Part shown: positions 1 to 64,000 of the stretch, piece by piece
Layout: the number at the start of each line of letters is the position of its first letter
How positions within the stretch are numbered: position 1 is the first letter of the stretch
Origin: a virus
Direction: 5' to 3' (one strand)
Virus record (IMG/VR): IMGVR_UViG_3300045988_077100
Coordinates: 2,602-66,601 of that record
DNA length: 64,000 bases
The notes under the pieces: generated by a model
The model's input: the letters and a program-made list of their open reading frames with translations, nothing else
The model's database searches: none
Told to the model about the DNA's origin: nothing
Position numbers and translations under genes: made by a program

Positions 1-6618: not shown

Positions 6619-6960
6619 TTAGGCGTTGGCTTGATATTTTGCGAGTGCATCCGAAATAGCACGATTTACAAAAGCGTTTGCCGTTTCCCCCAGGGAGGCG
6701 GCGCAAGTCTTTATAACGGCTTTTTGCCCTTTCGGTAAAACAAGATCCATTCTGTCATAAGTCTTTTTTACATACTTGCGAACGGCGGCTTGCTGGGCCT
6801 TTGTGGTTTTGGTTTTCCGGGTTATATAATCGTTGATGTTTTCGGCGGTTCCGTCGTCCATAGCTTCCGCAGCGGCAAGGCTGGCCGCAGCTCCCCGGGT
6901 GAGATTTTCGGCGGGCTGGGCGTCAATTTCTGCCAGTCGTGCGCGTAATGCTTCGTTCAT
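6619..6960 (-). CDS. Ribbon-helix-helix-like protein (113 aa)
   Basis: Start moved to MNEALRAR.. (AAGGAG 8 nt upstream). C-terminus DRMDLVLPKGQKAVIKTCAASLGETANAFVNRAI parallels the 6052 protein. Confidence 0.6.
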   Translation of the reverse strand: MNEALRARLAEIDAQPAENLTRGAAASLAAAEAMDDGTAENINDYITRKTKTTKAQQAAVRKYVKKTYDRMDLVLPKGQKAVIKTCAASLGETANAFVNRAISDALAKYQANA

Positions 6961-7039
6961 GTTATATGCTCCTTTCAATGCCTCAATACGATTGTTTATG
7001 CTGCTTTTTCTGCTTCTTTATTCGGCTTCTTGTTCTGTT

Positions 7040-7294
7040 TTAGTATATGTCTCCGCGTGTATTGATCTCTTTTACAGTAACGGTTTCTTTGTCCGTGTCA
7101 ATCTGGAAAATTGCCCGGTAATGATAGATTTTCAACCGGTACATGCGAGAGCCAGCACCCCGCAAGGGGACAATATCGCCGGAAAGGGTTGATAATCCGG
7201 CCACCGCCGCCGCTACCCGGCCCCGTTCAGGCTCCGGGAGCTTGTCTAAATATTTTTGCGGCTGCTTCTTGATGATAACCGTTAGTCCGTCCAC
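7040..7294 (-). CDS. RelE/ParE-family type II toxin (84 aa)
   Basis: GTG start with AAGGAGG SD. ..YRLKIYHYRAIFQIDTDKETVTVKEINTRGDIY is the typical RelE/ParE C-terminal pattern. Confidence 0.7.
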   Translation of the reverse strand: MDGLTVIIKKQPQKYLDKLPEPERGRVAAAVAGLSTLSGDIVPLRGAGSRMYRLKIYHYRAIFQIDTDKETVTVKEINTRGDIY

Positions 7295-7335
7295 GTTTCC
7301 GCCTCCTTTACTGTCGATATTTTACCACCCTATAT

Positions 7336-7417
7336 ATAATTCTGTAAATATACAATTTCAACAATATAATTACAGAATTATTGGTTATTTTGAACCTTGA
7401 TATAATTACAGAATTAT
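7336..7417. promoter_or_regulatory. Operator-like repeats upstream of the RelE-like gene
   Basis: Perfect 18-nt direct repeat ATATAATTACAGAATTAT at 7364-7381 and 7400-7417, plus an inverted partial copy ATAATTCTGTAA at 7336-7347. AT-rich. Confidence 0.55.
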
Positions 7418-7498
7418 ATATAATAGAATCATAAAGAACAGGACAACACCACGGAGGCCGACAGGCCAGAGGGGCACCGCCCCGGAAAGGATCACAAA

Positions 7499-7675
7499 AT
7501 GGATTACAGCAAAATGAGCATGGACAAGCTCCGCAAGCTGATCGCCTGGGCTGATGACCGGGCAGCATACCGGAGGGCCTGCGGGACGATCTCCGGCACG
7601 GCATACGCCGAGGATGAAACCGCAGTAAGGGCAGCACTCGCAGAGATCAACCGCCGCACACGGGCGACCGCATAA
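7499..7675 (+). CDS. Hypothetical protein (58 aa)
   Basis: MDYSKMSMDKLRKLIAWADDR.., with AAAGGA SD. Below the ORF-track cut-off. Directly precedes 7695..8057. Confidence 0.45.
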   Translation: MDYSKMSMDKLRKLIAWADDRAAYRRACGTISGTAYAEDETAVRAALAEINRRTRATA

Positions 7676-7694
7676 GAAAGAGGAGGAACACGAA

Positions 7695-8057
7695 ATGAAA
7701 AAGAGCTTTTTTGAAATGATCCCCGGCGTTGTCCGCCTGGACTCCCGCGTTGCTATCTACGTGCCCAGCACCACCGACACCGACCACCCCACCGACAACC
7801 GGCAGCAGGTGGAGGAAGTCGCCGCGAAGCTGTCCGCCATGTTTGGCGGAGCCACCGCCACCGAGGCCCGCGGCTACTGGGTGAGCCAGTCCGCCGGACT
7901 CGTGGGCGAGGCCGTCACCATCGTTTACAGCAACGCCGCAGCCGAGGACATCGAGCGCCACGGCGCCGAAATCGTCGCCATCTGCCACAAGATCAAACGC
8001 GAGATGAAACAAGAGGCCGTCAGCCTTGAGATCAACGGCGAACTGTTTCTTGTATGA
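7695..8057 (+). CDS. Hypothetical protein (120 aa)
   Basis: ORF track; GAGGAGG SD. Followed by the terminator at 8087. Confidence 0.6.
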   Translation: MKKSFFEMIPGVVRLDSRVAIYVPSTTDTDHPTDNRQQVEEVAAKLSAMFGGATATEARGYWVSQSAGLVGEAVTIVYSNAAAEDIERHGAEIVAICHKIKREMKQEAVSLEINGELFLV

Positions 8058-8086
8058 TCTCCGCCGCCCCCTATACCATACACCAC

Positions 8087-8119
8087 AGCCCGCAGGGAAT
8101 GCCCCCGCGGGCTTTTCTC
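8087..8119 (+). terminator. Intrinsic terminator
   Basis: AGCCCGC..GCGGGCT stem followed by TTTTCT. Confidence 0.6.
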
Positions 8120-8607
8120 GTGCCCTCTGAGCGATACAGCCCAGCACCGCACCGCAGGCCCACGCCGCGCAGCCGCTTGCACCCTACGCCGCCCCAGGCG
8201 GCTATTTTTAACCCCTATGCGCGCGGGCGCGTTTATTGCGGGCGCGGTCTATTATAGTACCCTAAAACGTACCCCATAGAACCCCCGGACGCTTTACCCA
8301 AATGAAGAAAAGCGCGGAGCACTCCCGCAGGACCGGAAGCAATGGACAAAGGAAAAGGGGGAAGGGGTGGAGGAGTCACCCGCGGCGGTCTGTTCCGGCT
8401 GATTGCATCGGCCCGACCTCCACGGCCACCGCCGACCATGCCAGACCGGGAACCGTCAGCGGACCAGCCGCCGACCATCGGAGGACGGCCACCACCACCG
8501 GCACCGAGGGCCAGAGAACCGACCGCAGCCCCGGCTCCCGCCGCCTTTCGTCAGGTTGCACAAGGGCGGCATGGGCTGTTGTTGCATTTACCACCAAAAA
8601 AGGCGGT

Positions 8608-8642
8608 AACTGTTGCCATAATTGCTTATTATGGCAACAGTT
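8608..8642. repeat. Perfect 15-bp inverted repeat with 5-nt spacer inside the GC-rich spacer
   Basis: AACTGTTGCCATAAT-tgctt-ATTATGGCAACAGTT, nested between TGTTGCA (8581 region) and TGCAACA (8650 region). Confidence 0.7.
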
Positions 8643-9047
8643 TAGGCATTTGCAACAGGGTTTGACCCTTTCCGAGACCCGCCCAGCGGCCCCGCCTCCG
8701 CTCCAATGGCACCGGCTGACCGGCTGACCACGGCCCCGGCTGGGTGGGGGGTGGTTTACAGACCTGGCCACCGGATTGGCGCAGAATCTCTCCACAACTC
8801 TTCCCCCTCCTCTCACGTTCTCTTCAACCCACGTTCTCATCCCCGTCGCCCTTCCTTTCCCTTTAAATGGGGGGGGTAGTTTAGAAAACCGGGGGCAAAA
8901 AACGGAAAAGTCAAAAAGGGGTCCAAAAAAAATTTTATAAAAACGCTTCGCTTATGTGTGGGGAATACGTACTTAGGTTGCGCGGCGCGGGCGGAGCGCA
9001 GACGGTCGGTAGGTGACGTGCTGATGGGCGGTAGGTGAAGCAGACGT

Positions 9048-9079
9048 GCAAAAACCCTATTGGAGGGGGTTGCTATGCT
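9048..9079 (+). promoter_or_regulatory. Promoter-like 21-mer GCAAAAACCCTATTGGAGGGG plus TATGCT, upstream of the sigma-like gene
   Basis: Exact inverted copy of 1629-1649. The -10-like TATGCT lies 5 nt downstream. Confidence 0.5.
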
Positions 9080-9127
9080 AAAGATAGGAGAACTTTTGTG
9101 AAGCCATGGCAATGGAGGTGAGCGTGA

Positions 9128-9517
9128 ATGCCAAGCGGGAGTTCTGAGCGCTGTGTGTCATTGTTTGAGTTTTGGGGAGACAAGAGCCAGTATGCGGCGT
9201 GGCTGCAAGGGGAGTTTGCTGAAGAAGCGGATTTCCATGCCCATACGCTAAACGCCTTGCGGGTGGCGATGGACGAAGAACTGACGGATACACAGAGGAA
9301 GTATATGGAGATGTTTTTCGTCTATGGCATGAGCATGAAGGATATCGGTCAAGAGTTGGGGGTAGCCACGGCAACAGTCAGCAGGACAATCAATTGTGGG
9401 CTGGATAGACTGTACCATGTCCTCCGCTACGCGAACCCCCGATACCTGACCTTTCCGAAAAGCCGCACGGCAGCATCTCTAAAGAAGGGGCGCAAGCGGT
9501 GTGGGAAAGGGTCTTAG
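9128..9517 (+). CDS. Sigma-70 region-4-like HTH regulator (129 aa)
   Basis: ..LTDTQRKYMEMFFVYGMSMKDIGQELGVATATVSRTINCGLDRL.. resembles sigma region 4 / small phage and ICE sigma-like activators. GGAGGTG SD. Confidence 0.65.
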   Translation: MPSGSSERCVSLFEFWGDKSQYAAWLQGEFAEEADFHAHTLNALRVAMDEELTDTQRKYMEMFFVYGMSMKDIGQELGVATATVSRTINCGLDRLYHVLRYANPRYLTFPKSRTAASLKKGRKRCGKGS

Positions 9518-9564
9518 GCTGAGACGAGAGATGTTATAACTGATAGTTGAAAGGATGATTTCCA

Positions 9565-9903
9565 ATGAGCACAATTTACGTTGGTGAGAGGCGGAGCGGT
9601 AAAACAACCATGCTTATCGAAATGTCTGAAAGGACTGGGTTCCCCATTGTTGTGAGAACCTATCAAATGGGGCGTGAGATACAGCGGCTCGCAAACCAAA
9701 TGGGAAAGAATATCCCAACGCCCGTTACGGTGGGAAACTACATCCGACGGTTTGCCTATAGTGGCGTTAGAGAACAGAAGTATCTTGTGGACGAACTTCA
9801 GATGATTCTCTCGGCAATGAACATTGAAGCCGCTACGGCTGACTTTGTGAGAAATTGTATTGAAATTCTCCGCAGTCGGCAGAATGGGAGGTCAGATTTA
9901 TGA
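9565..9903 (+). CDS. Miniature P-loop protein (112 aa)
   Basis: Walker A GERRSGKTT and Walker B-like KYLVDE. No further family recognised. Confidence 0.55.
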   Translation: MSTIYVGERRSGKTTMLIEMSERTGFPIVVRTYQMGREIQRLANQMGKNIPTPVTVGNYIRRFAYSGVREQKYLVDELQMILSAMNIEAATADFVRNCIEILRSRQNGRSDL

Positions 9904-10247
9904 GATGTACACCAGTTGAATTTCACGCGAGATTTCCTGTTTATGAGAATTACGATAGAGGTGGTTGCGACCACGCCCCACGCTTCCGGGATGCGAACGG
10001 TGTTGTTTATACGATCGATGCCATTAAAAATTCCTGCAAGGGGGATACGAACGTCCCGGTCATTCGGTTTCGGGCAGACGGTACTTCTAAAAGGATTGGT
10101 ATTGTCAAGTCTATCAAGTGGGACCCGGAAGGCTTCGTTGAGGTAAATGGAGTTTTGCGGTTTGGTGGAACGTGCGAAGATGTGATTCTCGATAAAACAG
10201 AAATTGTCATCGGAATGACGATCACGGAAATTGGCCTTGAGACGTAA
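9900..10247 (+). CDS. Hypothetical protein (115 aa)
   Basis: ORF track; GGGAGG SD; ATGA start/stop overlap. Confidence 0.55.
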   Translation: MRCTPVEFHARFPVYENYDRGGCDHAPRFRDANGVVYTIDAIKNSCKGDTNVPVIRFRADGTSKRIGIVKSIKWDPEGFVEVNGVLRFGGTCEDVILDKTEIVIGMTITEIGLET

Positions 10248-10268
10248 AGCAGTAGGAGGTCGAGAGAC

Positions 10269-10484
10269 ATGGCATACGTTCGGAAATACAAACAGGGGGT
10301 GCGGGTCAAGAGCATTGAGGACTTTCTGCATTCCCCGGAGGCGCAGTATTTTTTCTGGCATGGGAGGACGGTTCACAAACAAGTCTTTATGCACTGGCAG
10401 CTGGACACGCTTATCAGGGTAATAGGCGGAGGACGCCTTTACTTTGCGGATAAGACTGTGCCTGCGGATGGAGATGCGGAATGA
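10269..10484 (+). CDS. Hypothetical protein (71 aa)
   Basis: ORF track; AGGAGG SD. Confidence 0.55.
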   Translation: MAYVRKYKQGVRVKSIEDFLHSPEAQYFFWHGRTVHKQVFMHWQLDTLIRVIGGGRLYFADKTVPADGDAE

Positions 10485-10774
10485 GCTGCTATGGGTGTAT
10501 CTGCAACAACTGTCTCTATAACTGCGAGTTATTCAGCGCATACTTCACGCCGGGAGAGATCAAGGACGTGGAGGACGTCTGCTATTGCTGTGATGAGTGC
10601 GAGTGGTTCGATGGGGACTATACGAAGCGGAGCCAGTGGCGAAAATCGTGCGAAAAATTTCGCCTACCGGCGAAGTATAAAGAGCATCTGGAACAGATGA
10701 AGCAGAAGGAGGCTCGTGTGGCGGTCAAGCGCCGCAGGGCATTTACTGTGATCGAGGGAGGGGAAAAGGATTGA
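10481..10774 (+). CDS. Cys-rich putative zinc-binding protein (97 aa)
   Basis: CYGCICNNC..CYCCDEC clusters; translationally coupled to both neighbours. Confidence 0.55.
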   Translation: MSCYGCICNNCLYNCELFSAYFTPGEIKDVEDVCYCCDECEWFDGDYTKRSQWRKSCEKFRLPAKYKEHLEQMKQKEARVAVKRRRAFTVIEGGEKD

Positions 10775-11472
10775 ACGTAGCCTATAACATGGACTGCATG
10801 GAGTATATGCGGACGTTGCCGGACAAGGCGTTTGATCTGGCCGTGGTGGACCCTCCTTATGGAATCGGAGAAGATGGCGGTAAGGACCGGAGCCGCTATG
10901 TAACACAGAAGAACGGCTCAAGGATTTACGTCAAGGATGGCGGGTACGAAAAGACCGGCTTTGACCGTTTCCCGGCGGATGAGCAGTACTTTGCAGAGCT
11001 TTTCCGGGTCAGCAAAAATCAGATTATTTGGGGAGCGAATTATTTTGTTCTCCCTCGTGGCGGAGCAATCGTGTGGGACAAGTGCAATGACGGAGTCGAC
11101 CAGTCCGGGGCTGAGATCGCGTTCAACTCTTTGAACCTTCGGACTGATATATTCCGGTTCATGTGGCGCGGCATGATGCAGGGGAAGAGTATCGCAGAGG
11201 GAACAGTTCAGCAAGGGAACAAGGCGCTTAATGAGAAGCGCATCCACCCGACGCAGAAGCCGGTGGCGTTGTACACATGGATTTTGCAGAAGTACGCCAA
11301 ACCGGGAGACAAGATACTGGACACCCACTTGGGCAGCGGAAGCAGCCGCATAGCCGCCTATGATCTTGGTTTTGATTTTGTTGGGTGTGAAATCGACCCT
11401 CACTATTTTCAGGCGCAGGAAAAGCGCTTTGCGGAACACACGGCGCAGATCAGTTTGTTTACGGGAGGTTGA
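10771..11472 (+). CDS. DNA methyltransferase, N6-adenine/N4-cytosine type (beta-class order)
   Basis: DPPY motif (LAVVDPPYGIG) is N-terminal. HPTQKP and the AdoMet motif LDTHLGSGSS are C-terminal. TTG start. Confidence 0.8.
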   Translation: MNVAYNMDCMEYMRTLPDKAFDLAVVDPPYGIGEDGGKDRSRYVTQKNGSRIYVKDGGYEKTGFDRFPADEQYFAELFRVSKNQIIWGANYFVLPRGGAIVWDKCNDGVDQSGAEIAFNSLNLRTDIFRFMWRGMMQGKSIAEGTVQQGNKALNEKRIHPTQKPVALYTWILQKYAKPGDKILDTHLGSGSSRIAAYDLGFDFVGCEIDPHYFQAQEKRFAEHTAQISLFTGG

Positions 11473-11474
11473 AT

Positions 11475-12065
11475 ATGGATAGCTTGAATGCAAGTAGGAT
11501 AGCGGGCGGCAACAGCGCCTATGGGCGGAGTCAGTCGGACTTCTATCCCACGCCGCCGGATGTGACGGTGGCGCTCATGCGCTTTTTGAATCTTCCGCGC
11601 ACAACGTCCGTATGGGAACCGGCAACGGGAGAGGGCGATATGGCCGGGGTGCTTCAGACCTACTTTGAGACCGTCTATACAACAGACATTCTGGATGGGA
11701 CGGACTTCTTGAAGTCCAGCATTGACACAGCGGATTGGATCATTACGAACCCGCCTTTCTCTCTGGCGGAAGCGTTCATTCGCAGGGCAGCGGAGCTGGG
11801 CAAGCCTTTCGCGTTCCTGCTCAAGTCGCAGTATTGGAACGCAACGTGCCGGCGGAAGCTGTTTGACGAGATCCCGCCCAGCTACATTCTGCCGCTGACG
11901 TGGCGCCCGGATTTCTTTTTCAAGAAGCGGATGCCCGGAGAGAAGGGAAGTCCGCTGATGGACGTGATGTGGTGCGTTTGGCTGACGCCATGGAAGAATG
12001 ATATTCAGACGGTGTACCGTCCGCTTACGCGGCCGGAGATGGGGGCAGGAAATAAAAATGGCTAA
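11475..12065 (+). CDS. DNA N6-adenine methyltransferase-like protein
   Basis: AdoMet motif VWEPATGEGDM followed by IITNPPF (NPPF motif IV). Confidence 0.7.
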   Translation: MDSLNASRIAGGNSAYGRSQSDFYPTPPDVTVALMRFLNLPRTTSVWEPATGEGDMAGVLQTYFETVYTTDILDGTDFLKSSIDTADWIITNPPFSLAEAFIRRAAELGKPFAFLLKSQYWNATCRRKLFDEIPPSYILPLTWRPDFFFKKRMPGEKGSPLMDVMWCVWLTPWKNDIQTVYRPLTRPEMGAGNKNG

Positions 12066-12222
12066 GCTGGCGATTCTGCTATTTATTCCCATCTGCCTTT
12101 TCGGGTGGGCCTGTTACGGCATCTGCAAAGACTGGGATAAGGGGGCGCTGGCGTTCCTGACGCTGCTGTTGACCGGTTCGGCCTTCCAGTGCGGTTTTGC
12201 TTTGTGCCAGATGATTTTTTGA
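12058..12222 (+). CDS. Small membrane protein (54 aa)
   Basis: MAKLAILLFIPICLFGWACYG.., two hydrophobic segments. Overlaps the stop of the upstream gene. Confidence 0.45.
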   Translation: MAKLAILLFIPICLFGWACYGICKDWDKGALAFLTLLLTGSAFQCGFALCQMIF

Positions 12223-12240
12223 ATTAAGGGGGAATTTTTG

Positions 12241-12603
12241 ATGAAGTATGATTTTCGCGTCGGGGACTACGCTGAGACCAAGGATGGCAACCGGGGGTAT
12301 GTCATCAAAAGTGATCTTTTGTGCTACCAAGATATTGTGACGGGGTACATAATTACCGTGAAATTCAGCAATGAGGAAACCATGACGTATGAGTTTACAG
12401 CCAACGATGCGCACCGGCAGTTCAATCGCATTGGGCGTTATGACCTTACAGAGAAAGAAAAGAGTAAGATTGAACCATTCCAAGTCAATCCGTCACTTAC
12501 TGAGTATGCGTCAATTTTTGCAATGAGCGATAAAATCAACGAGCTTGTGGATGCCGTCAATGAACTGCGTATGCGGGATGCAAAGGAGAGTAAGGATGAT
12601 TGA
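12241..12603 (+). CDS. Hypothetical protein (120 aa)
   Basis: ORF track trimmed to the ATG after AAGGGGG. Confidence 0.55.
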   Translation: MKYDFRVGDYAETKDGNRGYVIKSDLLCYQDIVTGYIITVKFSNEETMTYEFTANDAHRQFNRIGRYDLTEKEKSKIEPFQVNPSLTEYASIFAMSDKINELVDAVNELRMRDAKESKDD

Positions 12604-13000
12604 GTACATCAGGGTTGTAAGCAAGCAGCGGCCCGCAAAGCGGGCGTTTGATATGCAGGTGGGGGCACATCTGCGTGTGTATATTGCCGGGAAGATCACC
12701 GGCGACAAGAACTATCGGGAGAAATTCGCCAAGGCGGAGCAGGCCCTCGCTGCTATGGGCCATTGCGTCCTGAACCCGGCCCATTTGCCCGAAGGTATGG
12801 AGCAGGGCGATTATATGCGCATCTGCCTCGCTATGATCGACTGCGCGGACGGAGTGGTTTTGCTGCCGGACTGGCGTGAGAGCGACGGGGCGCGATTGGA
12901 ACGGGCCTACGCCGAGAAAATTGGGAAAGAGGTTGTTGTGGCAGACCAGGGCAGGATCGATGAGTTTTTGGAGAAGATGGAGGGGAAACGAAATGAGTAA
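12596..13000 (+). CDS. DUF4406 / nucleoside 2-deoxyribosyltransferase-like protein
   Basis: ..VYIAGKITGDKNYREKFAKAEQAL..GHCVLNPA..DGVVLLPDWRESDGARLE.. matches my memory of DUF4406. ATGA overlap. Confidence 0.6.
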   Translation: MIEYIRVVSKQRPAKRAFDMQVGAHLRVYIAGKITGDKNYREKFAKAEQALAAMGHCVLNPAHLPEGMEQGDYMRICLAMIDCADGVVLLPDWRESDGARLERAYAEKIGKEVVVADQGRIDEFLEKMEGKRNE

Positions 13001-13601
13001 AGCCGTACTTATCAGCATCCGCCCCAAGTGGGTGGAAAAGATCGCCAACGGCGAAAAGGCCATCGAAGTCAGAAAGACCAAGCCGAAGCTGGAAACGCCG
13101 TTTAAGTGCTACATCTACTGCACGCAGGACAAGCACCTTGCGTTTATGCAGAACCAGACAGGCACAAACCTGATTGCCTGCATGGATGCCACTGCAGCAA
13201 TCCCGGTGGGCGGTGCCATAGGAAACGGCAAGGTCATTGGCGAGTTTACCTGTGACCGGATTTACAAGATTGACAAGGATAGTACGGATTTTCTTTTTAA
13301 GTCCGGGAGGCTATCCGTTTACAAGCAAGCTGCCGAAGAAAAGTGTGGCCTGCGTGTGGCTATGACAGACGATGAGTTGCACGGCTATCTTGGGCATTGT
13401 CAGGGCTACGGCTGGCACATTACCGATCTGCGCATTTATGATATGCCGAAAGAATTGAGCGAGTTCAAGACGCTATGTAGAGTCGATGCCGATTGCTGTG
13501 CCTGCCCTTATTACAATTACACCAAAATGGACTGTGACGGCCGGGTTATCGGTCGCCCGCCCCAAAGCTGGTGCTATGTGGATGACTTGCAAACCAAATA
13601 A
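12993..13601 (+). CDS. ASCH (PUA-like) domain protein
   Basis: MSKAVLISIRPKWVEKIANGEKAIEVRKT.. is a typical ASCH N-terminus. Confidence 0.6.
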   Translation: MSKAVLISIRPKWVEKIANGEKAIEVRKTKPKLETPFKCYIYCTQDKHLAFMQNQTGTNLIACMDATAAIPVGGAIGNGKVIGEFTCDRIYKIDKDSTDFLFKSGRLSVYKQAAEEKCGLRVAMTDDELHGYLGHCQGYGWHITDLRIYDMPKELSEFKTLCRVDADCCACPYYNYTKMDCDGRVIGRPPQSWCYVDDLQTK

Positions 13602-13610
13602 TGCAAAAGA

Positions 13611-13640
13611 AAAACCCTCGCTTTTGAAGCGGGGGTTTTC
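13611..13640 (+). terminator. Intrinsic terminator after the ASCH-like gene
   Basis: AACCCTCGC-ttttgaa-GCGGGGGTT followed by TTCC. Confidence 0.6.
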
Positions 13641-13754
13641 CGTTCGTAAAACCGTTCGTAAAATCGAAGATAAAACGCCTTGCGTTTGGTGTTTTTATTG
13701 ACGTAATGGAAAATATTTTTACCATTCAAAAATAGCTGAACCCGTTGAAATATA

Positions 13755-13788
13755 AGGAAAACCCCACAATCACAAGGATTGTGGGGTT
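13755..13788 (-). terminator. Terminator abutting the tRNA-end core (minus strand)
   Basis: 11-bp stem AACCCCACAAT/ATTGTGGGGTT. On the minus strand it starts at the CCA end and is followed by TTTTCC. Confidence 0.55.
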
Positions 13789-13815
13789 GGTCCGAGTGGC
13801 GGGAGTCGAACCCGC
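13788..13815 (-). other. 28-nt tRNA 3' fragment (T arm, acceptor strand, ACCA): recombination core
   Basis: Minus-strand GCGGG-TTCGACT-CCCGC-CACTCGG-A-CCA. No matching 5' half (CCGAGTG) or D/anticodon arm to the right. Confidence 0.7.
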
Positions 13816-13925
13816 TAATAAATGGCTATAACCGTTGAAAATGAATGGGCGTTTTGCGACGTTCGTAAAATCGTTCGTAAAATGTGAGGTTTGGCGGTGG
13901 GGAACATAGGAAGGGCGGCAAAAAG

Positions 13926-15089
13926 TCAGGCGGGCGCACAAGGCTTTTTTTCGAGGGGATGTTCTGCGTCCGAATCGGGGTCATGGCCTCGGTTTTTGTA
14001 AAACCGCTCCATTTTGTTTTCGGCGTTGAGCCGATCTTCTTTGGCAAGTTTTAGGTAAATCTTGTGAACGGTGTTGTGGTCGCTCCATCCGCCGATTTCT
14101 TGCACCTCCAATTCGCTAAGCCCCAGATGGAAACCGAGGGAGGCAAAGGAGCGGCGAAGTCCGTGAACACCGCACTCAGGAAGGTCATTCTTTTTGCAGA
14201 TCAGGTTAATGCCGCCGCGCAAAGAATTTTCAGTACAATCCAGAATGGGAAGGCCGGCACTTTTCCTCTGTGAAAGCAGGTCATAAAGGGCGGGGATCAT
14301 AATTTGGATCGTGCGTTGAGACGAAACGTTTTTGTTAGTCTTTTTATACACAAAGTCTCCGTTTTTATCCATGACCCGTGCGCCCTGAATTTTGATCCGC
14401 TTTTTCTTTAAGTCGATGTTTTCCCAAGATAGGCCGAATATTTCAGACCGGCGGAGGCTGTGAAGGGCCAGCAGCGCGCCCACTTCAAACCGGCTGCCGC
14501 TCACAGCGTCCACAAAAACAAGGATCTGCTGGTAGGTCAGCCAGGGAAGGTCTTTTTTTATGCTTTGAGGGAGACGGACTTCCGGCGGAGCGATGTGATT
14601 ATCCCGCATCACGGTGCAAACAAGGCCCCATGAATTATACACTGTTTTAGGGGACAGGGTTTCACTGGCTTCGTCGATCTCCTGCTGCCAATTTGATATA
14701 TCCTGTATTTTGGCATTGATCTTTCCGGGGAAGCGATTCTTTTTGATACACTCATATCCCCGGATCGTGGATGGAGACAAAGATTGATTTTTTTCCAAAT
14801 AACTGTCGATTGCCTGAAGAAGCGTGAGACTGCATTTTGCGTCCTTTTTAGCTTCCAGAAAGCCGGCGCGGATGGCGCGGGCCTTGGCTTCGCAGAGAGC
14901 GGCGGTATCTTCCGTGATACTTTGCCCTTCGGCCCGCAGTTCGATGTTCCACTTGCCGGACTTCAACTGACGTGGGGAGGGGACTTTGATCTCGTCCTTC
15001 TTTTTGCGCTCCCTAATCTGGCGTTCGCCGCACCACTTGCAGAAGATAGAATCATCATCAATGACACGCTTACAGTTTTTGCATTTCAT
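13926..15089 (-). CDS. int: Tyrosine integrase with N-terminal zinc ribbon
   Basis: Start at MKCKNCKRVIDDDSIFCKWCG.. (GGGAGG SD). C-terminus ..HGLRRSFASLGFHLG..GGWSDHNTVHKIYL carries the HxLR and Y catalytic pattern. Confidence 0.85.
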   Translation of the reverse strand: MKCKNCKRVIDDDSIFCKWCGERQIRERKKKDEIKVPSPRQLKSGKWNIELRAEGQSITEDTAALCEAKARAIRAGFLEAKKDAKCSLTLLQAIDSYLEKNQSLSPSTIRGYECIKKNRFPGKINAKIQDISNWQQEIDEASETLSPKTVYNSWGLVCTVMRDNHIAPPEVRLPQSIKKDLPWLTYQQILVFVDAVSGSRFEVGALLALHSLRRSEIFGLSWENIDLKKKRIKIQGARVMDKNGDFVYKKTNKNVSSQRTIQIMIPALYDLLSQRKSAGLPILDCTENSLRGGINLICKKNDLPECGVHGLRRSFASLGFHLGLSELEVQEIGGWSDHNTVHKIYLKLAKEDRLNAENKMERFYKNRGHDPDSDAEHPLEKKPCAPA

Positions 15090-15109
15090 GCGCACACCTC
15101 CCGTGTGTA

Positions 15110-15562
15110 TCAGCCGTGGAAGAACCCAAATTCCAGACAGTGCAGATCCAGATAAACGGCGTAAGCCACGACGAAGATCAAAAGGACCAACATCCATCGC
15201 AAAAGACGGTCCCGGTTGCGGATGCCGTGGGACTGACGTTCCACAAATTCCCGGAGAAGTTCGTTCTGGGCGTTCAGGCCGTTGATCTCCTGACGGTAGA
15301 CGTCCAGTTCCCGGCTTACGATCTCCTCAATGGTTTCTGGGGGTGTAGGATCTTCCGCTGGCTCCATTCCCAAAAACTGATCAATGGAAATTCCGAGGAA
15401 AGCGCAGATGGGTCCAAGGGTTTCCAGTGTAGGGGAATGGGTGGTAGCGCGGAACATATTGTTCACCGTGTTGAGAGGAACTCCGCTGCCGTCCGCGATT
15501 TCCTTGTTTGTGATGTGTTTTTCCTCTTTTGCCGCGCGGCACTGATCAATCAATGACAGCAT
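15110..15562 (-). CDS. XRE-family HTH regulator with C-terminal transmembrane segment
   Basis: ..ITNKEIADGSGVPLNTVNNMF.. HTH, then ..LLRWMLVLLIFVVAYAVYL hydrophobic helix. Confidence 0.7.
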   Translation of the reverse strand: MLSLIDQCRAAKEEKHITNKEIADGSGVPLNTVNNMFRATTHSPTLETLGPICAFLGISIDQFLGMEPAEDPTPPETIEEIVSRELDVYRQEINGLNAQNELLREFVERQSHGIRNRDRLLRWMLVLLIFVVAYAVYLDLHCLEFGFFHG

Positions 15563-15613
15563 ACGAAGAGCACCTCCTTGTTGAAAATTGCCAAAATGTT
15601 TAGACTGACAGTA

Positions 15614-15648
15614 GAAATCGTGTGTATCAACACCGAAATCGTGCGTAT
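15614..15648. promoter_or_regulatory. Direct repeat GAAATCGTG(T/C)GTAT x2 upstream of 15110..15562
   Basis: Copies at 15614-15627 and 15635-15648, 21-nt period, just upstream of the minus-strand start. Confidence 0.45.
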
Positions 15649-15826
15649 TAAGACTTACAAACCTGGAGACTTGATGGTACGATAATAACAGACCTACCGC
15701 ACCCCCAAGCAGCAGGTCTTAACGGGCCGCCGCTTTCGTGGCTGGGGCGGCGGCCATCCATCACAGCTTCAGGGGGCAAGGGAGAAAAACGGAACGGATG
15801 GGGAGAAAGGACTTGTATGTGTAGAA

Positions 15827-15979
15827 ATGGAATCAACAGGAGCAGACCTTCATACCGACGCGGGTCTCCGTAAGGAATTGAAACACCAGATCAAAGGACT
15901 GTCGGATGAAAGCATGAAAAAGCTGTGGGAAGCTATTCAATGCGGGGTGTTCGGCGCACCGCTGGAAACCGGAAATTAG
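15827..15979 (+). CDS. Possible small protein (50 aa)
   Basis: MESTGADLHTDAGLRKELKHQIKGL... Weak SD. Below the ORF-track cut-off. Confidence 0.3.
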   Translation: MESTGADLHTDAGLRKELKHQIKGLSDESMKKLWEAIQCGVFGAPLETGN

Positions 15980-16494
15980 GTAGTGGGCTTCCCCTGACGG
16001 CTTTTTAAAAACTCAACGTACTGCGCAAGGTCGGCCAGCTGGCCAGCCTCGCAGGAATCGACAAAATCATAGATGGCTTTTGCGTAGCCGCTGCCCGTCC
16101 CGCTTTTGGCGGGGCGGGTATTTTTTTTGGCCTGACGGTCAGCCGCAGCCTCGATGGTTTGAATAAAAGTGAGGTCATGGAGCGATTCCCGCAGGCCGTC
16201 GATCTCCACGGCGATTTCGTCCGCTTCCTCCGCCGTGGCGGTTTTTTGTGCCTTTTCCAGCTCCGCCAAGCGGAAGTTGGCTTCGTCAATCTGGGAATCA
16301 GCGGAGACACCCATCACATATTCAACGGGAACTTCAAAATAATCGGCAATGCGGGAGATGGTGGAACTATCCGGAATTGCCGCTGTTTTTTTCCACTTGG
16401 TCGGCGTAGAGTTGCTGAGGCCCATTTCCGTGGCCGCTTTGGTACAGGAAATGTTTTTGCGCTGACACAGCAGTTTAAATCTGTCATAAAACAT
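15976..16494 (-). CDS. CI-like XRE-family repressor (172 aa)
   Basis: MFYDRFKLLCQRKNISCTKAATEMGLSNSTPTKWKK.. HTH. Divergent from the Cro-like gene. Confidence 0.75.
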   Translation of the reverse strand: MFYDRFKLLCQRKNISCTKAATEMGLSNSTPTKWKKTAAIPDSSTISRIADYFEVPVEYVMGVSADSQIDEANFRLAELEKAQKTATAEEADEIAVEIDGLRESLHDLTFIQTIEAAADRQAKKNTRPAKSGTGSGYAKAIYDFVDSCEAGQLADLAQYVEFLKSRQGKPTT

Positions 16495-16532
16495 AAGTCT
16501 TGCCCCCTGATTTTGAGCATTATGCCGAAACT

Positions 16533-16687
16533 AACCAAAATCAGGAAAACGGGTTGACAACCTGACCACAGTCAGGTATCATAAGCGTATAAACTGATTT
16601 TGGTCAGTTAATTTGACGGCGGTGAGGTTAATGGATTTTGCTGGTTTGGTCACTTGCATCATATCATTAAACCTAACCAAAGTCAAC
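16533..16687. promoter_or_regulatory. Lysogeny-switch operator cluster
   Basis: ACCAAA(A/G)TCA half-sites at 16533-16544 and 16675-16687, and in reverse orientation within the palindrome AACTGATTTTGGTCAGTT (16592-16609) and at 16642-16653. Palindrome CCTGAC-CACA-GTCAGG at 16561-16576. Confidence 0.55.
16554..16582 (+). promoter_or_regulatory. Sigma-70-type promoter toward the Cro-like gene
   Basis: TTGACA, 17 nt, TATCAT. The spacer contains the CCTGACCACAGTCAGG palindrome. Confidence 0.5.
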
Positions 16688-16713
16688 ATTTTTAATGAAG
16701 GAGGTTAGATTTG

Positions 16714-16926
16714 ATGCCTGCAAAATGGACCGGCGAGTTGGTGGGGGAGATCCACAACGCCGGATTGACGATCAAAGAGGTTGCGGAAGCAGCTGGAATG
16801 AACCCCAAGTACATCAGCACCGTGCTCAACAGCGACGGCGACGCTCCAAAGGCAGAAGCGAAACTGCGGGCGGCGTTGGCTCGGCTGACCGGGAAAGCTG
16901 CACCGGAGGATGCTGACGAAGCGTGA
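16714..16926 (+). CDS. Cro-like small HTH protein (70 aa)
   Basis: ..GLTIKEVAEAAGMNPKYISTVLN..; AGGAGG SD 9 nt upstream. Confidence 0.6.
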   Translation: MPAKWTGELVGEIHNAGLTIKEVAEAAGMNPKYISTVLNSDGDAPKAEAKLRAALARLTGKAAPEDADEA

Positions 16927-16951
16927 CAAAAAACGAAAAGGGGAAATGTGA

Positions 16952-17695
16952 ATGAACGAGCTTATTAAAGTAACCTACGACAATGACCGGCCTGCTGTCT
17001 CTGCCAGAGATTTGCACGAATTTCTGGAAGTTGGGTCTGAGTATTCTCACTGGTTCAAAAGAATGTGTGAGTACGGTTTTACAGAGGGACAGGACTATTC
17101 GCCATTTTTGACGAATAGGGTGGATGGCCTTTCAGGGAAGCCGAGACAAGATGCAATTTTAACCATCGACATGGCAAAGGAACTGTGTATGCTCCAGCGG
17201 AATGAAAAGGGCAAGCAGGCCCGTCAGTATTTCATTCAACTGGAAAAGGACTGGAACAGTCCGGAGAAAGTGATGGCCCGTGCCTTGCAGATCGCCAACA
17301 AGAAACTGCAAGTGCTGGAAGCCAAGGCGGAAGAGAACCGGCCTAAAGTGCTGTTTGCGGACAGCGTGGCGGCATCCAACACCTCTATCCTTGTTGGGGA
17401 GTTGGCAAAGCTGCTCCGGCAGAACGGCGTGGACATTGGAGGGACGAGATTGTTCCGCTGGATGCGGGAAAACGGGTATCTCATTAGACGCTCCGGTTCG
17501 GACTACAATATGCCCACGCAGCGGAGTATGGAGATGGGCCTTTTCACTATCAAGGAAACGGCGATCACCCATGCGGACGGGACGGTGACGGTGAGCAAGA
17601 CCGTTAAGGTAACGCCAAAAGCACAGATTTATTTTGTGAACAAGTTTCTTGGAGAAAAAACTGTGAAACCAGAGGGGGTAAACCATGGGAGATGA
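16952..17695 (+). CDS. Phage antirepressor (ORF6N/Bro-N-type N-terminus, KilAC-type C-terminus)
   Basis: ..VSARDLHEFLEV..HWFKRM.. and ..ILVGELAKLLRQNGVDIGGTRLFRWMRENGYLI... Confidence 0.75.
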   Translation: MNELIKVTYDNDRPAVSARDLHEFLEVGSEYSHWFKRMCEYGFTEGQDYSPFLTNRVDGLSGKPRQDAILTIDMAKELCMLQRNEKGKQARQYFIQLEKDWNSPEKVMARALQIANKKLQVLEAKAEENRPKVLFADSVAASNTSILVGELAKLLRQNGVDIGGTRLFRWMRENGYLIRRSGSDYNMPTQRSMEMGLFTIKETAITHADGTVTVSKTVKVTPKAQIYFVNKFLGEKTVKPEGVNHGR

Positions 17696-17966
17696 GGATA
17701 TAAACGTTTTTTGGAGTTCTGCGTTTGATGGGTTGACCTTGGAACAGCAGTTTGCAAAGTTTGGCAAGGTTGCAAGTAAGTTGGCAGATGCGTCCACTTT
17801 TGCTCGAATTGGGGAATATGACTCGGCAGAAGAGATTCTGATTGAAGCCACATGTGAGATTTCAGCCCTAAAGTGTAACCCCTTGTTGGAGTTGGCGATT
17901 GCGGTTCGCAACTATATAACTGGACTTAGGAGTGGAACCAATCAGCCTGATTCAGTTGATTACTAA
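17685..17966 (+). CDS. Hypothetical protein (93 aa)
   Basis: ORF track; SD AGGGGG. Confidence 0.5.
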   Translation: MGDEDINVFWSSAFDGLTLEQQFAKFGKVASKLADASTFARIGEYDSAEEILIEATCEISALKCNPLLELAIAVRNYITGLRSGTNQPDSVDY

Positions 17967-17986
17967 TCACGAAAGGAGGCGGCGGG

Positions 17987-18226
17987 ATGCCGCGTGTAAA
18001 GCTGGGGCGGAAGCCCAATGACGAGGTTTTGATCTCACTGCTGTGGGGCAGACAGGCCGCCATGGGGATGCCGGTGGGCACCATGGCGGAAAAGGCGGGC
18101 ATGACGCCGCAGACCCTACGGGCGCGGAAGAAGTCCCCGCAGGACTTTTCGCTGAAGGAACTGCTGAAGCTGGGACGCGCACTGGATATTCCCATTGAGG
18201 AACTGCGGGATGCCATCCGCTATTAA
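17987..18226 (+). CDS. Small HTH-like protein (79 aa)
   Basis: ..MAEKAGMTPQTLRARKKSPQDFSLKELLKLGRAL..; AAGGAGG SD. Confidence 0.55.
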   Translation: MPRVKLGRKPNDEVLISLLWGRQAAMGMPVGTMAEKAGMTPQTLRARKKSPQDFSLKELLKLGRALDIPIEELRDAIRY

Positions 18227-18245
18227 CGAAGGGAGCAAGAGGACC

Positions 18246-18380
18246 ATGACACCGACGCATATCAGCGCAAAGACGCTGGAAGCCATTGAAAAGGCGCTGG
18301 CCCACGGAGACCGCGTAGAGCTGATCCCGGTGAAGGACGGCGTGAAGGTGATCCGCATCCGGCGGGACGAGATCAAGTAA
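18246..18380 (+). CDS. Hypothetical protein (44 aa)
   Basis: MTPTHISAKTLEAIEKALAHGDRVELIPV..; in-frame Met of ORF 18195..18380, with AAGAGG SD. Confidence 0.4.
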   Translation: MTPTHISAKTLEAIEKALAHGDRVELIPVKDGVKVIRIRRDEIK

Positions 18381-18406
18381 GCCTATGGGAAAAGTGAATG
18401 AGATGC

Positions 18407-18485
18407 CTGTCCCTAAGCGTTGGGGCAGAGGAGCAGAGCGTTGCTGACGCCGGAATGACCGGCGTGGGCAGCGCTTTTTGTTTTT
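18407..18485 (+). terminator. Two-hairpin element, copy 1 of 3 (UAAGCGUU-loop hairpin, 8-nt linker, long terminator hairpin)
   Basis: CTGTCCC-TAAGCGTT-GGGGCAG, AGGAGCAG, then a 17-bp hairpin (18437-18475) with AATGA loop and a T-run. Positions 18429-18479 match 35524-35574 with one mismatch. Confidence 0.7.
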
Positions 18486-18507
18486 GCTGTAAGGAGACGG
18501 AATTTTG

Positions 18508-19245
18508 ATGAAAACCTTTGAGGAATACAAGGCGGAGGCCGCATGGGAAGCCCACTTGGAAAACGCCCTTCGCGTGGCACGGCGGGAAGCTGCGGAGCGT
18601 AGGCGGAAGGCCATCCGCAGAGCGGTTCTGCTGTGGGTGTCTGTGGCGCTGGTGCTGGCGGTGCTGTGGCTGACACGGGACACCGGGAAGCCGGAGCCGG
18701 AGGCGCCCACCGTAACGGCGGGACGGCTGGCCGGGGACGAGACACCGGCGGCGGAGTACGCTTCGCTGGTTCTCTGGCAGGAGCTGGACCCTGAGACAGC
18801 CCCGCCGGTTCAGGAGGACTACGAGAACGAGAAGATCGAAGCGGCGCTTTACGCCAGCGGGTATTTCCGGGAGGACGTTCCTCTGGACGGAGAACTGCAA
18901 AGCCAGCTTCGGGCGGCCTGTGAGGAAAGCGGCGTGGAGTACACGCTGATGCTGGCCATCATCCGCAAGGAGACCGGCTACCGGAACGTGAAGGGCGACG
19001 GCGGGGCCAGTTGGGGCTACTGCCAGGTACAACCCCGGTGGCACAAGGCCCGGATGGAGCGTTTGGGGGTCACGGACCTGATGGACCCCTTCGGGAATTT
19101 CCGGGTGGCCTGCGACTACATGGCGGAGCTTTTGAGCCGGTATGACGTGGAGAACGCCCTGACGGCCTACAACAGCGGCCATCCGGGGCACAGCGATTAT
19201 GCCAGAACCGTGATGGGGTATTGGGAGGAACTGAAAAATGGGTGA
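18508..19245 (+). CDS. Membrane-anchored lytic transglycosylase (SLT-like)
   Basis: N-terminal TM segment (AVLLWVSVALVLAVLWL). ..LMLAIIRKETGYRNVKGDGGASWGYCQVQPRWH.. resembles the SLT catalytic region. Confidence 0.65.
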   Translation: MKTFEEYKAEAAWEAHLENALRVARREAAERRRKAIRRAVLLWVSVALVLAVLWLTRDTGKPEPEAPTVTAGRLAGDETPAAEYASLVLWQELDPETAPPVQEDYENEKIEAALYASGYFREDVPLDGELQSQLRAACEESGVEYTLMLAIIRKETGYRNVKGDGGASWGYCQVQPRWHKARMERLGVTDLMDPFGNFRVACDYMAELLSRYDVENALTAYNSGHPGHSDYARTVMGYWEELKNG

Positions 19246-19885
19246 GTTGGTACGGCTGACTTTCCCGGACCGGCCGCAATGGCTGGCAGGACGGGGCCGT
19301 GGCATCGGCGGCAGCGAGGCGGCGGCGGCCATTGGGCGAAGCCCATGGAAAACGGCGCTGACGCTGTGGAAGGAGAAAACCGGGACGCAAGCCGCGCCTG
19401 ATCTCGGCGGCAACGAGGCCGTGGAGCTGGGGCGGCGAATGGAACCGGCCATCCGGGACTTCTTCATGGCCCAGTATCCCGGCTACGAGCTTTACTACGG
19501 TGCCTATGACATTCTCTACCAGAGCGACCGCCCATGGCTTTTTGCCACGCTGGACGGAGAACTGACGGAGACGGACACCGGACGGAAGGGCATTTTGGAG
19601 ATCAAAACCTCGACCGTGAGCCGGGGGATTGACTGGGCGAAATGGCGGGATCAGGTTCCGGAGAACTATTTCACGCAGATCCTTCACCAGCTGCTTGCCA
19701 CCGGGTATGACTTCGCCGTGCTCTATGCGGCGCTCTATGATCTGTCCGGCAACATTACACTGCGCCGCTATGACTTTGAGCGGCGGGAGCACGAGGCGGA
19801 CCTGAAATGGCTGCTGGAACAGGAAACGGCCTTTTGGGACCATGTGGAGGCGGGGACGATGCCCGCCCAGACTTTGATTTTGTAA
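19238..19885 (+). CDS. YqaJ-like recombination exonuclease
   Basis: ..GIGGSEAAAAIGRSPWKTALTLWKEKTG.. and ..LEIKTS.. are typical YqaJ motifs. Lies upstream of the RecT-like gene 21396..22385, separated from it by three small genes. Confidence 0.8.
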   Translation: MGELVRLTFPDRPQWLAGRGRGIGGSEAAAAIGRSPWKTALTLWKEKTGTQAAPDLGGNEAVELGRRMEPAIRDFFMAQYPGYELYYGAYDILYQSDRPWLFATLDGELTETDTGRKGILEIKTSTVSRGIDWAKWRDQVPENYFTQILHQLLATGYDFAVLYAALYDLSGNITLRRYDFERREHEADLKWLLEQETAFWDHVEAGTMPAQTLIL

Positions 19886-19929
19886 GGCGCACAACTCCGA
19901 AAAATTTAAACATGAAAAGGAGAATTTAT

Positions 19930-20217
19930 ATGGAAAAAGAAGTGTTTCACATCACGGTGAAAAACGTGGAATCCGGGGAGGTTGTGATGGACAGGGACTC
20001 TGCGGCGTTTACCTGCATTGCGGCAAATGAGGAGAATACGCATGTACTCACCTCCCTTAACGGAGATGCCATTCTTGTGGGCAGGCTGTTGTGGCGGGCG
20101 CAGGAGGAGATCGATCGGATTCTCCAGGCGCATCCCGAACTGAAACTTGTTGCGAAGGCCATTGCCGCTTTGGAGGCGGAGGATGCCGATAAGACGGACG
20201 AGGAGGAGAAAGCATGA
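19930..20217 (+). CDS. Hypothetical protein (95 aa)
   Basis: In-frame Met with AAGGAG SD inside ORF 19807..20217. Confidence 0.5.
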   Translation: MEKEVFHITVKNVESGEVVMDRDSAAFTCIAANEENTHVLTSLNGDAILVGRLLWRAQEEIDRILQAHPELKLVAKAIAALEAEDADKTDEEEKA

Positions 20218-20462
20218 TGCTGGTAAACATTCGCTATTACAAGCCCCTGCACAAGGCATACGCGGGGAACGCATTTACCTACCGGACGGCACTGCCGCTG
20301 ACGGTGGGGGACAAGGTGATGGCTCCCACGCAGGGCGGAGACAAGCGGGCCATGGTGGTGGAGGTCAACGTGCCGGAGAGCCGTGTGGACGAGCGGATCA
20401 TGCCGCTGCTGAAGGAGATCACGGCCTATGACACCGGGGAAAAGGAGGACGCGGACGCATGA
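20214..20462 (+). CDS. Hypothetical protein (82 aa)
   Basis: ORF track; GAGGAGG SD. Confidence 0.5.
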   Translation: MMLVNIRYYKPLHKAYAGNAFTYRTALPLTVGDKVMAPTQGGDKRAMVVEVNVPESRVDERIMPLLKEITAYDTGEKEDADA

Positions 20463-21376
20463 GCAGCGCAATGGAATTTGCAATTACCACGGATCTTACT
20501 CCGTTGAAGGAGTTTAACATCTCCGCCAACTTTGCGGAGTGTCAGGCGTGGCTGGAAGAGAATCTGGCTCCATACCGGGGCATGGTTGTGACGGAGGAGG
20601 CTATCGGGGCGGCGAAGAAGTACCGGGCCAACATCCGCTCCGTGGCCGCACGTATCGACGAGTGCCGGAAGATGGCCAAGGCGGCGGCGCTGGCAAGCTA
20701 CGCCCCCTTTGAGGAAAAGTGCAAGGCGCTGACGGCCCTGTGCGACGAATCTGCCGCCAATCTGGACGGCCAGATCAAAGCCTTTGACGAACGGCGCCGC
20801 ATGGAGAAGCTGGACGCTATCCGGGCCTTTTTTGATGAGCGCATCGGAGAACTTGCGGAATTTCTCCCGTGGGAAGCGGTTCTGGACAAGCGGTGGGGCA
20901 ACGCCACCTATTCCGAGGAACAGGCCCACAAGGACATTCTGGTGGCGATCAGCAAGTGCGACAGCAGCATTGCCGCCATCCGCGGGCTGAACAGTGAGTT
21001 CGAGACCACGCTGCTGGAAGAGTACAAGCAGTGTCATGACCTGCCCACGGTGCTGAAAAAGGATCAGGCGCTCAAGCGGGTGAAGGAGATCGAGGAACAG
21101 CGGAAGGCGGAACAGGAACAGCGCAGACAGCAGGCCGAGGCTGCGCGGGCGGCGGAGGAAGCCGCCAGAGCGGAGCGGTTGCAGGCCGTCGTGGAAGCGG
21201 CCAGAGCCATTCAGACAAGTCCAGTCGTCTCAGAGCCGGTAAAGGCAGCGGTGAAAGCCGCAATGGAACCGTCCCTCATTACGCTTTCGTTCCGGGTGAC
21301 AGGCACGGTGGAGCAGCTGAACGGACTGCGGGATTATATGCTGGCCAACGGCATTGCCTTTGGCCGTGCGGACTGA
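20459..21376 (+). CDS. DUF1351-like phage protein (305 aa)
   Basis: Position upstream of RecT; coiled-coil Ala/Glu-rich middle region. Family call from memory. Confidence 0.5.
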   Translation: MSSAMEFAITTDLTPLKEFNISANFAECQAWLEENLAPYRGMVVTEEAIGAAKKYRANIRSVAARIDECRKMAKAAALASYAPFEEKCKALTALCDESAANLDGQIKAFDERRRMEKLDAIRAFFDERIGELAEFLPWEAVLDKRWGNATYSEEQAHKDILVAISKCDSSIAAIRGLNSEFETTLLEEYKQCHDLPTVLKKDQALKRVKEIEEQRKAEQEQRRQQAEAARAAEEAARAERLQAVVEAARAIQTSPVVSEPVKAAVKAAMEPSLITLSFRVTGTVEQLNGLRDYMLANGIAFGRAD

Positions 21377-21395
21377 ATAAGGGAGGAATTTTGAC

Positions 21396-22385
21396 ATGAA
21401 GGCAACCAACAGCTTTGCGGCCCAGACCCAGCGGGACAAGCCCACGTTTTCCATGGCGATCGCGGCCCCCAGTATGCAGAAGATGATCCAGAGCGCTCTG
21501 CGGAGCGACAAGGCGGCGGCGCGGCTGACCTCCACGCTGATCTCCGCCGTGAATGCCAGCGAACAGCTGAGAGCCTGTGAACCCAGCACCATTGTGGCGG
21601 CGGCACTTCGGGGCGAGGGCATGGGCCTGATCTTTGGCCATGGCTACTATGTGGTGCCCTACGGGACTACCGCTACATACCTACTTTCGTACAAGGGCTA
21701 TATCCAGCTTGCCATGTCCACCGGATTTTATGCGGACATTGACTGCGTGGAAATCCGTGAGGGCGAGATCGAGGGCCGTGACCGGCGAACCGGTAAGCCC
21801 ATCGTGAACCTTGCCAAGTACGAGAGTGACGAGGAACGGCAGAGTAAGCCCATTATCGGCTACTACGGCTACTTTGAATTGAAGGACTCTACGTTCCGCT
21901 ACGAATACTGGCCCATGGACCGGCTCCTGCGCCATGCGGACCGGTACTCCAAGGCGTTCAGCTATGAGAAGTTCAAGGCCATGCAGAGCGGGGAAATGAA
22001 CCCCAAGGACGTGGAAAAGCTGCTGAACGGTTCCCCCTGGTACGATCCCAACGGCGGGCAGGACCGGATGTGCCGCAAGACGATTCTGCGGCAGCTGCTG
22101 AACAGCGGCTATGCGCCCCTGTCCCCGGAGGTCAAGACCCAGCTCATGGAGGAAGCCAGCGCCGAGGACGAGGGCATGATCCCGGATATGCCCATGCCGG
22201 AGCGCACGGTGGCATCTACCGGAGAGGTGGTGGAGACCGCGCCTGCGGCTGTGGAAGCCCATCAGGAGACCGTGGAGGGTGACGCCGGTATGGTTATGCC
22301 CCCCAAGTCTGAAAAGACCGCAGAGACCCCTCAGAAGGGGCAGGACGAGGGAATGGACTATGCGGCCACCTTCTTTGGGGAATGA
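21396..22385 (+). CDS. recT: RecT-family single-strand annealing protein
   Basis: ..LRACEPSTIVAAALRGEGMGLIFGHGYYVVPYG..YKGYIQLA.. matches RecT. Confidence 0.8.
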   Translation: MKATNSFAAQTQRDKPTFSMAIAAPSMQKMIQSALRSDKAAARLTSTLISAVNASEQLRACEPSTIVAAALRGEGMGLIFGHGYYVVPYGTTATYLLSYKGYIQLAMSTGFYADIDCVEIREGEIEGRDRRTGKPIVNLAKYESDEERQSKPIIGYYGYFELKDSTFRYEYWPMDRLLRHADRYSKAFSYEKFKAMQSGEMNPKDVEKLLNGSPWYDPNGGQDRMCRKTILRQLLNSGYAPLSPEVKTQLMEEASAEDEGMIPDMPMPERTVASTGEVVETAPAAVEAHQETVEGDAGMVMPPKSEKTAETPQKGQDEGMDYAATFFGE

Positions 22386-22396
22386 GGTGAGGAGAC

Positions 22397-22897
22397 ATGC
22401 TGATCTCCATTAAGACGCGGGAGGAGGACGGGAGCCGGTACATGATCTGTGCCGGCACCGTCACCCGTGAAGTCAAAACCGGAACCACAGCCAAGGGAAC
22501 GCCGAAGGCGGAATTTGGCATGAAGTACGCCAAGGGCGAGTTCATGAACGTGTCCGCCGTGGGGGACGATGACGTGACCCGCATGGCGGCGTGCCTGGAA
22601 AAGGGAGATGCCGTTCTGGTGTGCGGCGTGTGGAAAACCCGGAGCTACACCACCCGTGACGGGGAACAGAAGGAGTGGAGCGAGCTTCACGCGGAGTTCG
22701 TGGCCCCGCAGGCGGTGATGGCGGCCGTGCTGGACCTGCTGTCGGCGGGAAGCGGGAAAACGCCCGTCTCCGAACCGGCGAAGCCTATGGAACACAGCGG
22801 CAGTCAGGCGGGTTCCCTTGACAGTCAGGAGGACGCCGTTTTGCCGTGGGAACAGCCCGAAGAGGACGAACCCTACGATTATGTACCGCAGATTTAG
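22397..22897 (+). CDS. ssb: Single-stranded DNA-binding protein-like
   Basis: OB-fold-sized N-terminal domain, flexible linker and acidic tail EEDEPYDYVPQI. Sits after RecT. Confidence 0.6.
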   Translation: MLISIKTREEDGSRYMICAGTVTREVKTGTTAKGTPKAEFGMKYAKGEFMNVSAVGDDDVTRMAACLEKGDAVLVCGVWKTRSYTTRDGEQKEWSELHAEFVAPQAVMAAVLDLLSAGSGKTPVSEPAKPMEHSGSQAGSLDSQEDAVLPWEQPEEDEPYDYVPQI

Positions 22898-22910
22898 GGG
22901 GAATTGACCT

Positions 22911-23759
22911 ATGGCGAAAGAAAACCGGTATTTCTGGCTGCGGCTCTATGATGACTTCTTTACGTCCAAGCGGATCAAAAAACTCCGCAAGCTGGCAGGC
23001 GGCGATACCTACCTCATCATTTACCTGAAAATGCAGCTCATTGCCATGAAGCACGATGGGATTTTGCAGTGGTCAGGTCTCGACGATAACTTTGCCGATG
23101 AGCTGGCGTTGGAACTGGATGAGGAACCGGCCAACGTGGAGGTGACGATCAACTACCTTCTTTCCTGCGGCTTGGCGGAGACCTCGGATGACGTCACGTT
23201 TTTCTTCCCGTATGCGGTGAAAAACGTTGGGAGCGAAGGTTCCTCCGCGAAGCGGATGAGGGAGTCCAGAGCAAGAGCAAAGCTGAGAGAACCGTCACAA
23301 TGTTCGAACGATGTGCGAACATTGTGCGAACATCGTTACGGAGAGAAAGAGATAGAGAAAGAGATAGATATAGAAGATATATCTTCTTCACTACGTTCAG
23401 AAGATATGGGGGGCGGTGCCCCCAGTGAGCCAAAGGCACCGGAGAGCAGAAAGCGGACGGCGGTGAAATTCGTACCGCCCACGCTGGAAGAGGTGGAAGC
23501 CTACGCCGCGTCCCGGCAGAGCACGGTGGACCCCCGTCGGTTTTTTGAGTATTTTAACACCCCGGACGCGCAGGGCCGCTCGTGGAGGGACAGCAAGGGG
23601 AACCCGGTGAAGAACTGGAAGCAGAAGTTCCTCACATGGGAAGGCCGGGACGGCGGGAAGGGAAAGCCCGCCCCGGCGGCATCCCAGACGGACAAGCCCC
23701 GGAAAAGCTGGACGGAGCTGGCAGCGGAAATGGACGCGGAGGAGGGCCGCACAACATGA
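22911..23759 (+). CDS. Phage replisome organiser / DnaD-like replication protein
   Basis: MAKENRYFWLRLYDDFFTSKRIKKLRKLAGGDTYLIIYLKMQL.. is the typical replisome-organiser N-terminus. Confidence 0.7.
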   Translation: MAKENRYFWLRLYDDFFTSKRIKKLRKLAGGDTYLIIYLKMQLIAMKHDGILQWSGLDDNFADELALELDEEPANVEVTINYLLSCGLAETSDDVTFFFPYAVKNVGSEGSSAKRMRESRARAKLREPSQCSNDVRTLCEHRYGEKEIEKEIDIEDISSSLRSEDMGGGAPSEPKAPESRKRTAVKFVPPTLEEVEAYAASRQSTVDPRRFFEYFNTPDAQGRSWRDSKGNPVKNWKQKFLTWEGRDGGKGKPAPAASQTDKPRKSWTELAAEMDAEEGRTT

Positions 23760-24457
23760 CCAGACAGGAGACAGGCATCATCATGGATATTCTGACGGCG
23801 GCCTATCCCCGATTTTACAGCAGCACCACCGGGCCGGATATGCGCAACGCCATCAAACTGTGGGCGGATATGTTTGCCCATGACGAGGTGGCGCTGGTGG
23901 CGGCGGCGGTAAAAAGCGTGATCGAAAGCGACGAAAAGGGCTTCCCGCCCACCATCGGGCAGGTAAAGGCCAAACTTCGCCTGCTGACGGCAAAACCGGA
24001 AATGACGGAGGCAGAGGCGTGGGGTCTGGTGGCAAGGGCCATCCGCAACGGGCTGTACGGCGCGGAGGAAGAATTTGAGAAGTTCCCGCCGGTGGTACAG
24101 CGGATCGTGGGCAGCCCCAACACGTTGCGGGAGTGGGCGCGGATGGACACGGAAACGGTGCACAGCGTAGTGTCCAGCAACTTTCAGCGCAGCTATCGGG
24201 TCATTTCCGCACGGGAACGGGAGATCAACGCCCTGCCTGCGGAGGTTCGGGCGCTGGTACAGCGTATCGGCACCGGGCCGGAGCCGAAGAAGCTGGCACC
24301 GCCTGAGAAGAAACCACTGCCGGCGGCGGAAGCAAAACCGGAAGCCGAGGCGGTGAAGCCGCCGGAATGGTTCAAGGACGCGGTACGGCCCCAGCGGCGT
24401 AGCCGGGATGAGGTGATGGCCTATCTCCGGGGAAAGGCCGATGGGGATGGCAGGTAA
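23756..24457 (+). CDS. Replicative helicase loader-like protein (G40P-loader type)
   Basis: ..ILTAAYPRFYSS...AIKLWADMFAHDEVALVAAAVKSVIE.. resembles phage helicase-loader proteins. Confidence 0.55.
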   Translation: MTRQETGIIMDILTAAYPRFYSSTTGPDMRNAIKLWADMFAHDEVALVAAAVKSVIESDEKGFPPTIGQVKAKLRLLTAKPEMTEAEAWGLVARAIRNGLYGAEEEFEKFPPVVQRIVGSPNTLREWARMDTETVHSVVSSNFQRSYRVISAREREINALPAEVRALVQRIGTGPEPKKLAPPEKKPLPAAEAKPEAEAVKPPEWFKDAVRPQRRSRDEVMAYLRGKADGDGR

Positions 24458-24719
24458 TTTTACGCTGGCAAGCTGTATGCGGAGATACAGGACGCGGGAT
24501 GAGTTGGAGGACCCCTCCAACAGCCTGCACAAGTGCTGGTCCTGCAAACTGGCCTATGGGCAATGCGAATGGAGCCGGGTGGACGAGAAAAGCGGAAAAG
24601 TCCGCTTTGAGGACGTTCCCGGATGGAAGGTCCGGCGGAGATCCCGCATGGAGCGGGACGGAATGGTGGAGCGGGTGCAGGTTTTGGACTGCCCGAAGTA
24701 TCAGGAGGAAAAGCGATGA
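24441..24719 (+). CDS. Hypothetical Cys-containing protein (92 aa)
   Basis: ORF track; coupled to neighbours. Confidence 0.5.
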   Translation: MGMAGNFTLASCMRRYRTRDELEDPSNSLHKCWSCKLAYGQCEWSRVDEKSGKVRFEDVPGWKVRRRSRMERDGMVERVQVLDCPKYQEEKR

Positions 24720-25237
24720 GCGTTTGTTTGGATGATCTGAACAGCCTGCCGGAGCGCTACCGGAAGCAGGTACAACAGCAGATGCAGGCCCAGCAGATCG
24801 ACCGGACGGCCAGAGTAATGGCTCAATTCGTGACGGAGGAGAAGGGGAAGGCGGAAGCGGCGGCGGAGGGCAAGCGCAAGCACCATAACCACCCCACCGC
24901 CCGGACCCTGCCCAACGGAACGGAGCACACCTTCGACAGCCGCAAGGAGGCGGCCCGGTATGACGAGCTGGCACTGCTCAGCAAGGCAGGGGCTATCCGG
25001 GACCTGCGGCTCCAACCTCAATTCACGCTGAAAGAAAGCTACATCACGGCCAACGGCGACCGAAGCCGCGCCGTGACGTATCGGGCGGACTTCTCCTACG
25101 AGGAGCGGGGGAAGGACGGCACATGGAATCTGGTGGTGGAGGACGTAAAAGGCCCCTCCACGAAAAAAGACAAGACCTACCGCATGAAGGTGAAGCTGAT
25201 GCAGGACATGAAGCACATTACCGTGCGGGAGGTATGA
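24716..25237 (+). CDS. DUF1064-like protein (putative endonuclease/resolvase)
   Basis: ..HTFDSRKEAARYDELALLSKAGAIRDLRLQPQF..YRADFSY..VVEDVKG.. matches my memory of DUF1064. Confidence 0.6.
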   Translation: MSVCLDDLNSLPERYRKQVQQQMQAQQIDRTARVMAQFVTEEKGKAEAAAEGKRKHHNHPTARTLPNGTEHTFDSRKEAARYDELALLSKAGAIRDLRLQPQFTLKESYITANGDRSRAVTYRADFSYEERGKDGTWNLVVEDVKGPSTKKDKTYRMKVKLMQDMKHITVREV

Positions 25238-25623
25238 ACGGAAAGGAGATATGCCCGGTGGAGACCGTAACTGTGATCGTGCGGGCTGTGCTGCCCTGGG
25301 ACAGCGCAGACGGGAAAGACCGGATCGAGATATGCACCCATGACCGGCAGAGCCAGATCGACTACTGCCTGAACCACTGCCCCTATGCAGAATGCGTGAA
25401 CTGCGCGGGTGGAGGTCGGACTACCAGCCGCGGCGGACGGCCACCCCTTCTGCGGGAAGCGGAAATGCAGAAGCTGCGGGAACTGCTGGAAGCCCGGACA
25501 GCCCCGGCGGACATTTGCCGGGAGATGCACATGGACGCGGATTTTCTAAGTCGGTGCAAACGGAAACTGCGGAGGGAAAGAAAACGAGACGATTATTTGA
25601 AAATGCAAAAGGGGGTGATTTAG
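25234..25623 (+). CDS. Hypothetical Cys-rich protein (129 aa; start uncertain)
   Basis: ORF track. An in-frame GTG at 25258 has a better-spaced AAGGAG. Confidence 0.5.
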   Translation: MNGKEICPVETVTVIVRAVLPWDSADGKDRIEICTHDRQSQIDYCLNHCPYAECVNCAGGGRTTSRGGRPPLLREAEMQKLRELLEARTAPADICREMHMDADFLSRCKRKLRRERKRDDYLKMQKGVI

Positions 25624-27481
25624 GTGAAGCATTATGGAGATGTCACAAAAATTTACGGAAATGAAGTAGAACCCGTGGATTGTGTGATAGGTGGTTCACC
25701 TTGTTAGACAGGACCTTTCCATTGCCGGAAAGAGGGCGGGGCTTGCCGGGGCGCGTTCCGGCCTGTATATGGAGCAAATACGGATTATCAAGGAGATGAG
25801 AGAACGTGACAGAAGAATGGGGCGAACAGGTGAGTTTGTGCGACCTCGGTATATGGTCTGGGAAAATGTCCCCGGAGCCTTCTCAAGCAACGGCGGAAAA
25901 GACTTCGCAGCCGTCCTCGAAGAAGCCATCCGCATCGCAGAACCGGAAGCCCCCAATATTGAAGTGCCTGAAAAAGGTTGGAACACCTGGGGGGGATACC
26001 ACGATGAAATGGGAGGACGATGGAGCGTTGCGTGGCGAGTGCTCGATGCGCAACACTGGGGAGTCCCCCAACGTCGCCGTAGAATCGCGCTTGTCGCAGA
26101 TTTTGGAGGCGACACCGCATGGGAAATATTGTTTGAGCGGCAAAGCATGTCAGGGTATCCTGCGGAGAGCGGAGCGCCGGGGGAAGGCCCTGCCGGGGAT
26201 TCTGAAAACGGTGCTGGTGGAGCAGGCAAAGACGCCGGATCAGTAATCTGCCTCCAAGGGAATGCAATCGACCGGGCTGATACCGCCGGATGCAACGGGA
26301 AGGGCTGGAAAGAAGATGTCTGCTATACGTTGAACACCATTGGCCGTCCGGCGGTCTGCGCCGGTCTGGACTGCCTTACTCCGTGGGATTGCCAGAGCAA
26401 GCGGGTATACAGCGAAGCCGGTGTGATGCCAACGTTGCCAGCCGGAGAAAACAGCGGTCAGAATCAGGAATCCGTACTGTGCGCCGGGTTTAAGCTGGGG
26501 AACAGCGAACAAGCCCGGAGCATCGGATACGCCGAGGAACAGGCCCCTACGCTGAACGCAGAGTGCGGAGGAAACAAACCGGCGGTGATGTGCCTGAACG
26601 ATCAAGGCGGGAATGTGATGGGCGTGAGCCATGATGTTTCCGGGACGCTGAGAGCACAGGAGCATGGGCACCAGCCCTCCATTCTGGATATGAGCCACGC
26701 CTGCGACGTCATCCGGGACTGCGGCGAGGTAGCTCCCAGTCTGCAAGCCCGTATGGGAACCGGCGGCAACCGAATACCGCTGACGTACCAGAAAACAACC
26801 GGAACTTTATCGCCCGGAGCACACGCAGGGAGCTATAACGGGCAGGACGCTTACAACGATATGCTGGTGGTATCAAGCGAAATTTCCCCAGCATTAAGAG
26901 CAAAAGCCAATGACCCATACCGAACAGATATGGCCGCGTATGTCGCAAGCGTAGATTGCCGAAATTTCACCGAGGGCGGGGAGATCAACGGAACCTTGCA
27001 GGCAAAGGAAAGCGAAGGCCAAAGCCTGAATCTGAACAATACGGTCCGCCAAAACATGGTGGTTCGCCGTCTGACCCCGCTGGAGTGCGAACGGCTTCAG
27101 GGGTTTCCGGACGGATGGACAGATATTGGAGATTGGGTCAAAACAGATAAACGCGGGCGCAAAATAAAAGTGAAAGGAAGTGCGGACAGCCCCCGGTATA
27201 AGGCACTGGGCAACTCCATCGCCCTGCCGCCGTGGAAATGGCTGCTAAAACGGCTGTGCGGCAACTACGAGCGGGACGCCACAATGGCGAGTTTGTTCGA
27301 TGGAATAGGCGGGTTCCCTTTGATTTGGGAGCAACTGAACGGGCGCGGGACTTGTCTGTGGGCCAGCGAGATCGAGGAGTTCCCCATCGCCGTGACCAAA
27401 CGGCGGTTCGGCACGGTGGAGGAACCGGGAGACATGGGGCGGTTTTTGTTCCCATGCGGAAACGAAAGGAGCGGGACATGA
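25624..27481 (+). pseudogene. DNA (cytosine-5) methyltransferase, motif-permuted and interrupted within the PCQ catalytic motif
   Basis: Frame 1 gives ..VIGGSPC then TAG (25705-25707). Frame 2 from 25709 gives QDLSIAG.., ENV, QRRRR, RLTPLECERLQGFPDGW, ALGNSIA. Motif I/II (SLFDGIGG..WASEIEE) is fused at the C-terminus (27284-27481). Confidence 0.75.
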
Positions 27482-27675
27482 AGCACAGCAACGATTACTG
27501 GGAACAGGAAGCCTATTGGGAGCTGGAACGGCGGCGGGCGGAGAAAAACCGCAAAACCAGAGAGCAGCGGCGGCGGGAGCGGGCGGACACCTCCGCCATG
27601 ATCGGCGGAATTTGCTTTTTACTGCTGCTGGCGGTTCTTTTGGCAAATGTCATGCTGGGAGGCGATACGCTATGA
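27478..27675 (+). CDS. Small membrane protein (65 aa)
   Basis: Basic N-terminus then GGICFLLLLAVLLANVML; AAGGAG SD; ATGA overlap. Confidence 0.5.
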   Translation: MKHSNDYWEQEAYWELERRRAEKNRKTREQRRRERADTSAMIGGICFLLLLAVLLANVMLGGDTL

Positions 27676-27908
27676 ACAGGGGAAACCGGAGAGCGGGGGA
27701 GCACCGGGTACTGGAACCGTGCGCCCTGTGCGGAATGTACAGTGGGGAGCGGATGGAGGACGCGGCGCCACCCTTTGACTTCGCCGTGGTGTGCGCTTCC
27801 TGCGGGGCGCGGACCAGACCGTATCACGGTCTGAACTGCGCCACAAAAGCGTGGAACCGGGGAGACGTTTACCGCCCGGAGAAAGGAAAACACTATGTAT
27901 CACTGTGA
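27672..27908 (+). CDS. lar: Lar-family restriction-alleviation-like protein
   Basis: CxxC..CxxC zinc ribbon plus ..ATKAWNRG.., resembling the Lar signature AxxAWNRR. Confidence 0.55.
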   Translation: MNRGNRRAGEHRVLEPCALCGMYSGERMEDAAPPFDFAVVCASCGARTRPYHGLNCATKAWNRGDVYRPEKGKHYVSL

Positions 27909-28059
27909 AACCTGCGGCGCAGATTTTGAAGCACCACTGGTCTTAGACGGTTCGGAGCCGCGCCCGGACTGCTTTTTTGAGCGGTTCCGGAAGGTGGGCT
28001 GCCCCTATTGCGGGAGCCAGTATTTTAACGAATTGGACGAGGAAGGGGAGGAAGAATGA
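27895..28059 (+). CDS. Zinc-ribbon protein (54 aa)
   Basis: MYHCETCGADF...CPYCGSQYFNELDEEGEEE; AAAGGA SD. Below the ORF-track cut-off. Confidence 0.45.
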   Translation: MYHCETCGADFEAPLVLDGSEPRPDCFFERFRKVGCPYCGSQYFNELDEEGEEE

Positions 28060-28183
28060 TTGATGCCTTGGAATTTATAAAGGCAATTAAACAGATGCTC
28101 AGTGCAGGAGCGAATTGACAGGGCGATTGTGGACACGGTTCTTGAGTTTGTATCGGTGGCCAAGATGGACGGAGGTGCTAACC

Positions 28184-28492
28184 ATGAGGCTGGTTGATGC
28201 AACGCCTTTGGAGTGTCAGGCCAAAGAGCGCAAAGAAAACGAGTGGAATCAACGTGTTTCCCCAACGTCTTGGGCACACGCCGAAGAAAGTTTTTTACAC
28301 CGGATTGAAGATGCTCCCACCGTGGATGCCGTGGTCGTGACGCGGTGCAAGGACTGCAAGCATAAAGGGTGGGTACAGGAGCCGTGTCACGGTAAGAGCG
28401 TTGATTATTGCAAAGTCTGGGACTGCACTTTGCGGAATCTGGAAACTACATTTTGCAGCTACGGCAAGAGAAAGGACGGCGGGGCTGAATGA
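28184..28492 (+). CDS. Hypothetical Cys-rich protein (102 aa)
   Basis: In-frame Met after GGAGGTG inside ORF 28115..28492. Confidence 0.5.
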   Translation: MRLVDATPLECQAKERKENEWNQRVSPTSWAHAEESFLHRIEDAPTVDAVVVTRCKDCKHKGWVQEPCHGKSVDYCKVWDCTLRNLETTFCSYGKRKDGGAE

Positions 28493-28632
28493 AACGGAAA
28501 GACTGGATGATTATAGCCTTTTGGACGCTGGTTATAGCCGCGGGCATTGCGTTTATCGTGTTTTATTTCAAAAGCATTTTAACCGCCGACATTCCACTGT
28601 GGCTGAAACTGCACTTGTTAAGGGGGAAGTAA
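28489..28632 (+). CDS. Small membrane protein (47 aa)
   Basis: MKRKDWMIIAFWTLVIAAGIAFIVFYF..; ATGA overlap. Below the ORF-track cut-off. Confidence 0.4.
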   Translation: MKRKDWMIIAFWTLVIAAGIAFIVFYFKSILTADIPLWLKLHLLRGK

Positions 28633-28633
28633 G

Positions 28634-28978
28634 ATGGCCAAACAATCTGGATACTTGCAACGGTGGGAGAACGAGACCAACCGGCTGCTTCAGGCAACGA
28701 TAGTTATAACCTCGCAGTATGACATTGATACCTTGCAAATCGCGATCCACCAGTCGGAGGGCTGGGGCTATGATCGCATTATGCGTCTCACCGAAGCATG
28801 GGCAGAGGTGAGAAAAGAATACAGACCGGCGCTGGACTACAAAAACCCGGCGGCGGACGTGTGCCAGGAGCACATGGACCGGGTGCTGAAAGAGATCATC
28901 CGGGATAAGGCGGAGCTGATTCCGCACGCTGAACGGTACAAAGATTTGAAAAAAGTGACGTATGGAGGACGGAAATGA
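28634..28978 (+). CDS. Hypothetical protein (114 aa)
   Basis: ORF track; AAGGGGG SD. Confidence 0.55.
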   Translation: MAKQSGYLQRWENETNRLLQATIVITSQYDIDTLQIAIHQSEGWGYDRIMRLTEAWAEVRKEYRPALDYKNPAADVCQEHMDRVLKEIIRDKAELIPHAERYKDLKKVTYGGRK

Positions 28979-29184
28979 AGATCGGGCAGACGGTAGAGGC
29001 GAAGTTCAAGACGCTGCCGGTGGAGCGGGCGAAAAGTGAGCGGTCAAGCGTGGAGCTGTGCCCGATGCGGACGGGGCGGGTGACATGGGTGCACCCCAAG
29101 GGACGGTTTATCACCGTGACGACCAAAACCCTTGGCGGGGACGTGACGGAGAACTTTTTGCCCGGAGAGGTCCGGGCAATCTGA
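28975..29184 (+). CDS. Hypothetical protein (69 aa)
   Basis: ORF track; GGAGGA SD. Confidence 0.5.
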   Translation: MKIGQTVEAKFKTLPVERAKSERSSVELCPMRTGRVTWVHPKGRFITVTTKTLGGDVTENFLPGEVRAI

Positions 29185-29201
29185 GAAAGGGGGCGGAGGA
29201 C

Positions 29202-29411
29202 ATGGCAGAGACGCTTGTAAATTTTGTGATCCTGCTTGTAGTGGTGGGCTTTGCGGTCTATGAGGCGAGCAGCGGGAATATTGCCATGACGGTATACGCC
29301 TGCACGCTGCTGGCGCTGTTTTCTTTGCTTTGGAAGATGGAAAGCATCGAACGGCACCTGAAACGGCTTTGCGAATTGCTGGAAGGGGAGGGGGACGATG
29401 GAGAGGACTGA
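29202..29411 (+). CDS. Small membrane protein (69 aa)
   Basis: MAETLVNFVILLVVVGFAVYE..TLLALFSLLW: two hydrophobic helices. Confidence 0.5.
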   Translation: MAETLVNFVILLVVVGFAVYEASSGNIAMTVYACTLLALFSLLWKMESIERHLKRLCELLEGEGDDGED

Positions 29412-29640
29412 GGACCACAAGCAGGGCAAGGAACTGCCGGTCTACGCGGTACGGCTGCGGGAATTGCGGCGGGCAAGAGGCGTGAGCAGCCGCCGGGTAT
29501 CGGAATACTGCGGTATGAGCCACGGCATGGTAGGATTTTACGAAAGCGGCATGAAGGAACCGAAGGCCACGGCCCTGATCACGCTTGCGGATTTTTACGG
29601 CGTGAGTGTGGATTACATCCTTGGCTTGGAGCCGGAATAA
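29398..29640 (+). CDS. XRE-family HTH protein (80 aa)
   Basis: ..VRLRELRRARGVSSRRVSEYCGMSHGMVGFYESG..LADFYGVSVDYILG. Confidence 0.7.
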   Translation: MERTEDHKQGKELPVYAVRLRELRRARGVSSRRVSEYCGMSHGMVGFYESGMKEPKATALITLADFYGVSVDYILGLEPE

Positions 29641-29698
29641 AAAAATTTTCAAAGTGGCTACTAAAGTTTACCAAATTAAGAAAACCTTGTGGAATAAT

Positions 29699-29741
29699 AG
29701 AGAGTGAGAAGAAATAAATTCTTTTCACTCTCTGTTTTTTT
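29699..29741 (+). terminator. Strong intrinsic terminator immediately upstream of the packaging genes
   Basis: 15-bp stem AGAGAGTGAGAAGAA/TTCTTTTCACTCTCT (one G:U), ATAAA loop, G then T7. Confidence 0.75.
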
Positions 29742-29759
29742 AGGGGAAGGAGACCGCGA

Positions 29760-30725
29760 ATGGAACTGGAACCGATGGATACGGCGGAACTGACTGCACA
29801 GCAGGAACGCTATGACGCCATTGCCCGTGCCACCAGCGACAGCCTTGCCCTTTTTTACTGCTGCATTGAATTTGACCGGCCATTCGATATGCTGGCGGTG
29901 CCAAAAGAACCGGACGTGGGTGAGAAGTGGATCGCCTATCTGGACAACCTGCGGCTGAAAAAGCTGGACATGCGGCGGGGGGAACCCCTTGGGTTTCTGG
30001 ACGGGCTGACGGACATTACCAAGATTTTTGGCGAGGGGTTGACCGCCGGGGAATTTACCAAGGCGGTTGGCAACGAGAAGTCCGCCCGGAACCGGAAGGT
30101 GGGGACGGCACAGCAGCGGAAGAACTGGGGCGAGAACTCTGCGAAGAACCCCTACACATCTGAGGACTATGACGAACTGGATCGCATTTACGAGGCACTG
30201 TCCAGCGACCTGATGGCAGTTGGCGGCGTGAGCGTGAAGCAGGAGTTCATCCTGCGGGACTGCGCAAAAATGACGCTGGACCGGGACAAGATGCGGGCCA
30301 TCGGCCAATATGACAAGGCGGCCAAGCTGAACAAGATGGTTCAGGACAACCTGTCCAGCGAGGGACTGCGGAAAAAGGACGCGAAGCCCATTGACGATCT
30401 GCGGATCGACAGTCTGGTGGAGGCACTGGAAAAGAAGGGGCTTTTGAAAAACGGGAAACAATGTGCCCCGGACGAGATGTTCCGCATTTTGTTTGGGCGA
30501 TCCTGCAAATACCCCTACACCATGGACGCGGCGGAGCAAATGATTTTAATTAACGAAAACCGGATGCGGCAGAACGAGGGGCGGCCTGAGCTGACCACCC
30601 TGCCGCCGGAGATGCGGCTGCGGGACGAGTTGGGGGAGTTTGCGGAGGAACCCAATGATCAGGAGAAGGAGGCATATCAGCGACTCGGACTGGTGAAGAT
30701 GCCTCCGGCGAAGAAAAAGCGGTAA
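29760..30725 (+). CDS. terS: Putative terminase small subunit (321 aa)
   Basis: Position directly upstream of the large terminase. No motif recognised. Confidence 0.45.
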   Translation: MELEPMDTAELTAQQERYDAIARATSDSLALFYCCIEFDRPFDMLAVPKEPDVGEKWIAYLDNLRLKKLDMRRGEPLGFLDGLTDITKIFGEGLTAGEFTKAVGNEKSARNRKVGTAQQRKNWGENSAKNPYTSEDYDELDRIYEALSSDLMAVGGVSVKQEFILRDCAKMTLDRDKMRAIGQYDKAAKLNKMVQDNLSSEGLRKKDAKPIDDLRIDSLVEALEKKGLLKNGKQCAPDEMFRILFGRSCKYPYTMDAAEQMILINENRMRQNEGRPELTTLPPEMRLRDELGEFAEEPNDQEKEAYQRLGLVKMPPAKKKR

Positions 30726-30734
30726 GGAGGAGCC

Positions 30735-32588
30735 ATGGCACGGCGGGCCGGAAAGGCATGGACAAGTTCGCAGGGCTGGGTCAGCGTGAAGCCCACGGCA
30801 GAGCGGGACTACACGGACTATGAGGACGCCTGGTGGGCCTTCCTGATCTGGGTGTTTCGGTGGTATCCGGACAAACTGCTGGACCTTGTGCGGAGCGACG
30901 AAGCGGACTTCGCCAACGAGGAGATCATGCAGCGGGTGATGGTGCGGGCCTACGCCAGGAAACGGGAGGTGGCGATCACCGGAACCCGAAGCCTGACAAA
31001 GACCAGCACAAAGATGAAATACGCCATGGTGAACGGGTTGGTATGGCCGGGGACCCAGAGCGCATATTATGGTCCAAGCTACAAACAGCTTGCCGCCATC
31101 GGCGGAAAGACCTACCACCAGATTGAGCACGATTACCCCATCCTTGCCAAGCACTGGCGGGTCAGTGCGGAGAGCAAGGATGACTTCAAGATCGAGACGG
31201 ACGGCGGAAGCGCCTTTTACATCTCCGCCATGCGCGGAGACAACCTGCATGACGTGACGGCGGAGGAATACGCACAGGAAGAAACCCCGCCCTTTGACTA
31301 CAACGAGTATTCCACGGTAGTGCTGCCGGCCGTGCGTCTCTGGCACAACATCAGCGGTGAGCGGGACAAAAACTTCGTAGGATACAAGAAACACGCCATC
31401 ACCAGCGCAGGGCGCAAGCAGAACCACGCCTTTCAGACCCGGTGCAAGGTGATGAAAAAAATGACCCAAGGGGAAAGCGCCTTTGCCATTGACATTTCAT
31501 GGGAGAGCATCGTGCTCATGCAGATGCGGCCCTATGAATGGGCGCAGGGACTCCGGGAGGAGCTGACGGCGGAAAAGTGGATGCGGGAAATGGAGAGCCG
31601 GTTTACCGGCGCAGACGAGTTCCCCGTGCTTTCCGACGAAGTGCTGACGGATTCCCAGCGGGTGCTGGTGATGGAGACGGAGCACTGCTGCAAGGACCCG
31701 CACCCCAAGCTGGACCCGGAGGAAGTTATTTACATCGTGGGCTATGACGTTTCCTACGAGGATTCGGCAAAGAACGCCAAATGCGCCTGCGTGGTGATAA
31801 AGCTGACCCGCCAGCGGGAATACCTGAAACGGGACCGCTTTTTGAAGCAGCTGGTCTACATTGACGATTGGCCCCCACCGGACAAGAGCAAGGCGCAGGC
31901 ACGGCGGCTGAAGGCGATATGGAATCGGTTCTGCTATGACGGAAGCCAGACCTACATCTCCATTGACTCGTGGCAGTACGGGCGCGGGGTGCTGGAAGAT
32001 TTGATGACCGACTTGGGAGACGGCCTTCCGCCCCTGTGTGTGAAGAACCACGCGGCCTATGCGGCGGCGGAGCTGCCGGGGGCCATTCCGGTGATCTACC
32101 CCATCAAAGCAGGCGGCACCGGCGTGACGGACCCGGACTTTGAAATGCTGAAATACGCACAGACGGAGTTTGAACACCACAACGTTGAATTGCTAACGCT
32201 GAACGCCAACGAGGGCGTGGAGGCGTATAAGCGCGCCCACCGCATCCGGGACGACGACCGGGACTACCAGTTCGCACAGCCCTACCAGAAGTGCCGGGAA
32301 CTGTCCGGCCAGATACAGAACCTGAAGCTGGTGCCCAGCGGGGCGGGGATGAGCGAGAAGCGCATTTCCAAGGCCATTCAGCGCGATAGCTGGTCCGCCA
32401 CGAAATATGCCCTGCGGCTGGCCCAACTGATTGAGCGAGAGGAACTGCTGACGGAGATCCACGGAAAGAACAAGAGCGACTGGGCGTCGGCGCTGGATCG
32501 GTTCAAGGAAAACAAAGTGGCTCCGCCTATCAGCACCGGAAGCAGCGGACGGCTGGTGACGGCGCGGCGGGGAGGCCGGAGGTTTTGA
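30735..32588 (+). CDS. terL: Terminase large subunit (617 aa)
   Basis: Size, position before the portal gene, Walker-A-like ITGTRSLTKTS and acidic Walker-B-like segments. Confidence 0.7.
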   Translation: MARRAGKAWTSSQGWVSVKPTAERDYTDYEDAWWAFLIWVFRWYPDKLLDLVRSDEADFANEEIMQRVMVRAYARKREVAITGTRSLTKTSTKMKYAMVNGLVWPGTQSAYYGPSYKQLAAIGGKTYHQIEHDYPILAKHWRVSAESKDDFKIETDGGSAFYISAMRGDNLHDVTAEEYAQEETPPFDYNEYSTVVLPAVRLWHNISGERDKNFVGYKKHAITSAGRKQNHAFQTRCKVMKKMTQGESAFAIDISWESIVLMQMRPYEWAQGLREELTAEKWMREMESRFTGADEFPVLSDEVLTDSQRVLVMETEHCCKDPHPKLDPEEVIYIVGYDVSYEDSAKNAKCACVVIKLTRQREYLKRDRFLKQLVYIDDWPPPDKSKAQARRLKAIWNRFCYDGSQTYISIDSWQYGRGVLEDLMTDLGDGLPPLCVKNHAAYAAAELPGAIPVIYPIKAGGTGVTDPDFEMLKYAQTEFEHHNVELLTLNANEGVEAYKRAHRIRDDDRDYQFAQPYQKCRELSGQIQNLKLVPSGAGMSEKRISKAIQRDSWSATKYALRLAQLIEREELLTEIHGKNKSDWASALDRFKENKVAPPISTGSSGRLVTARRGGRRF

Positions 32589-32590
32589 CA

Positions 32591-32959
32591 ATGGCTCAAC
32601 GGAAGAAACGATACCGGCTGTACGCCATGGGGCGGACCCGGAAAACGGAAGAGATCGCGTATGACACCCGGTTTTACCGGATCTGCGCAGGGTACATTCT
32701 GCTGTATCTCACCGGACGGAAAAAGCCGGAGGGCGCAGTGGAGGTGGCCGGGGCGGACCTGGACCGTCTGACAGACGGGGACCGCCTGTGGCTGGCAGAC
32801 TGCAACACCATGATCCTGGCAGAAGCGGCGGCCCAAGCGGGCGTAACGCCGGAAGAAGCGGAGAAGCAATGGGTCAGCACTCTGGACCGGCTGGAATGGG
32901 AATTGCAGAAGGAGCGGGAACGCATGAAGGGAGGCGGGGAGCATGGACCTGCAAACTGA
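32591..32959 (+). CDS. Hypothetical protein (122 aa)
   Basis: ORF track trimmed to the ATG after GGAGG. Confidence 0.5.
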   Translation: MAQRKKRYRLYAMGRTRKTEEIAYDTRFYRICAGYILLYLTGRKKPEGAVEVAGADLDRLTDGDRLWLADCNTMILAEAAAQAGVTPEEAEKQWVSTLDRLEWELQKERERMKGGGEHGPAN

Positions 32960-34715
32960 ATTGAGGTCGGTGCAGTTCGCCTCGTACCCGAAGATATTCG
33001 GAAGGCTGCGGGAACTGGCGGCACAGTACGGCGACCTGCCCATGGACGCCGTAAGCAGCGCGTTTATGCGGGCGGCCAGCAACACCTACACCCGGAATAA
33101 CCCCTACATTCAGAACCGCCGGGTAAAGGCCATTTCCTCGCTGCCGGTGAATTACAGCAAGGACAAGGTGGCGGAGATGCTCACCGCACCGGACGGCAAC
33201 GAACAGGGCCTGCGGCAGGTGGCCCACGCGCTGGAATGGACGGCGTATCCCCTGTTTCACACCCGGAAGGTGTACACGGAAATGCTGACCTACCACAGCT
33301 ACATTGCCCCGGAGTACGCCACAGAGGAAGAAGCGAAGCGGGAGGACTTCCTGCGGGAATGGCAGCTTTTGGACAAGCTGCGGAAAACGCTGGACCCCAA
33401 GGCCACGGCCCATGAGATCGCGGGGCAGGTATTGCAGGAGGGGAAGGTTTTCTACTATCCCCGGGTCAGCGTGGACAAGCCCCACAACAAGGTAAACCAC
33501 GCTTTTTTACAGCAGCTCCCCAGCGACTGGGTAAAGATCGTGGGGTTCAACAACGTGTCGAAATACACGGTGGCGATGAACCTGATGTACTTTATGCAGC
33601 CGGGGACGGACCCCTTGCAGTTCGGAGACCTGCTGCTGCCCTATCTGGATGACTTCTACGCATCGGCGGAGCGGGCACCGGAGGGCACGGGGAAGCGGGT
33701 GATCTTCGCGGCGCGGGACCGGGTGGACCTGAACGTGCTGGAACAGCGGAGGAAGCAGACCGGCGGCCGCTTGGCGGGAGACCCGGAGGTATACTCCCAG
33801 AACGGGCGGTGGTTCTACTGGGTGACGCTGCCGGTGGACAAGATTTTCACCTTTGAGGCAGACGATGTATCCCGGAACGCCATTTCCCCGCTGGCGGGGC
33901 TGTATCTCTCTCTGGTGCAGATGGCGCAGTACGAGCAAATCCAACTGGAACTGGTGCAGAACCCCCTGATCGCCCTGTTTACCGGCGAGATCCCCTACAA
34001 GGATAAGTCCGAAATTACAAGCACAGAGGACGATTACCGGCTTTCCGACGCGGGACGGCGGCTGTTTGAGTACCTGTGGTATCAGATGCTGACAGAGAGC
34101 AACACCAGCGGGATCGGCTGGTTCACGGCCCCTGTGGAAAACATCAAAATGCACCAGTTGGCAGAAGCACCCAGCGCCACCAAGATTTCCGCAGCCGGGT
34201 ACAGCTACGCCATGAACAAGGCAGGGCTGTCCGCCATCGTCCCCACCACGGAGGACCCCAAGGCGGGCATCGCACAAATCTCCCTGCAGATCGAGGGAAA
34301 GTTTGCGGAGTGCGTATACCGGGGCTACGAACGGATGATGGCCGCCATTATGGACAAGCTGAATCTGAAATATTCGTGGCGGTTTGAGCTATTCGGAGAA
34401 ATCGCAACGGATGATGATTTGCGTGAAAGCCTGCGAAAAGATATGACCCTTGGGATTCTATCCGCCTCTGCGAAATACATGGCGTTATACGATATGTCAC
34501 TATTGGATGATTTGTCATTGAGCAATGCAATCATTGCATCTGGCATTATGGAGAAAAGAATTCCGCTTGCGTCTACCTATACCGGCGGTGGAGATGCAAA
34601 TAAATCCCAAGGGGGAGAGGCAAAAAGAATTATGAACCCCGGGGGGAGGCCAACATCTGGCGGCAAAGTAACAAGCGAGGGACAAGAGGCCGACTTAGAT
34701 ACTTACGGGGAATGA
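32943..34715 (+). CDS. Portal protein (590 aa)
   Basis: Size and position after terminase; called on gene-order logic. Confidence 0.65.
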   Translation: MDLQTELRSVQFASYPKIFGRLRELAAQYGDLPMDAVSSAFMRAASNTYTRNNPYIQNRRVKAISSLPVNYSKDKVAEMLTAPDGNEQGLRQVAHALEWTAYPLFHTRKVYTEMLTYHSYIAPEYATEEEAKREDFLREWQLLDKLRKTLDPKATAHEIAGQVLQEGKVFYYPRVSVDKPHNKVNHAFLQQLPSDWVKIVGFNNVSKYTVAMNLMYFMQPGTDPLQFGDLLLPYLDDFYASAERAPEGTGKRVIFAARDRVDLNVLEQRRKQTGGRLAGDPEVYSQNGRWFYWVTLPVDKIFTFEADDVSRNAISPLAGLYLSLVQMAQYEQIQLELVQNPLIALFTGEIPYKDKSEITSTEDDYRLSDAGRRLFEYLWYQMLTESNTSGIGWFTAPVENIKMHQLAEAPSATKISAAGYSYAMNKAGLSAIVPTTEDPKAGIAQISLQIEGKFAECVYRGYERMMAAIMDKLNLKYSWRFELFGEIATDDDLRESLRKDMTLGILSASAKYMALYDMSLLDDLSLSNAIIASGIMEKRIPLASTYTGGGDANKSQGGEAKRIMNPGGRPTSGGKVTSEGQEADLDTYGE

Positions 34716-34810
34716 CATGGTTGTCAGCATGGGGATAGGGTAGCTCCCGAAAAGCGGTTGCCTTGCCGCCTTCCCCAGCTTACAAAAAGGCAAATTACGA
34801 AAGGCGGTAA

Positions 34811-35461
34811 TTGAATGTGAGCACTGTCATGGATTTGACCGGCAAACATTTTGGAAAACTAACTGTTATTTGCCGAGGCCCGGATCGTATAAATAAAAGC
34901 GGGAAAAGTGTTCGATGGAAATGTATCTGCGAATGCGGGGTAGAAACACTCGTTGATGGGCGTCACCTAAAAAATGGGCACACAAAATCGTGCGGATGCG
35001 AAAAGCAAATATCTGCGCAAAAAATGGGAAAACAGCAAGCAACGCACAATCGATATCCCACAAGGTTATATCACATTTGGAACGGGTTAAAAATGCGTTG
35101 CCAAAACAAAAACAATGACAGATTTTCCGCTTATGGAGGAAGAGGCATTACCGTCTGTGCAGAATGGGCCGGTAGTTTTGAAACGTTTCGAGATTGGGCA
35201 CTTGCCAACGGCTACCGGGACGATTTAAGCATAGACCGAATTAACGTAAATGGGGACTATTGCCCTGAAAATTGCCGATGGGCCACGATTGTGGAGCAAA
35301 ACAACAATAAAAGGAACAACCGTTTTATCACATTATGCGGAAGCACAAAAACGGTTGCCGAATGGTCAAGAGTAGTAGGAATTGCAAGCGGAACAATCAT
35401 TGCGAGATTGCGAAAAGGGTGGGGAGAATACGAAGCCGTTTTCACACCTTTATTGCATTGA
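34811..35461 (+). CDS. HNH/AP2-type homing-endonuclease-like DNA-binding protein (start uncertain)
   Basis: ..TRLYHIWNGLKMRCQNKNNDRFSAYGGRGITVCAEW..LSIDRINVNGDYCPENCRWAT..EQ.. recurs in free-standing phage endonuclease-like genes. Visibly more AT-rich than its neighbours. Confidence 0.6.
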   Translation: MNVSTVMDLTGKHFGKLTVICRGPDRINKSGKSVRWKCICECGVETLVDGRHLKNGHTKSCGCEKQISAQKMGKQQATHNRYPTRLYHIWNGLKMRCQNKNNDRFSAYGGRGITVCAEWAGSFETFRDWALANGYRDDLSIDRINVNGDYCPENCRWATIVEQNNNKRNNRFITLCGSTKTVAEWSRVVGIASGTIIARLRKGWGEYEAVFTPLLH

Positions 35462-35501
35462 CACCTACGGCGGATAGCCGAAGAAAAAGTGAACAGAGCA
35501 C

Positions 35502-35576
35502 CCCGCTCTAAGCGGTGAGCGGGAGGAGCAAAGCGTTGCTGACGCCGGAATGACCGGCGTGGGCAGCGCTTTTTTT
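35502..35576 (+). terminator. Two-hairpin element, copy 2 of 3
   Basis: CCCGCTC-TAAGCGGT-GAGCGGG, AGGAGCAA, then the same 17-bp terminator hairpin as copy 1 and T6. Confidence 0.7.
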
Positions 35577-35598
35577 CAACATGAGAGGAGGAAACCAC

Positions 35599-36132
35599 AT
35601 GGCAAAGCTGCGGGACATTTACCACTACGAAAATCCACGCTTTTCCCCGCTGCGGGACGCGGCGAGGCGGGCCACGGCGGCATACCAGAACGCCGCACGG
35701 GGGCTGGACACGCTGAAGGAGTGGGTTCTGGTGGAGTTTGGACTGGTACACACGGCGGACGCCATTCACCGTCTGGCCCACGAACAGCCCAAGCGGTTTG
35801 ACGAGATCGGGGACATCCTTCACCAGCGGCACCTGATGCAGGAATACCCGGAGACCCCGGAATACCGGGAGCGGCCGGAGGACATGGACGGCGTTTTCGG
35901 AGAGGTGATCCGGCTGTTGGAGGACATTGAGGACGCCTTGCGGGACTGCGTGGGTGCCAGCGAAAAAGTGGGGCTGTATCCGCTGGCAAGGGAATTTGAA
36001 AACCTTCAGATGGAGAACAGCAAAAGCTACGAGACCATGCTCTACGCATGGCAGATGTATGACAAGACCGACGGCAGCGCCACCAGCTATGACAACTGGG
36101 TGGAAAAGCTGTTTGACGGAGAGGAGGCGTGA
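35599..36132 (+). CDS. Hypothetical head-module protein (177 aa)
   Basis: ORF 35581..36132 trimmed to MAKLRDIY.. after GAGGAGG. Confidence 0.55.
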   Translation: MAKLRDIYHYENPRFSPLRDAARRATAAYQNAARGLDTLKEWVLVEFGLVHTADAIHRLAHEQPKRFDEIGDILHQRHLMQEYPETPEYRERPEDMDGVFGEVIRLLEDIEDALRDCVGASEKVGLYPLAREFENLQMENSKSYETMLYAWQMYDKTDGSATSYDNWVEKLFDGEEA

Positions 36133-36134
36133 CC

Positions 36135-37496
36135 ATGCCGTTTCGGACGAGAGGGACCCCGCCGGAGCACGTAAAAATGTCCGGCGAGCTGCGGGTCATG
36201 CAGCGGCTCAGTGAATACGAGTTCGGCGTGGAGCTGTGGGTCATGCGCTCCGGGCTGAATGAGAATCATTGGGATTTCCGCAATATGCGGGAGCACTACC
36301 TGACGTTTGTGGGCCAGCCCATCCTGTGTGCCTATGTGGGCCGCAAGGTGGGGGACGGACACAACATGAGAGAAGTGCGGGACCCCTACACCGGCGAGAA
36401 GGGCTACACGTTCATGGACGGAACGGCGGAGCGCATCGTAGGGACCCTATCCGACGATCCCAAGGACTTTTCCATTGTGGAAGAGGCCGGGAACGAGTGG
36501 ATCAGGGCAAAGGGCCGGTTATTCCAGTTTTACGCACCGGAATTGGTGGAAAAAATCGTGCGGACAGGGCGCATGGATGTTTCCGCTGAGACCGATACGA
36601 AAAAATCCCACATGGACGGCGATATCGAGATCATTACAGATTGGGCAGGTCTCGGCGTAACCGTGCTGGGAGACGATGTGCCGCCGGCAATTCCGGGGGC
36701 GCGGATCAAGGCGCTGAGTGCCATGCAGGAAGAGTTTAAGACATTAAAACTGCGGGCGGCGTCTCTGGACCCCGGAAAGGGAAGCAACGAAACGAACAAG
36801 AGAAAAGGAGTGAACATCATGAGCAAGAAGGCAATGGAGGCCATGTCCGAAAAGTTCAAGGGCTACCGCGTGGTCGCTCTGAGCGAGGACGGGATGCACG
36901 TTGGCCTCGTGGACTCTGCCGGCAGCGCTTATACCTACGCCTTTAATGCGGAGGATAACGGCGCCGTGGTGGAGAGCCGCATCAAGCCCGCTTACCTTAC
37001 GGCAGCCTTCCCCTTTGGCGAGGGCGTGAACGCCATGGCAGAGGTGAGCGACATCGTGGACTATGCCTGCGCCGCAAAGGGGCAGCAGGCGGAGGACGTG
37101 AAGGCACTGCAGACACGTCTGGACGAGGCGGAGGAAAAGATCCGCACCATGGAAGCCGCCGAGCATGAGCGCCGGGTGGAGGCCGTGAAGAAAGCCGTGA
37201 ACAGCGCCTTGGAGGACATCCGGGCCTGCGCTGTGGAAGGCGACGCCGACATGACCGAGACTGCAAAGGGTCTGTGTGACCGGGCAGAGGAGTTCGCAGC
37301 CATGGAGACCGACGGAAAGTTCTGCGGCGCGGACCGCGCCGTGCTGGACCTGATGGCCGCACACGGCAAGGCACAGACCGAGAAGCGCAAGAAGGAAATG
37401 GCCGCCAAGCAGCATTCCTTCGCATGGAACAACCCCAAGACCAACAGCGGTGAGGGCGGCGGCATTGAAGAAATGCTTGCCCGCATGAACGGCTGA
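36135..37496 (+). CDS. Putative prohead protease / scaffolding protein (453 aa)
   Basis: Position between portal and capsid. The C-terminal half is coiled-coil (Ala/Glu/Lys-rich), as in scaffolds. Confidence 0.5.
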   Translation: MPFRTRGTPPEHVKMSGELRVMQRLSEYEFGVELWVMRSGLNENHWDFRNMREHYLTFVGQPILCAYVGRKVGDGHNMREVRDPYTGEKGYTFMDGTAERIVGTLSDDPKDFSIVEEAGNEWIRAKGRLFQFYAPELVEKIVRTGRMDVSAETDTKKSHMDGDIEIITDWAGLGVTVLGDDVPPAIPGARIKALSAMQEEFKTLKLRAASLDPGKGSNETNKRKGVNIMSKKAMEAMSEKFKGYRVVALSEDGMHVGLVDSAGSAYTYAFNAEDNGAVVESRIKPAYLTAAFPFGEGVNAMAEVSDIVDYACAAKGQQAEDVKALQTRLDEAEEKIRTMEAAEHERRVEAVKKAVNSALEDIRACAVEGDADMTETAKGLCDRAEEFAAMETDGKFCGADRAVLDLMAAHGKAQTEKRKKEMAAKQHSFAWNNPKTNSGEGGGIEEMLARMNG

Positions 37497-37520
37497 GATA
37501 CGAGAGGAGAGTGAATCACA

Positions 37521-38153
37521 ATGGCATACATTGAAAAGACTGCGTTTTGGCCCCGTGTGACCAACCGCGTATTCGACGAGACCCTGAACATCACCGGCAA
37601 GTTCCAGAACGGCGATAAGGCAGACGAAACCTGCTCCGCCGGTTTCCTGTGCGTAAAGGATGAGCTGATGGACTGCGAGGGCTATGTGGGCGTTGGCCCC
37701 ACCGACTCCACCGTGACCATCAAGAACAGCAACAGCTGGAACATGAAGGCCACCGGAGCCGCCGTGAAGAGCGAGGGTGACGGCATTTTCGCCTGCAACC
37801 CCTATGACGTGAACATGGTTCAGGACCCTGCGACCGGCAACCTCTACAAGGTCGGCGCCAACACGCTGGGTCTGCCCGCTCCCAAGGGCTATCCCGTCAC
37901 CTTCACCAAGATCGTGTTTGACGGGAACAAGATTTACCGGTTCGGCATCGGTAACGTGTCCACCGCTCTGGGGGCCAACAAGTTCCTGACCATTGCCAAC
38001 GGTCTGCTGGTGCCCGCCAGCGCTGCTCCCACCGACGTGGGGACTCCGTACTTCAAGGTTCTGCCCACCGGCGGCACCTTCACCGAGGGCGCACAGAGCG
38101 CATTTGAGTTCGTGGACGTGCTGGCCTGCAAGGTTGACGCGGCAGCGGGCTGA
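37521..38153 (+). CDS. Putative head decoration or minor capsid protein (210 aa)
   Basis: Strong SD GAGAGGAGAG identical to that of the next gene. Position immediately before the capsid gene. Confidence 0.45.
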   Translation: MAYIEKTAFWPRVTNRVFDETLNITGKFQNGDKADETCSAGFLCVKDELMDCEGYVGVGPTDSTVTIKNSNSWNMKATGAAVKSEGDGIFACNPYDVNMVQDPATGNLYKVGANTLGLPAPKGYPVTFTKIVFDGNKIYRFGIGNVSTALGANKFLTIANGLLVPASAAPTDVGTPYFKVLPTGGTFTEGAQSAFEFVDVLACKVDAAAG

Positions 38154-38176
38154 GAAACGAGAGGAGAGTGACAACA

Positions 38177-39421
38177 ATGGCAATCAAATTGAACAGCATC
38201 AATCCCGCTGTGTATGACAGCGCTGCCAAGGAGTTCAGCAACGCGGAACGTGAGCGGGCCGACATCGTGACCTGCGGCCGTCTGCTGATGCGTGAGCGTC
38301 TGGGCCGGGATGAGCGCGCCCTGCGGGTCATGACCAAGCAGCCCGACGATTTCACCGCCATGCTGGCGGACGGCGAGGGGCAGAACAGCTACAGCATGAC
38401 CAACCGCAACCTTCAGAAGAACCTGCTGCTTTTCTGCGCCAAGCGGGTGTGCGCCCTGAGCGGGGAAATCCCCCCCGCTGATCTGGACGAGTTCCGCCGC
38501 AATCAGCGCAAGTTTATGAGCGACGGCCTGTACCTCAAGACTCTGGCCGGCATCGTCACCGAGATCGTGACCCCCATGCTGCCCACCGTCATGAGTTCCG
38601 GGCTGGGCTGGCTGGCTGAGATGACCACCGTGCCCATCGGCCAGACCAAGGAACTGGACATCATGTCCAACGACATCTTCCTCTTTGAGGATGACAGCTG
38701 GGGTTCCTCCCGCTCCAAGCCCGCCAACACCCTCTACAACAAGAGCGTGACCCTGAACCCCCGTCTGCGCACCGCACGGGTGAGCGTGAAGTGGTATCAG
38801 CTGGTGGGCAACGATGCCGACATGGGGCGGTTCTTCAACGCTCTGGCCGCCGGTATGTACTCCAAGATCACGGCGCTGTGGATCAGCACCCTGACCAAGA
38901 TGACCGCCAACACCGCCTATGTGCCCGCCAACATGACCTTCACCAACACCTCCGCCAACTGGGTCACTGCCGGTGAGCGGGTGAGCGTTGTGAACGGGAC
39001 CCGCTACCGAAATGTGATGGCCATTGGCCGCCCATCCGCGCTGACCAAGGCCCTGCCCAGCGGCGTGGTGAACGCCTCCACCGTGAATCTGGATGCGGCC
39101 CTGTCTACCCTGCTGGGGCTGGACTGGACGCGCTATGGGTTCCTTGGCGAGTACATGGGCATGAACCTGATGCCCATTGACACGGCCATTGTCCCCGGCA
39201 CCCAGAACACCACCGTGACCGACATCGTACCCGCCGACAAGATTTGGCTGACCGCCGTGGGTGGCTACAAGCCCGTCTACATCGGCATGGAGGAGGGCAC
39301 TCCCATTCAGCTGGAGCTGACCCCCGACCAGACCGCAGACATGAGCATCGACGTAGTGGTTTCTATGTCCATCGACTGTGTGCCGGTCCCCGCCAATAAA
39401 ATGGCCGTCATTAACGCGTAA
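38177..39421 (+). CDS. Putative major capsid protein (414 aa)
   Basis: Size, strong SD, position after the protease/scaffold gene. Confidence 0.6.
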   Translation: MAIKLNSINPAVYDSAAKEFSNAERERADIVTCGRLLMRERLGRDERALRVMTKQPDDFTAMLADGEGQNSYSMTNRNLQKNLLLFCAKRVCALSGEIPPADLDEFRRNQRKFMSDGLYLKTLAGIVTEIVTPMLPTVMSSGLGWLAEMTTVPIGQTKELDIMSNDIFLFEDDSWGSSRSKPANTLYNKSVTLNPRLRTARVSVKWYQLVGNDADMGRFFNALAAGMYSKITALWISTLTKMTANTAYVPANMTFTNTSANWVTAGERVSVVNGTRYRNVMAIGRPSALTKALPSGVVNASTVNLDAALSTLLGLDWTRYGFLGEYMGMNLMPIDTAIVPGTQNTTVTDIVPADKIWLTAVGGYKPVYIGMEEGTPIQLELTPDQTADMSIDVVVSMSIDCVPVPANKMAVINA

Positions 39422-39535
39422 GACCCAAAGTGGGAGGGAGGAAACCCTCTCTCCCGCAGATATGGCGCGAAGCCTGCATGAGGGCAGAGCACCACGGAAA
39501 ATACAGCATCTTTTATCTGAAAGGAGCGGACAAGG

Positions 39536-40324
39536 ATGGCAAAAGAGAAACGGACGGCCGCAGATGTGGCGGCGGGGATTGAAGCCCAGGAGCTGGAAGC
39601 AGCCGACCAGCCCTTGCGGGAACAGGCAAAGGCTGCGCCCGTGGCAGAGCAGAAAGCGCCTGCGGCGGAGAAGGAACCCGAAAAGCTCTATACAGCCGAT
39701 GAGGTAGCGGAGATCGCCAAACAGGCGGCGGCGGAGGCCGTTGCAAAGGCCATGGCGGAGGTCAAACCCCAAGTGGTGCAGGTGATGGCAGACACTGAAA
39801 AGGTGACGCTCCGCTGGTGCGCCCCGGTGGCGGACGATAATCTGGCTGTATTTGGCCCCAACGGGATGTACGGCACCGTGACCGGGAAGAACGGCACCGT
39901 GATGGTGCCCAAGAGCGAGTGGAGCCGATTCTATGATGAGACGGCAAGACGGCTCATTGAGCGGCGCTGGCTGGTGGTGCTCTCCGGGATGACCGATGCG
40001 GAACGGGCGGTGTATCACTGCGCGTACCGCAAGGGCGAGGTACTGGACGAGACGGCCTTCCGCTGCGCCGTGACCATGGGGGACAAGCTGCTGGACATCT
40101 TCGACGATCTCTGCACGGAGCATCAGGAGATGGTGGCCAAGGCTTACTATGACGCATGGGAGCGAGGCGAGGTCAGCGCTGACAGCCGGGAGCTGCTGAA
40201 GAAGCTGAATGCGAAGAACAAGGCCCGGTATGCCGAAGAACCCAAGGAGGACCCCCGGCGGAAGGGAATGTTCCGCCCGGTGCTGGACGCGCTGAACAGC
40301 GCGGAGGCAGCGGAAGAGGACTAA
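39536..40324 (+). CDS. Hypothetical protein (262 aa)
   Basis: ORF track; AAAGGAG SD. Ala/Glu-rich N-terminus. Confidence 0.55.
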   Translation: MAKEKRTAADVAAGIEAQELEAADQPLREQAKAAPVAEQKAPAAEKEPEKLYTADEVAEIAKQAAAEAVAKAMAEVKPQVVQVMADTEKVTLRWCAPVADDNLAVFGPNGMYGTVTGKNGTVMVPKSEWSRFYDETARRLIERRWLVVLSGMTDAERAVYHCAYRKGEVLDETAFRCAVTMGDKLLDIFDDLCTEHQEMVAKAYYDAWERGEVSADSRELLKKLNAKNKARYAEEPKEDPRRKGMFRPVLDALNSAEAAEED

Positions 40325-40345
40325 AGGCAAAAGGAGGAATTAGAC

Positions 40346-40612
40346 ATGGATATTTCCGGATTTGGCATTGCCAGCGTGGCGGTAATCACGGTGATCTGCT
40401 ACCTAATCGGCATGGCTGTGAAGGCCACCGCCATTGAGAACAAGTGGATTCCCATTATTGTGGGCGTATCCGGCGGCGTTCTGGGCGTGGTGGGGATGCT
40501 GATTATGGCAGACTTCCCCGCAACGGACTATCTCACCGCCGTGGCAGTGGGCATTGTAAGCGGTCTGGCCAGCACCGGCGTGAATCAGATCGCGAAACAG
40601 ATGAGTAATTAA
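40346..40612 (+). CDS. Holin-like membrane protein (88 aa)
   Basis: Three hydrophobic segments (VAVITVICYLIGMAV, IPIIVGVSGGVLGVVGMLI, AVAVGIVSGLA). Resembles LL-H/Hol44-type holins from memory. Confidence 0.6.
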   Translation: MDISGFGIASVAVITVICYLIGMAVKATAIENKWIPIIVGVSGGVLGVVGMLIMADFPATDYLTAVAVGIVSGLASTGVNQIAKQMSN

Positions 40613-40864
40613 AATTGCGCTCCCCGCAGGGGGACATTCCCGTGTCATGGACGTGGGGCGCATTCTTTTCTGGAAAAGAACCCGCCCCACACCCCGGAAG
40701 AAAAGCACCAGGGCGTTCCGACTTCGCCCTGGACCCCCAACGGCACAAAGGGCGAGGGCTGCGGCCCTCTCCCTTTGGAAACCCTCTCCCATAGGACGGG
40801 GCGAGGACAAGGGGGACATAGATAGGATCAACAACCATTTTTTAATTTGAAAGGAGAACAAATC
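40613..40864 (+). other. 250-nt non-coding, hairpin-dense spacer inside the lysis cassette
   Basis: Consecutive stems: TCCCC/GGGGA; GTGGGGCG..TTCTTTTC-tg-GAAAAGAA..CGCCCCAC; CCAGGGCG/CGCCCTGG; AAAGGGCGAGGGC/GCCCTCTCCCTTT. No SD-preceded ORF. Confidence 0.5.
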
Positions 40865-41203
40865 ATGAAAAAGAAGTTTGCGGACATTATCAACGAGGGC
40901 AAGAAGAACGGCAAGAAGCTCAGTGAGATCAACGCCGAGCTGAAGGCAGCGGGGGCAACCTTCCATCTGGACTACACCATGACGCCGGATGGCCCCCAGA
41001 CCGGCTGGTCTGAACAGGAGATGAAGGAGGGCTTCATGCCTGCGGAGAAGGAGCCGGAGGATGTGAAGCACCTCCATGACTATATGCGGTTTAACCCCGC
41101 CAAGGCCAACACCGAGGAAGAGGTCTGGGTACCCGAGGGCCATTACCGCATCACCTTCGACGAGGACGGCCACCCCACCAAGGCCGTACGGATCAATGGT
41201 TGA
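40865..41203 (+). CDS. Hypothetical protein (112 aa)
   Basis: ATG after AAAGGAG inside ORF 40847..41203. Confidence 0.55.
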   Translation: MKKKFADIINEGKKNGKKLSEINAELKAAGATFHLDYTMTPDGPQTGWSEQEMKEGFMPAEKEPEDVKHLHDYMRFNPAKANTEEEVWVPEGHYRITFDEDGHPTKAVRING

Positions 41204-41891
41204 CACGTTTGACTGCGCCCGTGCGCAGGTCTACCACAACACCGCCAAACTGTCCCCCGCCCAGATCAAGCTGAAAACTGGCTGCACCCACATCATCAAC
41301 GGATACCTATTTAATAGTAGGTATCAGCCGGTGGGCTGGACGGTGATCGACGGAAAGATCATCAGCCGGGACGCGTATCAGGATTGGGGCATTTCCATCG
41401 GTTCTGATGGAAAGCCCCAAATGCTGACGGACCGGGGCGGCAGTTTTCTTTCCGGGGTGCCTCTTTTGAAAAATGGGGCGAAGCTGGAGCGAAGCCTGAC
41501 GCCGGATGTGGCCCGCCCCGCAGCCCGTACGGCTGTGGGCTGGATGCCGGATGGGCGAATCTGCCTGTGGTGCGACAAGGCCAGCCTGACCCGTGAGCAG
41601 TTGCAGAACAAACTGCTGGGTCTGGGCGTGGTGGACGCCCTGATGCTGGACGGCGGCGGGTCTACGCAGGGCATTTTCCCCAAGGGGAAGGTGACCAGCA
41701 GCCGCAAGGTGCCTACCATGCTGCTATTCTGGGAGCGGAGGGCGACCACCGCAAACCCTACCCCGGCCCCAACCAAGCCGGAGGACCCGGCGCTGGCATG
41801 GGGCAAGGCCAAGGGGCTGTTGACGGACAGCAATGCGGGGGAGACAGTGACACGGGCAGAGATGGTTCGTGCATTATACAAAATGAGGTGA
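41196..41891 (+). CDS. Phosphodiester glycosidase (NAGPA-like) family protein, putative cell-wall hydrolase
   Basis: ..ARTAVGWMPDGRICLWC..GVVDALMLDGGGSTQG.. resembles the NAGPA/DUF2233 fold signature. Confidence 0.55.
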   Translation: MVDTFDCARAQVYHNTAKLSPAQIKLKTGCTHIINGYLFNSRYQPVGWTVIDGKIISRDAYQDWGISIGSDGKPQMLTDRGGSFLSGVPLLKNGAKLERSLTPDVARPAARTAVGWMPDGRICLWCDKASLTREQLQNKLLGLGVVDALMLDGGGSTQGIFPKGKVTSSRKVPTMLLFWERRATTANPTPAPTKPEDPALAWGKAKGLLTDSNAGETVTRAEMVRALYKMR

Positions 41892-41896
41892 TGAGC

Positions 41897-42292
41897 ATGG
41901 TTGGGATCAACGGATACTCCAAGGCCAAGGACGGAAACAAGCGTCTTTCCGCCCACTTCAAGGTCAAGGAGTTTGCCTGCAGGGACGGCAGCGACGCCGT
42001 TTTGGTGGCTCCCCGTTTGGTAATGGTGCTGGAATCCATCCGCACTTATTTCGGTTCCGCTGTGGTGATCAACAGTGGCTACCGGACTCCCCAGTACAAC
42101 GCCAAGGTGGGCGGCGTGACGGAAAGCCAGCACTGCTACGGCACGGCAGCTGATATTTCCGTGGAAGGACAGAAGCCGGAACAGGTGGCGGCCTATGCCA
42201 GACAGCTGATGCCTGACTGGGGCGGCGTGGGGGTTTATGACAGCTTTTGTCATATCGACGTGAGAGAGACCAAGGCTGACTGGACCGGCTGA
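41897..42292 (+). CDS. Peptidase M15-type endolysin
   Basis: ..FKVKEFACRDGSD..INSGYRTPQYNAKVGGVTESQHCYGTAADI..FCHIDV: the H..D..H zinc peptidase pattern. Confidence 0.7.
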   Translation: MVGINGYSKAKDGNKRLSAHFKVKEFACRDGSDAVLVAPRLVMVLESIRTYFGSAVVINSGYRTPQYNAKVGGVTESQHCYGTAADISVEGQKPEQVAAYARQLMPDWGGVGVYDSFCHIDVRETKADWTG

Positions 42293-42426
42293 GAAAACAC
42301 AAGCAAAAAGCCCCATGCCACTGGGAATGCGGCGGCATGGGGCAATATTAAAACAGAACATGACCGTTCCGAAAAAACAGGGCGGGACGGAAAACATATA
42401 AAACAGGCCAAAAAGGAGGGACGGCT

Positions 42427-43140
42427 ATGGGAACGAGTTGGAGCGAGATCATTTCGGACCATGCCATGGTTTTTATTGATGACGTGAGACTGACGGATCA
42501 GGCGGCGGAAAGCCCTGCGCGGTTCCTCCGGCGGATGAGCCTGTACATGAAAAACGCGATCCCGGTATTCAACCGTCCCCCTGAGATGGTGGATTACCTA
42601 AAGGAGGGGCTGACGGAACCCGCCTACGGGGACAGCGCATGGATCTCCACGGAGGAAAGCCTGACGGCGGAGACCAAGGTGGAAACGGGGATGACCGGCT
42701 ACGAATTATTCTCCTGCGCACAGCGGGCAGAGCAGCCGGACGGGTCCGTGCTCTTAGTACCGTATGGAGAGGCGGTATATGACCCGGAGACCGGGACCGT
42801 GACCTTTCCTCCCCAGATGGACGCGGGATTACAGTACGAAATGGACTTTTACACCGACGGGGCCTTTGCCCATGACCTGACGGCGGAGCAAAAACGGCTG
42901 TTGGGATTGTGCGTAGCCTCCGTATGGGACGAGCGGTTTTTCCGCAACTGGCTCGGCGACGCGCCCAAGGATCATGACCGGAGTTTTAACCCGCCTAACG
43001 AACCGCAGTACATGGAAAAGGGCAGCAAGAAGAAATTGCAAAACCGGGGGCTTCTGAACGAGGAATTGCGGAAGTATGAGCAGGACTGCATATACGCCAC
43101 GGCGTTCCGCCGGTCGGCACGGCAGATGGAGCTGATCTGA
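42427..43140 (+). CDS. Hypothetical structural-module protein (237 aa)
   Basis: ORF track; AAGGAGG SD. Confidence 0.55.
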   Translation: MGTSWSEIISDHAMVFIDDVRLTDQAAESPARFLRRMSLYMKNAIPVFNRPPEMVDYLKEGLTEPAYGDSAWISTEESLTAETKVETGMTGYELFSCAQRAEQPDGSVLLVPYGEAVYDPETGTVTFPPQMDAGLQYEMDFYTDGAFAHDLTAEQKRLLGLCVASVWDERFFRNWLGDAPKDHDRSFNPPNEPQYMEKGSKKKLQNRGLLNEELRKYEQDCIYATAFRRSARQMELI

Positions 43141-43154
43141 AAGGAGGGGACCAC

Positions 43155-44477
43155 ATGGCGGACGCCAAGCACGGCATGAAAAACATTGGACTTTTGGGCG
43201 GCGGGAACGGCAGGGCGACCAACGCTCCGGCTCAATACCGGGACCGGAATCGGCAGTATTTTGCGGATGCCACGGCCCGGTTTGTGGAGGAAATGGCTCC
43301 TTACGCCACGGACTTTGTGACGGCCCGGATGCAGGGCTTGGTTCCCGGAGACTTCTACCGGTGGAGCACGAAGCGCATCCGACTCTCCGACACCACCAAG
43401 CAGGGCGTCAGCCTTACCCGGAAAACCGATGATCAGAAGGCATTTCTGGTGGCGGACGCCGGGGTGGACTACATCCCGGAGGGAGCCAAGGTGGAGACCA
43501 TGGGTTCCTACTGGCTGGTAACGAACCCTTCTAATCTATCCAGCGCCACGGGGAACGGCATCATGCGGCGGTGCAACGCCGTATGGCGGTTTCTGGACTG
43601 GTACGGCAACATCCGAGAAGAACCGATCCTTGTGGAAAAGTCGCTGGCGCAGGCCACAGCCAACGATTTTCAGGAAATGACCCTCATCATGCAGGGATAT
43701 TTCAACATCATCTGCCAGCGGAACGCCAACACGGAGCAGCTGGACCAGAACAGCCGCCTGATCTTAGGGCGGCGGGCCTACCAGATCACGGGCTACTCCG
43801 ACGTGACGCAGGAGTTTACCGGGGACGATGAGAGCACACACCTGCTGTATTTCAACGCCAGAATGCAGGAGCCGAACCACGAGATCGACGATCTGGAAGC
43901 GAAGGTGGCAGGGGGGAAGAACTTCTCCTGGGCGGTATTCGTCACCGGGGCGCCCCGCATGACGGCGGGGGACGCCTTCCAATTCACCGCTGCTTCCCAG
44001 CGGAACGGGGCCGAGGTGGAGAACACGGAGGAACACCCCATCGGCTATGTATGGTGTTCCAGCGACACCAACGTGGCCACGGTGGACAGCAAAGGCGTGG
44101 TAACAGCGGTAGGCGAGGGCACCTGCCAAATCACGGCGGTGCTGGACCAAAACCGGACCTACGGCGGGACCTTCGCCGTGACGGTGGAGGCATCGGCGGC
44201 AAAAACACCGGCGGTACGGTTTTTGAATGAAGTTCCCAAGTACATGGCCCCCTACGATGTGGAGACCTTGGAGGCGGCGCTGTTTATCGGCGGCGTTCGA
44301 CAGGACACGGCGGTGGAGTGGACCTATGAGGGAGCCGCAGAGGGTTCTTACAGCGTGAGTGTCAATGGGAACCGGTTGACAGTAAGGTGCTGGGGGAACA
44401 GCCCAAAACCGCTGACGGTAACGGCCAGATGCGAGGGCGAGAGCGTCAGCGCGGAGATCGAATTGGAGGGCTTGTGA
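43155..44477 (+). CDS. Structural protein with C-terminal Ig-like (Big_2-type) repeats (440 aa)
   Basis: ..WCSSDTNVATVDSKGVVTAVGEGTCQITAV.. is a classic Big_2 signature. Confidence 0.6.
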   Translation: MADAKHGMKNIGLLGGGNGRATNAPAQYRDRNRQYFADATARFVEEMAPYATDFVTARMQGLVPGDFYRWSTKRIRLSDTTKQGVSLTRKTDDQKAFLVADAGVDYIPEGAKVETMGSYWLVTNPSNLSSATGNGIMRRCNAVWRFLDWYGNIREEPILVEKSLAQATANDFQEMTLIMQGYFNIICQRNANTEQLDQNSRLILGRRAYQITGYSDVTQEFTGDDESTHLLYFNARMQEPNHEIDDLEAKVAGGKNFSWAVFVTGAPRMTAGDAFQFTAASQRNGAEVENTEEHPIGYVWCSSDTNVATVDSKGVVTAVGEGTCQITAVLDQNRTYGGTFAVTVEASAAKTPAVRFLNEVPKYMAPYDVETLEAALFIGGVRQDTAVEWTYEGAAEGSYSVSVNGNRLTVRCWGNSPKPLTVTARCEGESVSAEIELEGL

Positions 44478-44478
44478 G

Positions 44479-44673
44479 ATGGCAGAGAAGTGTCCATACG
44501 CTTACAAGCGGCCCGGAACGGTGAGTTTGCTGTGCGAGAAGCAGCCGGGGCAGAAATTCCCCATCTGCGGGCACCAGCATTTGTGCGGCGTGACCGGGCA
44601 ATGGGAGAACACACCGCAGGCGGCCTTGTGTCCCCTGCGAGGAAGCAACTGTGAGAAATTCCAAAAAATCTGA
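44479..44673 (+). CDS. Cys-rich small protein (64 aa)
   Basis: ORF track; coupled to the upstream gene. Confidence 0.45.
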   Translation: MAEKCPYAYKRPGTVSLLCEKQPGQKFPICGHQHLCGVTGQWENTPQAALCPLRGSNCEKFQKI

Positions 44674-44687
44674 AAGGAATGACGTAT

Positions 44688-45251
44688 ATGGAATGGAAAA
44701 AGCTGACGGAGGAAGGGCTGCTGGCAGCCAGAGACTATGTACCCCTGATGGAAAAGGCGGCGTTTGCGGCGGAGTGCGCCGGACGGTGCTTTGACCGGAT
44801 GGAAGTCCGGGTGGAGGGAGGACAGGTACTCCCCTACTTCAAGGAGAACGTGGAGCGGCGGAGCCGGTATCTCATGGGCGGCTTTGTAAAGCTGTATCTG
44901 GGAGAGGACTTTGAGCCGGTGGAGGGGGAAACCTACCTCATGTCCGCCGACGACTACGACCGCTGGGCCGGAGGTCACATCTTCAACCAGATCGACCGCA
45001 TGAAGGGAAAGGGGCCGAACCTCCGGGACAAAGCCTTTGACCTGCTGGCGGACTACCGCGATCTGGAAAAGATGCTGAAAACGGAGATTTATGGGATGCT
45101 GCAAGCCATGAACGATCCCGTGAGCCGGTTTCAGGATCTTGCGGCGCAGAGCATGACGCCGGAGGCGGTGCAAAAGACGCTGGACGATCTGAAGGAGGCC
45201 CGGAGCGCCTTTGACGCGGCCTTTCAGCAGCGGAAGGACGGCGCACAATGA
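44688..45251 (+). CDS. Hypothetical neck-module protein (187 aa)
   Basis: Second ATG of ORF 44679..45251, 9 nt after AAAGGA. Confidence 0.55.
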   Translation: MEWKKLTEEGLLAARDYVPLMEKAAFAAECAGRCFDRMEVRVEGGQVLPYFKENVERRSRYLMGGFVKLYLGEDFEPVEGETYLMSADDYDRWAGGHIFNQIDRMKGKGPNLRDKAFDLLADYRDLEKMLKTEIYGMLQAMNDPVSRFQDLAAQSMTPEAVQKTLDDLKEARSAFDAAFQQRKDGAQ

Positions 45252-45952
45252 ACCCGGCCTTCCACAGCCCCACTTATCCATTTGAGAGAGTCCAAAGCGG
45301 GTTTCTGACCTTCCGTGGGGCGGAGGAGATCCCCCACAAGCTATTGACCTATCTGATGGATCTGCCGCTGCCGGACGGCTACGAGCCGGTGGATGACAAC
45401 ACCCGCCCCCGTGTCCGGCTGATGAAATATCTATGGCATGACGGGGCCAAGCCGCTGGGAGAGCGGCTGCCCACGGCCAAGGAGAAGCAGAGCCTTCTTT
45501 TTGACGGGAATGAGCCTGTGGTAGACAGCAACACCCAGCGCCGCAAGCACCCGAAAGGGTATCGCCTTTACGCACAGAAGTTCTGGGGAGAAGCCCAGAC
45601 GGAGGCGAAAAGCACGATTAAATGTTATTTGGGCCGCATTTTTTCACAGACGTCCTTTGACGCGCGGATCGGGATCACGTTTGTGATCTCCTGCAACGTG
45701 AACCAAGAGACTACCACTAAAACGGAGGCATACGCCCGCTCCTACGATATGGAGCAGTGCATCATCGAGGCACTGAACGGGGTGAATCTGGCGGGGATCG
45801 GCGTGTGCGATTTCTCCCGTGCCGCACACGCGGACAACGGAAGCCGACCGGTATATGACCAGACGGGCACGGTGGTGGGCCGGGAACTGAAAATGAGCAT
45901 ACATTGGGCGGAAAGCGAAGCCGCCATGGGGGATACCATTGAGGACTACTAA
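45248..45952 (+). CDS. Hypothetical neck-module protein (234 aa)
   Basis: ORF track; ATGA overlap. Confidence 0.55.
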   Translation: MNPAFHSPTYPFERVQSGFLTFRGAEEIPHKLLTYLMDLPLPDGYEPVDDNTRPRVRLMKYLWHDGAKPLGERLPTAKEKQSLLFDGNEPVVDSNTQRRKHPKGYRLYAQKFWGEAQTEAKSTIKCYLGRIFSQTSFDARIGITFVISCNVNQETTTKTEAYARSYDMEQCIIEALNGVNLAGIGVCDFSRAAHADNGSRPVYDQTGTVVGRELKMSIHWAESEAAMGDTIEDY

Positions 45953-45976
45953 ATTCACAACGGGAGGACAGCCACC

Positions 45977-46279
45977 ATGACCATGGAAGAAGCAGCCGTA
46001 AAGATAGAGGGGCATGAGCACGAGATCAAGTCCCTGAAACACCGCATGGAAGAGGTGGAGCGGGATCAGCAGGCGCTGATCAAGCTGACTGCCAGTGTAG
46101 AGGTAATGGCGACCAAGCAGGAAGAAATGGGGACCAAGGTGAGCCGGATCGATGAAAAGATGACGGAGATGGAAGGGAAGTCCGCCAAACGGTGGGACAG
46201 TCTCGTGGACAAGGTGATCTGGCTGATCGCCGGGGCCTGTATTGCGGCGCTGTTTGCCAGCGCGGGCATTGCCATTTGA
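45977..46279 (+). CDS. XhlA-like coiled-coil membrane protein (100 aa)
   Basis: Coiled-coil N-terminus (HEHEIKSLKHRMEEVERDQQ) and C-terminal TM (VIWLIAGACIAALFASAGIAI), as in XhlA-type lysis accessory proteins. Confidence 0.5.
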   Translation: MTMEEAAVKIEGHEHEIKSLKHRMEEVERDQQALIKLTASVEVMATKQEEMGTKVSRIDEKMTEMEGKSAKRWDSLVDKVIWLIAGACIAALFASAGIAI

Positions 46280-46310
46280 TTTCAGATATTGGAGAGGATG
46301 AATTAAAAGA

Positions 46311-47111
46311 ATGGAACTCTCACGGAATATCAAGCGGGCGGCGGACCGCTACGAACCCGTAGAAACCGCCGGACTGACCCTATGGCCCATCCGGGTATGT
46401 GAGCAGGAGGAATTTGAGCGGGCGAGACCCGCCATTGACGTGATTCAGCAGGCGCTCCCTGTGCGCTATGCGGTCATGCCTCTGCTGACAGCCTATTGGG
46501 TCATGGATCTGGAAAGCATGGAGCGGGGGGAGGAACCGGTGGGCCTTTTCAACCGGGCGCTGGCGTTTTTGGCGCTGGCGCTGCGGCTGGGGGAGGGTCG
46601 GAGCCTTTCGGACCGCATCCGCCTGTTTCATGTGAAACTTTCTCCTGAAAATACAATGGATTTAAAGGGGATATGCTTTACATGGAACGGTGAGGAAGAA
46701 ATCACCATTACCCCGGTACAATTCCAGCGGCTCAGGGCTATTCTGGCCTATCAGAACGGCATTGAGCTGACGGATGAGGACGCCAACCCAGACCTGTTGG
46801 AAGCGGAGGCGGAGCTGGCCCGGAGAAACGGGCCGAAGCTGCGCCGGGACCCGGCCGGTCTGCTTTCCTCCATCGCCCTGTTTACGGGCTGTGAGGAAAC
46901 AGAGATGGACGAATGGCCCCTGCTGAAGCTGAAACGGCGTCAGGAAGCCATCCAGCGGGCGGCGGATTATCTGATCTGCGGCATTTCGGAGGGCAACGGC
47001 GTGAAGTGGAAGGGCGGGAACCCTGTACCCCACCTTTTCTATGACCGGGAGCGGGAGGACGCGGGGGCCATGACCCCGCTGAGTCAATTTACCAACAATA
47101 CGGAACATTAA
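46311..47111 (+). CDS. Hypothetical protein (266 aa)
   Basis: ORF track. Confidence 0.5.
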   Translation: MELSRNIKRAADRYEPVETAGLTLWPIRVCEQEEFERARPAIDVIQQALPVRYAVMPLLTAYWVMDLESMERGEEPVGLFNRALAFLALALRLGEGRSLSDRIRLFHVKLSPENTMDLKGICFTWNGEEEITITPVQFQRLRAILAYQNGIELTDEDANPDLLEAEAELARRNGPKLRRDPAGLLSSIALFTGCEETEMDEWPLLKLKRRQEAIQRAADYLICGISEGNGVKWKGGNPVPHLFYDREREDAGAMTPLSQFTNNTEH

Positions 47112-47128
47112 AAGGAGTGTGAACAGAC

Positions 47129-48256
47129 ATGATCACTTTTACCGACAAGAGACTGTACGCCAAGGGCATTTGCACGGCGCAGCTTCAGGACCCCTCCACC
47201 GGGGAGATTCTGAGCCAGAGCGACAAGTTTTCCACCGGCAACATTCAGTTCTCCGCCAACACCGACCCCCTGCGGGCGGGCCTTGGCAACGGCATCGCCA
47301 CCATCATCGCCAGCGACAGCGACACGCAGGTGAACTTCACCCGCGCGGACTTCGACCTGATGACCAAGATGATGGCTGTGGGCGGCGCCGTGAACTACAA
47401 CGCCGTTTCCCCCGTCTGCCAGACGGTGGAGGCCACGGGTACTTCCTTGAAGGCCGACGTGAGCAAGCTGGTGCCGGTGGCCCAGTACGGCTATTCCAAC
47501 ATTTTCTGCTACGTGCAGGAGGTGGGTGCTGCGTCCTCCTACGCTGTGGGCGGCGTCCCCTATCCCATTGACCCCGCCACCGGCGCCATTACCGGCTTCA
47601 CCGCTGAGAACGGCAAGAGCTACAAGGTGTGGTACTTCGCCAAGAAGCCCGCGGCCCAGGTGGGCATTGTGAACGGTGCTTTCAATGGCCGCATCGTCCA
47701 CTTCACCGCTCAGATCGCCGTGTATCAGAACGTGTCCGGCAAGAATAAGGGCACCCGTTGGGGGTGGGGCTATTTGATCGTGCCCCGCCTGTATCTGAAC
47801 CCCGAAGGGGCCAACACCACCGGTGACCAGACCAACTACGACACCACCACCATCACCGGGCGCGCCATCAACGAGGACGCCGATGTGATCTCCGCTGAGT
47901 GCGACGCCTGCGGCGGCATGGGCACCGTGGCCTACATGGTGCTGGTGCCTGACGAGGAAAGCGACGAGGTGGCGGGGCTGGCCGTGATCGGCGGCGTGGT
48001 GAGCGTGGCTGCCAGTGGCACTGCCCCCGTGAATGCCAAGTTGGTCATGAAAAACGGCGAACTGGTGACGCCCTCTCCCGCAAGCCTGCTGAAGTACACC
48101 GTGACCGCCGGGACTGCTACCGGGACCACGGTCTCCAAGGACGGCATTGTGACCGCCGGGAGCACGCAGGGCACCGGGAGCATCGCCATCCAGTATCCCG
48201 CCGAGGGAGCCGCCAAGTACACCGCGCAGGCGGTTCTGGAAGTCACCGCCGAGTAA
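47129..48256 (+). CDS. Putative major tail protein with C-terminal Ig-like domain (375 aa)
   Basis: Position upstream of the tape measure. C-terminus ..KYTVTAGTATGTTVSKDGIVTAGSTQGTGSIAIQY.. is Ig-like. Confidence 0.55.
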   Translation: MITFTDKRLYAKGICTAQLQDPSTGEILSQSDKFSTGNIQFSANTDPLRAGLGNGIATIIASDSDTQVNFTRADFDLMTKMMAVGGAVNYNAVSPVCQTVEATGTSLKADVSKLVPVAQYGYSNIFCYVQEVGAASSYAVGGVPYPIDPATGAITGFTAENGKSYKVWYFAKKPAAQVGIVNGAFNGRIVHFTAQIAVYQNVSGKNKGTRWGWGYLIVPRLYLNPEGANTTGDQTNYDTTTITGRAINEDADVISAECDACGGMGTVAYMVLVPDEESDEVAGLAVIGGVVSVAASGTAPVNAKLVMKNGELVTPSPASLLKYTVTAGTATGTTVSKDGIVTAGSTQGTGSIAIQYPAEGAAKYTAQAVLEVTAE

Positions 48257-48274
48257 GGGACACACCAAAAACGC

Positions 48275-48350
48275 CTTATCCTAAGCGTTGGATAGGATGA
48301 GCCGAGCGGGGCTGACTGCCGGGGAAACCCGGTGGTCGGCTCCGCTTTTT
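48275..48350 (+). terminator. Two-hairpin element, copy 3 of 3
   Basis: CTTATCC-TAAGCGTT-GGATAGG, ATGAGCCG, then a 19-bp hairpin (48305-48346) with GAAA loop and T5. Confidence 0.7.
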
Positions 48351-48449
48351 GTTCCCCGGCGGACGGGAGAGCATGAGGATCTCATGCTTTGGCGTATGCT
48401 TGGGATCATTTTCGTGAGGTCACGAAAATGGACGGAAAGGAGCGGGGAT

Positions 48450-48971
48450 ATGAGCGGGAGCGCATCTGCCAGGATCACAGGGCTGGACGAGGACATGGCG
48501 GCACTGGAACAGCGGTTCAAGGCGGCGCTGGCGGGGGCCATGCCCACGCTGCGGGAGGATTTGTCCCAATGCCTTTTCGAGCACGTGCAGGGCGACGTAT
48601 ACGAGAAGTTCGACCCGAAGGAATATATCCGGCGGGGAGAATACGGCGGCTTGGCCGACATCGACGGCAACACGGAGTTTGCGGTGACAGAGGACAGCGT
48701 TTCCATGGACTACCAGCCCAGCGGCGAGAGCGAGCAGGTGGAAAACCCGCTGAACGGGGACGCACTGATCGGGCGCATTGAGCATCTGGACCCGCCCTAT
48801 GACTGGACCCGGAGGCCACCGGCCAGACCGTTTTTTGAGAATTTTGTCACGGAGCTGGTAGAAGGCGGACGGGCGGAGGAAACGCTGGTACGGGCCATGA
48901 ACCAACAGGACGCAGAATTACAGATCGAAGCCAACGGCTACACGGGCCGGGAGGGTGACGAAGGATATTGA
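48450..48971 (+). CDS. Hypothetical protein in the tail-chaperone position (173 aa)
   Basis: In-frame Met after AAGGAG inside ORF 48288..48971. Lies directly before the tape measure. Confidence 0.5.
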   Translation: MSGSASARITGLDEDMAALEQRFKAALAGAMPTLREDLSQCLFEHVQGDVYEKFDPKEYIRRGEYGGLADIDGNTEFAVTEDSVSMDYQPSGESEQVENPLNGDALIGRIEHLDPPYDWTRRPPARPFFENFVTELVEGGRAEETLVRAMNQQDAELQIEANGYTGREGDEGY

Positions 48972-48993
48972 AGTAAAGGCAGGGCGGTGAAGC

Positions 48994-51900
48994 ATGGCAA
49001 AAATTATCTTTAAGGGCGTACCCGATTTTACAGAGGTCCGGGCGGAGATCGCAAAGCTGAAGCAGGAGGTCGCGTCGGTATCCTCCACGAAGGTGAATCT
49101 GAACGGCACGGCGCAGGGCCTGAACGGCGCGGCCAATGCCGCCGGGAAGCTGGCGGGGAACTTGCAGAAGGTTTCCACCACCTTTGACGCAAACGGGCAG
49201 GCCACGCGGCAGGTGCGGGATTTCTCCGCACGGCTGGGAGAGACCACCCGCGTGGTGGCGACGCTGAACAAGGAGACGGGGGATCTGGCTGTGACCCAGC
49301 AGACCGTGACCCGGAACTACCGACAGCAGGCCCAAGCAGCGGAGAAAGCCGCTGCCGCAGAACTGAAAGCCACGCGGCAGGCCAACGCCTATTTACAGCA
49401 GCAGACCAGAGCAGCGCAGAACACCCCTTATAATCCCACATCGATCCAGCGGCAGATCGAGGGCATGGTGGGCATCGGGAATGCAGCCAAGAGTGCGGCG
49501 GACAGTGCCGGCGTATTTGAAAGAGCGTTTTTGAACACCTCCGATAAGGTCCAGAAGGGCACGAAGGAGATGACCGAGAAAAACGGGCTGTTAGGGGACA
49601 GCTTTACCAACGTCTACCTGAAAATGCTGCAATGGCAGGTGATGGGAACCATCGTCTCCAAGACCATTGGGGCCTTCCGGGACGCCATTTCCACCATGAA
49701 GGCCGTGGACGATGAAATGGTGACGGTCCGCAAGGTAACTGGCTTTACAGCGGAGCAGATGGAAAAGCTGCGGGACCGGGCCTATGAGACGGCATCGGCC
49801 TACGGCGAGGCGGCGGACGAATATCTGAACTCCGTGGCGGCGTTTGCCCGTGCCGGTTACGGCGAACAGGCGGACGCACTGGCGGAGCTGGCCACCAAGA
49901 CAAAGCTGGTGGGCGACACCAACGCGGAAACGGCACAGCAATTCCTGCTGTCCGTGGACGCGGCGTATCAGTACAAGGGCAACATTGAAGCCCTGACCAA
50001 GGTGCTGGACGGCGCCAACGAGATCGACAACAAGTACGCCACCAGTATTGAAAAGCTGGCGGAAGGCTTGGGGACCGTGGCTCCCGTGGCGGCACAGGCC
50101 CATGTGGGGATCGATGAACTGACGGCGGCGATCGGTACGATCACCGCCGTGACCCAGCGGAGCGGCAGCGAGGCGGCCCGTGCGTTCCGGGCACTGGTGC
50201 TGAACATCGTGGGGGACACAAAAACCGAGATCGACGAGGGCGTGACGTGGACCACCGGGGAGATCGCCGGATTGAAGGACGTGATCCGACAGTACGCCCC
50301 GGCTGCGTATGAAGCGGCCAAGGCCACCGGCGAGGTCATTGACCCCATGGAGGCCATCGGGGGCCTTGCCCAGAGCATGAAGGACGGGCTGCTGACCGAA
50401 CAAAAGCTGATGGAGATGGTCAGCGACATCGGCGGCAAGCTGCGGACCTCTCAGCTGCTGGCCCTGATCCAGAACTGGGATATGTACCAGTCCATGCTGA
50501 AAGACTACGCCAACGCCGTAGGCAGCGCGGACAAGGAAATTGAAAACGCACTGGACAGCTGGACCCGCAAGACCAACATTCTGAAAAACGAATGGACGGA
50601 GTTCATCCAGAGCATGGTGAGCACCGACGCCGTTAAGGGCGGACTGGACGTGCTGATCGGTGCGGTGGAAGTCCTGAACACGGACATTGGGCATTTCGCG
50701 GCGGTTTCCGGGACTGCGGTTTTGGGAATGCTGGCGCTGAAAGCGGCGGCCAAGGGCGCGACGGTGGCATTTGCAAAGCTGTCGGCGGCGGGGATCGCCA
50801 TGAACCCGTGGCTGCTGGCAATCGCGGCGGCGGCAGGGGCGTTCAGCCTTGTGTGGAAGGCGACGGAGGACTACCGGAAAAGCCTGTCCACCCTGAACAC
50901 GGAGATCGAGACCAACAACACCCAGTTAGAAGAAAACAAGAAGCGGCTGGAAGAAATCTATGCAATTCCATGGCATGATCTAACGCCGGAGCTGATCGAG
51001 GAAAAGAAGGCACTGGAAGCGGAAAACGCCGAACTGGAACAGCAGATCAAGCACCTGACGGCAATCGCGGAGAAGAAGTCGCAGAGAGTGGGCGGAGCCG
51101 GTGGAACCACCATCACGTCCATGGGCAGCGTGAAGGGCTACGATGAATTTGTGGGCCGGTCCTTCAAATCCACGGAGGAAATGATTGCCCAGCTGCGGCT
51201 GGTGACGGGACAGGCCATCAGCACCACGGCAGACCTGGAACGGCTGGGGATCACCTACGAGACACTGGCGGACAAGGCCAAGGCGTACACGGACCAGCTT
51301 CAGTCCGGGCGAAGCATCCAACAGGACCAGATCGACGATTTCTACGCCGTGAAAACGGCGGCGGAACAGCAGGTGGCAGCCTACGAGGAAGCCATCAAGG
51401 CCAACGGCAAGCTGACGGACGCCCAACAGGCGGACTATGACGTGCTGAAGGCATTTTTGGCACAGGTCAACAAGGCCACACAGCCCATGAGCGACTATGT
51501 GGCGGGGCTTTTGAAGGTACAGCGGCAGGCGGGGAAGTCCGGGGACCAGATTTACGATCTGGTGAAGCGGATGATCGTTCTGAACGAGAAAAAGCTGGAC
51601 CTGAGTCAGCAGATCGGAGCACTGCGGCAGCTGGCCACCGAGGCCGGGGCGGCCGCCTATTCCGTGGGCATGATCGGTGCCGCCAAGACGCAGGATGTAG
51701 AGCGGACTATCAAAGGCTTGTTGCAGACCGGAAAGGCCAAGACCTATGACGAAGCCCGTGCCATCGTTCTGAACCGGATCTACAAGTCCATGTTTACGGA
51801 CACCGGGCGGGACAGCGGGACGGTGGATACCACCTCCAAAGTGGATACGTCCCCCACCACATCGTCCACAGGGAAATCCACTAAGGACGCGGAGCTGGAA

Positions 51901-53802
51901 CGGCTGAAGGACATCGTATCCCTGCGGAAGTCGGAGCTTTCCCTCATGCAGGAGCGTGGGGACAGCACGGCGGACCAGATCGACAAGATGCGGCAGATCC
52001 AAGCGGCGCTCCACGCACAGGCGGAGTATATGCGGCGGATCGGGGCCAGTCAGGCGGACATCAACGCCCTGTCCACGGAGCACTGGAAGATCACCAAGCA
52101 AATCCAAGAGCTGCAAAAGGATTTGTGGAATGAATTAGAGGACGCCGTTAACAAAAAGCTGGAAGAGGCGGAGGAAGCACGGGACAAGCAGACAGCCGCC
52201 ATTGACAAGCAGATCGCCGCGCTGAGGGACGCCAAGGAAGCCGAGGACGAAGCCCTGAAGCTGGAACAGCTGAAGGCGGCGGTGCTGGAAAAGCAGAACG
52301 CCTTGCTGGAAGCCCAGAAGGAACGGACGGTGCGGGTGTTCAACGCCGCAACCGGACAGTGGGAGTGGGAAGCCAACGCATCGTCCGTAAAGTCCGCACA
52401 GGACGCCTATGAAAAGGCCAAGGAGGACTTGGCGGAATATGAGCGGGAGTTGGCCCTTCAGCGGGAAATCGACGAACTGGAAGCCAAGAAAAAGCTCATC
52501 GAGGAAACCTATGACACCCTGAAAGCCGAGTGGAAGCGGATCACGGACAGCCTGCAGGAACCCACCCGGACCATTGACGATATTCTCAGCGACATTGCCA
52601 GAAACGGCACACCCAAGATGCGTCAGCAGGTGGAGGAGGTCAACAGCCTGCTGGGCAAACTGAATCAGTACATTGCCGGGGCTATGAATGGGATCATGCT
52701 TCCCGGACAGACGATGCTGCCGGGGATGATGGGCGCGGCCGGGGCCACCGGCGGCTTCCATTTCGACTACACGAAAAATCCGGGCGGCGGCTGGACGCAG
52801 ACAGAAATGAACGAGGGGTTCAAGGAGGGGGACTCTGGCTGGAAGCTGGCAGACGGCAGCGACGCCAACCTGAATTACCGGGACACCACGCCATACGGAA
52901 AGGGTGTGAAGGGGTCCTTCACCGGCGCGGATATGAGCCGTGACCCAAAGTTGGCGGGGCGAACCGTTGAGAAAAACGGATATATCATCACGTATGACGA
53001 AAACGGCTATGCTAAGAGCGCCATCAACGTACATCAGGGAGCTGTCAATGGAAAACTTTCCGGGCTTTACACGAAGGTGGACGCGGACGGCAACGAGATG
53101 CACTACACGGGCTATGACAAAAACGTGGATTACAACCTTGCCATCAAGCAGGCCAAGGAGTCCGGGGCCGGGGAAGGGCTGATCAAGCAGTTAGAGACAG
53201 AGCGGCAGAACAAGATCAACGCCATGTACGGCGGCAAGGACCCGGACAGAGGCGGAAGCGGTTCCGGCGGAAGTTCTTCAAAAGGCGGTTCGTCCAGCTC
53301 GTCCGGCGGCAAGGGCTATGACAGCAATGTGGACTACTCTCTGGCAATCAAAAATGCCGAAAAGAGAGGCGCCAGTCAGGCCACCATCGACAAACTGAAA
53401 GAAGAGCGCCAGAACAAGATCAATGACAAATACAGTGGAAAAGACCCGTACAAAAAATATGACTCCGGCGGCATTTTGAAGGGTCTGGGGGGCATCAAGG
53501 CCACCAGTCAGGACGAGATCGTGATCCCGCCGCTGCTGGCGGAGAAGATGCTGGAACCCAGCGCGGACAACACCTTCCAGAAGCGGATGAGTGAGCTTGG
53601 GTGGCTGTACGGCGCGGCGGAGCGGGGCAGCGCCATGCCGGGAAAGACGGTAATGAGCCGGACCAGCAACGACCACTACGGAGACAGCTACACGATCAAC
53701 GGCGTTCGGATCGGCGCGGAGGCGGCTGACCGGCTGACCGTGGCGCAGGTGATGCGGGCACTGAACAGCGGGGCCGGGAATCTGGGCCTCTACAAACATT
53801 AA
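48994..53802 (+). CDS. Tail tape measure protein (1602 aa)
   Basis: Size, long coiled-coil stretches, Gly/Ala-rich membrane-like segment, position in the tail module. Confidence 0.85.
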   Translation: MAKIIFKGVPDFTEVRAEIAKLKQEVASVSSTKVNLNGTAQGLNGAANAAGKLAGNLQKVSTTFDANGQATRQVRDFSARLGETTRVVATLNKETGDLAVTQQTVTRNYRQQAQAAEKAAAAELKATRQANAYLQQQTRAAQNTPYNPTSIQRQIEGMVGIGNAAKSAADSAGVFERAFLNTSDKVQKGTKEMTEKNGLLGDSFTNVYLKMLQWQVMGTIVSKTIGAFRDAISTMKAVDDEMVTVRKVTGFTAEQMEKLRDRAYETASAYGEAADEYLNSVAAFARAGYGEQADALAELATKTKLVGDTNAETAQQFLLSVDAAYQYKGNIEALTKVLDGANEIDNKYATSIEKLAEGLGTVAPVAAQAHVGIDELTAAIGTITAVTQRSGSEAARAFRALVLNIVGDTKTEIDEGVTWTTGEIAGLKDVIRQYAPAAYEAAKATGEVIDPMEAIGGLAQSMKDGLLTEQKLMEMVSDIGGKLRTSQLLALIQNWDMYQSMLKDYANAVGSADKEIENALDSWTRKTNILKNEWTEFIQSMVSTDAVKGGLDVLIGAVEVLNTDIGHFAAVSGTAVLGMLALKAAAKGATVAFAKLSAAGIAMNPWLLAIAAAAGAFSLVWKATEDYRKSLSTLNTEIETNNTQLEENKKRLEEIYAIPWHDLTPELIEEKKALEAENAELEQQIKHLTAIAEKKSQRVGGAGGTTITSMGSVKGYDEFVGRSFKSTEEMIAQLRLVTGQAISTTADLERLGITYETLADKAKAYTDQLQSGRSIQQDQIDDFYAVKTAAEQQVAAYEEAIKANGKLTDAQQADYDVLKAFLAQVNKATQPMSDYVAGLLKVQRQAGKSGDQIYDLVKRMIVLNEKKLDLSQQIGALRQLATEAGAAAYSVGMIGAAKTQDVERTIKGLLQTGKAKTYDEARAIVLNRIYKSMFTDTGRDSGTVDTTSKVDTSPTTSSTGKSTKDAELERLKDIVSLRKSELSLMQERGDSTADQIDKMRQIQAALHAQAEYMRRIGASQADINALSTEHWKITKQIQELQKDLWNELEDAVNKKLEEAEEARDKQTAAIDKQIAALRDAKEAEDEALKLEQLKAAVLEKQNALLEAQKERTVRVFNAATGQWEWEANASSVKSAQDAYEKAKEDLAEYERELALQREIDELEAKKKLIEETYDTLKAEWKRITDSLQEPTRTIDDILSDIARNGTPKMRQQVEEVNSLLGKLNQYIAGAMNGIMLPGQTMLPGMMGAAGATGGFHFDYTKNPGGGWTQTEMNEGFKEGDSGWKLADGSDANLNYRDTTPYGKGVKGSFTGADMSRDPKLAGRTVEKNGYIITYDENGYAKSAINVHQGAVNGKLSGLYTKVDADGNEMHYTGYDKNVDYNLAIKQAKESGAGEGLIKQLETERQNKINAMYGGKDPDRGGSGSGGSSSKGGSSSSSGGKGYDSNVDYSLAIKNAEKRGASQATIDKLKEERQNKINDKYSGKDPYKKYDSGGILKGLGGIKATSQDEIVIPPLLAEKMLEPSADNTFQKRMSELGWLYGAAERGSAMPGKTVMSRTSNDHYGDSYTINGVRIGAEAADRLTVAQVMRALNSGAGNLGLYKH

Positions 53803-53815
53803 GGGAGGCGGGCGC

Positions 53816-55915
53816 ATGGCATTATTCCAACCAACGAATATTTATCCATCGTCCCTTGGGGAACTGGGAAACGGCACGGTTGACATCACGAAGCCGCTGA
53901 CGGTGAGCTGGCAGGTGAACGGCAACTCCGCTATGACCGCGTTTTCCCTGACGATCTGCAAAAACGATGCGGCGTCCACACAGGTGTACACCACGGGGAA
54001 GCTGACGGAGGGATGCCCCTTCTATGGGATCGACTACGCGGGAAACACCGTGCTGTTTACCCACACCATTCCGGCTGACGCATTGAGCGGGGCGAATATG
54101 GAGAATGGGCAGCAGTACAAGCTGATCATCAAGCAGTGGTGGGGGGAGACCGACGCAGAGAGCGTGACCCAGCGGAGCGCATCGGTCTTTCTGACGAGGG
54201 CGGACCCGGTACTGACCGTGGCCGCCATCCCCTCGCCGCTGACGGTGCGGAAGTACGCATTTACGGCGGCCTATTCTCAGGCGCAGGGAGACACGCTGAA
54301 CTGGGTGCGGTGGATGCTCCGGGCAAAAAGCAGCGATACGGCGCTCTATGACAGCGGGCGCATTTACGGCACGGCGGAACTGCGGATGGAGTATGACGGC
54401 CTGTTTTCCGACACGGATTACGCCGTTCGCTGTCAGGTGCAGACGGAGAACGGCGTTCAGGCAGACACCGGCTGGGTGGATTTCCGGGTGGCCTACGCTA
54501 CCGCCACCACCACCGGCGCGGTGGTGGCCTGTCCCAACTGCAAAAAGTCCGGTATCCGGGTGACATGGCCGGGGCTGTACGATGTGCAGGGCACGGCGGC
54601 GGGAGAAAACCGCATCCAAAACGGAAAGCTGGTATTGGGAGCGGATGGGACCGTGATCTGGGACAAGGTGACGGGGCAGCCGATGAACTACGCTCAGCCG
54701 TGGAGCTTGGTGTGGAGCGGGACGGTGGACGTGAACCGCGACAACCCCATCCTGACGGTGGGGCTGAATGGCGGCGCGGCCATTGTGACGCTGGGGAAGT
54801 CCGGCGTTTCTATGACGGTGGACGGCGTGGAGGTCTGGAAGGACGCCCTGTGCGGCGTAACGGAGGAGGACGAATGGACGCTGGTGATCACCGGCGGACA
54901 AATCTATCTCCGGCAGGTGACGTGGATCAACGCCTTGTATCCCGCCGTGACCCTGTACCCCGGACCGGAGCTGTATCCCTACAAGGGCATTCAATCCGGC
55001 AACCTTTTCAGCAGCGACGTGAACCTGACGGGGCGGTCCATTACTTCTTTGACGCTGGGCGGCGTCCAGACCTGCGACTATCTGTGGGTGACGGGTGAGG
55101 TTCTGGAAGCCAGTGTGCTGGACCAGATTCTGAGCCAGGACGGCTGGACGCCGGTGGCGTTTTCCGGGAACACACTGTTCCAGACGGATTTCGCCGGAGG
55201 CGGCCTGCAGGCGGGGAACCTGGCTTTCAGCGGAACGCTGACGGGCTTTGCCATTTACCGCTACCACGAGGGGGAAGCAACGCTGGAACCGGTGGCGCAG
55301 ACGCCCCTTTCGGAGCGGGCCATTCTGGACTGCAAGGCGGTATCGCAGGAGACATACCGCTACTATATGTTTGGACTGGGGCAGACGGCGGACGGGCAGG
55401 AGGTCATCGTGACCAACGCCATGATCTCCGACGCGGTGACGCCCATTTTCTGGGACTGGACGGTTCTGCAATGCACCATGGACGCAGATGGGGGCTATCA
55501 CCCGGCGGCGATCTTCCGGTTCAGCCTGAACGTGGCCAGCGGGGAAATCAGCAACAACAACAGCCCCGGTGTGCTGGGGAATTTCACCCGGTATCCTACG
55601 GTACAGAGTTCCCCCAGCGATTACCGCTCCGGGACGCTCTCGGCGGCCATAGGGCACGTTCTGACAAGTGGGGAGTATACGGATACCAACGAGGTGCGGG
55701 ACGCCGTGTACGCCCTCTCAACCACGCAGGACACCCTGTTTTTGAAAGACAGGCGGGGAGACCTGTGGCAGATCAGGGCGGGCGGGGCCATTACCATGAG
55801 CACCATGGACGGCAGCCGACAGCAGGTGCAGACGGTGACGCTGCCATGGGTGGAGATCGGCTCCGCGGATGGGGCGCGTATCCTGCTCACATCCAGCGAC
55901 GCTTTGTTTGCATAA
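53816..55915 (+). CDS. Putative distal tail protein (699 aa)
   Basis: First gene after the tape measure. Confidence 0.55.
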   Translation: MALFQPTNIYPSSLGELGNGTVDITKPLTVSWQVNGNSAMTAFSLTICKNDAASTQVYTTGKLTEGCPFYGIDYAGNTVLFTHTIPADALSGANMENGQQYKLIIKQWWGETDAESVTQRSASVFLTRADPVLTVAAIPSPLTVRKYAFTAAYSQAQGDTLNWVRWMLRAKSSDTALYDSGRIYGTAELRMEYDGLFSDTDYAVRCQVQTENGVQADTGWVDFRVAYATATTTGAVVACPNCKKSGIRVTWPGLYDVQGTAAGENRIQNGKLVLGADGTVIWDKVTGQPMNYAQPWSLVWSGTVDVNRDNPILTVGLNGGAAIVTLGKSGVSMTVDGVEVWKDALCGVTEEDEWTLVITGGQIYLRQVTWINALYPAVTLYPGPELYPYKGIQSGNLFSSDVNLTGRSITSLTLGGVQTCDYLWVTGEVLEASVLDQILSQDGWTPVAFSGNTLFQTDFAGGGLQAGNLAFSGTLTGFAIYRYHEGEATLEPVAQTPLSERAILDCKAVSQETYRYYMFGLGQTADGQEVIVTNAMISDAVTPIFWDWTVLQCTMDADGGYHPAAIFRFSLNVASGEISNNNSPGVLGNFTRYPTVQSSPSDYRSGTLSAAIGHVLTSGEYTDTNEVRDAVYALSTTQDTLFLKDRRGDLWQIRAGGAITMSTMDGSRQQVQTVTLPWVEIGSADGARILLTSSDALFA

Positions 55916-55933
55916 GAGGGAGGCGATGCAGAA

Positions 55934-57190
55934 ATGACCCAAGCGGAACGGATGAACGATTACCGCAAGATGCTGCGCCGGCCTTTTACCAAGCTGTGCC
56001 GTCTGCGGTTTTTACAACCGGACGGCTCCACGGCCTTTGCACTGGACAACAACCCCACGGGGCGCTTTGCCGGGGCATTTATCGCGGACGGGAGCCTTTC
56101 CGTGAATCTGAACAACGGCCAGCGGCGGACGGCCTCAGTGACGCTGGCGAATCTGGACGGCACGTTCGATTACAACATCAACCGGGTGTGGTTCGGGAAC
56201 CGGATCGCACTGGACGAGGGCCTTGTACTCAGCGACGGCACGGACTTTTACATCCAACAGGGGGTCTTTCTGGTGAAGGACCCGGTGGAGACGCTGGAAC
56301 CGGCCAAGCGGACGGCGCAGTACGATCTGGTGGATAAATGGTCGGATCTGGACGGAACGCTTTTCGGCTATCTGGAAGGGACCTATGAAGTGAAAGCGGG
56401 GGTCAACGTATTTGACCCCATCGCAGCCCTTTTAAAACTGGACCGGGGAAACGGGGAACTGGTGGACAATGTGGCCCCGGTATTCACGGAATACTACAAC
56501 GGCAAGACTCAGCAGCTGGCAAACGGCACCACGGCCAAGCTGACGGACGCGCCCTACACCCTGCGGGTGGACAGTGACAACGGAAGCTATGCGGACGTGT
56601 GCCTTGGTCTTGCGGAAATGCTGGCGGCGTGGATCGGGTACGATGCCTCCGGCGCACTGCGGATCGACCCCTCTCAGGACGATATTCTGGACAGCGACAA
56701 GCCGCTGGCGTGGCAATTCTCACAAAGCGAGGCGGAGCTGCTTGGGACGGAGTACACGGAAAAGAACACGGAAGTGTACAACGATTTTATCGTGATTGGG
56801 GAAGCGGTGAACAACAGCCCGCAGGTGGCGGCACGGGCGCAGAACCTTGACCCGGCCAGCAGCACGAATGTAAGTCGGATTGGGCGCAAAACCGTGCGCT
56901 ACCGGGCGGCGGGCTATTCCACAAAAAGACAGTGCGAGGACTTGGCTGTGTGGAAGCTGAAACGGTCCGCGGCACTGCAAAAGTCCGTCTCGGTTTCTTG
57001 CAGCCAGATCATGCACCTGAACGAAAATGAACTCATTTCTATCGTGCGGAGCGACAAGGCGGGGTCTCCGGTGGAGCGGCATCTGGTGCAGGGGTTTACA
57101 AGGCCCCTGACATGGAGCGGCCCCATGCAAATTTCCGCCGTGTCGGTACAGGATTTCCCCACGGCCACCGTGACGGGGTGGCCCACCTGA
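55934..57190 (+). CDS. Putative tail tip / Tal-like protein (418 aa)
   Basis: Second gene after the tape measure. Confidence 0.5.
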   Translation: MTQAERMNDYRKMLRRPFTKLCRLRFLQPDGSTAFALDNNPTGRFAGAFIADGSLSVNLNNGQRRTASVTLANLDGTFDYNINRVWFGNRIALDEGLVLSDGTDFYIQQGVFLVKDPVETLEPAKRTAQYDLVDKWSDLDGTLFGYLEGTYEVKAGVNVFDPIAALLKLDRGNGELVDNVAPVFTEYYNGKTQQLANGTTAKLTDAPYTLRVDSDNGSYADVCLGLAEMLAAWIGYDASGALRIDPSQDDILDSDKPLAWQFSQSEAELLGTEYTEKNTEVYNDFIVIGEAVNNSPQVAARAQNLDPASSTNVSRIGRKTVRYRAAGYSTKRQCEDLAVWKLKRSAALQKSVSVSCSQIMHLNENELISIVRSDKAGSPVERHLVQGFTRPLTWSGPMQISAVSVQDFPTATVTGWPT

Positions 57191-57296
57191 ACGGTGAAGC
57201 AGCCCAAAAGGGCACCGGATCAAAAGGAGGAACTTTTATGAAGAAGAATCGTTGCGGAAAAACGGCCCTTTTTTTCCCTGAGAGGGGGCGGATGTA

Positions 57297-57707
57297 ATGG
57301 CATATTCCAAAACCGTATGGGTCAACGGTCAGGCCCCAGCGCTGGACGCAGCGCATCTGAACAAGATCGAAAATGAACTGGAAGCCCTTGACCAGCGCCC
57401 TATTGGGGGCGGGGGGACCACCTACACCGCCACCATCGGGACTGCATGGACGGAGGACAGCAACACCGGGGTCAAGACCCAGAGCGTGGCGATTCCCGGC
57501 GTGAAGGCATCCAACACGGCCACGGTGGACCATGCTTACACCGGCAGTGGGACAAGCGACGACTATGCCGCCTTTGTGGAGGCAGAGAACCAGTATCTCA
57601 ACTGCATCACCAACGGCTACGCAGAGACCTATGACGGCGGGATCAAGTTTACCATCTTCGGGGACGCCAACACGGTGTCCATTCCCATTGTGGTGGAGGT
57701 GAGCTGA
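57297..57707 (+). CDS. Putative tail fibre protein (136 aa)
   Basis: N-terminus MAYSKTVWVNGQAPALDAAHLNKIENELEAL is a common tail-fibre N-terminal motif. Confidence 0.55.
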   Translation: MAYSKTVWVNGQAPALDAAHLNKIENELEALDQRPIGGGGTTYTATIGTAWTEDSNTGVKTQSVAIPGVKASNTATVDHAYTGSGTSDDYAAFVEAENQYLNCITNGYAETYDGGIKFTIFGDANTVSIPIVVEVS

Positions 57708-58432
57708 TGGGCTTTGCAATCGTGGCGGGGGGGAACCCCAATATGGCGGTGCCGGTGGCAGGGATTGCCGCCGGGGACATCGCCGTGGGGTCTACGGTGA
57801 AGCTGATGGAGAGCGGCACGGCGGTTGAATATCTGGTGGTGAATCAGGGGATTCCCAGCAATTCCAACCTGTACGACAGCAGCTGCGATGGGACGTGGCT
57901 GCTGAGGAAGGCCATTCATAGCGACAGGGCTTGGAACTCTTCCAACGTCAGCACATACGCCAGCAGCGCTATTAACACATGGTTGAACGGAGATTTTTTC
58001 AACACATTGACAAGCGGAAATGCGGTGAAGCAAGTGAAAATCCCGTATTGCACAGGTGGGGGGACTTCCACGGTGAACAGCGGGGCCAACGGGCTGAGTG
58101 TTAGGGCCTTTCTGCTGGGCGGCTATGAATTGGGGCTGAGAACCAGTGACAACAGCAGTTTCCCCGTGGATGGCGCGAAGTTGAGCTATTTTGATACGGG
58201 GATGGGGACATCTGCCAACAATAAGCGCATTGCAAATCTGAACGGTGCAGCCAGTGTATGGGGGCTCCGCTCTCCGTGGAAAGATGATACCAACTTTGTG
58301 TGGGATATTGATTCCAACGGTGAGATCCTTTACGGTGTTGCCACTGGAACATACGGCATCCGTCCGGCGCTGGTGCTGTTCAAAACGGCCATCTTTGACA
58401 AAGACACCATGATCCTGAAGGGGGCGGCGTGA
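57707..58432 (+). CDS. DUF6273-like receptor-binding candidate (241 aa)
   Basis: ..VWGLRSPW..GIRPALVL.. pattern. Paralogue-like to 59610..60455. Confidence 0.5.
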   Translation: MGFAIVAGGNPNMAVPVAGIAAGDIAVGSTVKLMESGTAVEYLVVNQGIPSNSNLYDSSCDGTWLLRKAIHSDRAWNSSNVSTYASSAINTWLNGDFFNTLTSGNAVKQVKIPYCTGGGTSTVNSGANGLSVRAFLLGGYELGLRTSDNSSFPVDGAKLSYFDTGMGTSANNKRIANLNGAASVWGLRSPWKDDTNFVWDIDSNGEILYGVATGTYGIRPALVLFKTAIFDKDTMILKGAA

Positions 58433-59613
58433 TGGGACATGTTCTGTTTCTGAGGAAGGGCAGCGTACATACCGCACCGGGGAATGGGCTGCCCTATGGC
58501 TACCAGAAATTGCAGTATATCCAGAGCACCGGCACACAGTACGTAAATACAGGGGTTAAGCCAAATCAGGATGCACGGGTAGTGCTTGATGTTTATGCCA
58601 GCCCAGCAACAACTGCATCATGGCTATTTGGAGCGAGAAATGGAAATACCGATAGGACCTTCGGCCTACTCAGTTACAATTCTCAGTACCGTTCCGACTA
58701 CAACAACTCAACGGAAGAGTATTCTACGGTAACTCCATCCGGGAAGTTTACAGTTGATAAGGACAAGAACGTTACAAAGTTTAACGGGACGATAGGCGTT
58801 ACAGCAAAATATGGAGCGTTCCAATGCACATATCCGATGTTCCTTTTCGCAAACAACAACGCTGGAACAGCAGCAGGGTTCGGTTCTTTTAAACTATACT
58901 CCTGCCAGATCTACGACAACGGAACCCTTGTGCGGGACTATGTGCCCTGCAAGAATCCCTCCGGCGTGGTTGGCCTGTACGACCTGACGGGGAAACAGTT
59001 TTACGGCAACAGCGGCACGGCCATTTTCTACGCAGGCCCGCCGGTGGTAACGCTGCCGGAGGGGTACACGCAGCTGATGTATCTGGAAAGCAGCGGCACC
59101 CAGTACATCAATACCGGCTTTACGCCCAATCAGGACGCAAGGATTCAGCTGGATTGCGAACGCACGGCAGCCAATGCAACAGATCACTTTTTCGGCGTGA
59201 GAACCGGCAATTCGGCTTCGTCCGCATTCGCTTTCTATATCTATAATTCCGGCTGGCGGTGGGCCTACAACAATGCGACGGCCAACGGCACCGGCCCCGA
59301 TATCGGCAGGTATTTCATTGACGCCAACAAGAACATCACGACGATAAATGGGGACACGACATTGACCGGCACCTATGCCAGTTTCACGGCAGCCGCAGCT
59401 GCTCCGCTGTTTGCCATGCTGTCCGCCCCCAGCGGGTTTTCCTACGGTTCGTTCCGGCTTTACACCTGCCGGATCTACAACAACGGCCTGATGGTACGGG
59501 ATTTCATCCCGTGCAGGAACGCCAGCGGGACGATCGGGCTTTACGATCTGGTGAATGGGCAGTTTTATACCAACGCGGGAACGGGGACGTTCACAGGAAG
59601 CGAGGTGGAATGA
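58429..59613 (+). CDS. Tail-associated protein with internal tandem duplication (394 aa)
   Basis: Two ~185-aa halves align: LPYGYQKLQYIQSTGTQYVNTGVKPNQDARV.. with LPEGYTQLMYLESSGTQYINTGFTPNQDARI.., and ..FKLYSCQIYDNGTLVRDYVPCKNPSGVVGLYDL.. with ..FRLYTCRIYNNGLMVRDFIPCRNASGTIGLYDL... Confidence 0.6.
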   Translation: MMGHVLFLRKGSVHTAPGNGLPYGYQKLQYIQSTGTQYVNTGVKPNQDARVVLDVYASPATTASWLFGARNGNTDRTFGLLSYNSQYRSDYNNSTEEYSTVTPSGKFTVDKDKNVTKFNGTIGVTAKYGAFQCTYPMFLFANNNAGTAAGFGSFKLYSCQIYDNGTLVRDYVPCKNPSGVVGLYDLTGKQFYGNSGTAIFYAGPPVVTLPEGYTQLMYLESSGTQYINTGFTPNQDARIQLDCERTAANATDHFFGVRTGNSASSAFAFYIYNSGWRWAYNNATANGTGPDIGRYFIDANKNITTINGDTTLTGTYASFTAAAAAPLFAMLSAPSGFSYGSFRLYTCRIYNNGLMVRDFIPCRNASGTIGLYDLVNGQFYTNAGTGTFTGSEVE

Positions 59614-60455
59614 TGGGCAGAGTGATTATGAGCGGCATTGTGCCGACGCTGAAAGCGCCGGTGAATGTTGATCCGGTGCTGAACAACAACAGCTGGGAAA
59701 CCATCAGCAAAATCAGTCAGGCGGGGTTGGCGGCGCAGTATTGGAACGTGGGCGACACGAAGGACATTGTGATCAACGGCACGGTGGGAAGGACAACCTT
59801 TACCAACCTGACGGTGCAGGCGTTCATCATTGGCATTGACCACAACTCTGCCAGAGAGGGGCAGCACTTAATCCATTTCCAGATCGGCAAAATCGGTGAG
59901 AAATTGGTTGGACTGGTGGATGGTGATTACGGCGACTATACATATTCAAACGGTGCCTTTACCATGAATAAGTTGAACACGAACAGCGGCGGGTGGAATA
60001 ACAGCCACATGAGAGAGACCGTGCTGGGCAGCGACAGCACCAGCGCCACCAGCCCACCGGGAAACACCCTGCTGGCAGCCATGCCTGCGGATCTCCGGGC
60101 GGTTATGAAGCCGGCCACCAAGTACAGCGACAACACCGGCGGCGGACATGACACCGCAAGCTATGTTACCGCTACCCAGGATCTGCTGCCGTTGCTTTCG
60201 GAGTTTGAATATTTTGGGGTAAGAACCTACGCCAACAGCGCGGAGCAGAATTACCAGGTCCAGTATGACTATTACAAGGCTGGAAACAGCAAGGTGCATT
60301 ATAAGCACAACGCCACCGGCACAAAGGCCTCTGTGTGGTGCCGTTCCGTCGATTCGAGCACCAATCGCTATTTCTGCCGTGTCTACACCGACGGTGACAC
60401 CGCCACTGACGGTGCCTACTATTCCTTGGCGCTGGCCCCCTGCTTTTTTGTATAA
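59610..60455 (+). CDS. DUF6273-like receptor-binding candidate (281 aa)
   Basis: ..SVWCRSV.. pattern and last-in-module position. Confidence 0.5.
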   Translation: MMGRVIMSGIVPTLKAPVNVDPVLNNNSWETISKISQAGLAAQYWNVGDTKDIVINGTVGRTTFTNLTVQAFIIGIDHNSAREGQHLIHFQIGKIGEKLVGLVDGDYGDYTYSNGAFTMNKLNTNSGGWNNSHMRETVLGSDSTSATSPPGNTLLAAMPADLRAVMKPATKYSDNTGGGHDTASYVTATQDLLPLLSEFEYFGVRTYANSAEQNYQVQYDYYKAGNSKVHYKHNATGTKASVWCRSVDSSTNRYFCRVYTDGDTATDGAYYSLALAPCFFV

Positions 60456-60466
60456 GGAGGATTTCT

Positions 60467-60748
60467 ATGTACAGATTGACCACCCCGCAAGGGGAAAGCT
60501 ACCTGACCGAGAAGGTCAACTACATCCGTAGACACGATTCCGGGGTGTACCTGCTGACGGACGCAGGGAGAGCGGAGGGCGTGGCGTACCGTGGGACACC
60601 GTATCTTTTCCGGGATGGGGCGCAGGTATGTGAGGTGGACGCCGGGGAAACGGTGCACACCACCGAAAAGACGGTATCGGACAACGATGCCATGAACGTG
60701 GATCAGGAGTACAGGCTGACGCTTCTGGAGCTTGGCCTGAACGAATGA
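60467..60748 (+). CDS. Hypothetical protein (93 aa)
   Basis: ORF track; AAGGAGG SD. Confidence 0.5.
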   Translation: MYRLTTPQGESYLTEKVNYIRRHDSGVYLLTDAGRAEGVAYRGTPYLFRDGAQVCEVDAGETVHTTEKTVSDNDAMNVDQEYRLTLLELGLNE

Positions 60749-60778
60749 TAAACCTAACATTTTGAAAGGAGAACCAGT

Positions 60779-60940
60779 ATGCTGTACAGAACTTTGAAGC
60801 GGATGATCGAGCGAGGCCAGACCACCGGCATGGAGGAAAAGCTGGACATTTTCTTTGCGGCCGGGAAACTGACGGAGGCGGAGTATTCCGAATTGATCGG
60901 GATGCTGCATCTGGAGAAGGCGGCGGGAGAGAAAGCATAA
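60779..60940 (+). CDS. XkdX-like small protein (53 aa)
   Basis: ..KLDIFFAAGKLTEAEYSELIGML.. resembles XkdX-family proteins. Below the ORF-track cut-off. Confidence 0.45.
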   Translation: MLYRTLKRMIERGQTTGMEEKLDIFFAAGKLTEAEYSELIGMLHLEKAAGEKA

Positions 60941-61021
60941 AATATCCGGCATCCCCGGCTGATTTCCCGTTTTTTCGACACGCCCTCTGTGGTACACTGA
61001 CCGCAGAAGGGAGGGGAGACC

Positions 61022-61159
61022 ATGGAGCAGCTGAAACCGGAATATCTCTGTCTGTTTCACGCCATTACGGAAGCCATTGAGGAACTGGAACGCCTAAAAG
61101 CGGACCTGATGGCGGCGCAGCGCAGGGCGGAGGCCCTTTACATGGAGCGCACGGACTAA
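61022..61159 (+). CDS. Possible small coiled-coil protein (45 aa)
   Basis: MEQLKPEYLCLFHAITEAIEELERLKADL..; GGGAGGGG SD. Below the ORF-track cut-off. Confidence 0.35.
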   Translation: MEQLKPEYLCLFHAITEAIEELERLKADLMAAQRRAEALYMERTD

Positions 61160-61174
61160 CCGTGCGCTCTTTTT
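61147..61174 (+). terminator. Intrinsic terminator ending the plus-strand late operon
   Basis: GCGCACGG-actaa-CCGTGCGC followed by TCTTTTT. Confidence 0.7.
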
Positions 61175-61196
61175 ATAATTGTGCGGTCTTATGCAG

Positions 61197-61244
61197 ACAA
61201 AAAAACACACGCTCGTGCGATCAAAACGCATGAGCGTGTGTTTT
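61197..61244 (-). terminator. Terminator for the minus-strand recombinase gene
   Basis: ACACACGCTC/GAGCGTGTGT stem, followed by a T7-8 run on the minus strand. Confidence 0.6.
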
Positions 61245-61268
61245 GGTTTCAGGGTGGGCGTGGGGAAA

Positions 61269-64000: not shown

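Follow-up and report, generated by a model that had tools for sequence, protein, structure and literature searches.

The nut and put sites of phages lambda and HK022 are promoter-proximal, act processively by modifying RNA polymerase and do not overlap the terminators that they suppress, with boxB being a 5-bp stem under a GNRA-like pentaloop. HutP, TRAP and PyrR respond to metabolites and bind RNA at repeated triplets or at a binding loop of a distinct kind. The CAT module of the BglG, SacY and LicT proteins, which is about 55 aa long and dimeric, has as its target the RAT, which is one imperfect hairpin, about 29 nt long and interrupted by internal loops. In the targets of the ANTAR proteins, two hexaloops carry A at position 1 and G at position 4 and the second hairpin (P2) is drawn from the 5' base of a terminator, so that termination is the default and a dimeric protein gripping both loops brings about read-through (PMC3369931). 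The linker between the two ANTAR hairpins is about 5-12 nt long, and one of 3 nt abolishes control by EutV (PMC3369931).

The 64,000-nt stretch of viral DNA analysed here, called the window below, carries three copies of a two-hairpin RNA element, all on the plus strand, at 18407-18485, 35502-35578 and 48275-48353. Each lies shortly behind a stop codon (ending at 18380, 35461 and 48256), with gaps of 27, 41 and 19 nt from the stop codon to the first hairpin (P1). The initial annotation had placed three such copies there, and its reading of the sequence was upheld by a covariance model which, run with its filters off, scored 84-91 bits (E about 1e-17) at exactly these three sites and above 13.4 bits nowhere else on the plus strand of the window. 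A relaxed structural definition gave three matches in the window against 0.22 per shuffled window, and the folds had z-scores against shuffles of -4.0, -7.3 and -5.9 for copies 1, 2 and 3, with none of 200 shuffles being equally stable. The octamer TAAGCGKT alone is not enriched, occurring four times where 2.4 are expected; its fourth match, at 40557, is coding sequence without the hairpin context, and the bare octamer was dropped as a signal. No Rfam 15 family matched at the three sites when the whole window was searched at gathering thresholds, and a search around copy 1 relaxed to E <= 10 yielded at best 13.4 bits (E > 3) and no family. A published description of the RNA motif, or of the micro-protein that accompanies it, was likewise not found in the literature, in agreement with the earlier remark that this was not recognised as a described motif.

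In every copy, P1 consists of 7 bp and an 8-nt loop, UAAGCGKU, with a long G+C-rich hairpin and a U-tract further downstream. The stems differ from copy to copy and still pair, just as was first noticed: CUGUCCC-UAAGCGUU-GGGGCAG at 18407-18428, where the 7 bp carry a U.U-closed hexaloop AAGCGU, CCCGCUC-UAAGCGGU-GAGCGGG at 35502-35523 and CUUAUCC-UAAGCGUU-GGAUAGG at 48275-48296. What had been taken for an 8-nt linker behind P1 resolves into a 3-nt linker (AGG, AGG and AUG), the 4-nt 5' arm of a second, smaller hairpin and the first nucleotide of its loop. This second hairpin, P2, is a putative antiterminator with 4 bp and the hexaloop RAGCGK, the same hexaloop that forms the centre of the P1 loop (U-AAGCGK-U), and a spacer of 3 nt separates it from P1. 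It reads AGCA-GAGCGU-UGCU at 18432-18445 in copy 1 (linker 18429-18431), AGCA-AAGCGU-UGCU at 35527-35540 in copy 2 (linker 35524-35526) and AGCC-GAGCGG-GGCU at 48300-48313 in copy 3 (linker 48297-48299), with the closing pair being C-G in copy 3 versus A-U in copies 1 and 2.

Predicted intrinsic terminators follow on the same strand at 18436-18485 (hairpin 18436-18476, U-tract to 18485), at 35530-35578 (hairpin 35530-35572, then the U-tract) and at 48304-48353 (a 20-bp hairpin at 48304-48347 with a GAAA loop, then the U-tract). Their stems of 17-20 bp, at -27 kcal/mol or better, and the U5-7 behind them are what is expected of an intrinsic terminator. The loop and 3' arm of P2 double as the opening 9-10 nt of the 5' arm of the terminator, the pairing partner of the segment that adjoins the U-tract, and in copy 1 they make up the 5' base of the terminator. 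Since the base of the terminator is built from P2 in this way, the two structures are mutually exclusive. The computed energies of the window copies are -49 to -51 kcal/mol for the terminator state and -3.4 to -6.5 kcal/mol for P2 alone; when P1 and P2 are enforced in the fold, only an apical hairpin of 7-10 bp is left, which is 16 nt or more away from the U-tract and should not terminate transcription. A pseudoknot between the P1 loop and the 3' arm of the terminator was also considered and set aside, as the complementarity of 5-7 nt follows trivially from the P1 loop being the P2 loop, and the variable position of the P1 loop does not covary with the 3' arm in copies 2 and 3. Copies 1 and 2 are identical at 50 of 51 nt from the linker through the terminator, and the compensatory changes reported for copy 3 are real; because the apex of the copy-1 terminator differs in relatives, the near-identity stems from a copy event that is recent and confined to this phage.

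The genes around the three copies give the element a setting. A tyrosine integrase gene (13926-15197) and, after it in window order, two HTH repressor-like genes occupy the minus strand, and a strong promoter-like site at 16554-16582 on the plus strand precedes the early rightward operon (16695-18380), which encodes a 73-aa ORF, an Ant antirepressor, a 93-aa ORF, an HTH protein and, as its final gene, a micro-protein. Behind copy 1 come genes for SLT, YqaJ, DUF1351, RecT, SSB, a replisome organiser, a G39P-like protein, DUF1064, a C5-methylase and others. A portal-like gene (32943-34715), a match to the int-alpA RNA and an HNH endonuclease gene (34811-35461) stand before copy 2, the last of them directly, and a 183-aa ORF (35581-36132), a 455-aa ORF and further genes after it; a small-terminase identity for 35581-36132 was discarded, having no Pfam or PHROGs support. 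Copy 3 directly follows a 375-aa ORF (47129-48256) and precedes the tape-measure gene (48994-53802). The proposal that the copies partition early, head and tail transcription units is therefore only roughly right: copy 1 stands between the immediate-early operon and the genes for recombination and replication, copy 2 falls after the portal-like and HNH genes and before the 183-aa and 455-aa ORFs, and copy 3 does lie before the tape-measure region. A fourth strong terminator, plain, AT-rich and without the motif, is found at 29696-29736 before a 321-aa and a 617-aa ORF, and this means that the phage needs another way past at least one terminator.

Three phage products had been put forward as candidate regulators, and none is linked to the motif: the product at 9128, beyond the integrase, is sigma-70 region-4-like, that at 29398 is a Cro/CI-type HTH protein, and "16714" (ORF 16695-16916) belongs to no family. 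The gene that does track the motif had not been flagged, namely the ORF at 18246-18380 on the plus strand, which encodes the micro-protein of 44 aa (MTPTHISAKTLEAIEKALAHGDRVELIPVKDGVKVIRIRRDEIK) and is preceded by the SD-like sequences GAAGGGAG/AGAGGA; a longer form of 56 aa, starting at 18210, is possible. Members of its family are 39-60 aa long and share a nearly invariant core, GDRVELIPVKDGVKV, with 16 invariant columns in the alignment attesting to strong conservation of the amino acids. One search returned 388 clusters and an exhaustive one 451 representatives at 50% identity, and among the best 150 of these 451, with lengths of 41-129 aa, there were no fusions to other domains. Gene callers often miss the micro-protein or give it the wrong start, and they call spurious ORFs over the terminator, an example being WAK79808.1 of Flavonifractor phage Chenonceau, which overlaps it.

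AlphaFold2 predicts one helix and a beta-hairpin for the micro-protein (pLDDT 85.7), with the beta-hairpin being basic and the net charge of the protein only about +2. Pfam and NCBIfam hold no family for it, PHROGs gave only a weak match to phrog_29211 (function not assigned; E = 0.0026), and the PDB contains no significant neighbour by sequence search (E > 0.8) or by Foldseek (E > 0.9). Sequence, profile and fold searches revealed no resemblance to the known RNA-binding folds CsrA, AbrB/SpoVT, CAT and ANTAR; the idea of a CsrA-like or half-AbrB-like protein was dropped at hhalign probabilities of 1.6% for CsrA and 0.1% for AbrB. No clear signal of co-variation between micro-protein residues and loop sequence emerged from the linked loci, because the loops are too conserved.

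Comparative searches extended the RNA well beyond this phage. Scanning IMG/VR with an exact pattern gave at least 119 stretches, which were one diverged phage (L046) and close relatives that share the three orthologous sites, and a looser second pattern added 103 further stretches from many samples. Among diverged loci fetched by way of the micro-protein, 40 of 41 gave covariance-model matches, always on the strand of the gene. Among 185,579 species genomes, a strict exact pattern had a single match, in the prophage of a Clostridia MAG; its requirement for GAGC and GCTGA is lineage-specific and makes it too narrow.

The pooled set holds 79 distinct cores from many phages, with 56 P1 stems and 13 P2 stem types. 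Among the 41 distinct cores first collected, 97.8% of the cells were paired versus 63% in shuffled and 34-47% in slid controls, a percentage inflated by the regex set having demanded at least 6 of 7 P1 and 3 of 4 P2 pairs; the same pairing is seen in covariance-model and pattern matches that were not selected for P2 pairing. Both sides change in 10 of the 11 pairs, and the covariation score is 0.93 versus 0.24. Three of the four P2 pairs covary (AU/GC/GU; GC/AU/CG/UA; CG/AU/UA), and as the 5' arm of P2 has no partner in the terminator, this covariation supports a genuine alternative helix. The pooled cores and their overlap with the terminator bear out the suggestion that a recognition element with covarying stems is coupled to an intrinsic terminator.

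The loops and the geometry are equally constrained. A at position 2 and G at position 5 are invariant in both the P1 and the P2 hexaloops, position 4 being C, U or A; in one locus (L175) both loops have changed jointly to AAGUGG, and in another (L202) the U.U of P1 is replaced by G-C, so that the hexaloop remains. The linker is 3 nt in 79 of 79 cores (AAG 57, AAC 9, AGG 8, AUG 3, CAG 1, AAU 1), a length that the core scan imposed and that all 35 covariance-model matches fit as well. The 53 G.U pairs among the 79 cores, which would be A.C on the other strand, together with the absence of opposite-strand copies, show that it is the sense RNA that folds. Of 78 cores, at least 61 have a terminator overlapping P2, and most of the failures were artefacts of a crude test that was misled by a TTTT run within the loop. 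U-tracts are truly missing after P2 in about 9 of the 78, and termination is thus not the universal output; in one subclass, P1 and P2 precede a hairpin that carries AAAGGAGG in its loop and lacks a U-tract behind it.

The link between this RNA and the micro-protein is polar. A micro-protein ORF lies upstream on the same strand in 96 of 102 loci found by the RNA pattern, mostly at -14 to +250 nt from P1, with the distance from stop codon to P1 ranging from -14 to more than 1500 nt across loci; four of the six loci without one have less than 520 nt of upstream sequence. Conversely, 82 of 83 loci fetched by the protein have the strict motif downstream on the same strand, and no genuine upstream motif and no opposite-strand motif occurs among the 83; ten apparent upstream motifs under the relaxed definition had unrelated loops and proved to be false positives. 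Gene contexts of at least four kinds contain the pair, namely the early operon of this window, a site between prohead protease and major capsid genes (L046, where the stop codon of the micro-protein lies within P1), one between minor capsid and scaffold genes (L123/L172 and phage Chenonceau) and a myovirus-type head module (L308). Judged by the Pfam labels and ORF lists of these loci, the micro-protein is the sole neighbour that the contexts have in common. In most phages, the pair stands directly upstream of the scaffold and capsid genes, as in Flavonifractor phage Chenonceau (ON453904.1), where the micro-protein WAK79802.1 and the element come just before the scaffold gene. Further copies of the motif without a micro-protein lie downstream of the pair, three of them in L171-L174 and copies 2 and 3 in this window, which fits a factor acting in trans.

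We consider it rather probable that each copy is a protein-dependent transcription attenuator of ANTAR-like build with new components, and that the micro-protein stabilises P1 and P2 and thereby licenses read-through. By default, P1 and the very stable intrinsic terminator would form and RNA polymerase would stop; in the alternative, P1 would be joined by the weak 4-bp P2, which would occupy the 9-10 nt with which the 5' arm of the terminator begins and so allow read-through. A multimeric factor could grip the two identical hexaloops at their fixed spacing and keep P2 closed, stabilising it over a window of 30-40 nt before the 3' arm of the terminator emerges. The likeliest such factor would be the 39-60-aa micro-protein encoded upstream of the first copy, the leading candidate because its linkage to the motif is near-universal, polar and independent of context. 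As the micro-protein accumulates, it would license in succession the replication and recombination genes behind copy 1, the genes after the portal-like and HNH genes, probably head genes, behind copy 2, and the tape-measure and distal tail genes behind copy 3. Being always encoded upstream of all its targets, it would make the cassette a self-licensing timer. No sigma-70-like promoter is found downstream of copies 1, 2 or 3, and this counts in favour of a need for read-through, although late promoters of another type may provide an alternative to it. Points that weigh against the preferred reading are the modest net charge of the micro-protein and its lack of any relative with an assigned function, the missing co-variation between its residues and the loops, the usual position before scaffold and capsid genes, the cores that have no U-tract, the stop codons that fall within P1 at many loci and the plain terminator at 29696-29736.

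The switch between P2 and the terminator could be right with the stabilising factor being something else, such as another phage protein, a host ANTAR-type regulator or a small ligand, and the micro-protein a syntenic passenger. We regard this as unlikely, while acknowledging that the RNA has the build of an ANTAR target, with dual hairpins, A and G three apart in the hexaloops and P2 at the base of the terminator (PMC3369931), and that the micro-protein has no recognisable RNA-binding fold. An ANTAR domain (PF03861) is encoded by none of the about 60 ORFs of the window, a search that covers the phage genes. A host ANTAR protein would have to read A and G at loop positions 2 and 5 instead of 1 and 4, across a 3-nt linker that cripples control by EutV (PMC3369931), and the near-universal linkage of protein and motif over unrelated contexts, with no other shared neighbour by Pfam label, also speaks against a passenger. 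It is more doubtful still that the micro-protein binds P1 and P2 to protect or process an mRNA 3' end or to control translation, with the overlap with the terminator being secondary. The subclass with the AAAGGAGG loop and no U-tract would suit such an output, and a terminator that is on by default is hard to explain at the usual place of the element, just before highly expressed scaffold and capsid genes. Nevertheless, in about 85% of cores, P2 covers exactly those terminator nucleotides whose pairing adjoins the U-tract, and its 5' arm covaries with a segment that also pairs in the terminator, which is the signature of attenuation.

Attenuation could in principle be brought about by the ribosome, if translation of the upstream ORF up to its stop codon melted or masked P1 and P2 and no trans factor were required. 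At many loci, the stop codon of the micro-protein, UGA, straddles the end of the P1 loop, taking its U from the last loop position and its other two nucleotides from the start of the P1 3' arm, which hints at an added translational component; as a complete account it is very improbable. The distance from stop codon to P1 ranges from -14 to more than 1500 nt, the window copies themselves have differing gaps of 27, 41 and 19 nt, with copies 2 and 3 following unrelated genes, and the 16 invariant columns of the micro-protein are unlike a leader peptide, while the two identical loops would be left unexplained. Least credible of all is that these are ordinary terminators with an incidental hairpin, or a repeated DNA element such as a miniature mobile element or recombination site, for which the near-identity of copies 1 and 2, as after duplication or gene conversion, might be cited. 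It is contradicted by the 79 distinct cores, with compensatory changes throughout, loop nucleotides that never vary and a constant spacing, by the G.U pairs and by the strictly co-directional placement with transcription, without a single opposite-strand copy. The covariation comes from alignments that do not derive from a single recent clone, and the one exact match among the 185,579 species genomes, being a prophage, shows that this is not a host-wide repeat.

To our knowledge, hardly any work exists on how phages of gut Clostridia (Oscillospiraceae and relatives) time their gene expression, and the preferred reading, a micro-protein-dependent attenuator, would provide a concrete, testable control device for hundreds of them. 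Should the micro-protein prove to be the effector, it would establish a new family of RNA-binding proteins, and ANTAR-style dual-hairpin attenuation would have arisen with unrelated components. There is about an even chance that this protein of 39-60 aa, acting as a multimer on two AGCG hexaloops, is the smallest stand-alone sequence-specific RNA-binding antiterminator known, and that its cassette is a portable, self-licensing timer set before the early, head or tail blocks of gut-Clostridia phages. A protein of ~40 aa with a 39-nt RNA target could also serve synthetic biology as a very compact orthogonal terminator switch. Both parts are present in a cultured pair, Flavonifractor plautii and its phage Chenonceau, which makes experiments feasible.

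Set beside the known systems, the element shares with lambda N/nut and HK022 put the use of phage RNA signals to pass terminators between temporal gene classes, and, as with lambda N, an early gene product would act on terminators downstream. Here, however, every regulated terminator has its own copy and alternative RNA structures compete, the loops are of 8 nt and hexaloops, the copies overlap their own terminators and no Rfam family matches. The initial annotation had offered both a nut/boxB or put site and a protein-controlled attenuator; the second is favoured and the first is not supported, since a P2 that shares its loop with P1 and overlaps the terminator marks a local attenuator of the ANTAR or RAT type rather than a processive nut or put site. 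With HutP, TRAP and PyrR the element has in common that a protein would select between antiterminator and terminator folds, and no similarity to them was found in either the phage RNA motif or the micro-protein. A closer likeness is to the CAT-RAT attenuators, in which a weak hairpin that takes in part of a terminator's 5' arm is stabilised by an RNA-binding module of very small size, although sequence and profile similarity is absent (no Pfam match) and there is no PRD or sugar control here.

The likeness to the ANTAR targets of EutV, AmiR and NasR goes further, and includes tandem mini-hairpins, like hexaloops, the A-N-N-G spacing and a P2 set in the base of the terminator. Two tandem hairpins of at least 3 bp are present, with P1 having 7 bp, P2 having 4 bp and both covarying, and the second is drawn from the 5' base of the terminator in at least 61 of 78 cores. 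The differences are as definite: A and G stand at positions 2 and 5 of the phage loops, a register shifted by one, the linker is fixed at 3 nt rather than 5-12 nt, and the 7-bp P1 carries a U.U-closed loop with two extra U. The phage encodes no ANTAR protein, its linked micro-protein is predicted to be a helix with a beta-hairpin in contrast to the helical ANTAR domain, and the motif is multi-copy inside phage operons as opposed to being a metabolic leader. It resembles an ANTAR or CAT-RAT attenuator in its working and is a member of neither family. The RNA motif is real, widespread and apparently undescribed, with a regulatory logic that is known and parts that are new.

At many of the phage loci fetched for comparison, the gene of the micro-protein, the candidate trans-acting factor encoded upstream of the motif, runs into the motif itself. 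In locus L046 (7840-7866, minus strand), the micro-protein ORF continues across the 5' arm and loop of the P1 hairpin and ends in ...SKR*, and the same overlap is seen in many loci in which the stop codon lies at distance -14 from P1, for example L217, L227 and L233. The UGA stop at such loci takes its U from the end of the loop and its GA from the start of the P1 3' arm. P1 would therefore be melted by translation of the micro-protein, which suggests that translation is possibly coupled to the switch where the two overlap. In Flavonifractor phage Chenonceau, the micro-protein (WAK79802.1) is annotated solely as a hypothetical protein, and another annotated hypothetical CDS, WAK79808.1 (L307 5665-5778, corresponding to ON453904.1 26283-26396), overlaps the 3' end of the terminator and the U-tract of the element and is probably spurious.

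The terminators of copies 1 (18429-18479) and 2 (35524-35574) in the window are identical at 50 of 51 positions, and the copy-1 site of the close relatives L002, L005, L013 and L015 has a different, longer apex (GAUGGAACCGGG...). The near-identity looks like the result of recent gene conversion or recombination between the copies in the phage of the window. In a subclass of the motif, the loop of the hairpin that comes after P1 and the P2 mini-hairpin contains AAAGGAGG, and a clear U-tract is missing. Members of this subclass (for example L198 9235-9305, L195 8586-8652, L186 10964-11032 and L171 11527-11597) are typically the copies furthest downstream and may represent a different expression platform.

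The window also holds a strong AT-rich terminator of 18 pairs followed by U7 (29696-29736, plus strand), located within an AT-rich intergenic island between an HTH gene (29398-29640) and an ORF at 29760. The P1/P2 module is absent from this plain terminator, which would therefore be bypassed by a different route or be followed by a late promoter downstream. Two tRNA genes (508-579 and 1228-1298, minus strand) lie near the left end. The tyrosine integrase (13926-15197, minus strand) carries a zinc-ribbon-like N-terminal segment with weak matches to DZR, Zn_ribbon_3 and DUF7575. Beyond it, a block on the plus strand (9128-13601) encodes a sigma-70 region-4-like protein, two DNA methylase-like proteins, DUF4406 and ASCH, and may be part of a separate mobile element rather than of the motif-carrying prophage.

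An Rfam match to the int-alpA RNA (RF02996; 40.9 bits against a gathering score of 35.8) lies at 34728-34790 on the plus strand, flanked by a portal-like gene and an HNH endonuclease gene, the latter starting around 20 nt downstream of the match. Since an antiterminator role has been reported for AlpA (PMC7969949), the int-alpA RNA may be a second RNA-based control element in this phage.

Follow-up and report, generated by a model that had tools for sequence, protein, structure and literature searches.

A naturally permuted cytosine-5 DNA methyltransferase of gut Clostridia phages, with a conserved and probably recoded interruption at its catalytic cysteine

The 64-kb stretch of phage DNA analysed here (hereafter the window) carries a cytosine-5 (C5) DNA methyltransferase gene that belongs to a large, naturally permuted family in phages of gut Clostridia. 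Its coding sequence is broken immediately behind the codon for the catalytic Cys by four extra bases, an amber codon plus one base (TAGN; TAGA in the window), which are most likely a programmed recoding site, probably for a +1 ribosomal frameshift at UGU-UAG. On balance we lean towards a functional permuted methyltransferase whose full-length form would be made through such a shift.

The gene and all features described below lie on the plus strand. Read directly, an SD-like element (AGGGGGTGAT, 25610–25619) precedes the GTG start of the methyltransferase head (25624–25626), which adjoins the TAG of the upstream gene (25621–25623); the arrangement GG[G/A]GGTGATTTAG-GTG is kept in all TAGN lineages, including those with a different upstream gene. 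The head occupies 27 codons of frame 1 (25624–25704; VKHYGDVTKIYGNEVEPVDCVIGGSPC) and covers motif III (YGDVTKI) and the first part of motif IV (GGSPC), whose catalytic Cys is encoded by the last codon of the head, TGT (25702–25704). It aligns to M.HhaI 57–81 (phmmer versus PDB), and its frame is open in all 139 complete loci. After the in-frame TAG (25705–25707) and the additional A (25708), the body (25709–27481, frame 2) begins at CAG 25709, reads QDLSIAGKRAGL and ends at TGA 27479–27481. It comprises the remainder of motif IV (QDLSIAGK), motif VI (MVWENVPGAF, 25853–25882), motif VIII (GVPQRRRRIALVA, 26060–26098), a long variable region, motif IX (RRLTPLECERLQGFPDGW, 27065–27118), motif X (YKALGNSIALP, 27197–27229) and, in a permuted, C-terminal position, the AdoMet-binding motifs I and II (27290–27412, by alignment to M.HhaI 15–58), of which motif I (SLFDGIGGFPL) lies at 27290–27322 and motif II (CLWASEIEEFPIAVTKRRFG) at 27353–27412.

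With motifs I (FxGxG), VI (ENV), VIII (QxRxR), IX and X all present and alignable to M.HhaI and M.HaeIII, and a Pfam PF00145 match of 88.8 bits in four stretches (cut-off 22), the product is a cytosine-5 DNA methyltransferase by family. GGSPC in frame 1 and QDLSIAGK in frame 2 would form one polypeptide only if recoding occurs; uninterrupted relatives read GGSPCQDLS. The sequence-only reading had placed the four-base TAGA exactly between Cys and Gln and had described a long open reading frame without the catalytic Cys (GTG 25691–27481, 596 aa), and both descriptions are borne out. An AlphaFold2 model of the enzyme (P0079, from a low-diversity alignment of 25 sequences) reached a pLDDT of 27 and was unusable.

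The motif order of the window methyltransferase is III-IV-VI-VIII-variable region-IX-X-I-II. When the frame is restored, phmmer searches against the PDB place protein positions 3–62 on M.HhaI 57–116, 133–157 on M.HhaI 146–170, 477–497 on M.HhaI 269–289 and 554–599 on M.HhaI 15–58, so that both motif positions and alignment confirm the permuted order proposed earlier. Judged by sequence, this is a seamless circular permutation with its break between motifs II and III. The same order was found in 93 of 98 scorable 50%-identity cluster representatives (~95%), and the best 150 matches include no fewer than 93 clusters of this order, which argues that the permutation is ancient. Relatives of canonical order and of Type-H-like order (P0249) also occur in the family. 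An origin by decayed tandem duplication, once suggested for this gene, finds no footing: tblastn detected neither a second copy nor any other fragment of the gene elsewhere in the 64-kb window, and the permuted order is that of nearly all representatives.

The topology is that of Type B: the chain opens between motifs II and III, with motif X running on into motif I, and uninterrupted relatives are built likewise. Type B has been reported to be absent from nature (Slaska-Kiss et al. 2018, PMC5944983), and we found no report of natural Type B permutants in the open-access literature. The engineered Class/Type B permutants cp62 M.MpeI and cp58 M.SssI have the same break as the window protein, with the native C-terminal helix (motif X) joined to motif I as here, and theirs was the most active topology among the engineered ones (PMC5944983). 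Those proteins are laboratory constructs, however, whereas here a whole family has this arrangement as its prevailing natural form. Natural permutation of the ten motifs is also seen in the Type H enzymes M.BssHII, M.Alw26I, M2.Eco31I, M.Esp3I and M2.BsaI, but these open within the variable region (order IX-X-I...VIII), an arrangement that the window gene, broken between II and III, does not have.

The interruption, too, is shared. In 157 fetched loci TAG+N occupies one and the same position; these loci comprise 64 distinct alleles (205 nt) from at least 11 lineages that have diverged. Both the permutation and the insert are found in homologues, a point on which the sequence-only reading had called for alignment. 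The fourth base in these loci is A, C or rarely T (U), and never G. A search of IMG/VR returned no TAA or TGA versions and no 1-nt inserts, and no TAGN-less copy (revertant) of the TAGN-type heads was found. An artefact of assembly or sequencing, or a recent inactivation private to this genome, has nothing in its favour beyond the prior oddity of four inserted bases and is refuted by the comparative data, leaving it a practically negligible chance: the insert recurs in many independent assemblies from IMG/VR, ENA, Logan and NCBI, and one TAGA-type protein is recorded in 176 assembly-collection blocks, the four places shown coming from four different samples. Recent inactivation, which had also been raised, does not agree with the fixation of TAG+N in at least 11 lineages with saturated synonymous sites (pS about 0.8), in which head and body are both under purifying selection.

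Near-identical bodies also sit behind uninterrupted heads (e.g. P0019 versus P0038), which suggests that the body is a working methyltransferase module. Together with the conservation of the head and its Cys codon, this argues for an active enzyme. A point against it is that the bodies of some TAGN relatives, namely about 10 ‘beta’ alleles and 12 others, have further frame breaks. In relatives from the cultured Faecalibacterium phages FP_Toutatis (G9) and Lelie (G14), a variable poly-G tract interrupts the gene, so that phase variation provides another frame-based expression gate within the same family. Unlike such phase-variable homopolymer methyltransferases, the window gene has no repeat tract, and its interruption is fixed rather than mutable.

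Constraint around the TAGN takes two different forms. At the protein level, pN/pS is 0.26 (at pS 0.84) in head codons 2–22 and 0.31 in the 40 codons 3' of TAGN; from the first codon after TAGN the amino acids of the body are near-invariant, and synonymous sites there are free. At the nucleotide level, the 15 nt 5' of TAG, GG[T/A]GG-N-TCA-CCY-TGT, are frozen at synonymous sites, third-position entropy being 0–0.5 bit in GG-GG-TCA-CCY-TGT-TAG versus 1–1.9 bits in neighbouring codons. The proposed recoding site of the window (GGTGGT TCA CCT TGT TAG A, 25690–25708), with candidate SD-like GGUGG, E-site CCU, P-site UGU, A-site UAG and N, occurs once in the window and is built from rare codons, the least used of their synonyms in this phage (GGT 10%, TCA 5%, CCT 10%, TGT 24%). 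At the same positions uninterrupted relatives vary freely, with GGC in 38/44, five different codons for Ser, each of the four for Pro, and TGT and TGC split 21/23. GG[T/A]GG, a perfect GGAGG in several lineages, takes the place of the GGCGG typical of uninterrupted genes; lineage L201 is an exception and carries GGCGG. The rare changes within the site are silent in frame 1 and radical in frame 2 (CCT to CCC, Leu to Pro; GGT to GGC or GGA, Val to Ala or Asp). In several lineages, including that of the window, frame 2 has a stop 6–7 codons before the CAG, which confines the frame change to the conserved block. No conserved downstream RNA structure was detected, as synonymous sites are free after TAGN and MFE folds differ between lineages. 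Two mini-hairpins can be drawn, GGUG/CACC and CYUG/CARG (with UAG in the loop), with co-variation too thin to count.

From the conservation of the site and the selection on both frames we infer a ribosomal event, its +1 direction at UGU-UAG, its efficiency and the activity of the enzyme as follows. Initiation would take place at GTG 25624, and after 27 codons, the last being that of the catalytic Cys, ribosomes would have UGU in the P site and UAG in the A site. Most would probably terminate at UAG; a fraction would shift +1, skipping the U, reading AGA and continuing in frame 2. The full-length product would read ...GGSPC-R-QDLSIAGK..., with S for R in TAGC and TAGT alleles, and its predicted junction peptide is ...VIGGSPCR / QDLSIAGK (GGSPCSQDLSIAGK for TAGC alleles). 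The GG[U/A]GG element, the fixed UCA-CCY-UGU, in which the Cys codon is wobble-paired, and a fourth base (A or C) that makes for poor termination may all aid the shift, and the likely purpose would be to keep the output of a many-specificity methyltransferase low or conditional.

The site resembles the prfB +1 frameshift in its in-frame A-site stop (UAG being invariant in 157 loci), its upstream SD-like element, its wobble-paired P-site codon and its conservation across homologues. The two differ in that prfB has a slippery CUU-U with re-pairing and its SD 3 nt upstream, whereas UGU becomes GUU in the +1 frame, which does not pair with the tRNA-Cys anticodon GCA, and this is therefore not a classical slippery site. 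A SD placed 3 nt from the P-site codon reportedly stimulates +1 shifting in prfB (the work of Weiss, Larsen and Atkins). In the phage site 7 nt separate the SD-like element from UGU, and 4 nt separate it from CCY. The distance to UGU counts against the +1 model, as do the GGCGG of L201 and the extra residue, Arg or Ser by allele, that the predicted product would carry directly after the catalytic Cys. The stop is UAG, which is RF1-specific, and no autoregulatory logic is evident, unlike in prfB. Shifts without P-site re-pairing, in which the first A-site base is occluded, are known from antizyme (UCC-UGA-U), yeast Ty3 (GCG-AGU-U) and Euplotes (AAA-UAA-A), all of them eukaryotic (PMC5009743). 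In the open-access literature we found no non-slippery +1 precedent from bacteria or phages or in a DNA methyltransferase, and nothing on frameshift sites in the C5 methyltransferases of phages.

Could the enzyme instead work in two pieces? A 27-aa head would then be released at TAG, translation would restart at the frame-2 GTG 25691, and the head and the 596-aa body would assemble non-covalently. A frame-2 GTG does lie six codons before the CAG in most alleles, the head peptide is under purifying selection, and split C5 enzymes are known, as are fragments that complement one another (M.AquI; PMC5944983). On the other hand, this GTG is missing from the lineages with GGAGG, and in the L149/L222/L223 lineage none of the seven open frame-2 codons is ATG, GTG, TTG, CTG or ATH (the bodies of L149 and L223 are short). 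No SD precedes GTG 25691, and we know of no precedent for a chain break directly after a C5 nucleophile. Nor would two pieces explain the invariance of TCA, CCY and TGT, since the frame-2 residues there change radically (Leu/Pro, Val/Ala/Asp). We regard such an arrangement as unlikely, though re-initiation may occur in the alleles that have the GTG.

It is rather unlikely, too, that the product is a Cys-less, catalytically dead DNA-binding or decoy protein, made either from GTG 25691 or by a +1 shift at CCY, which would give ...GGSP-V-R-QDLS.... With GG[U/A]GG-N-UCA upstream of the phage site, the SD-like element lies 4 nt from CCY, near the spacing of prfB, and CCC-U alleles would permit perfect tRNA-Pro re-pairing. 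However, every allele retains the Cys codon between those for Pro and the TAG, although a stop directly after CCY would suit such a site better; the catalytic motifs of the body are all conserved; and uninterrupted genes that are clearly catalytic have the same bodies. The earlier suggestion of a dead derivative is thus unsupported, given the conserved head with motifs III and IV.

A ribosome might also pass the four bases without +1 slippage, by hopping over them to give the exact PCQ product (junction GGSPCQDLSIAGK) or by reading UAGN as a quadruplet codon. The fourth base varies among A, C and U as if it were untranslated; were it decoded by a +1 shift, Arg and Ser would have to be interchangeable beside the nucleophile. 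UAGN is an efficient engineered quadruplet codon, and a mini-hairpin of 4–5 bp, C-Y-U-G / C-A-R-G with UAG in the loop, is possible, all 12 of the 12 CCC alleles having CAG. This co-variation is not significant, though (roughly 0.7^6, from about six independent heads), tRNA-Cys has no matching landing codon, and among the tRNAs of the 64-kb window ARAGORN found none with a CUA or four-base anticodon or an 8-nt anticodon loop. We consider passage by hop or quadruplet decidedly unlikely. The ARAGORN searches for a suppressor or quadruplet tRNA, with default and relaxed settings, gave only tRNAs for Trp(CCA) and Gly(CCC), an unusual one whose loop has 6 nt, and a few weak candidates. Reassignment of TAG was rejected as well: the window uses the standard genetic code, with an ORF coverage of 83% and no meaningful gain from sense TAG, and reading TAG as Gln would still leave the frame wrong.

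Finally, the conserved block could be a signal at the DNA level, such as the target of a homing endonuclease or an intein, or else an allele conferring immunity, with the gene a tolerated pseudogene. Inteins do insert at the same motif, between GGSP and C, in P0187, P0242, P0243, P0258 and loci L214–L219, and an HNH gene lies 23 codons downstream in L149. Yet the flanks of the intein-bearing alleles are unrelated, the conservation is one-sided (15 nt on the 5' side plus TAG) with a sharp end, unlike a co-conversion tract, and head and body are under purifying selection across saturated divergence, all of which make a DNA signal very improbable.

Besides the two frames of the methyltransferase, the third frame (+1 relative to the body) contains an overlapping reading frame, ORF-X (25806–26246, 146 aa), which starts with GTG, has AAGGAG 10 nt upstream and ends ...SRLSQILEATPHGKYCLSGKACQGILRRAERRGKALPGILKTVLVEQ. 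Its frame is open and its start conserved in about 125–135 of 146 distinct alleles, and past motif VIII amino-acid identity is 0.50 in the ORF-X frame versus 0.26 in the body frame. ORF-X is also found in the gene of the 36%-GC Streptococcus phage Javan422, as a 130-codon open run (the next longest is 31). In the roughly 10 ‘beta’ relatives, the sequence from the variable region through motif II is in the ORF-X frame. Its AlphaFold2 model has a confident C-terminal three-helix region; there was no Pfam, NCBIfam or PDB sequence match, and Foldseek against the PDB gave nothing below E = 4.9. We found no report of this overlapping ORF in the open-access literature. It is rather improbable that UAG+N acts as a four-base signal without slippage (quadruplet decoding or hop), serving as a valve in a three-frame unit that would set the ratio of methyltransferase to ORF-X during infection.

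Downstream, the ATG of a 65-aa gene (27478–27675) overlaps the methyltransferase stop (ATGA), in the same arrangement as in relatives and with no family match. It is followed by a 78-aa zinc-ribbon protein (27672–27908) with a weak match to the restriction-alleviation protein Lar (Pfam PF14354; E = 5e-4, 20.7 bits, below the 28.6-bit cut-off), a weak mark that the orthologue in relatives carries as well.

[quoted passage not shown] No internal repeat was detectable in it by BLAST, and relatives of 563–743 aa have gained or lost whole blocks of this region. We infer from this that the methyltransferase may be multispecific. The enzymes of Bacillus phages SPR, phi3T, rho11s and H2 are alike in being phage C5 enzymes with a long VIII–IX variable region of consecutive short T-L-type modules, a resemblance drawn from inspection of the sequence; they differ in having the canonical motif order and far fewer modules than the window enzyme. 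The presumed role of the multispecific Bacillus phage methyltransferases is self-protection against many restriction systems, and the window enzyme would share it.

If the proposed recoding is true, the site would be a compact (about 19 nt), well-conserved example of bacterial or phage recoding outside the slippery-codon rule, and a test case for the parts played by the stop codon, the identity of the E- and P-site codons and SD-like pairing in setting the frame. Hundreds of ‘frameshifted’ phage methyltransferase genes in databases would then be mis-annotated as N-terminally truncated ORFs. The Type B topology, most active in the laboratory and reported absent from nature, prevails in a very large family of phage enzymes, and its natural occurrence bears on the evolution of circular permutations. 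Recoding, poly-G tracts and a nested overlapping gene would be packed into a single anti-restriction enzyme family of abundant human-gut phages.

The methyltransferase gene lies on the plus strand, where a Shine-Dalgarno-like element (AGGGGGTGAT, 25610–25619) is followed by the TAG of the upstream gene and then by the GTG at 25624 that opens a head of 27 codons (VKHYGDVTKIYGNEVEPVDCVIGGSPC). The head ends at the catalytic Cys and is followed by an insert of four bases, TAG (25705–25707) plus A (25708), after which the body of the enzyme (QDLSIAGKRAGL...) runs uninterrupted in frame 2 to the TGA at 27479–27481. These features were read directly from the sequence, and the sequence-only reading had described the head, the insert and the frame-2 continuation correctly, as it had the absence of the catalytic Cys from the ORF reported by the gene caller (GTG 25691, 596 aa). 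Pfam assigns the body to PF00145 (88.8 bits). That reading went on to suggest that the locus could be a decayed tandem duplication, a recently inactivated permuted enzyme or a catalytically dead DNA-binding derivative. No second methyltransferase copy or gene fragment was found within the window, which speaks against the duplication, and we replace the interpretation as a whole with two conclusions: the enzyme belongs to a permuted family, and it carries a conserved recoding site.

When head and body were joined, leaving out the four extra bases, and compared with solved structures using phmmer, four segments of the joined protein aligned to M.HhaI: residues 3–62 to 57–116 (motifs III–V), 133–157 to 146–170 (motif VIII), 477–497 to 269–289 (motif IX) and, at the C-terminus, 554–599 to 15–58 (motifs I–II). 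The order of these segments indicates a clean circular permutation, broken between motifs II and III. Phage record MT835513 contains a gene of identical motif order that is not interrupted (MKHLGDITK...GGSPCQDLS...MGSLFDGIGGFPL...RFGGE and stop). With the uninterrupted relative P0079 as query, a complete HMMER search of 1.84 billion cluster representatives gave 3,576 matches below 1e-30. Of the top 150 representatives, most start at motif III; motif I and PCQ were both locatable in 98 of these, with motif I following PCQ in 93 and preceding it in five. That the permutation is a family trait rather than a lesion is thus well supported by these comparisons. The same topology was constructed by Slaska-Kiss et al. 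(2018; PMC5944983) as their 'Class B' (cp62 M.MpeI), whereas the natural permutants known to those authors were all broken in the variable region; we found no later account of natural Class B permutants in the searchable literature. The family also includes a member in canonical order (P0190), one with an order resembling Type H, that is, broken in the variable region (P0249), and one in which a ...I-II-III-IV... chain follows IX-X (P0127). Together with the 'beta' alleles described below, these may be intermediate forms in a permutation that proceeded by duplication.

The insert is widespread. Many of the closest database proteins begin MVHLVRQDLS..., the same truncated ORF, and they come from many contigs with varying make-up of the variable region. 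The identical string GGTGGTTCACCTTGT-TAGA-CAGGA occurs in 21 of 80 related IMG/VR loci. A degenerate pattern that allowed any four bases in the insert, any base at every third position and any Ser codon sequence matched at least 119 IMG/VR loci, and the insert was TAG plus one base in every locus listed; among these listed matches TAGA formed the majority, TAGC about one-quarter, and TAGT occurred once. Control scans of IMG/VR found no locus with a TAA or TGA form of the insert, none with a 1-nt insert at the same position, and four unrelated loci with the same codons and no insert. One TAGA-type protein (P0113) recurs in the assembly collection, where 176 blocks record it; the four occurrences displayed come from four different samples. 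This recurrence across loci and samples excludes an assembly artefact or a private mutation, for which the sequence-only reading had left room.

None of 64 distinct 205-nt alleles has a stop within the 27-codon head, synonymous variation is plentiful both in the head and after the insert, and the post-insert amino acids are near-invariant starting at the first codon (Q). Over 11 lineage representatives, pN/pS was 0.26 for head codons 2–22 (pS 0.84, pN 0.22), 0.31 for the 40 post-insert codons (pS 0.79, pN 0.25) and 0 for the five codons before TAG (pS 0.26, almost wholly due to two outlier lineages; pN 0). Third-position entropy at these five codons was 0.12, 0.51, 0, 0.12 and 0 bit, versus 1–1.9 bits at comparable nearby codons. 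Both flanks of the insert are thus under purifying selection, with the site itself frozen at the nucleotide level. Its codons, GGT GGT TCA CCT TGT, are rare synonyms in the window phage (10%, 10%, 5%, 10% and 24%, respectively). In the 44 distinct uninterrupted alleles, the first Gly is GGC in 38, TGT and TGC are used 21 and 23 times, and five Ser codons and all four Pro codons are used. The variants seen within the site (GGTGG to GGAGG in several lineages and to GGCGG in one, the second Gly from GGT to GGC or GGA, and CCT to CCC) are all silent in frame 1 and radical in frame 2. The window and several other lineages have a frame-2 stop 6–7 codons before the CAG, so the frame change must fall inside the conserved block.

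Selection on two reading frames that meet at a short stretch, fixed at its synonymous sites and holding a stop codon that never varies, is the signature of programmed recoding. The alleles compared therefore give good support to a recoding site conserved at the catalytic Cys, and the gene is probably functional and expressed through such an event. Bodies almost identical to one another are found behind interrupted and uninterrupted heads alike (P0019 versus P0038), an argument that the body functions as a methyltransferase. An alternative is re-initiation, yielding a two-piece enzyme, but the frame-2 GTG is missing in the GGAGG lineages, and the open frame-2 stretch of one lineage (L149, L222 and L223) has no start codon at all. 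Recoding itself is most simply read as a +1 ribosomal shift that takes place while UGU occupies the P site and UAG the A site, with PC-(R/S)-QDLS as the predicted product. Consistent with such a shift, the Cys codon is always the wobble-paired UGU, GG[U/A]GG lies upstream instead of GGCGG, UAG is the only stop seen, and it is followed by A or C, never by G; A and C are reportedly, after Poole, Brown and Tate, the weaker termination contexts. Unlike in the prfB model, however, re-pairing of tRNA-Cys on GUU is impossible at the window site and 7 nt, not the 3 nt of prfB, separate the Shine-Dalgarno-like element from the P-site codon; the extra residue beside the nucleophile, Arg or Ser depending on the allele, is a further misfit. 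Given these misfits we hold the specific mechanism less firmly than recoding in general, although a +1 ribosomal frameshift at UGU-UAG may well be the one used. Rival readings are a shift at CCY, which would give a Cys-less protein, a hop over (or quadruplet reading of) the four bases, and a signal at the DNA level. The standard genetic code is in use across the window.

An additional lead is a conserved ORF nested within the body, in the frame shifted +1 from it (ORF-X, 25806–26246, plus strand, 146 aa), which its conservation suggests is real. It spans motifs VI–VIII and the linker, is 130–150 codons long across relatives, and has its own GTG with AAGGAG 10 nt upstream (K-E-M in the enzyme frame). 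Of 146 distinct alleles, about 135 keep the ORF-X frame free of stops over 78 or more codons ahead of the WGVPQRR anchor, and about 125 have a start codon in it 74–84 codons before that anchor; the third frame is stop-rich. Across 15 diverse lineages, amino-acid identity over the latter half of the 62-codon stretch that follows the anchor is 0.50 for the ORF-X frame versus 0.26 for the enzyme frame. The C-terminus of ORF-X follows a conserved pattern (LSQILE..P.KY.LS.KAC.GIL.RA.RRGK.LP..L). Synonymous variation in the enzyme frame collapses at 26099–26218, a measure partly confounded by relatedness. ORF-X occurs in permuted and canonical relatives of 36% to 58% GC, including locus L001 (5017–5448) and the canonical-order genes of Ruminococcus phage NatCom_28775 (L231) and Streptococcus phage Javan422 (L230, 36% GC), the latter with an open run of 130 codons, the next longest being 31. 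Its sole match is phrog_16143, labelled 'DNA methyltransferase'. AlphaFold predicts the N-terminus to be disordered and, with confidence, three helices at the C-terminus; no structural match to the protein was found.

The two frames are also exchanged in relatives. In L084, L205 and about 10 distinct beta alleles, all of the TAGN type, the enzyme frame ends after about 200 aa, and it is the ORF-X frame that continues into the variable region and motifs IX-X-I-II. Poly-G tracts split the permuted methyltransferases, with PCQ intact, of two cultured Faecalibacterium phages, FP_Toutatis (NC_047915 gp14/gp15; G9, L203 1821–1829) and Lelie (G14, L204 1821–1834); the difference between G9 and G14 toggles the enzyme and ORF-X frames and looks like phase variation. 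Catalytic motif IV, judging from the insertions found, is a hot spot for mobile elements: inteins (CFPAGTLVLT...) sit at GGSP|C, between Pro and the catalytic Cys, in permuted and canonical relatives alike (P0187, P0242, P0243, P0258; L214–L219), and L149 carries an HNH endonuclease gene about 70 nt after the CAG, soon after motif IV.

Close relatives are carried by viral contigs of 36–92 kb, cultured Faecalibacterium phages include family members, and a Dysosmobacter MAG holds one TAGC-type copy. Elsewhere in the window, a minus-strand cluster of tRNA and tRNA-like genes (250–1320) includes tRNA-Gly(CCC), a 77-nt tRNA-Trp(CCA) unreported by Rfam at the gathering threshold, a tRNA at 505–579 with a 6-nt anticodon loop (CGAAGU, Phe-like GAA without U33), and further elements with GCAGAYG...CRTCTGCACCA ends at about 775–880 and 1070–1140. 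An int-alpA RNA (Rfam RF02996) matches at 34728–34790 on the plus strand (40.9 bits; gathering score 35.8). The methyltransferase gene itself belongs to a tailed-phage module for replication and recombination, downstream of genes for RecT, SSB, a DnaD-like replisome organiser, a helicase loader and a DUF1064 resolvase. A 65-aa gene follows directly, its start overlapping the methyltransferase stop (ATGA). Exactly on this overlap sits one plus-strand copy of a 14-nt string (GGACATGAAGCACA, 27475–27488), repeated at 25204–25217, about 420 nt before the gene start, a repetition that may be chance. Two genes downstream (27672–27908, plus strand) is a small Cys-rich zinc-ribbon protein with a weak, sub-threshold match to Lar (restriction alleviation) which, if true, would suit an anti-restriction gene cluster.
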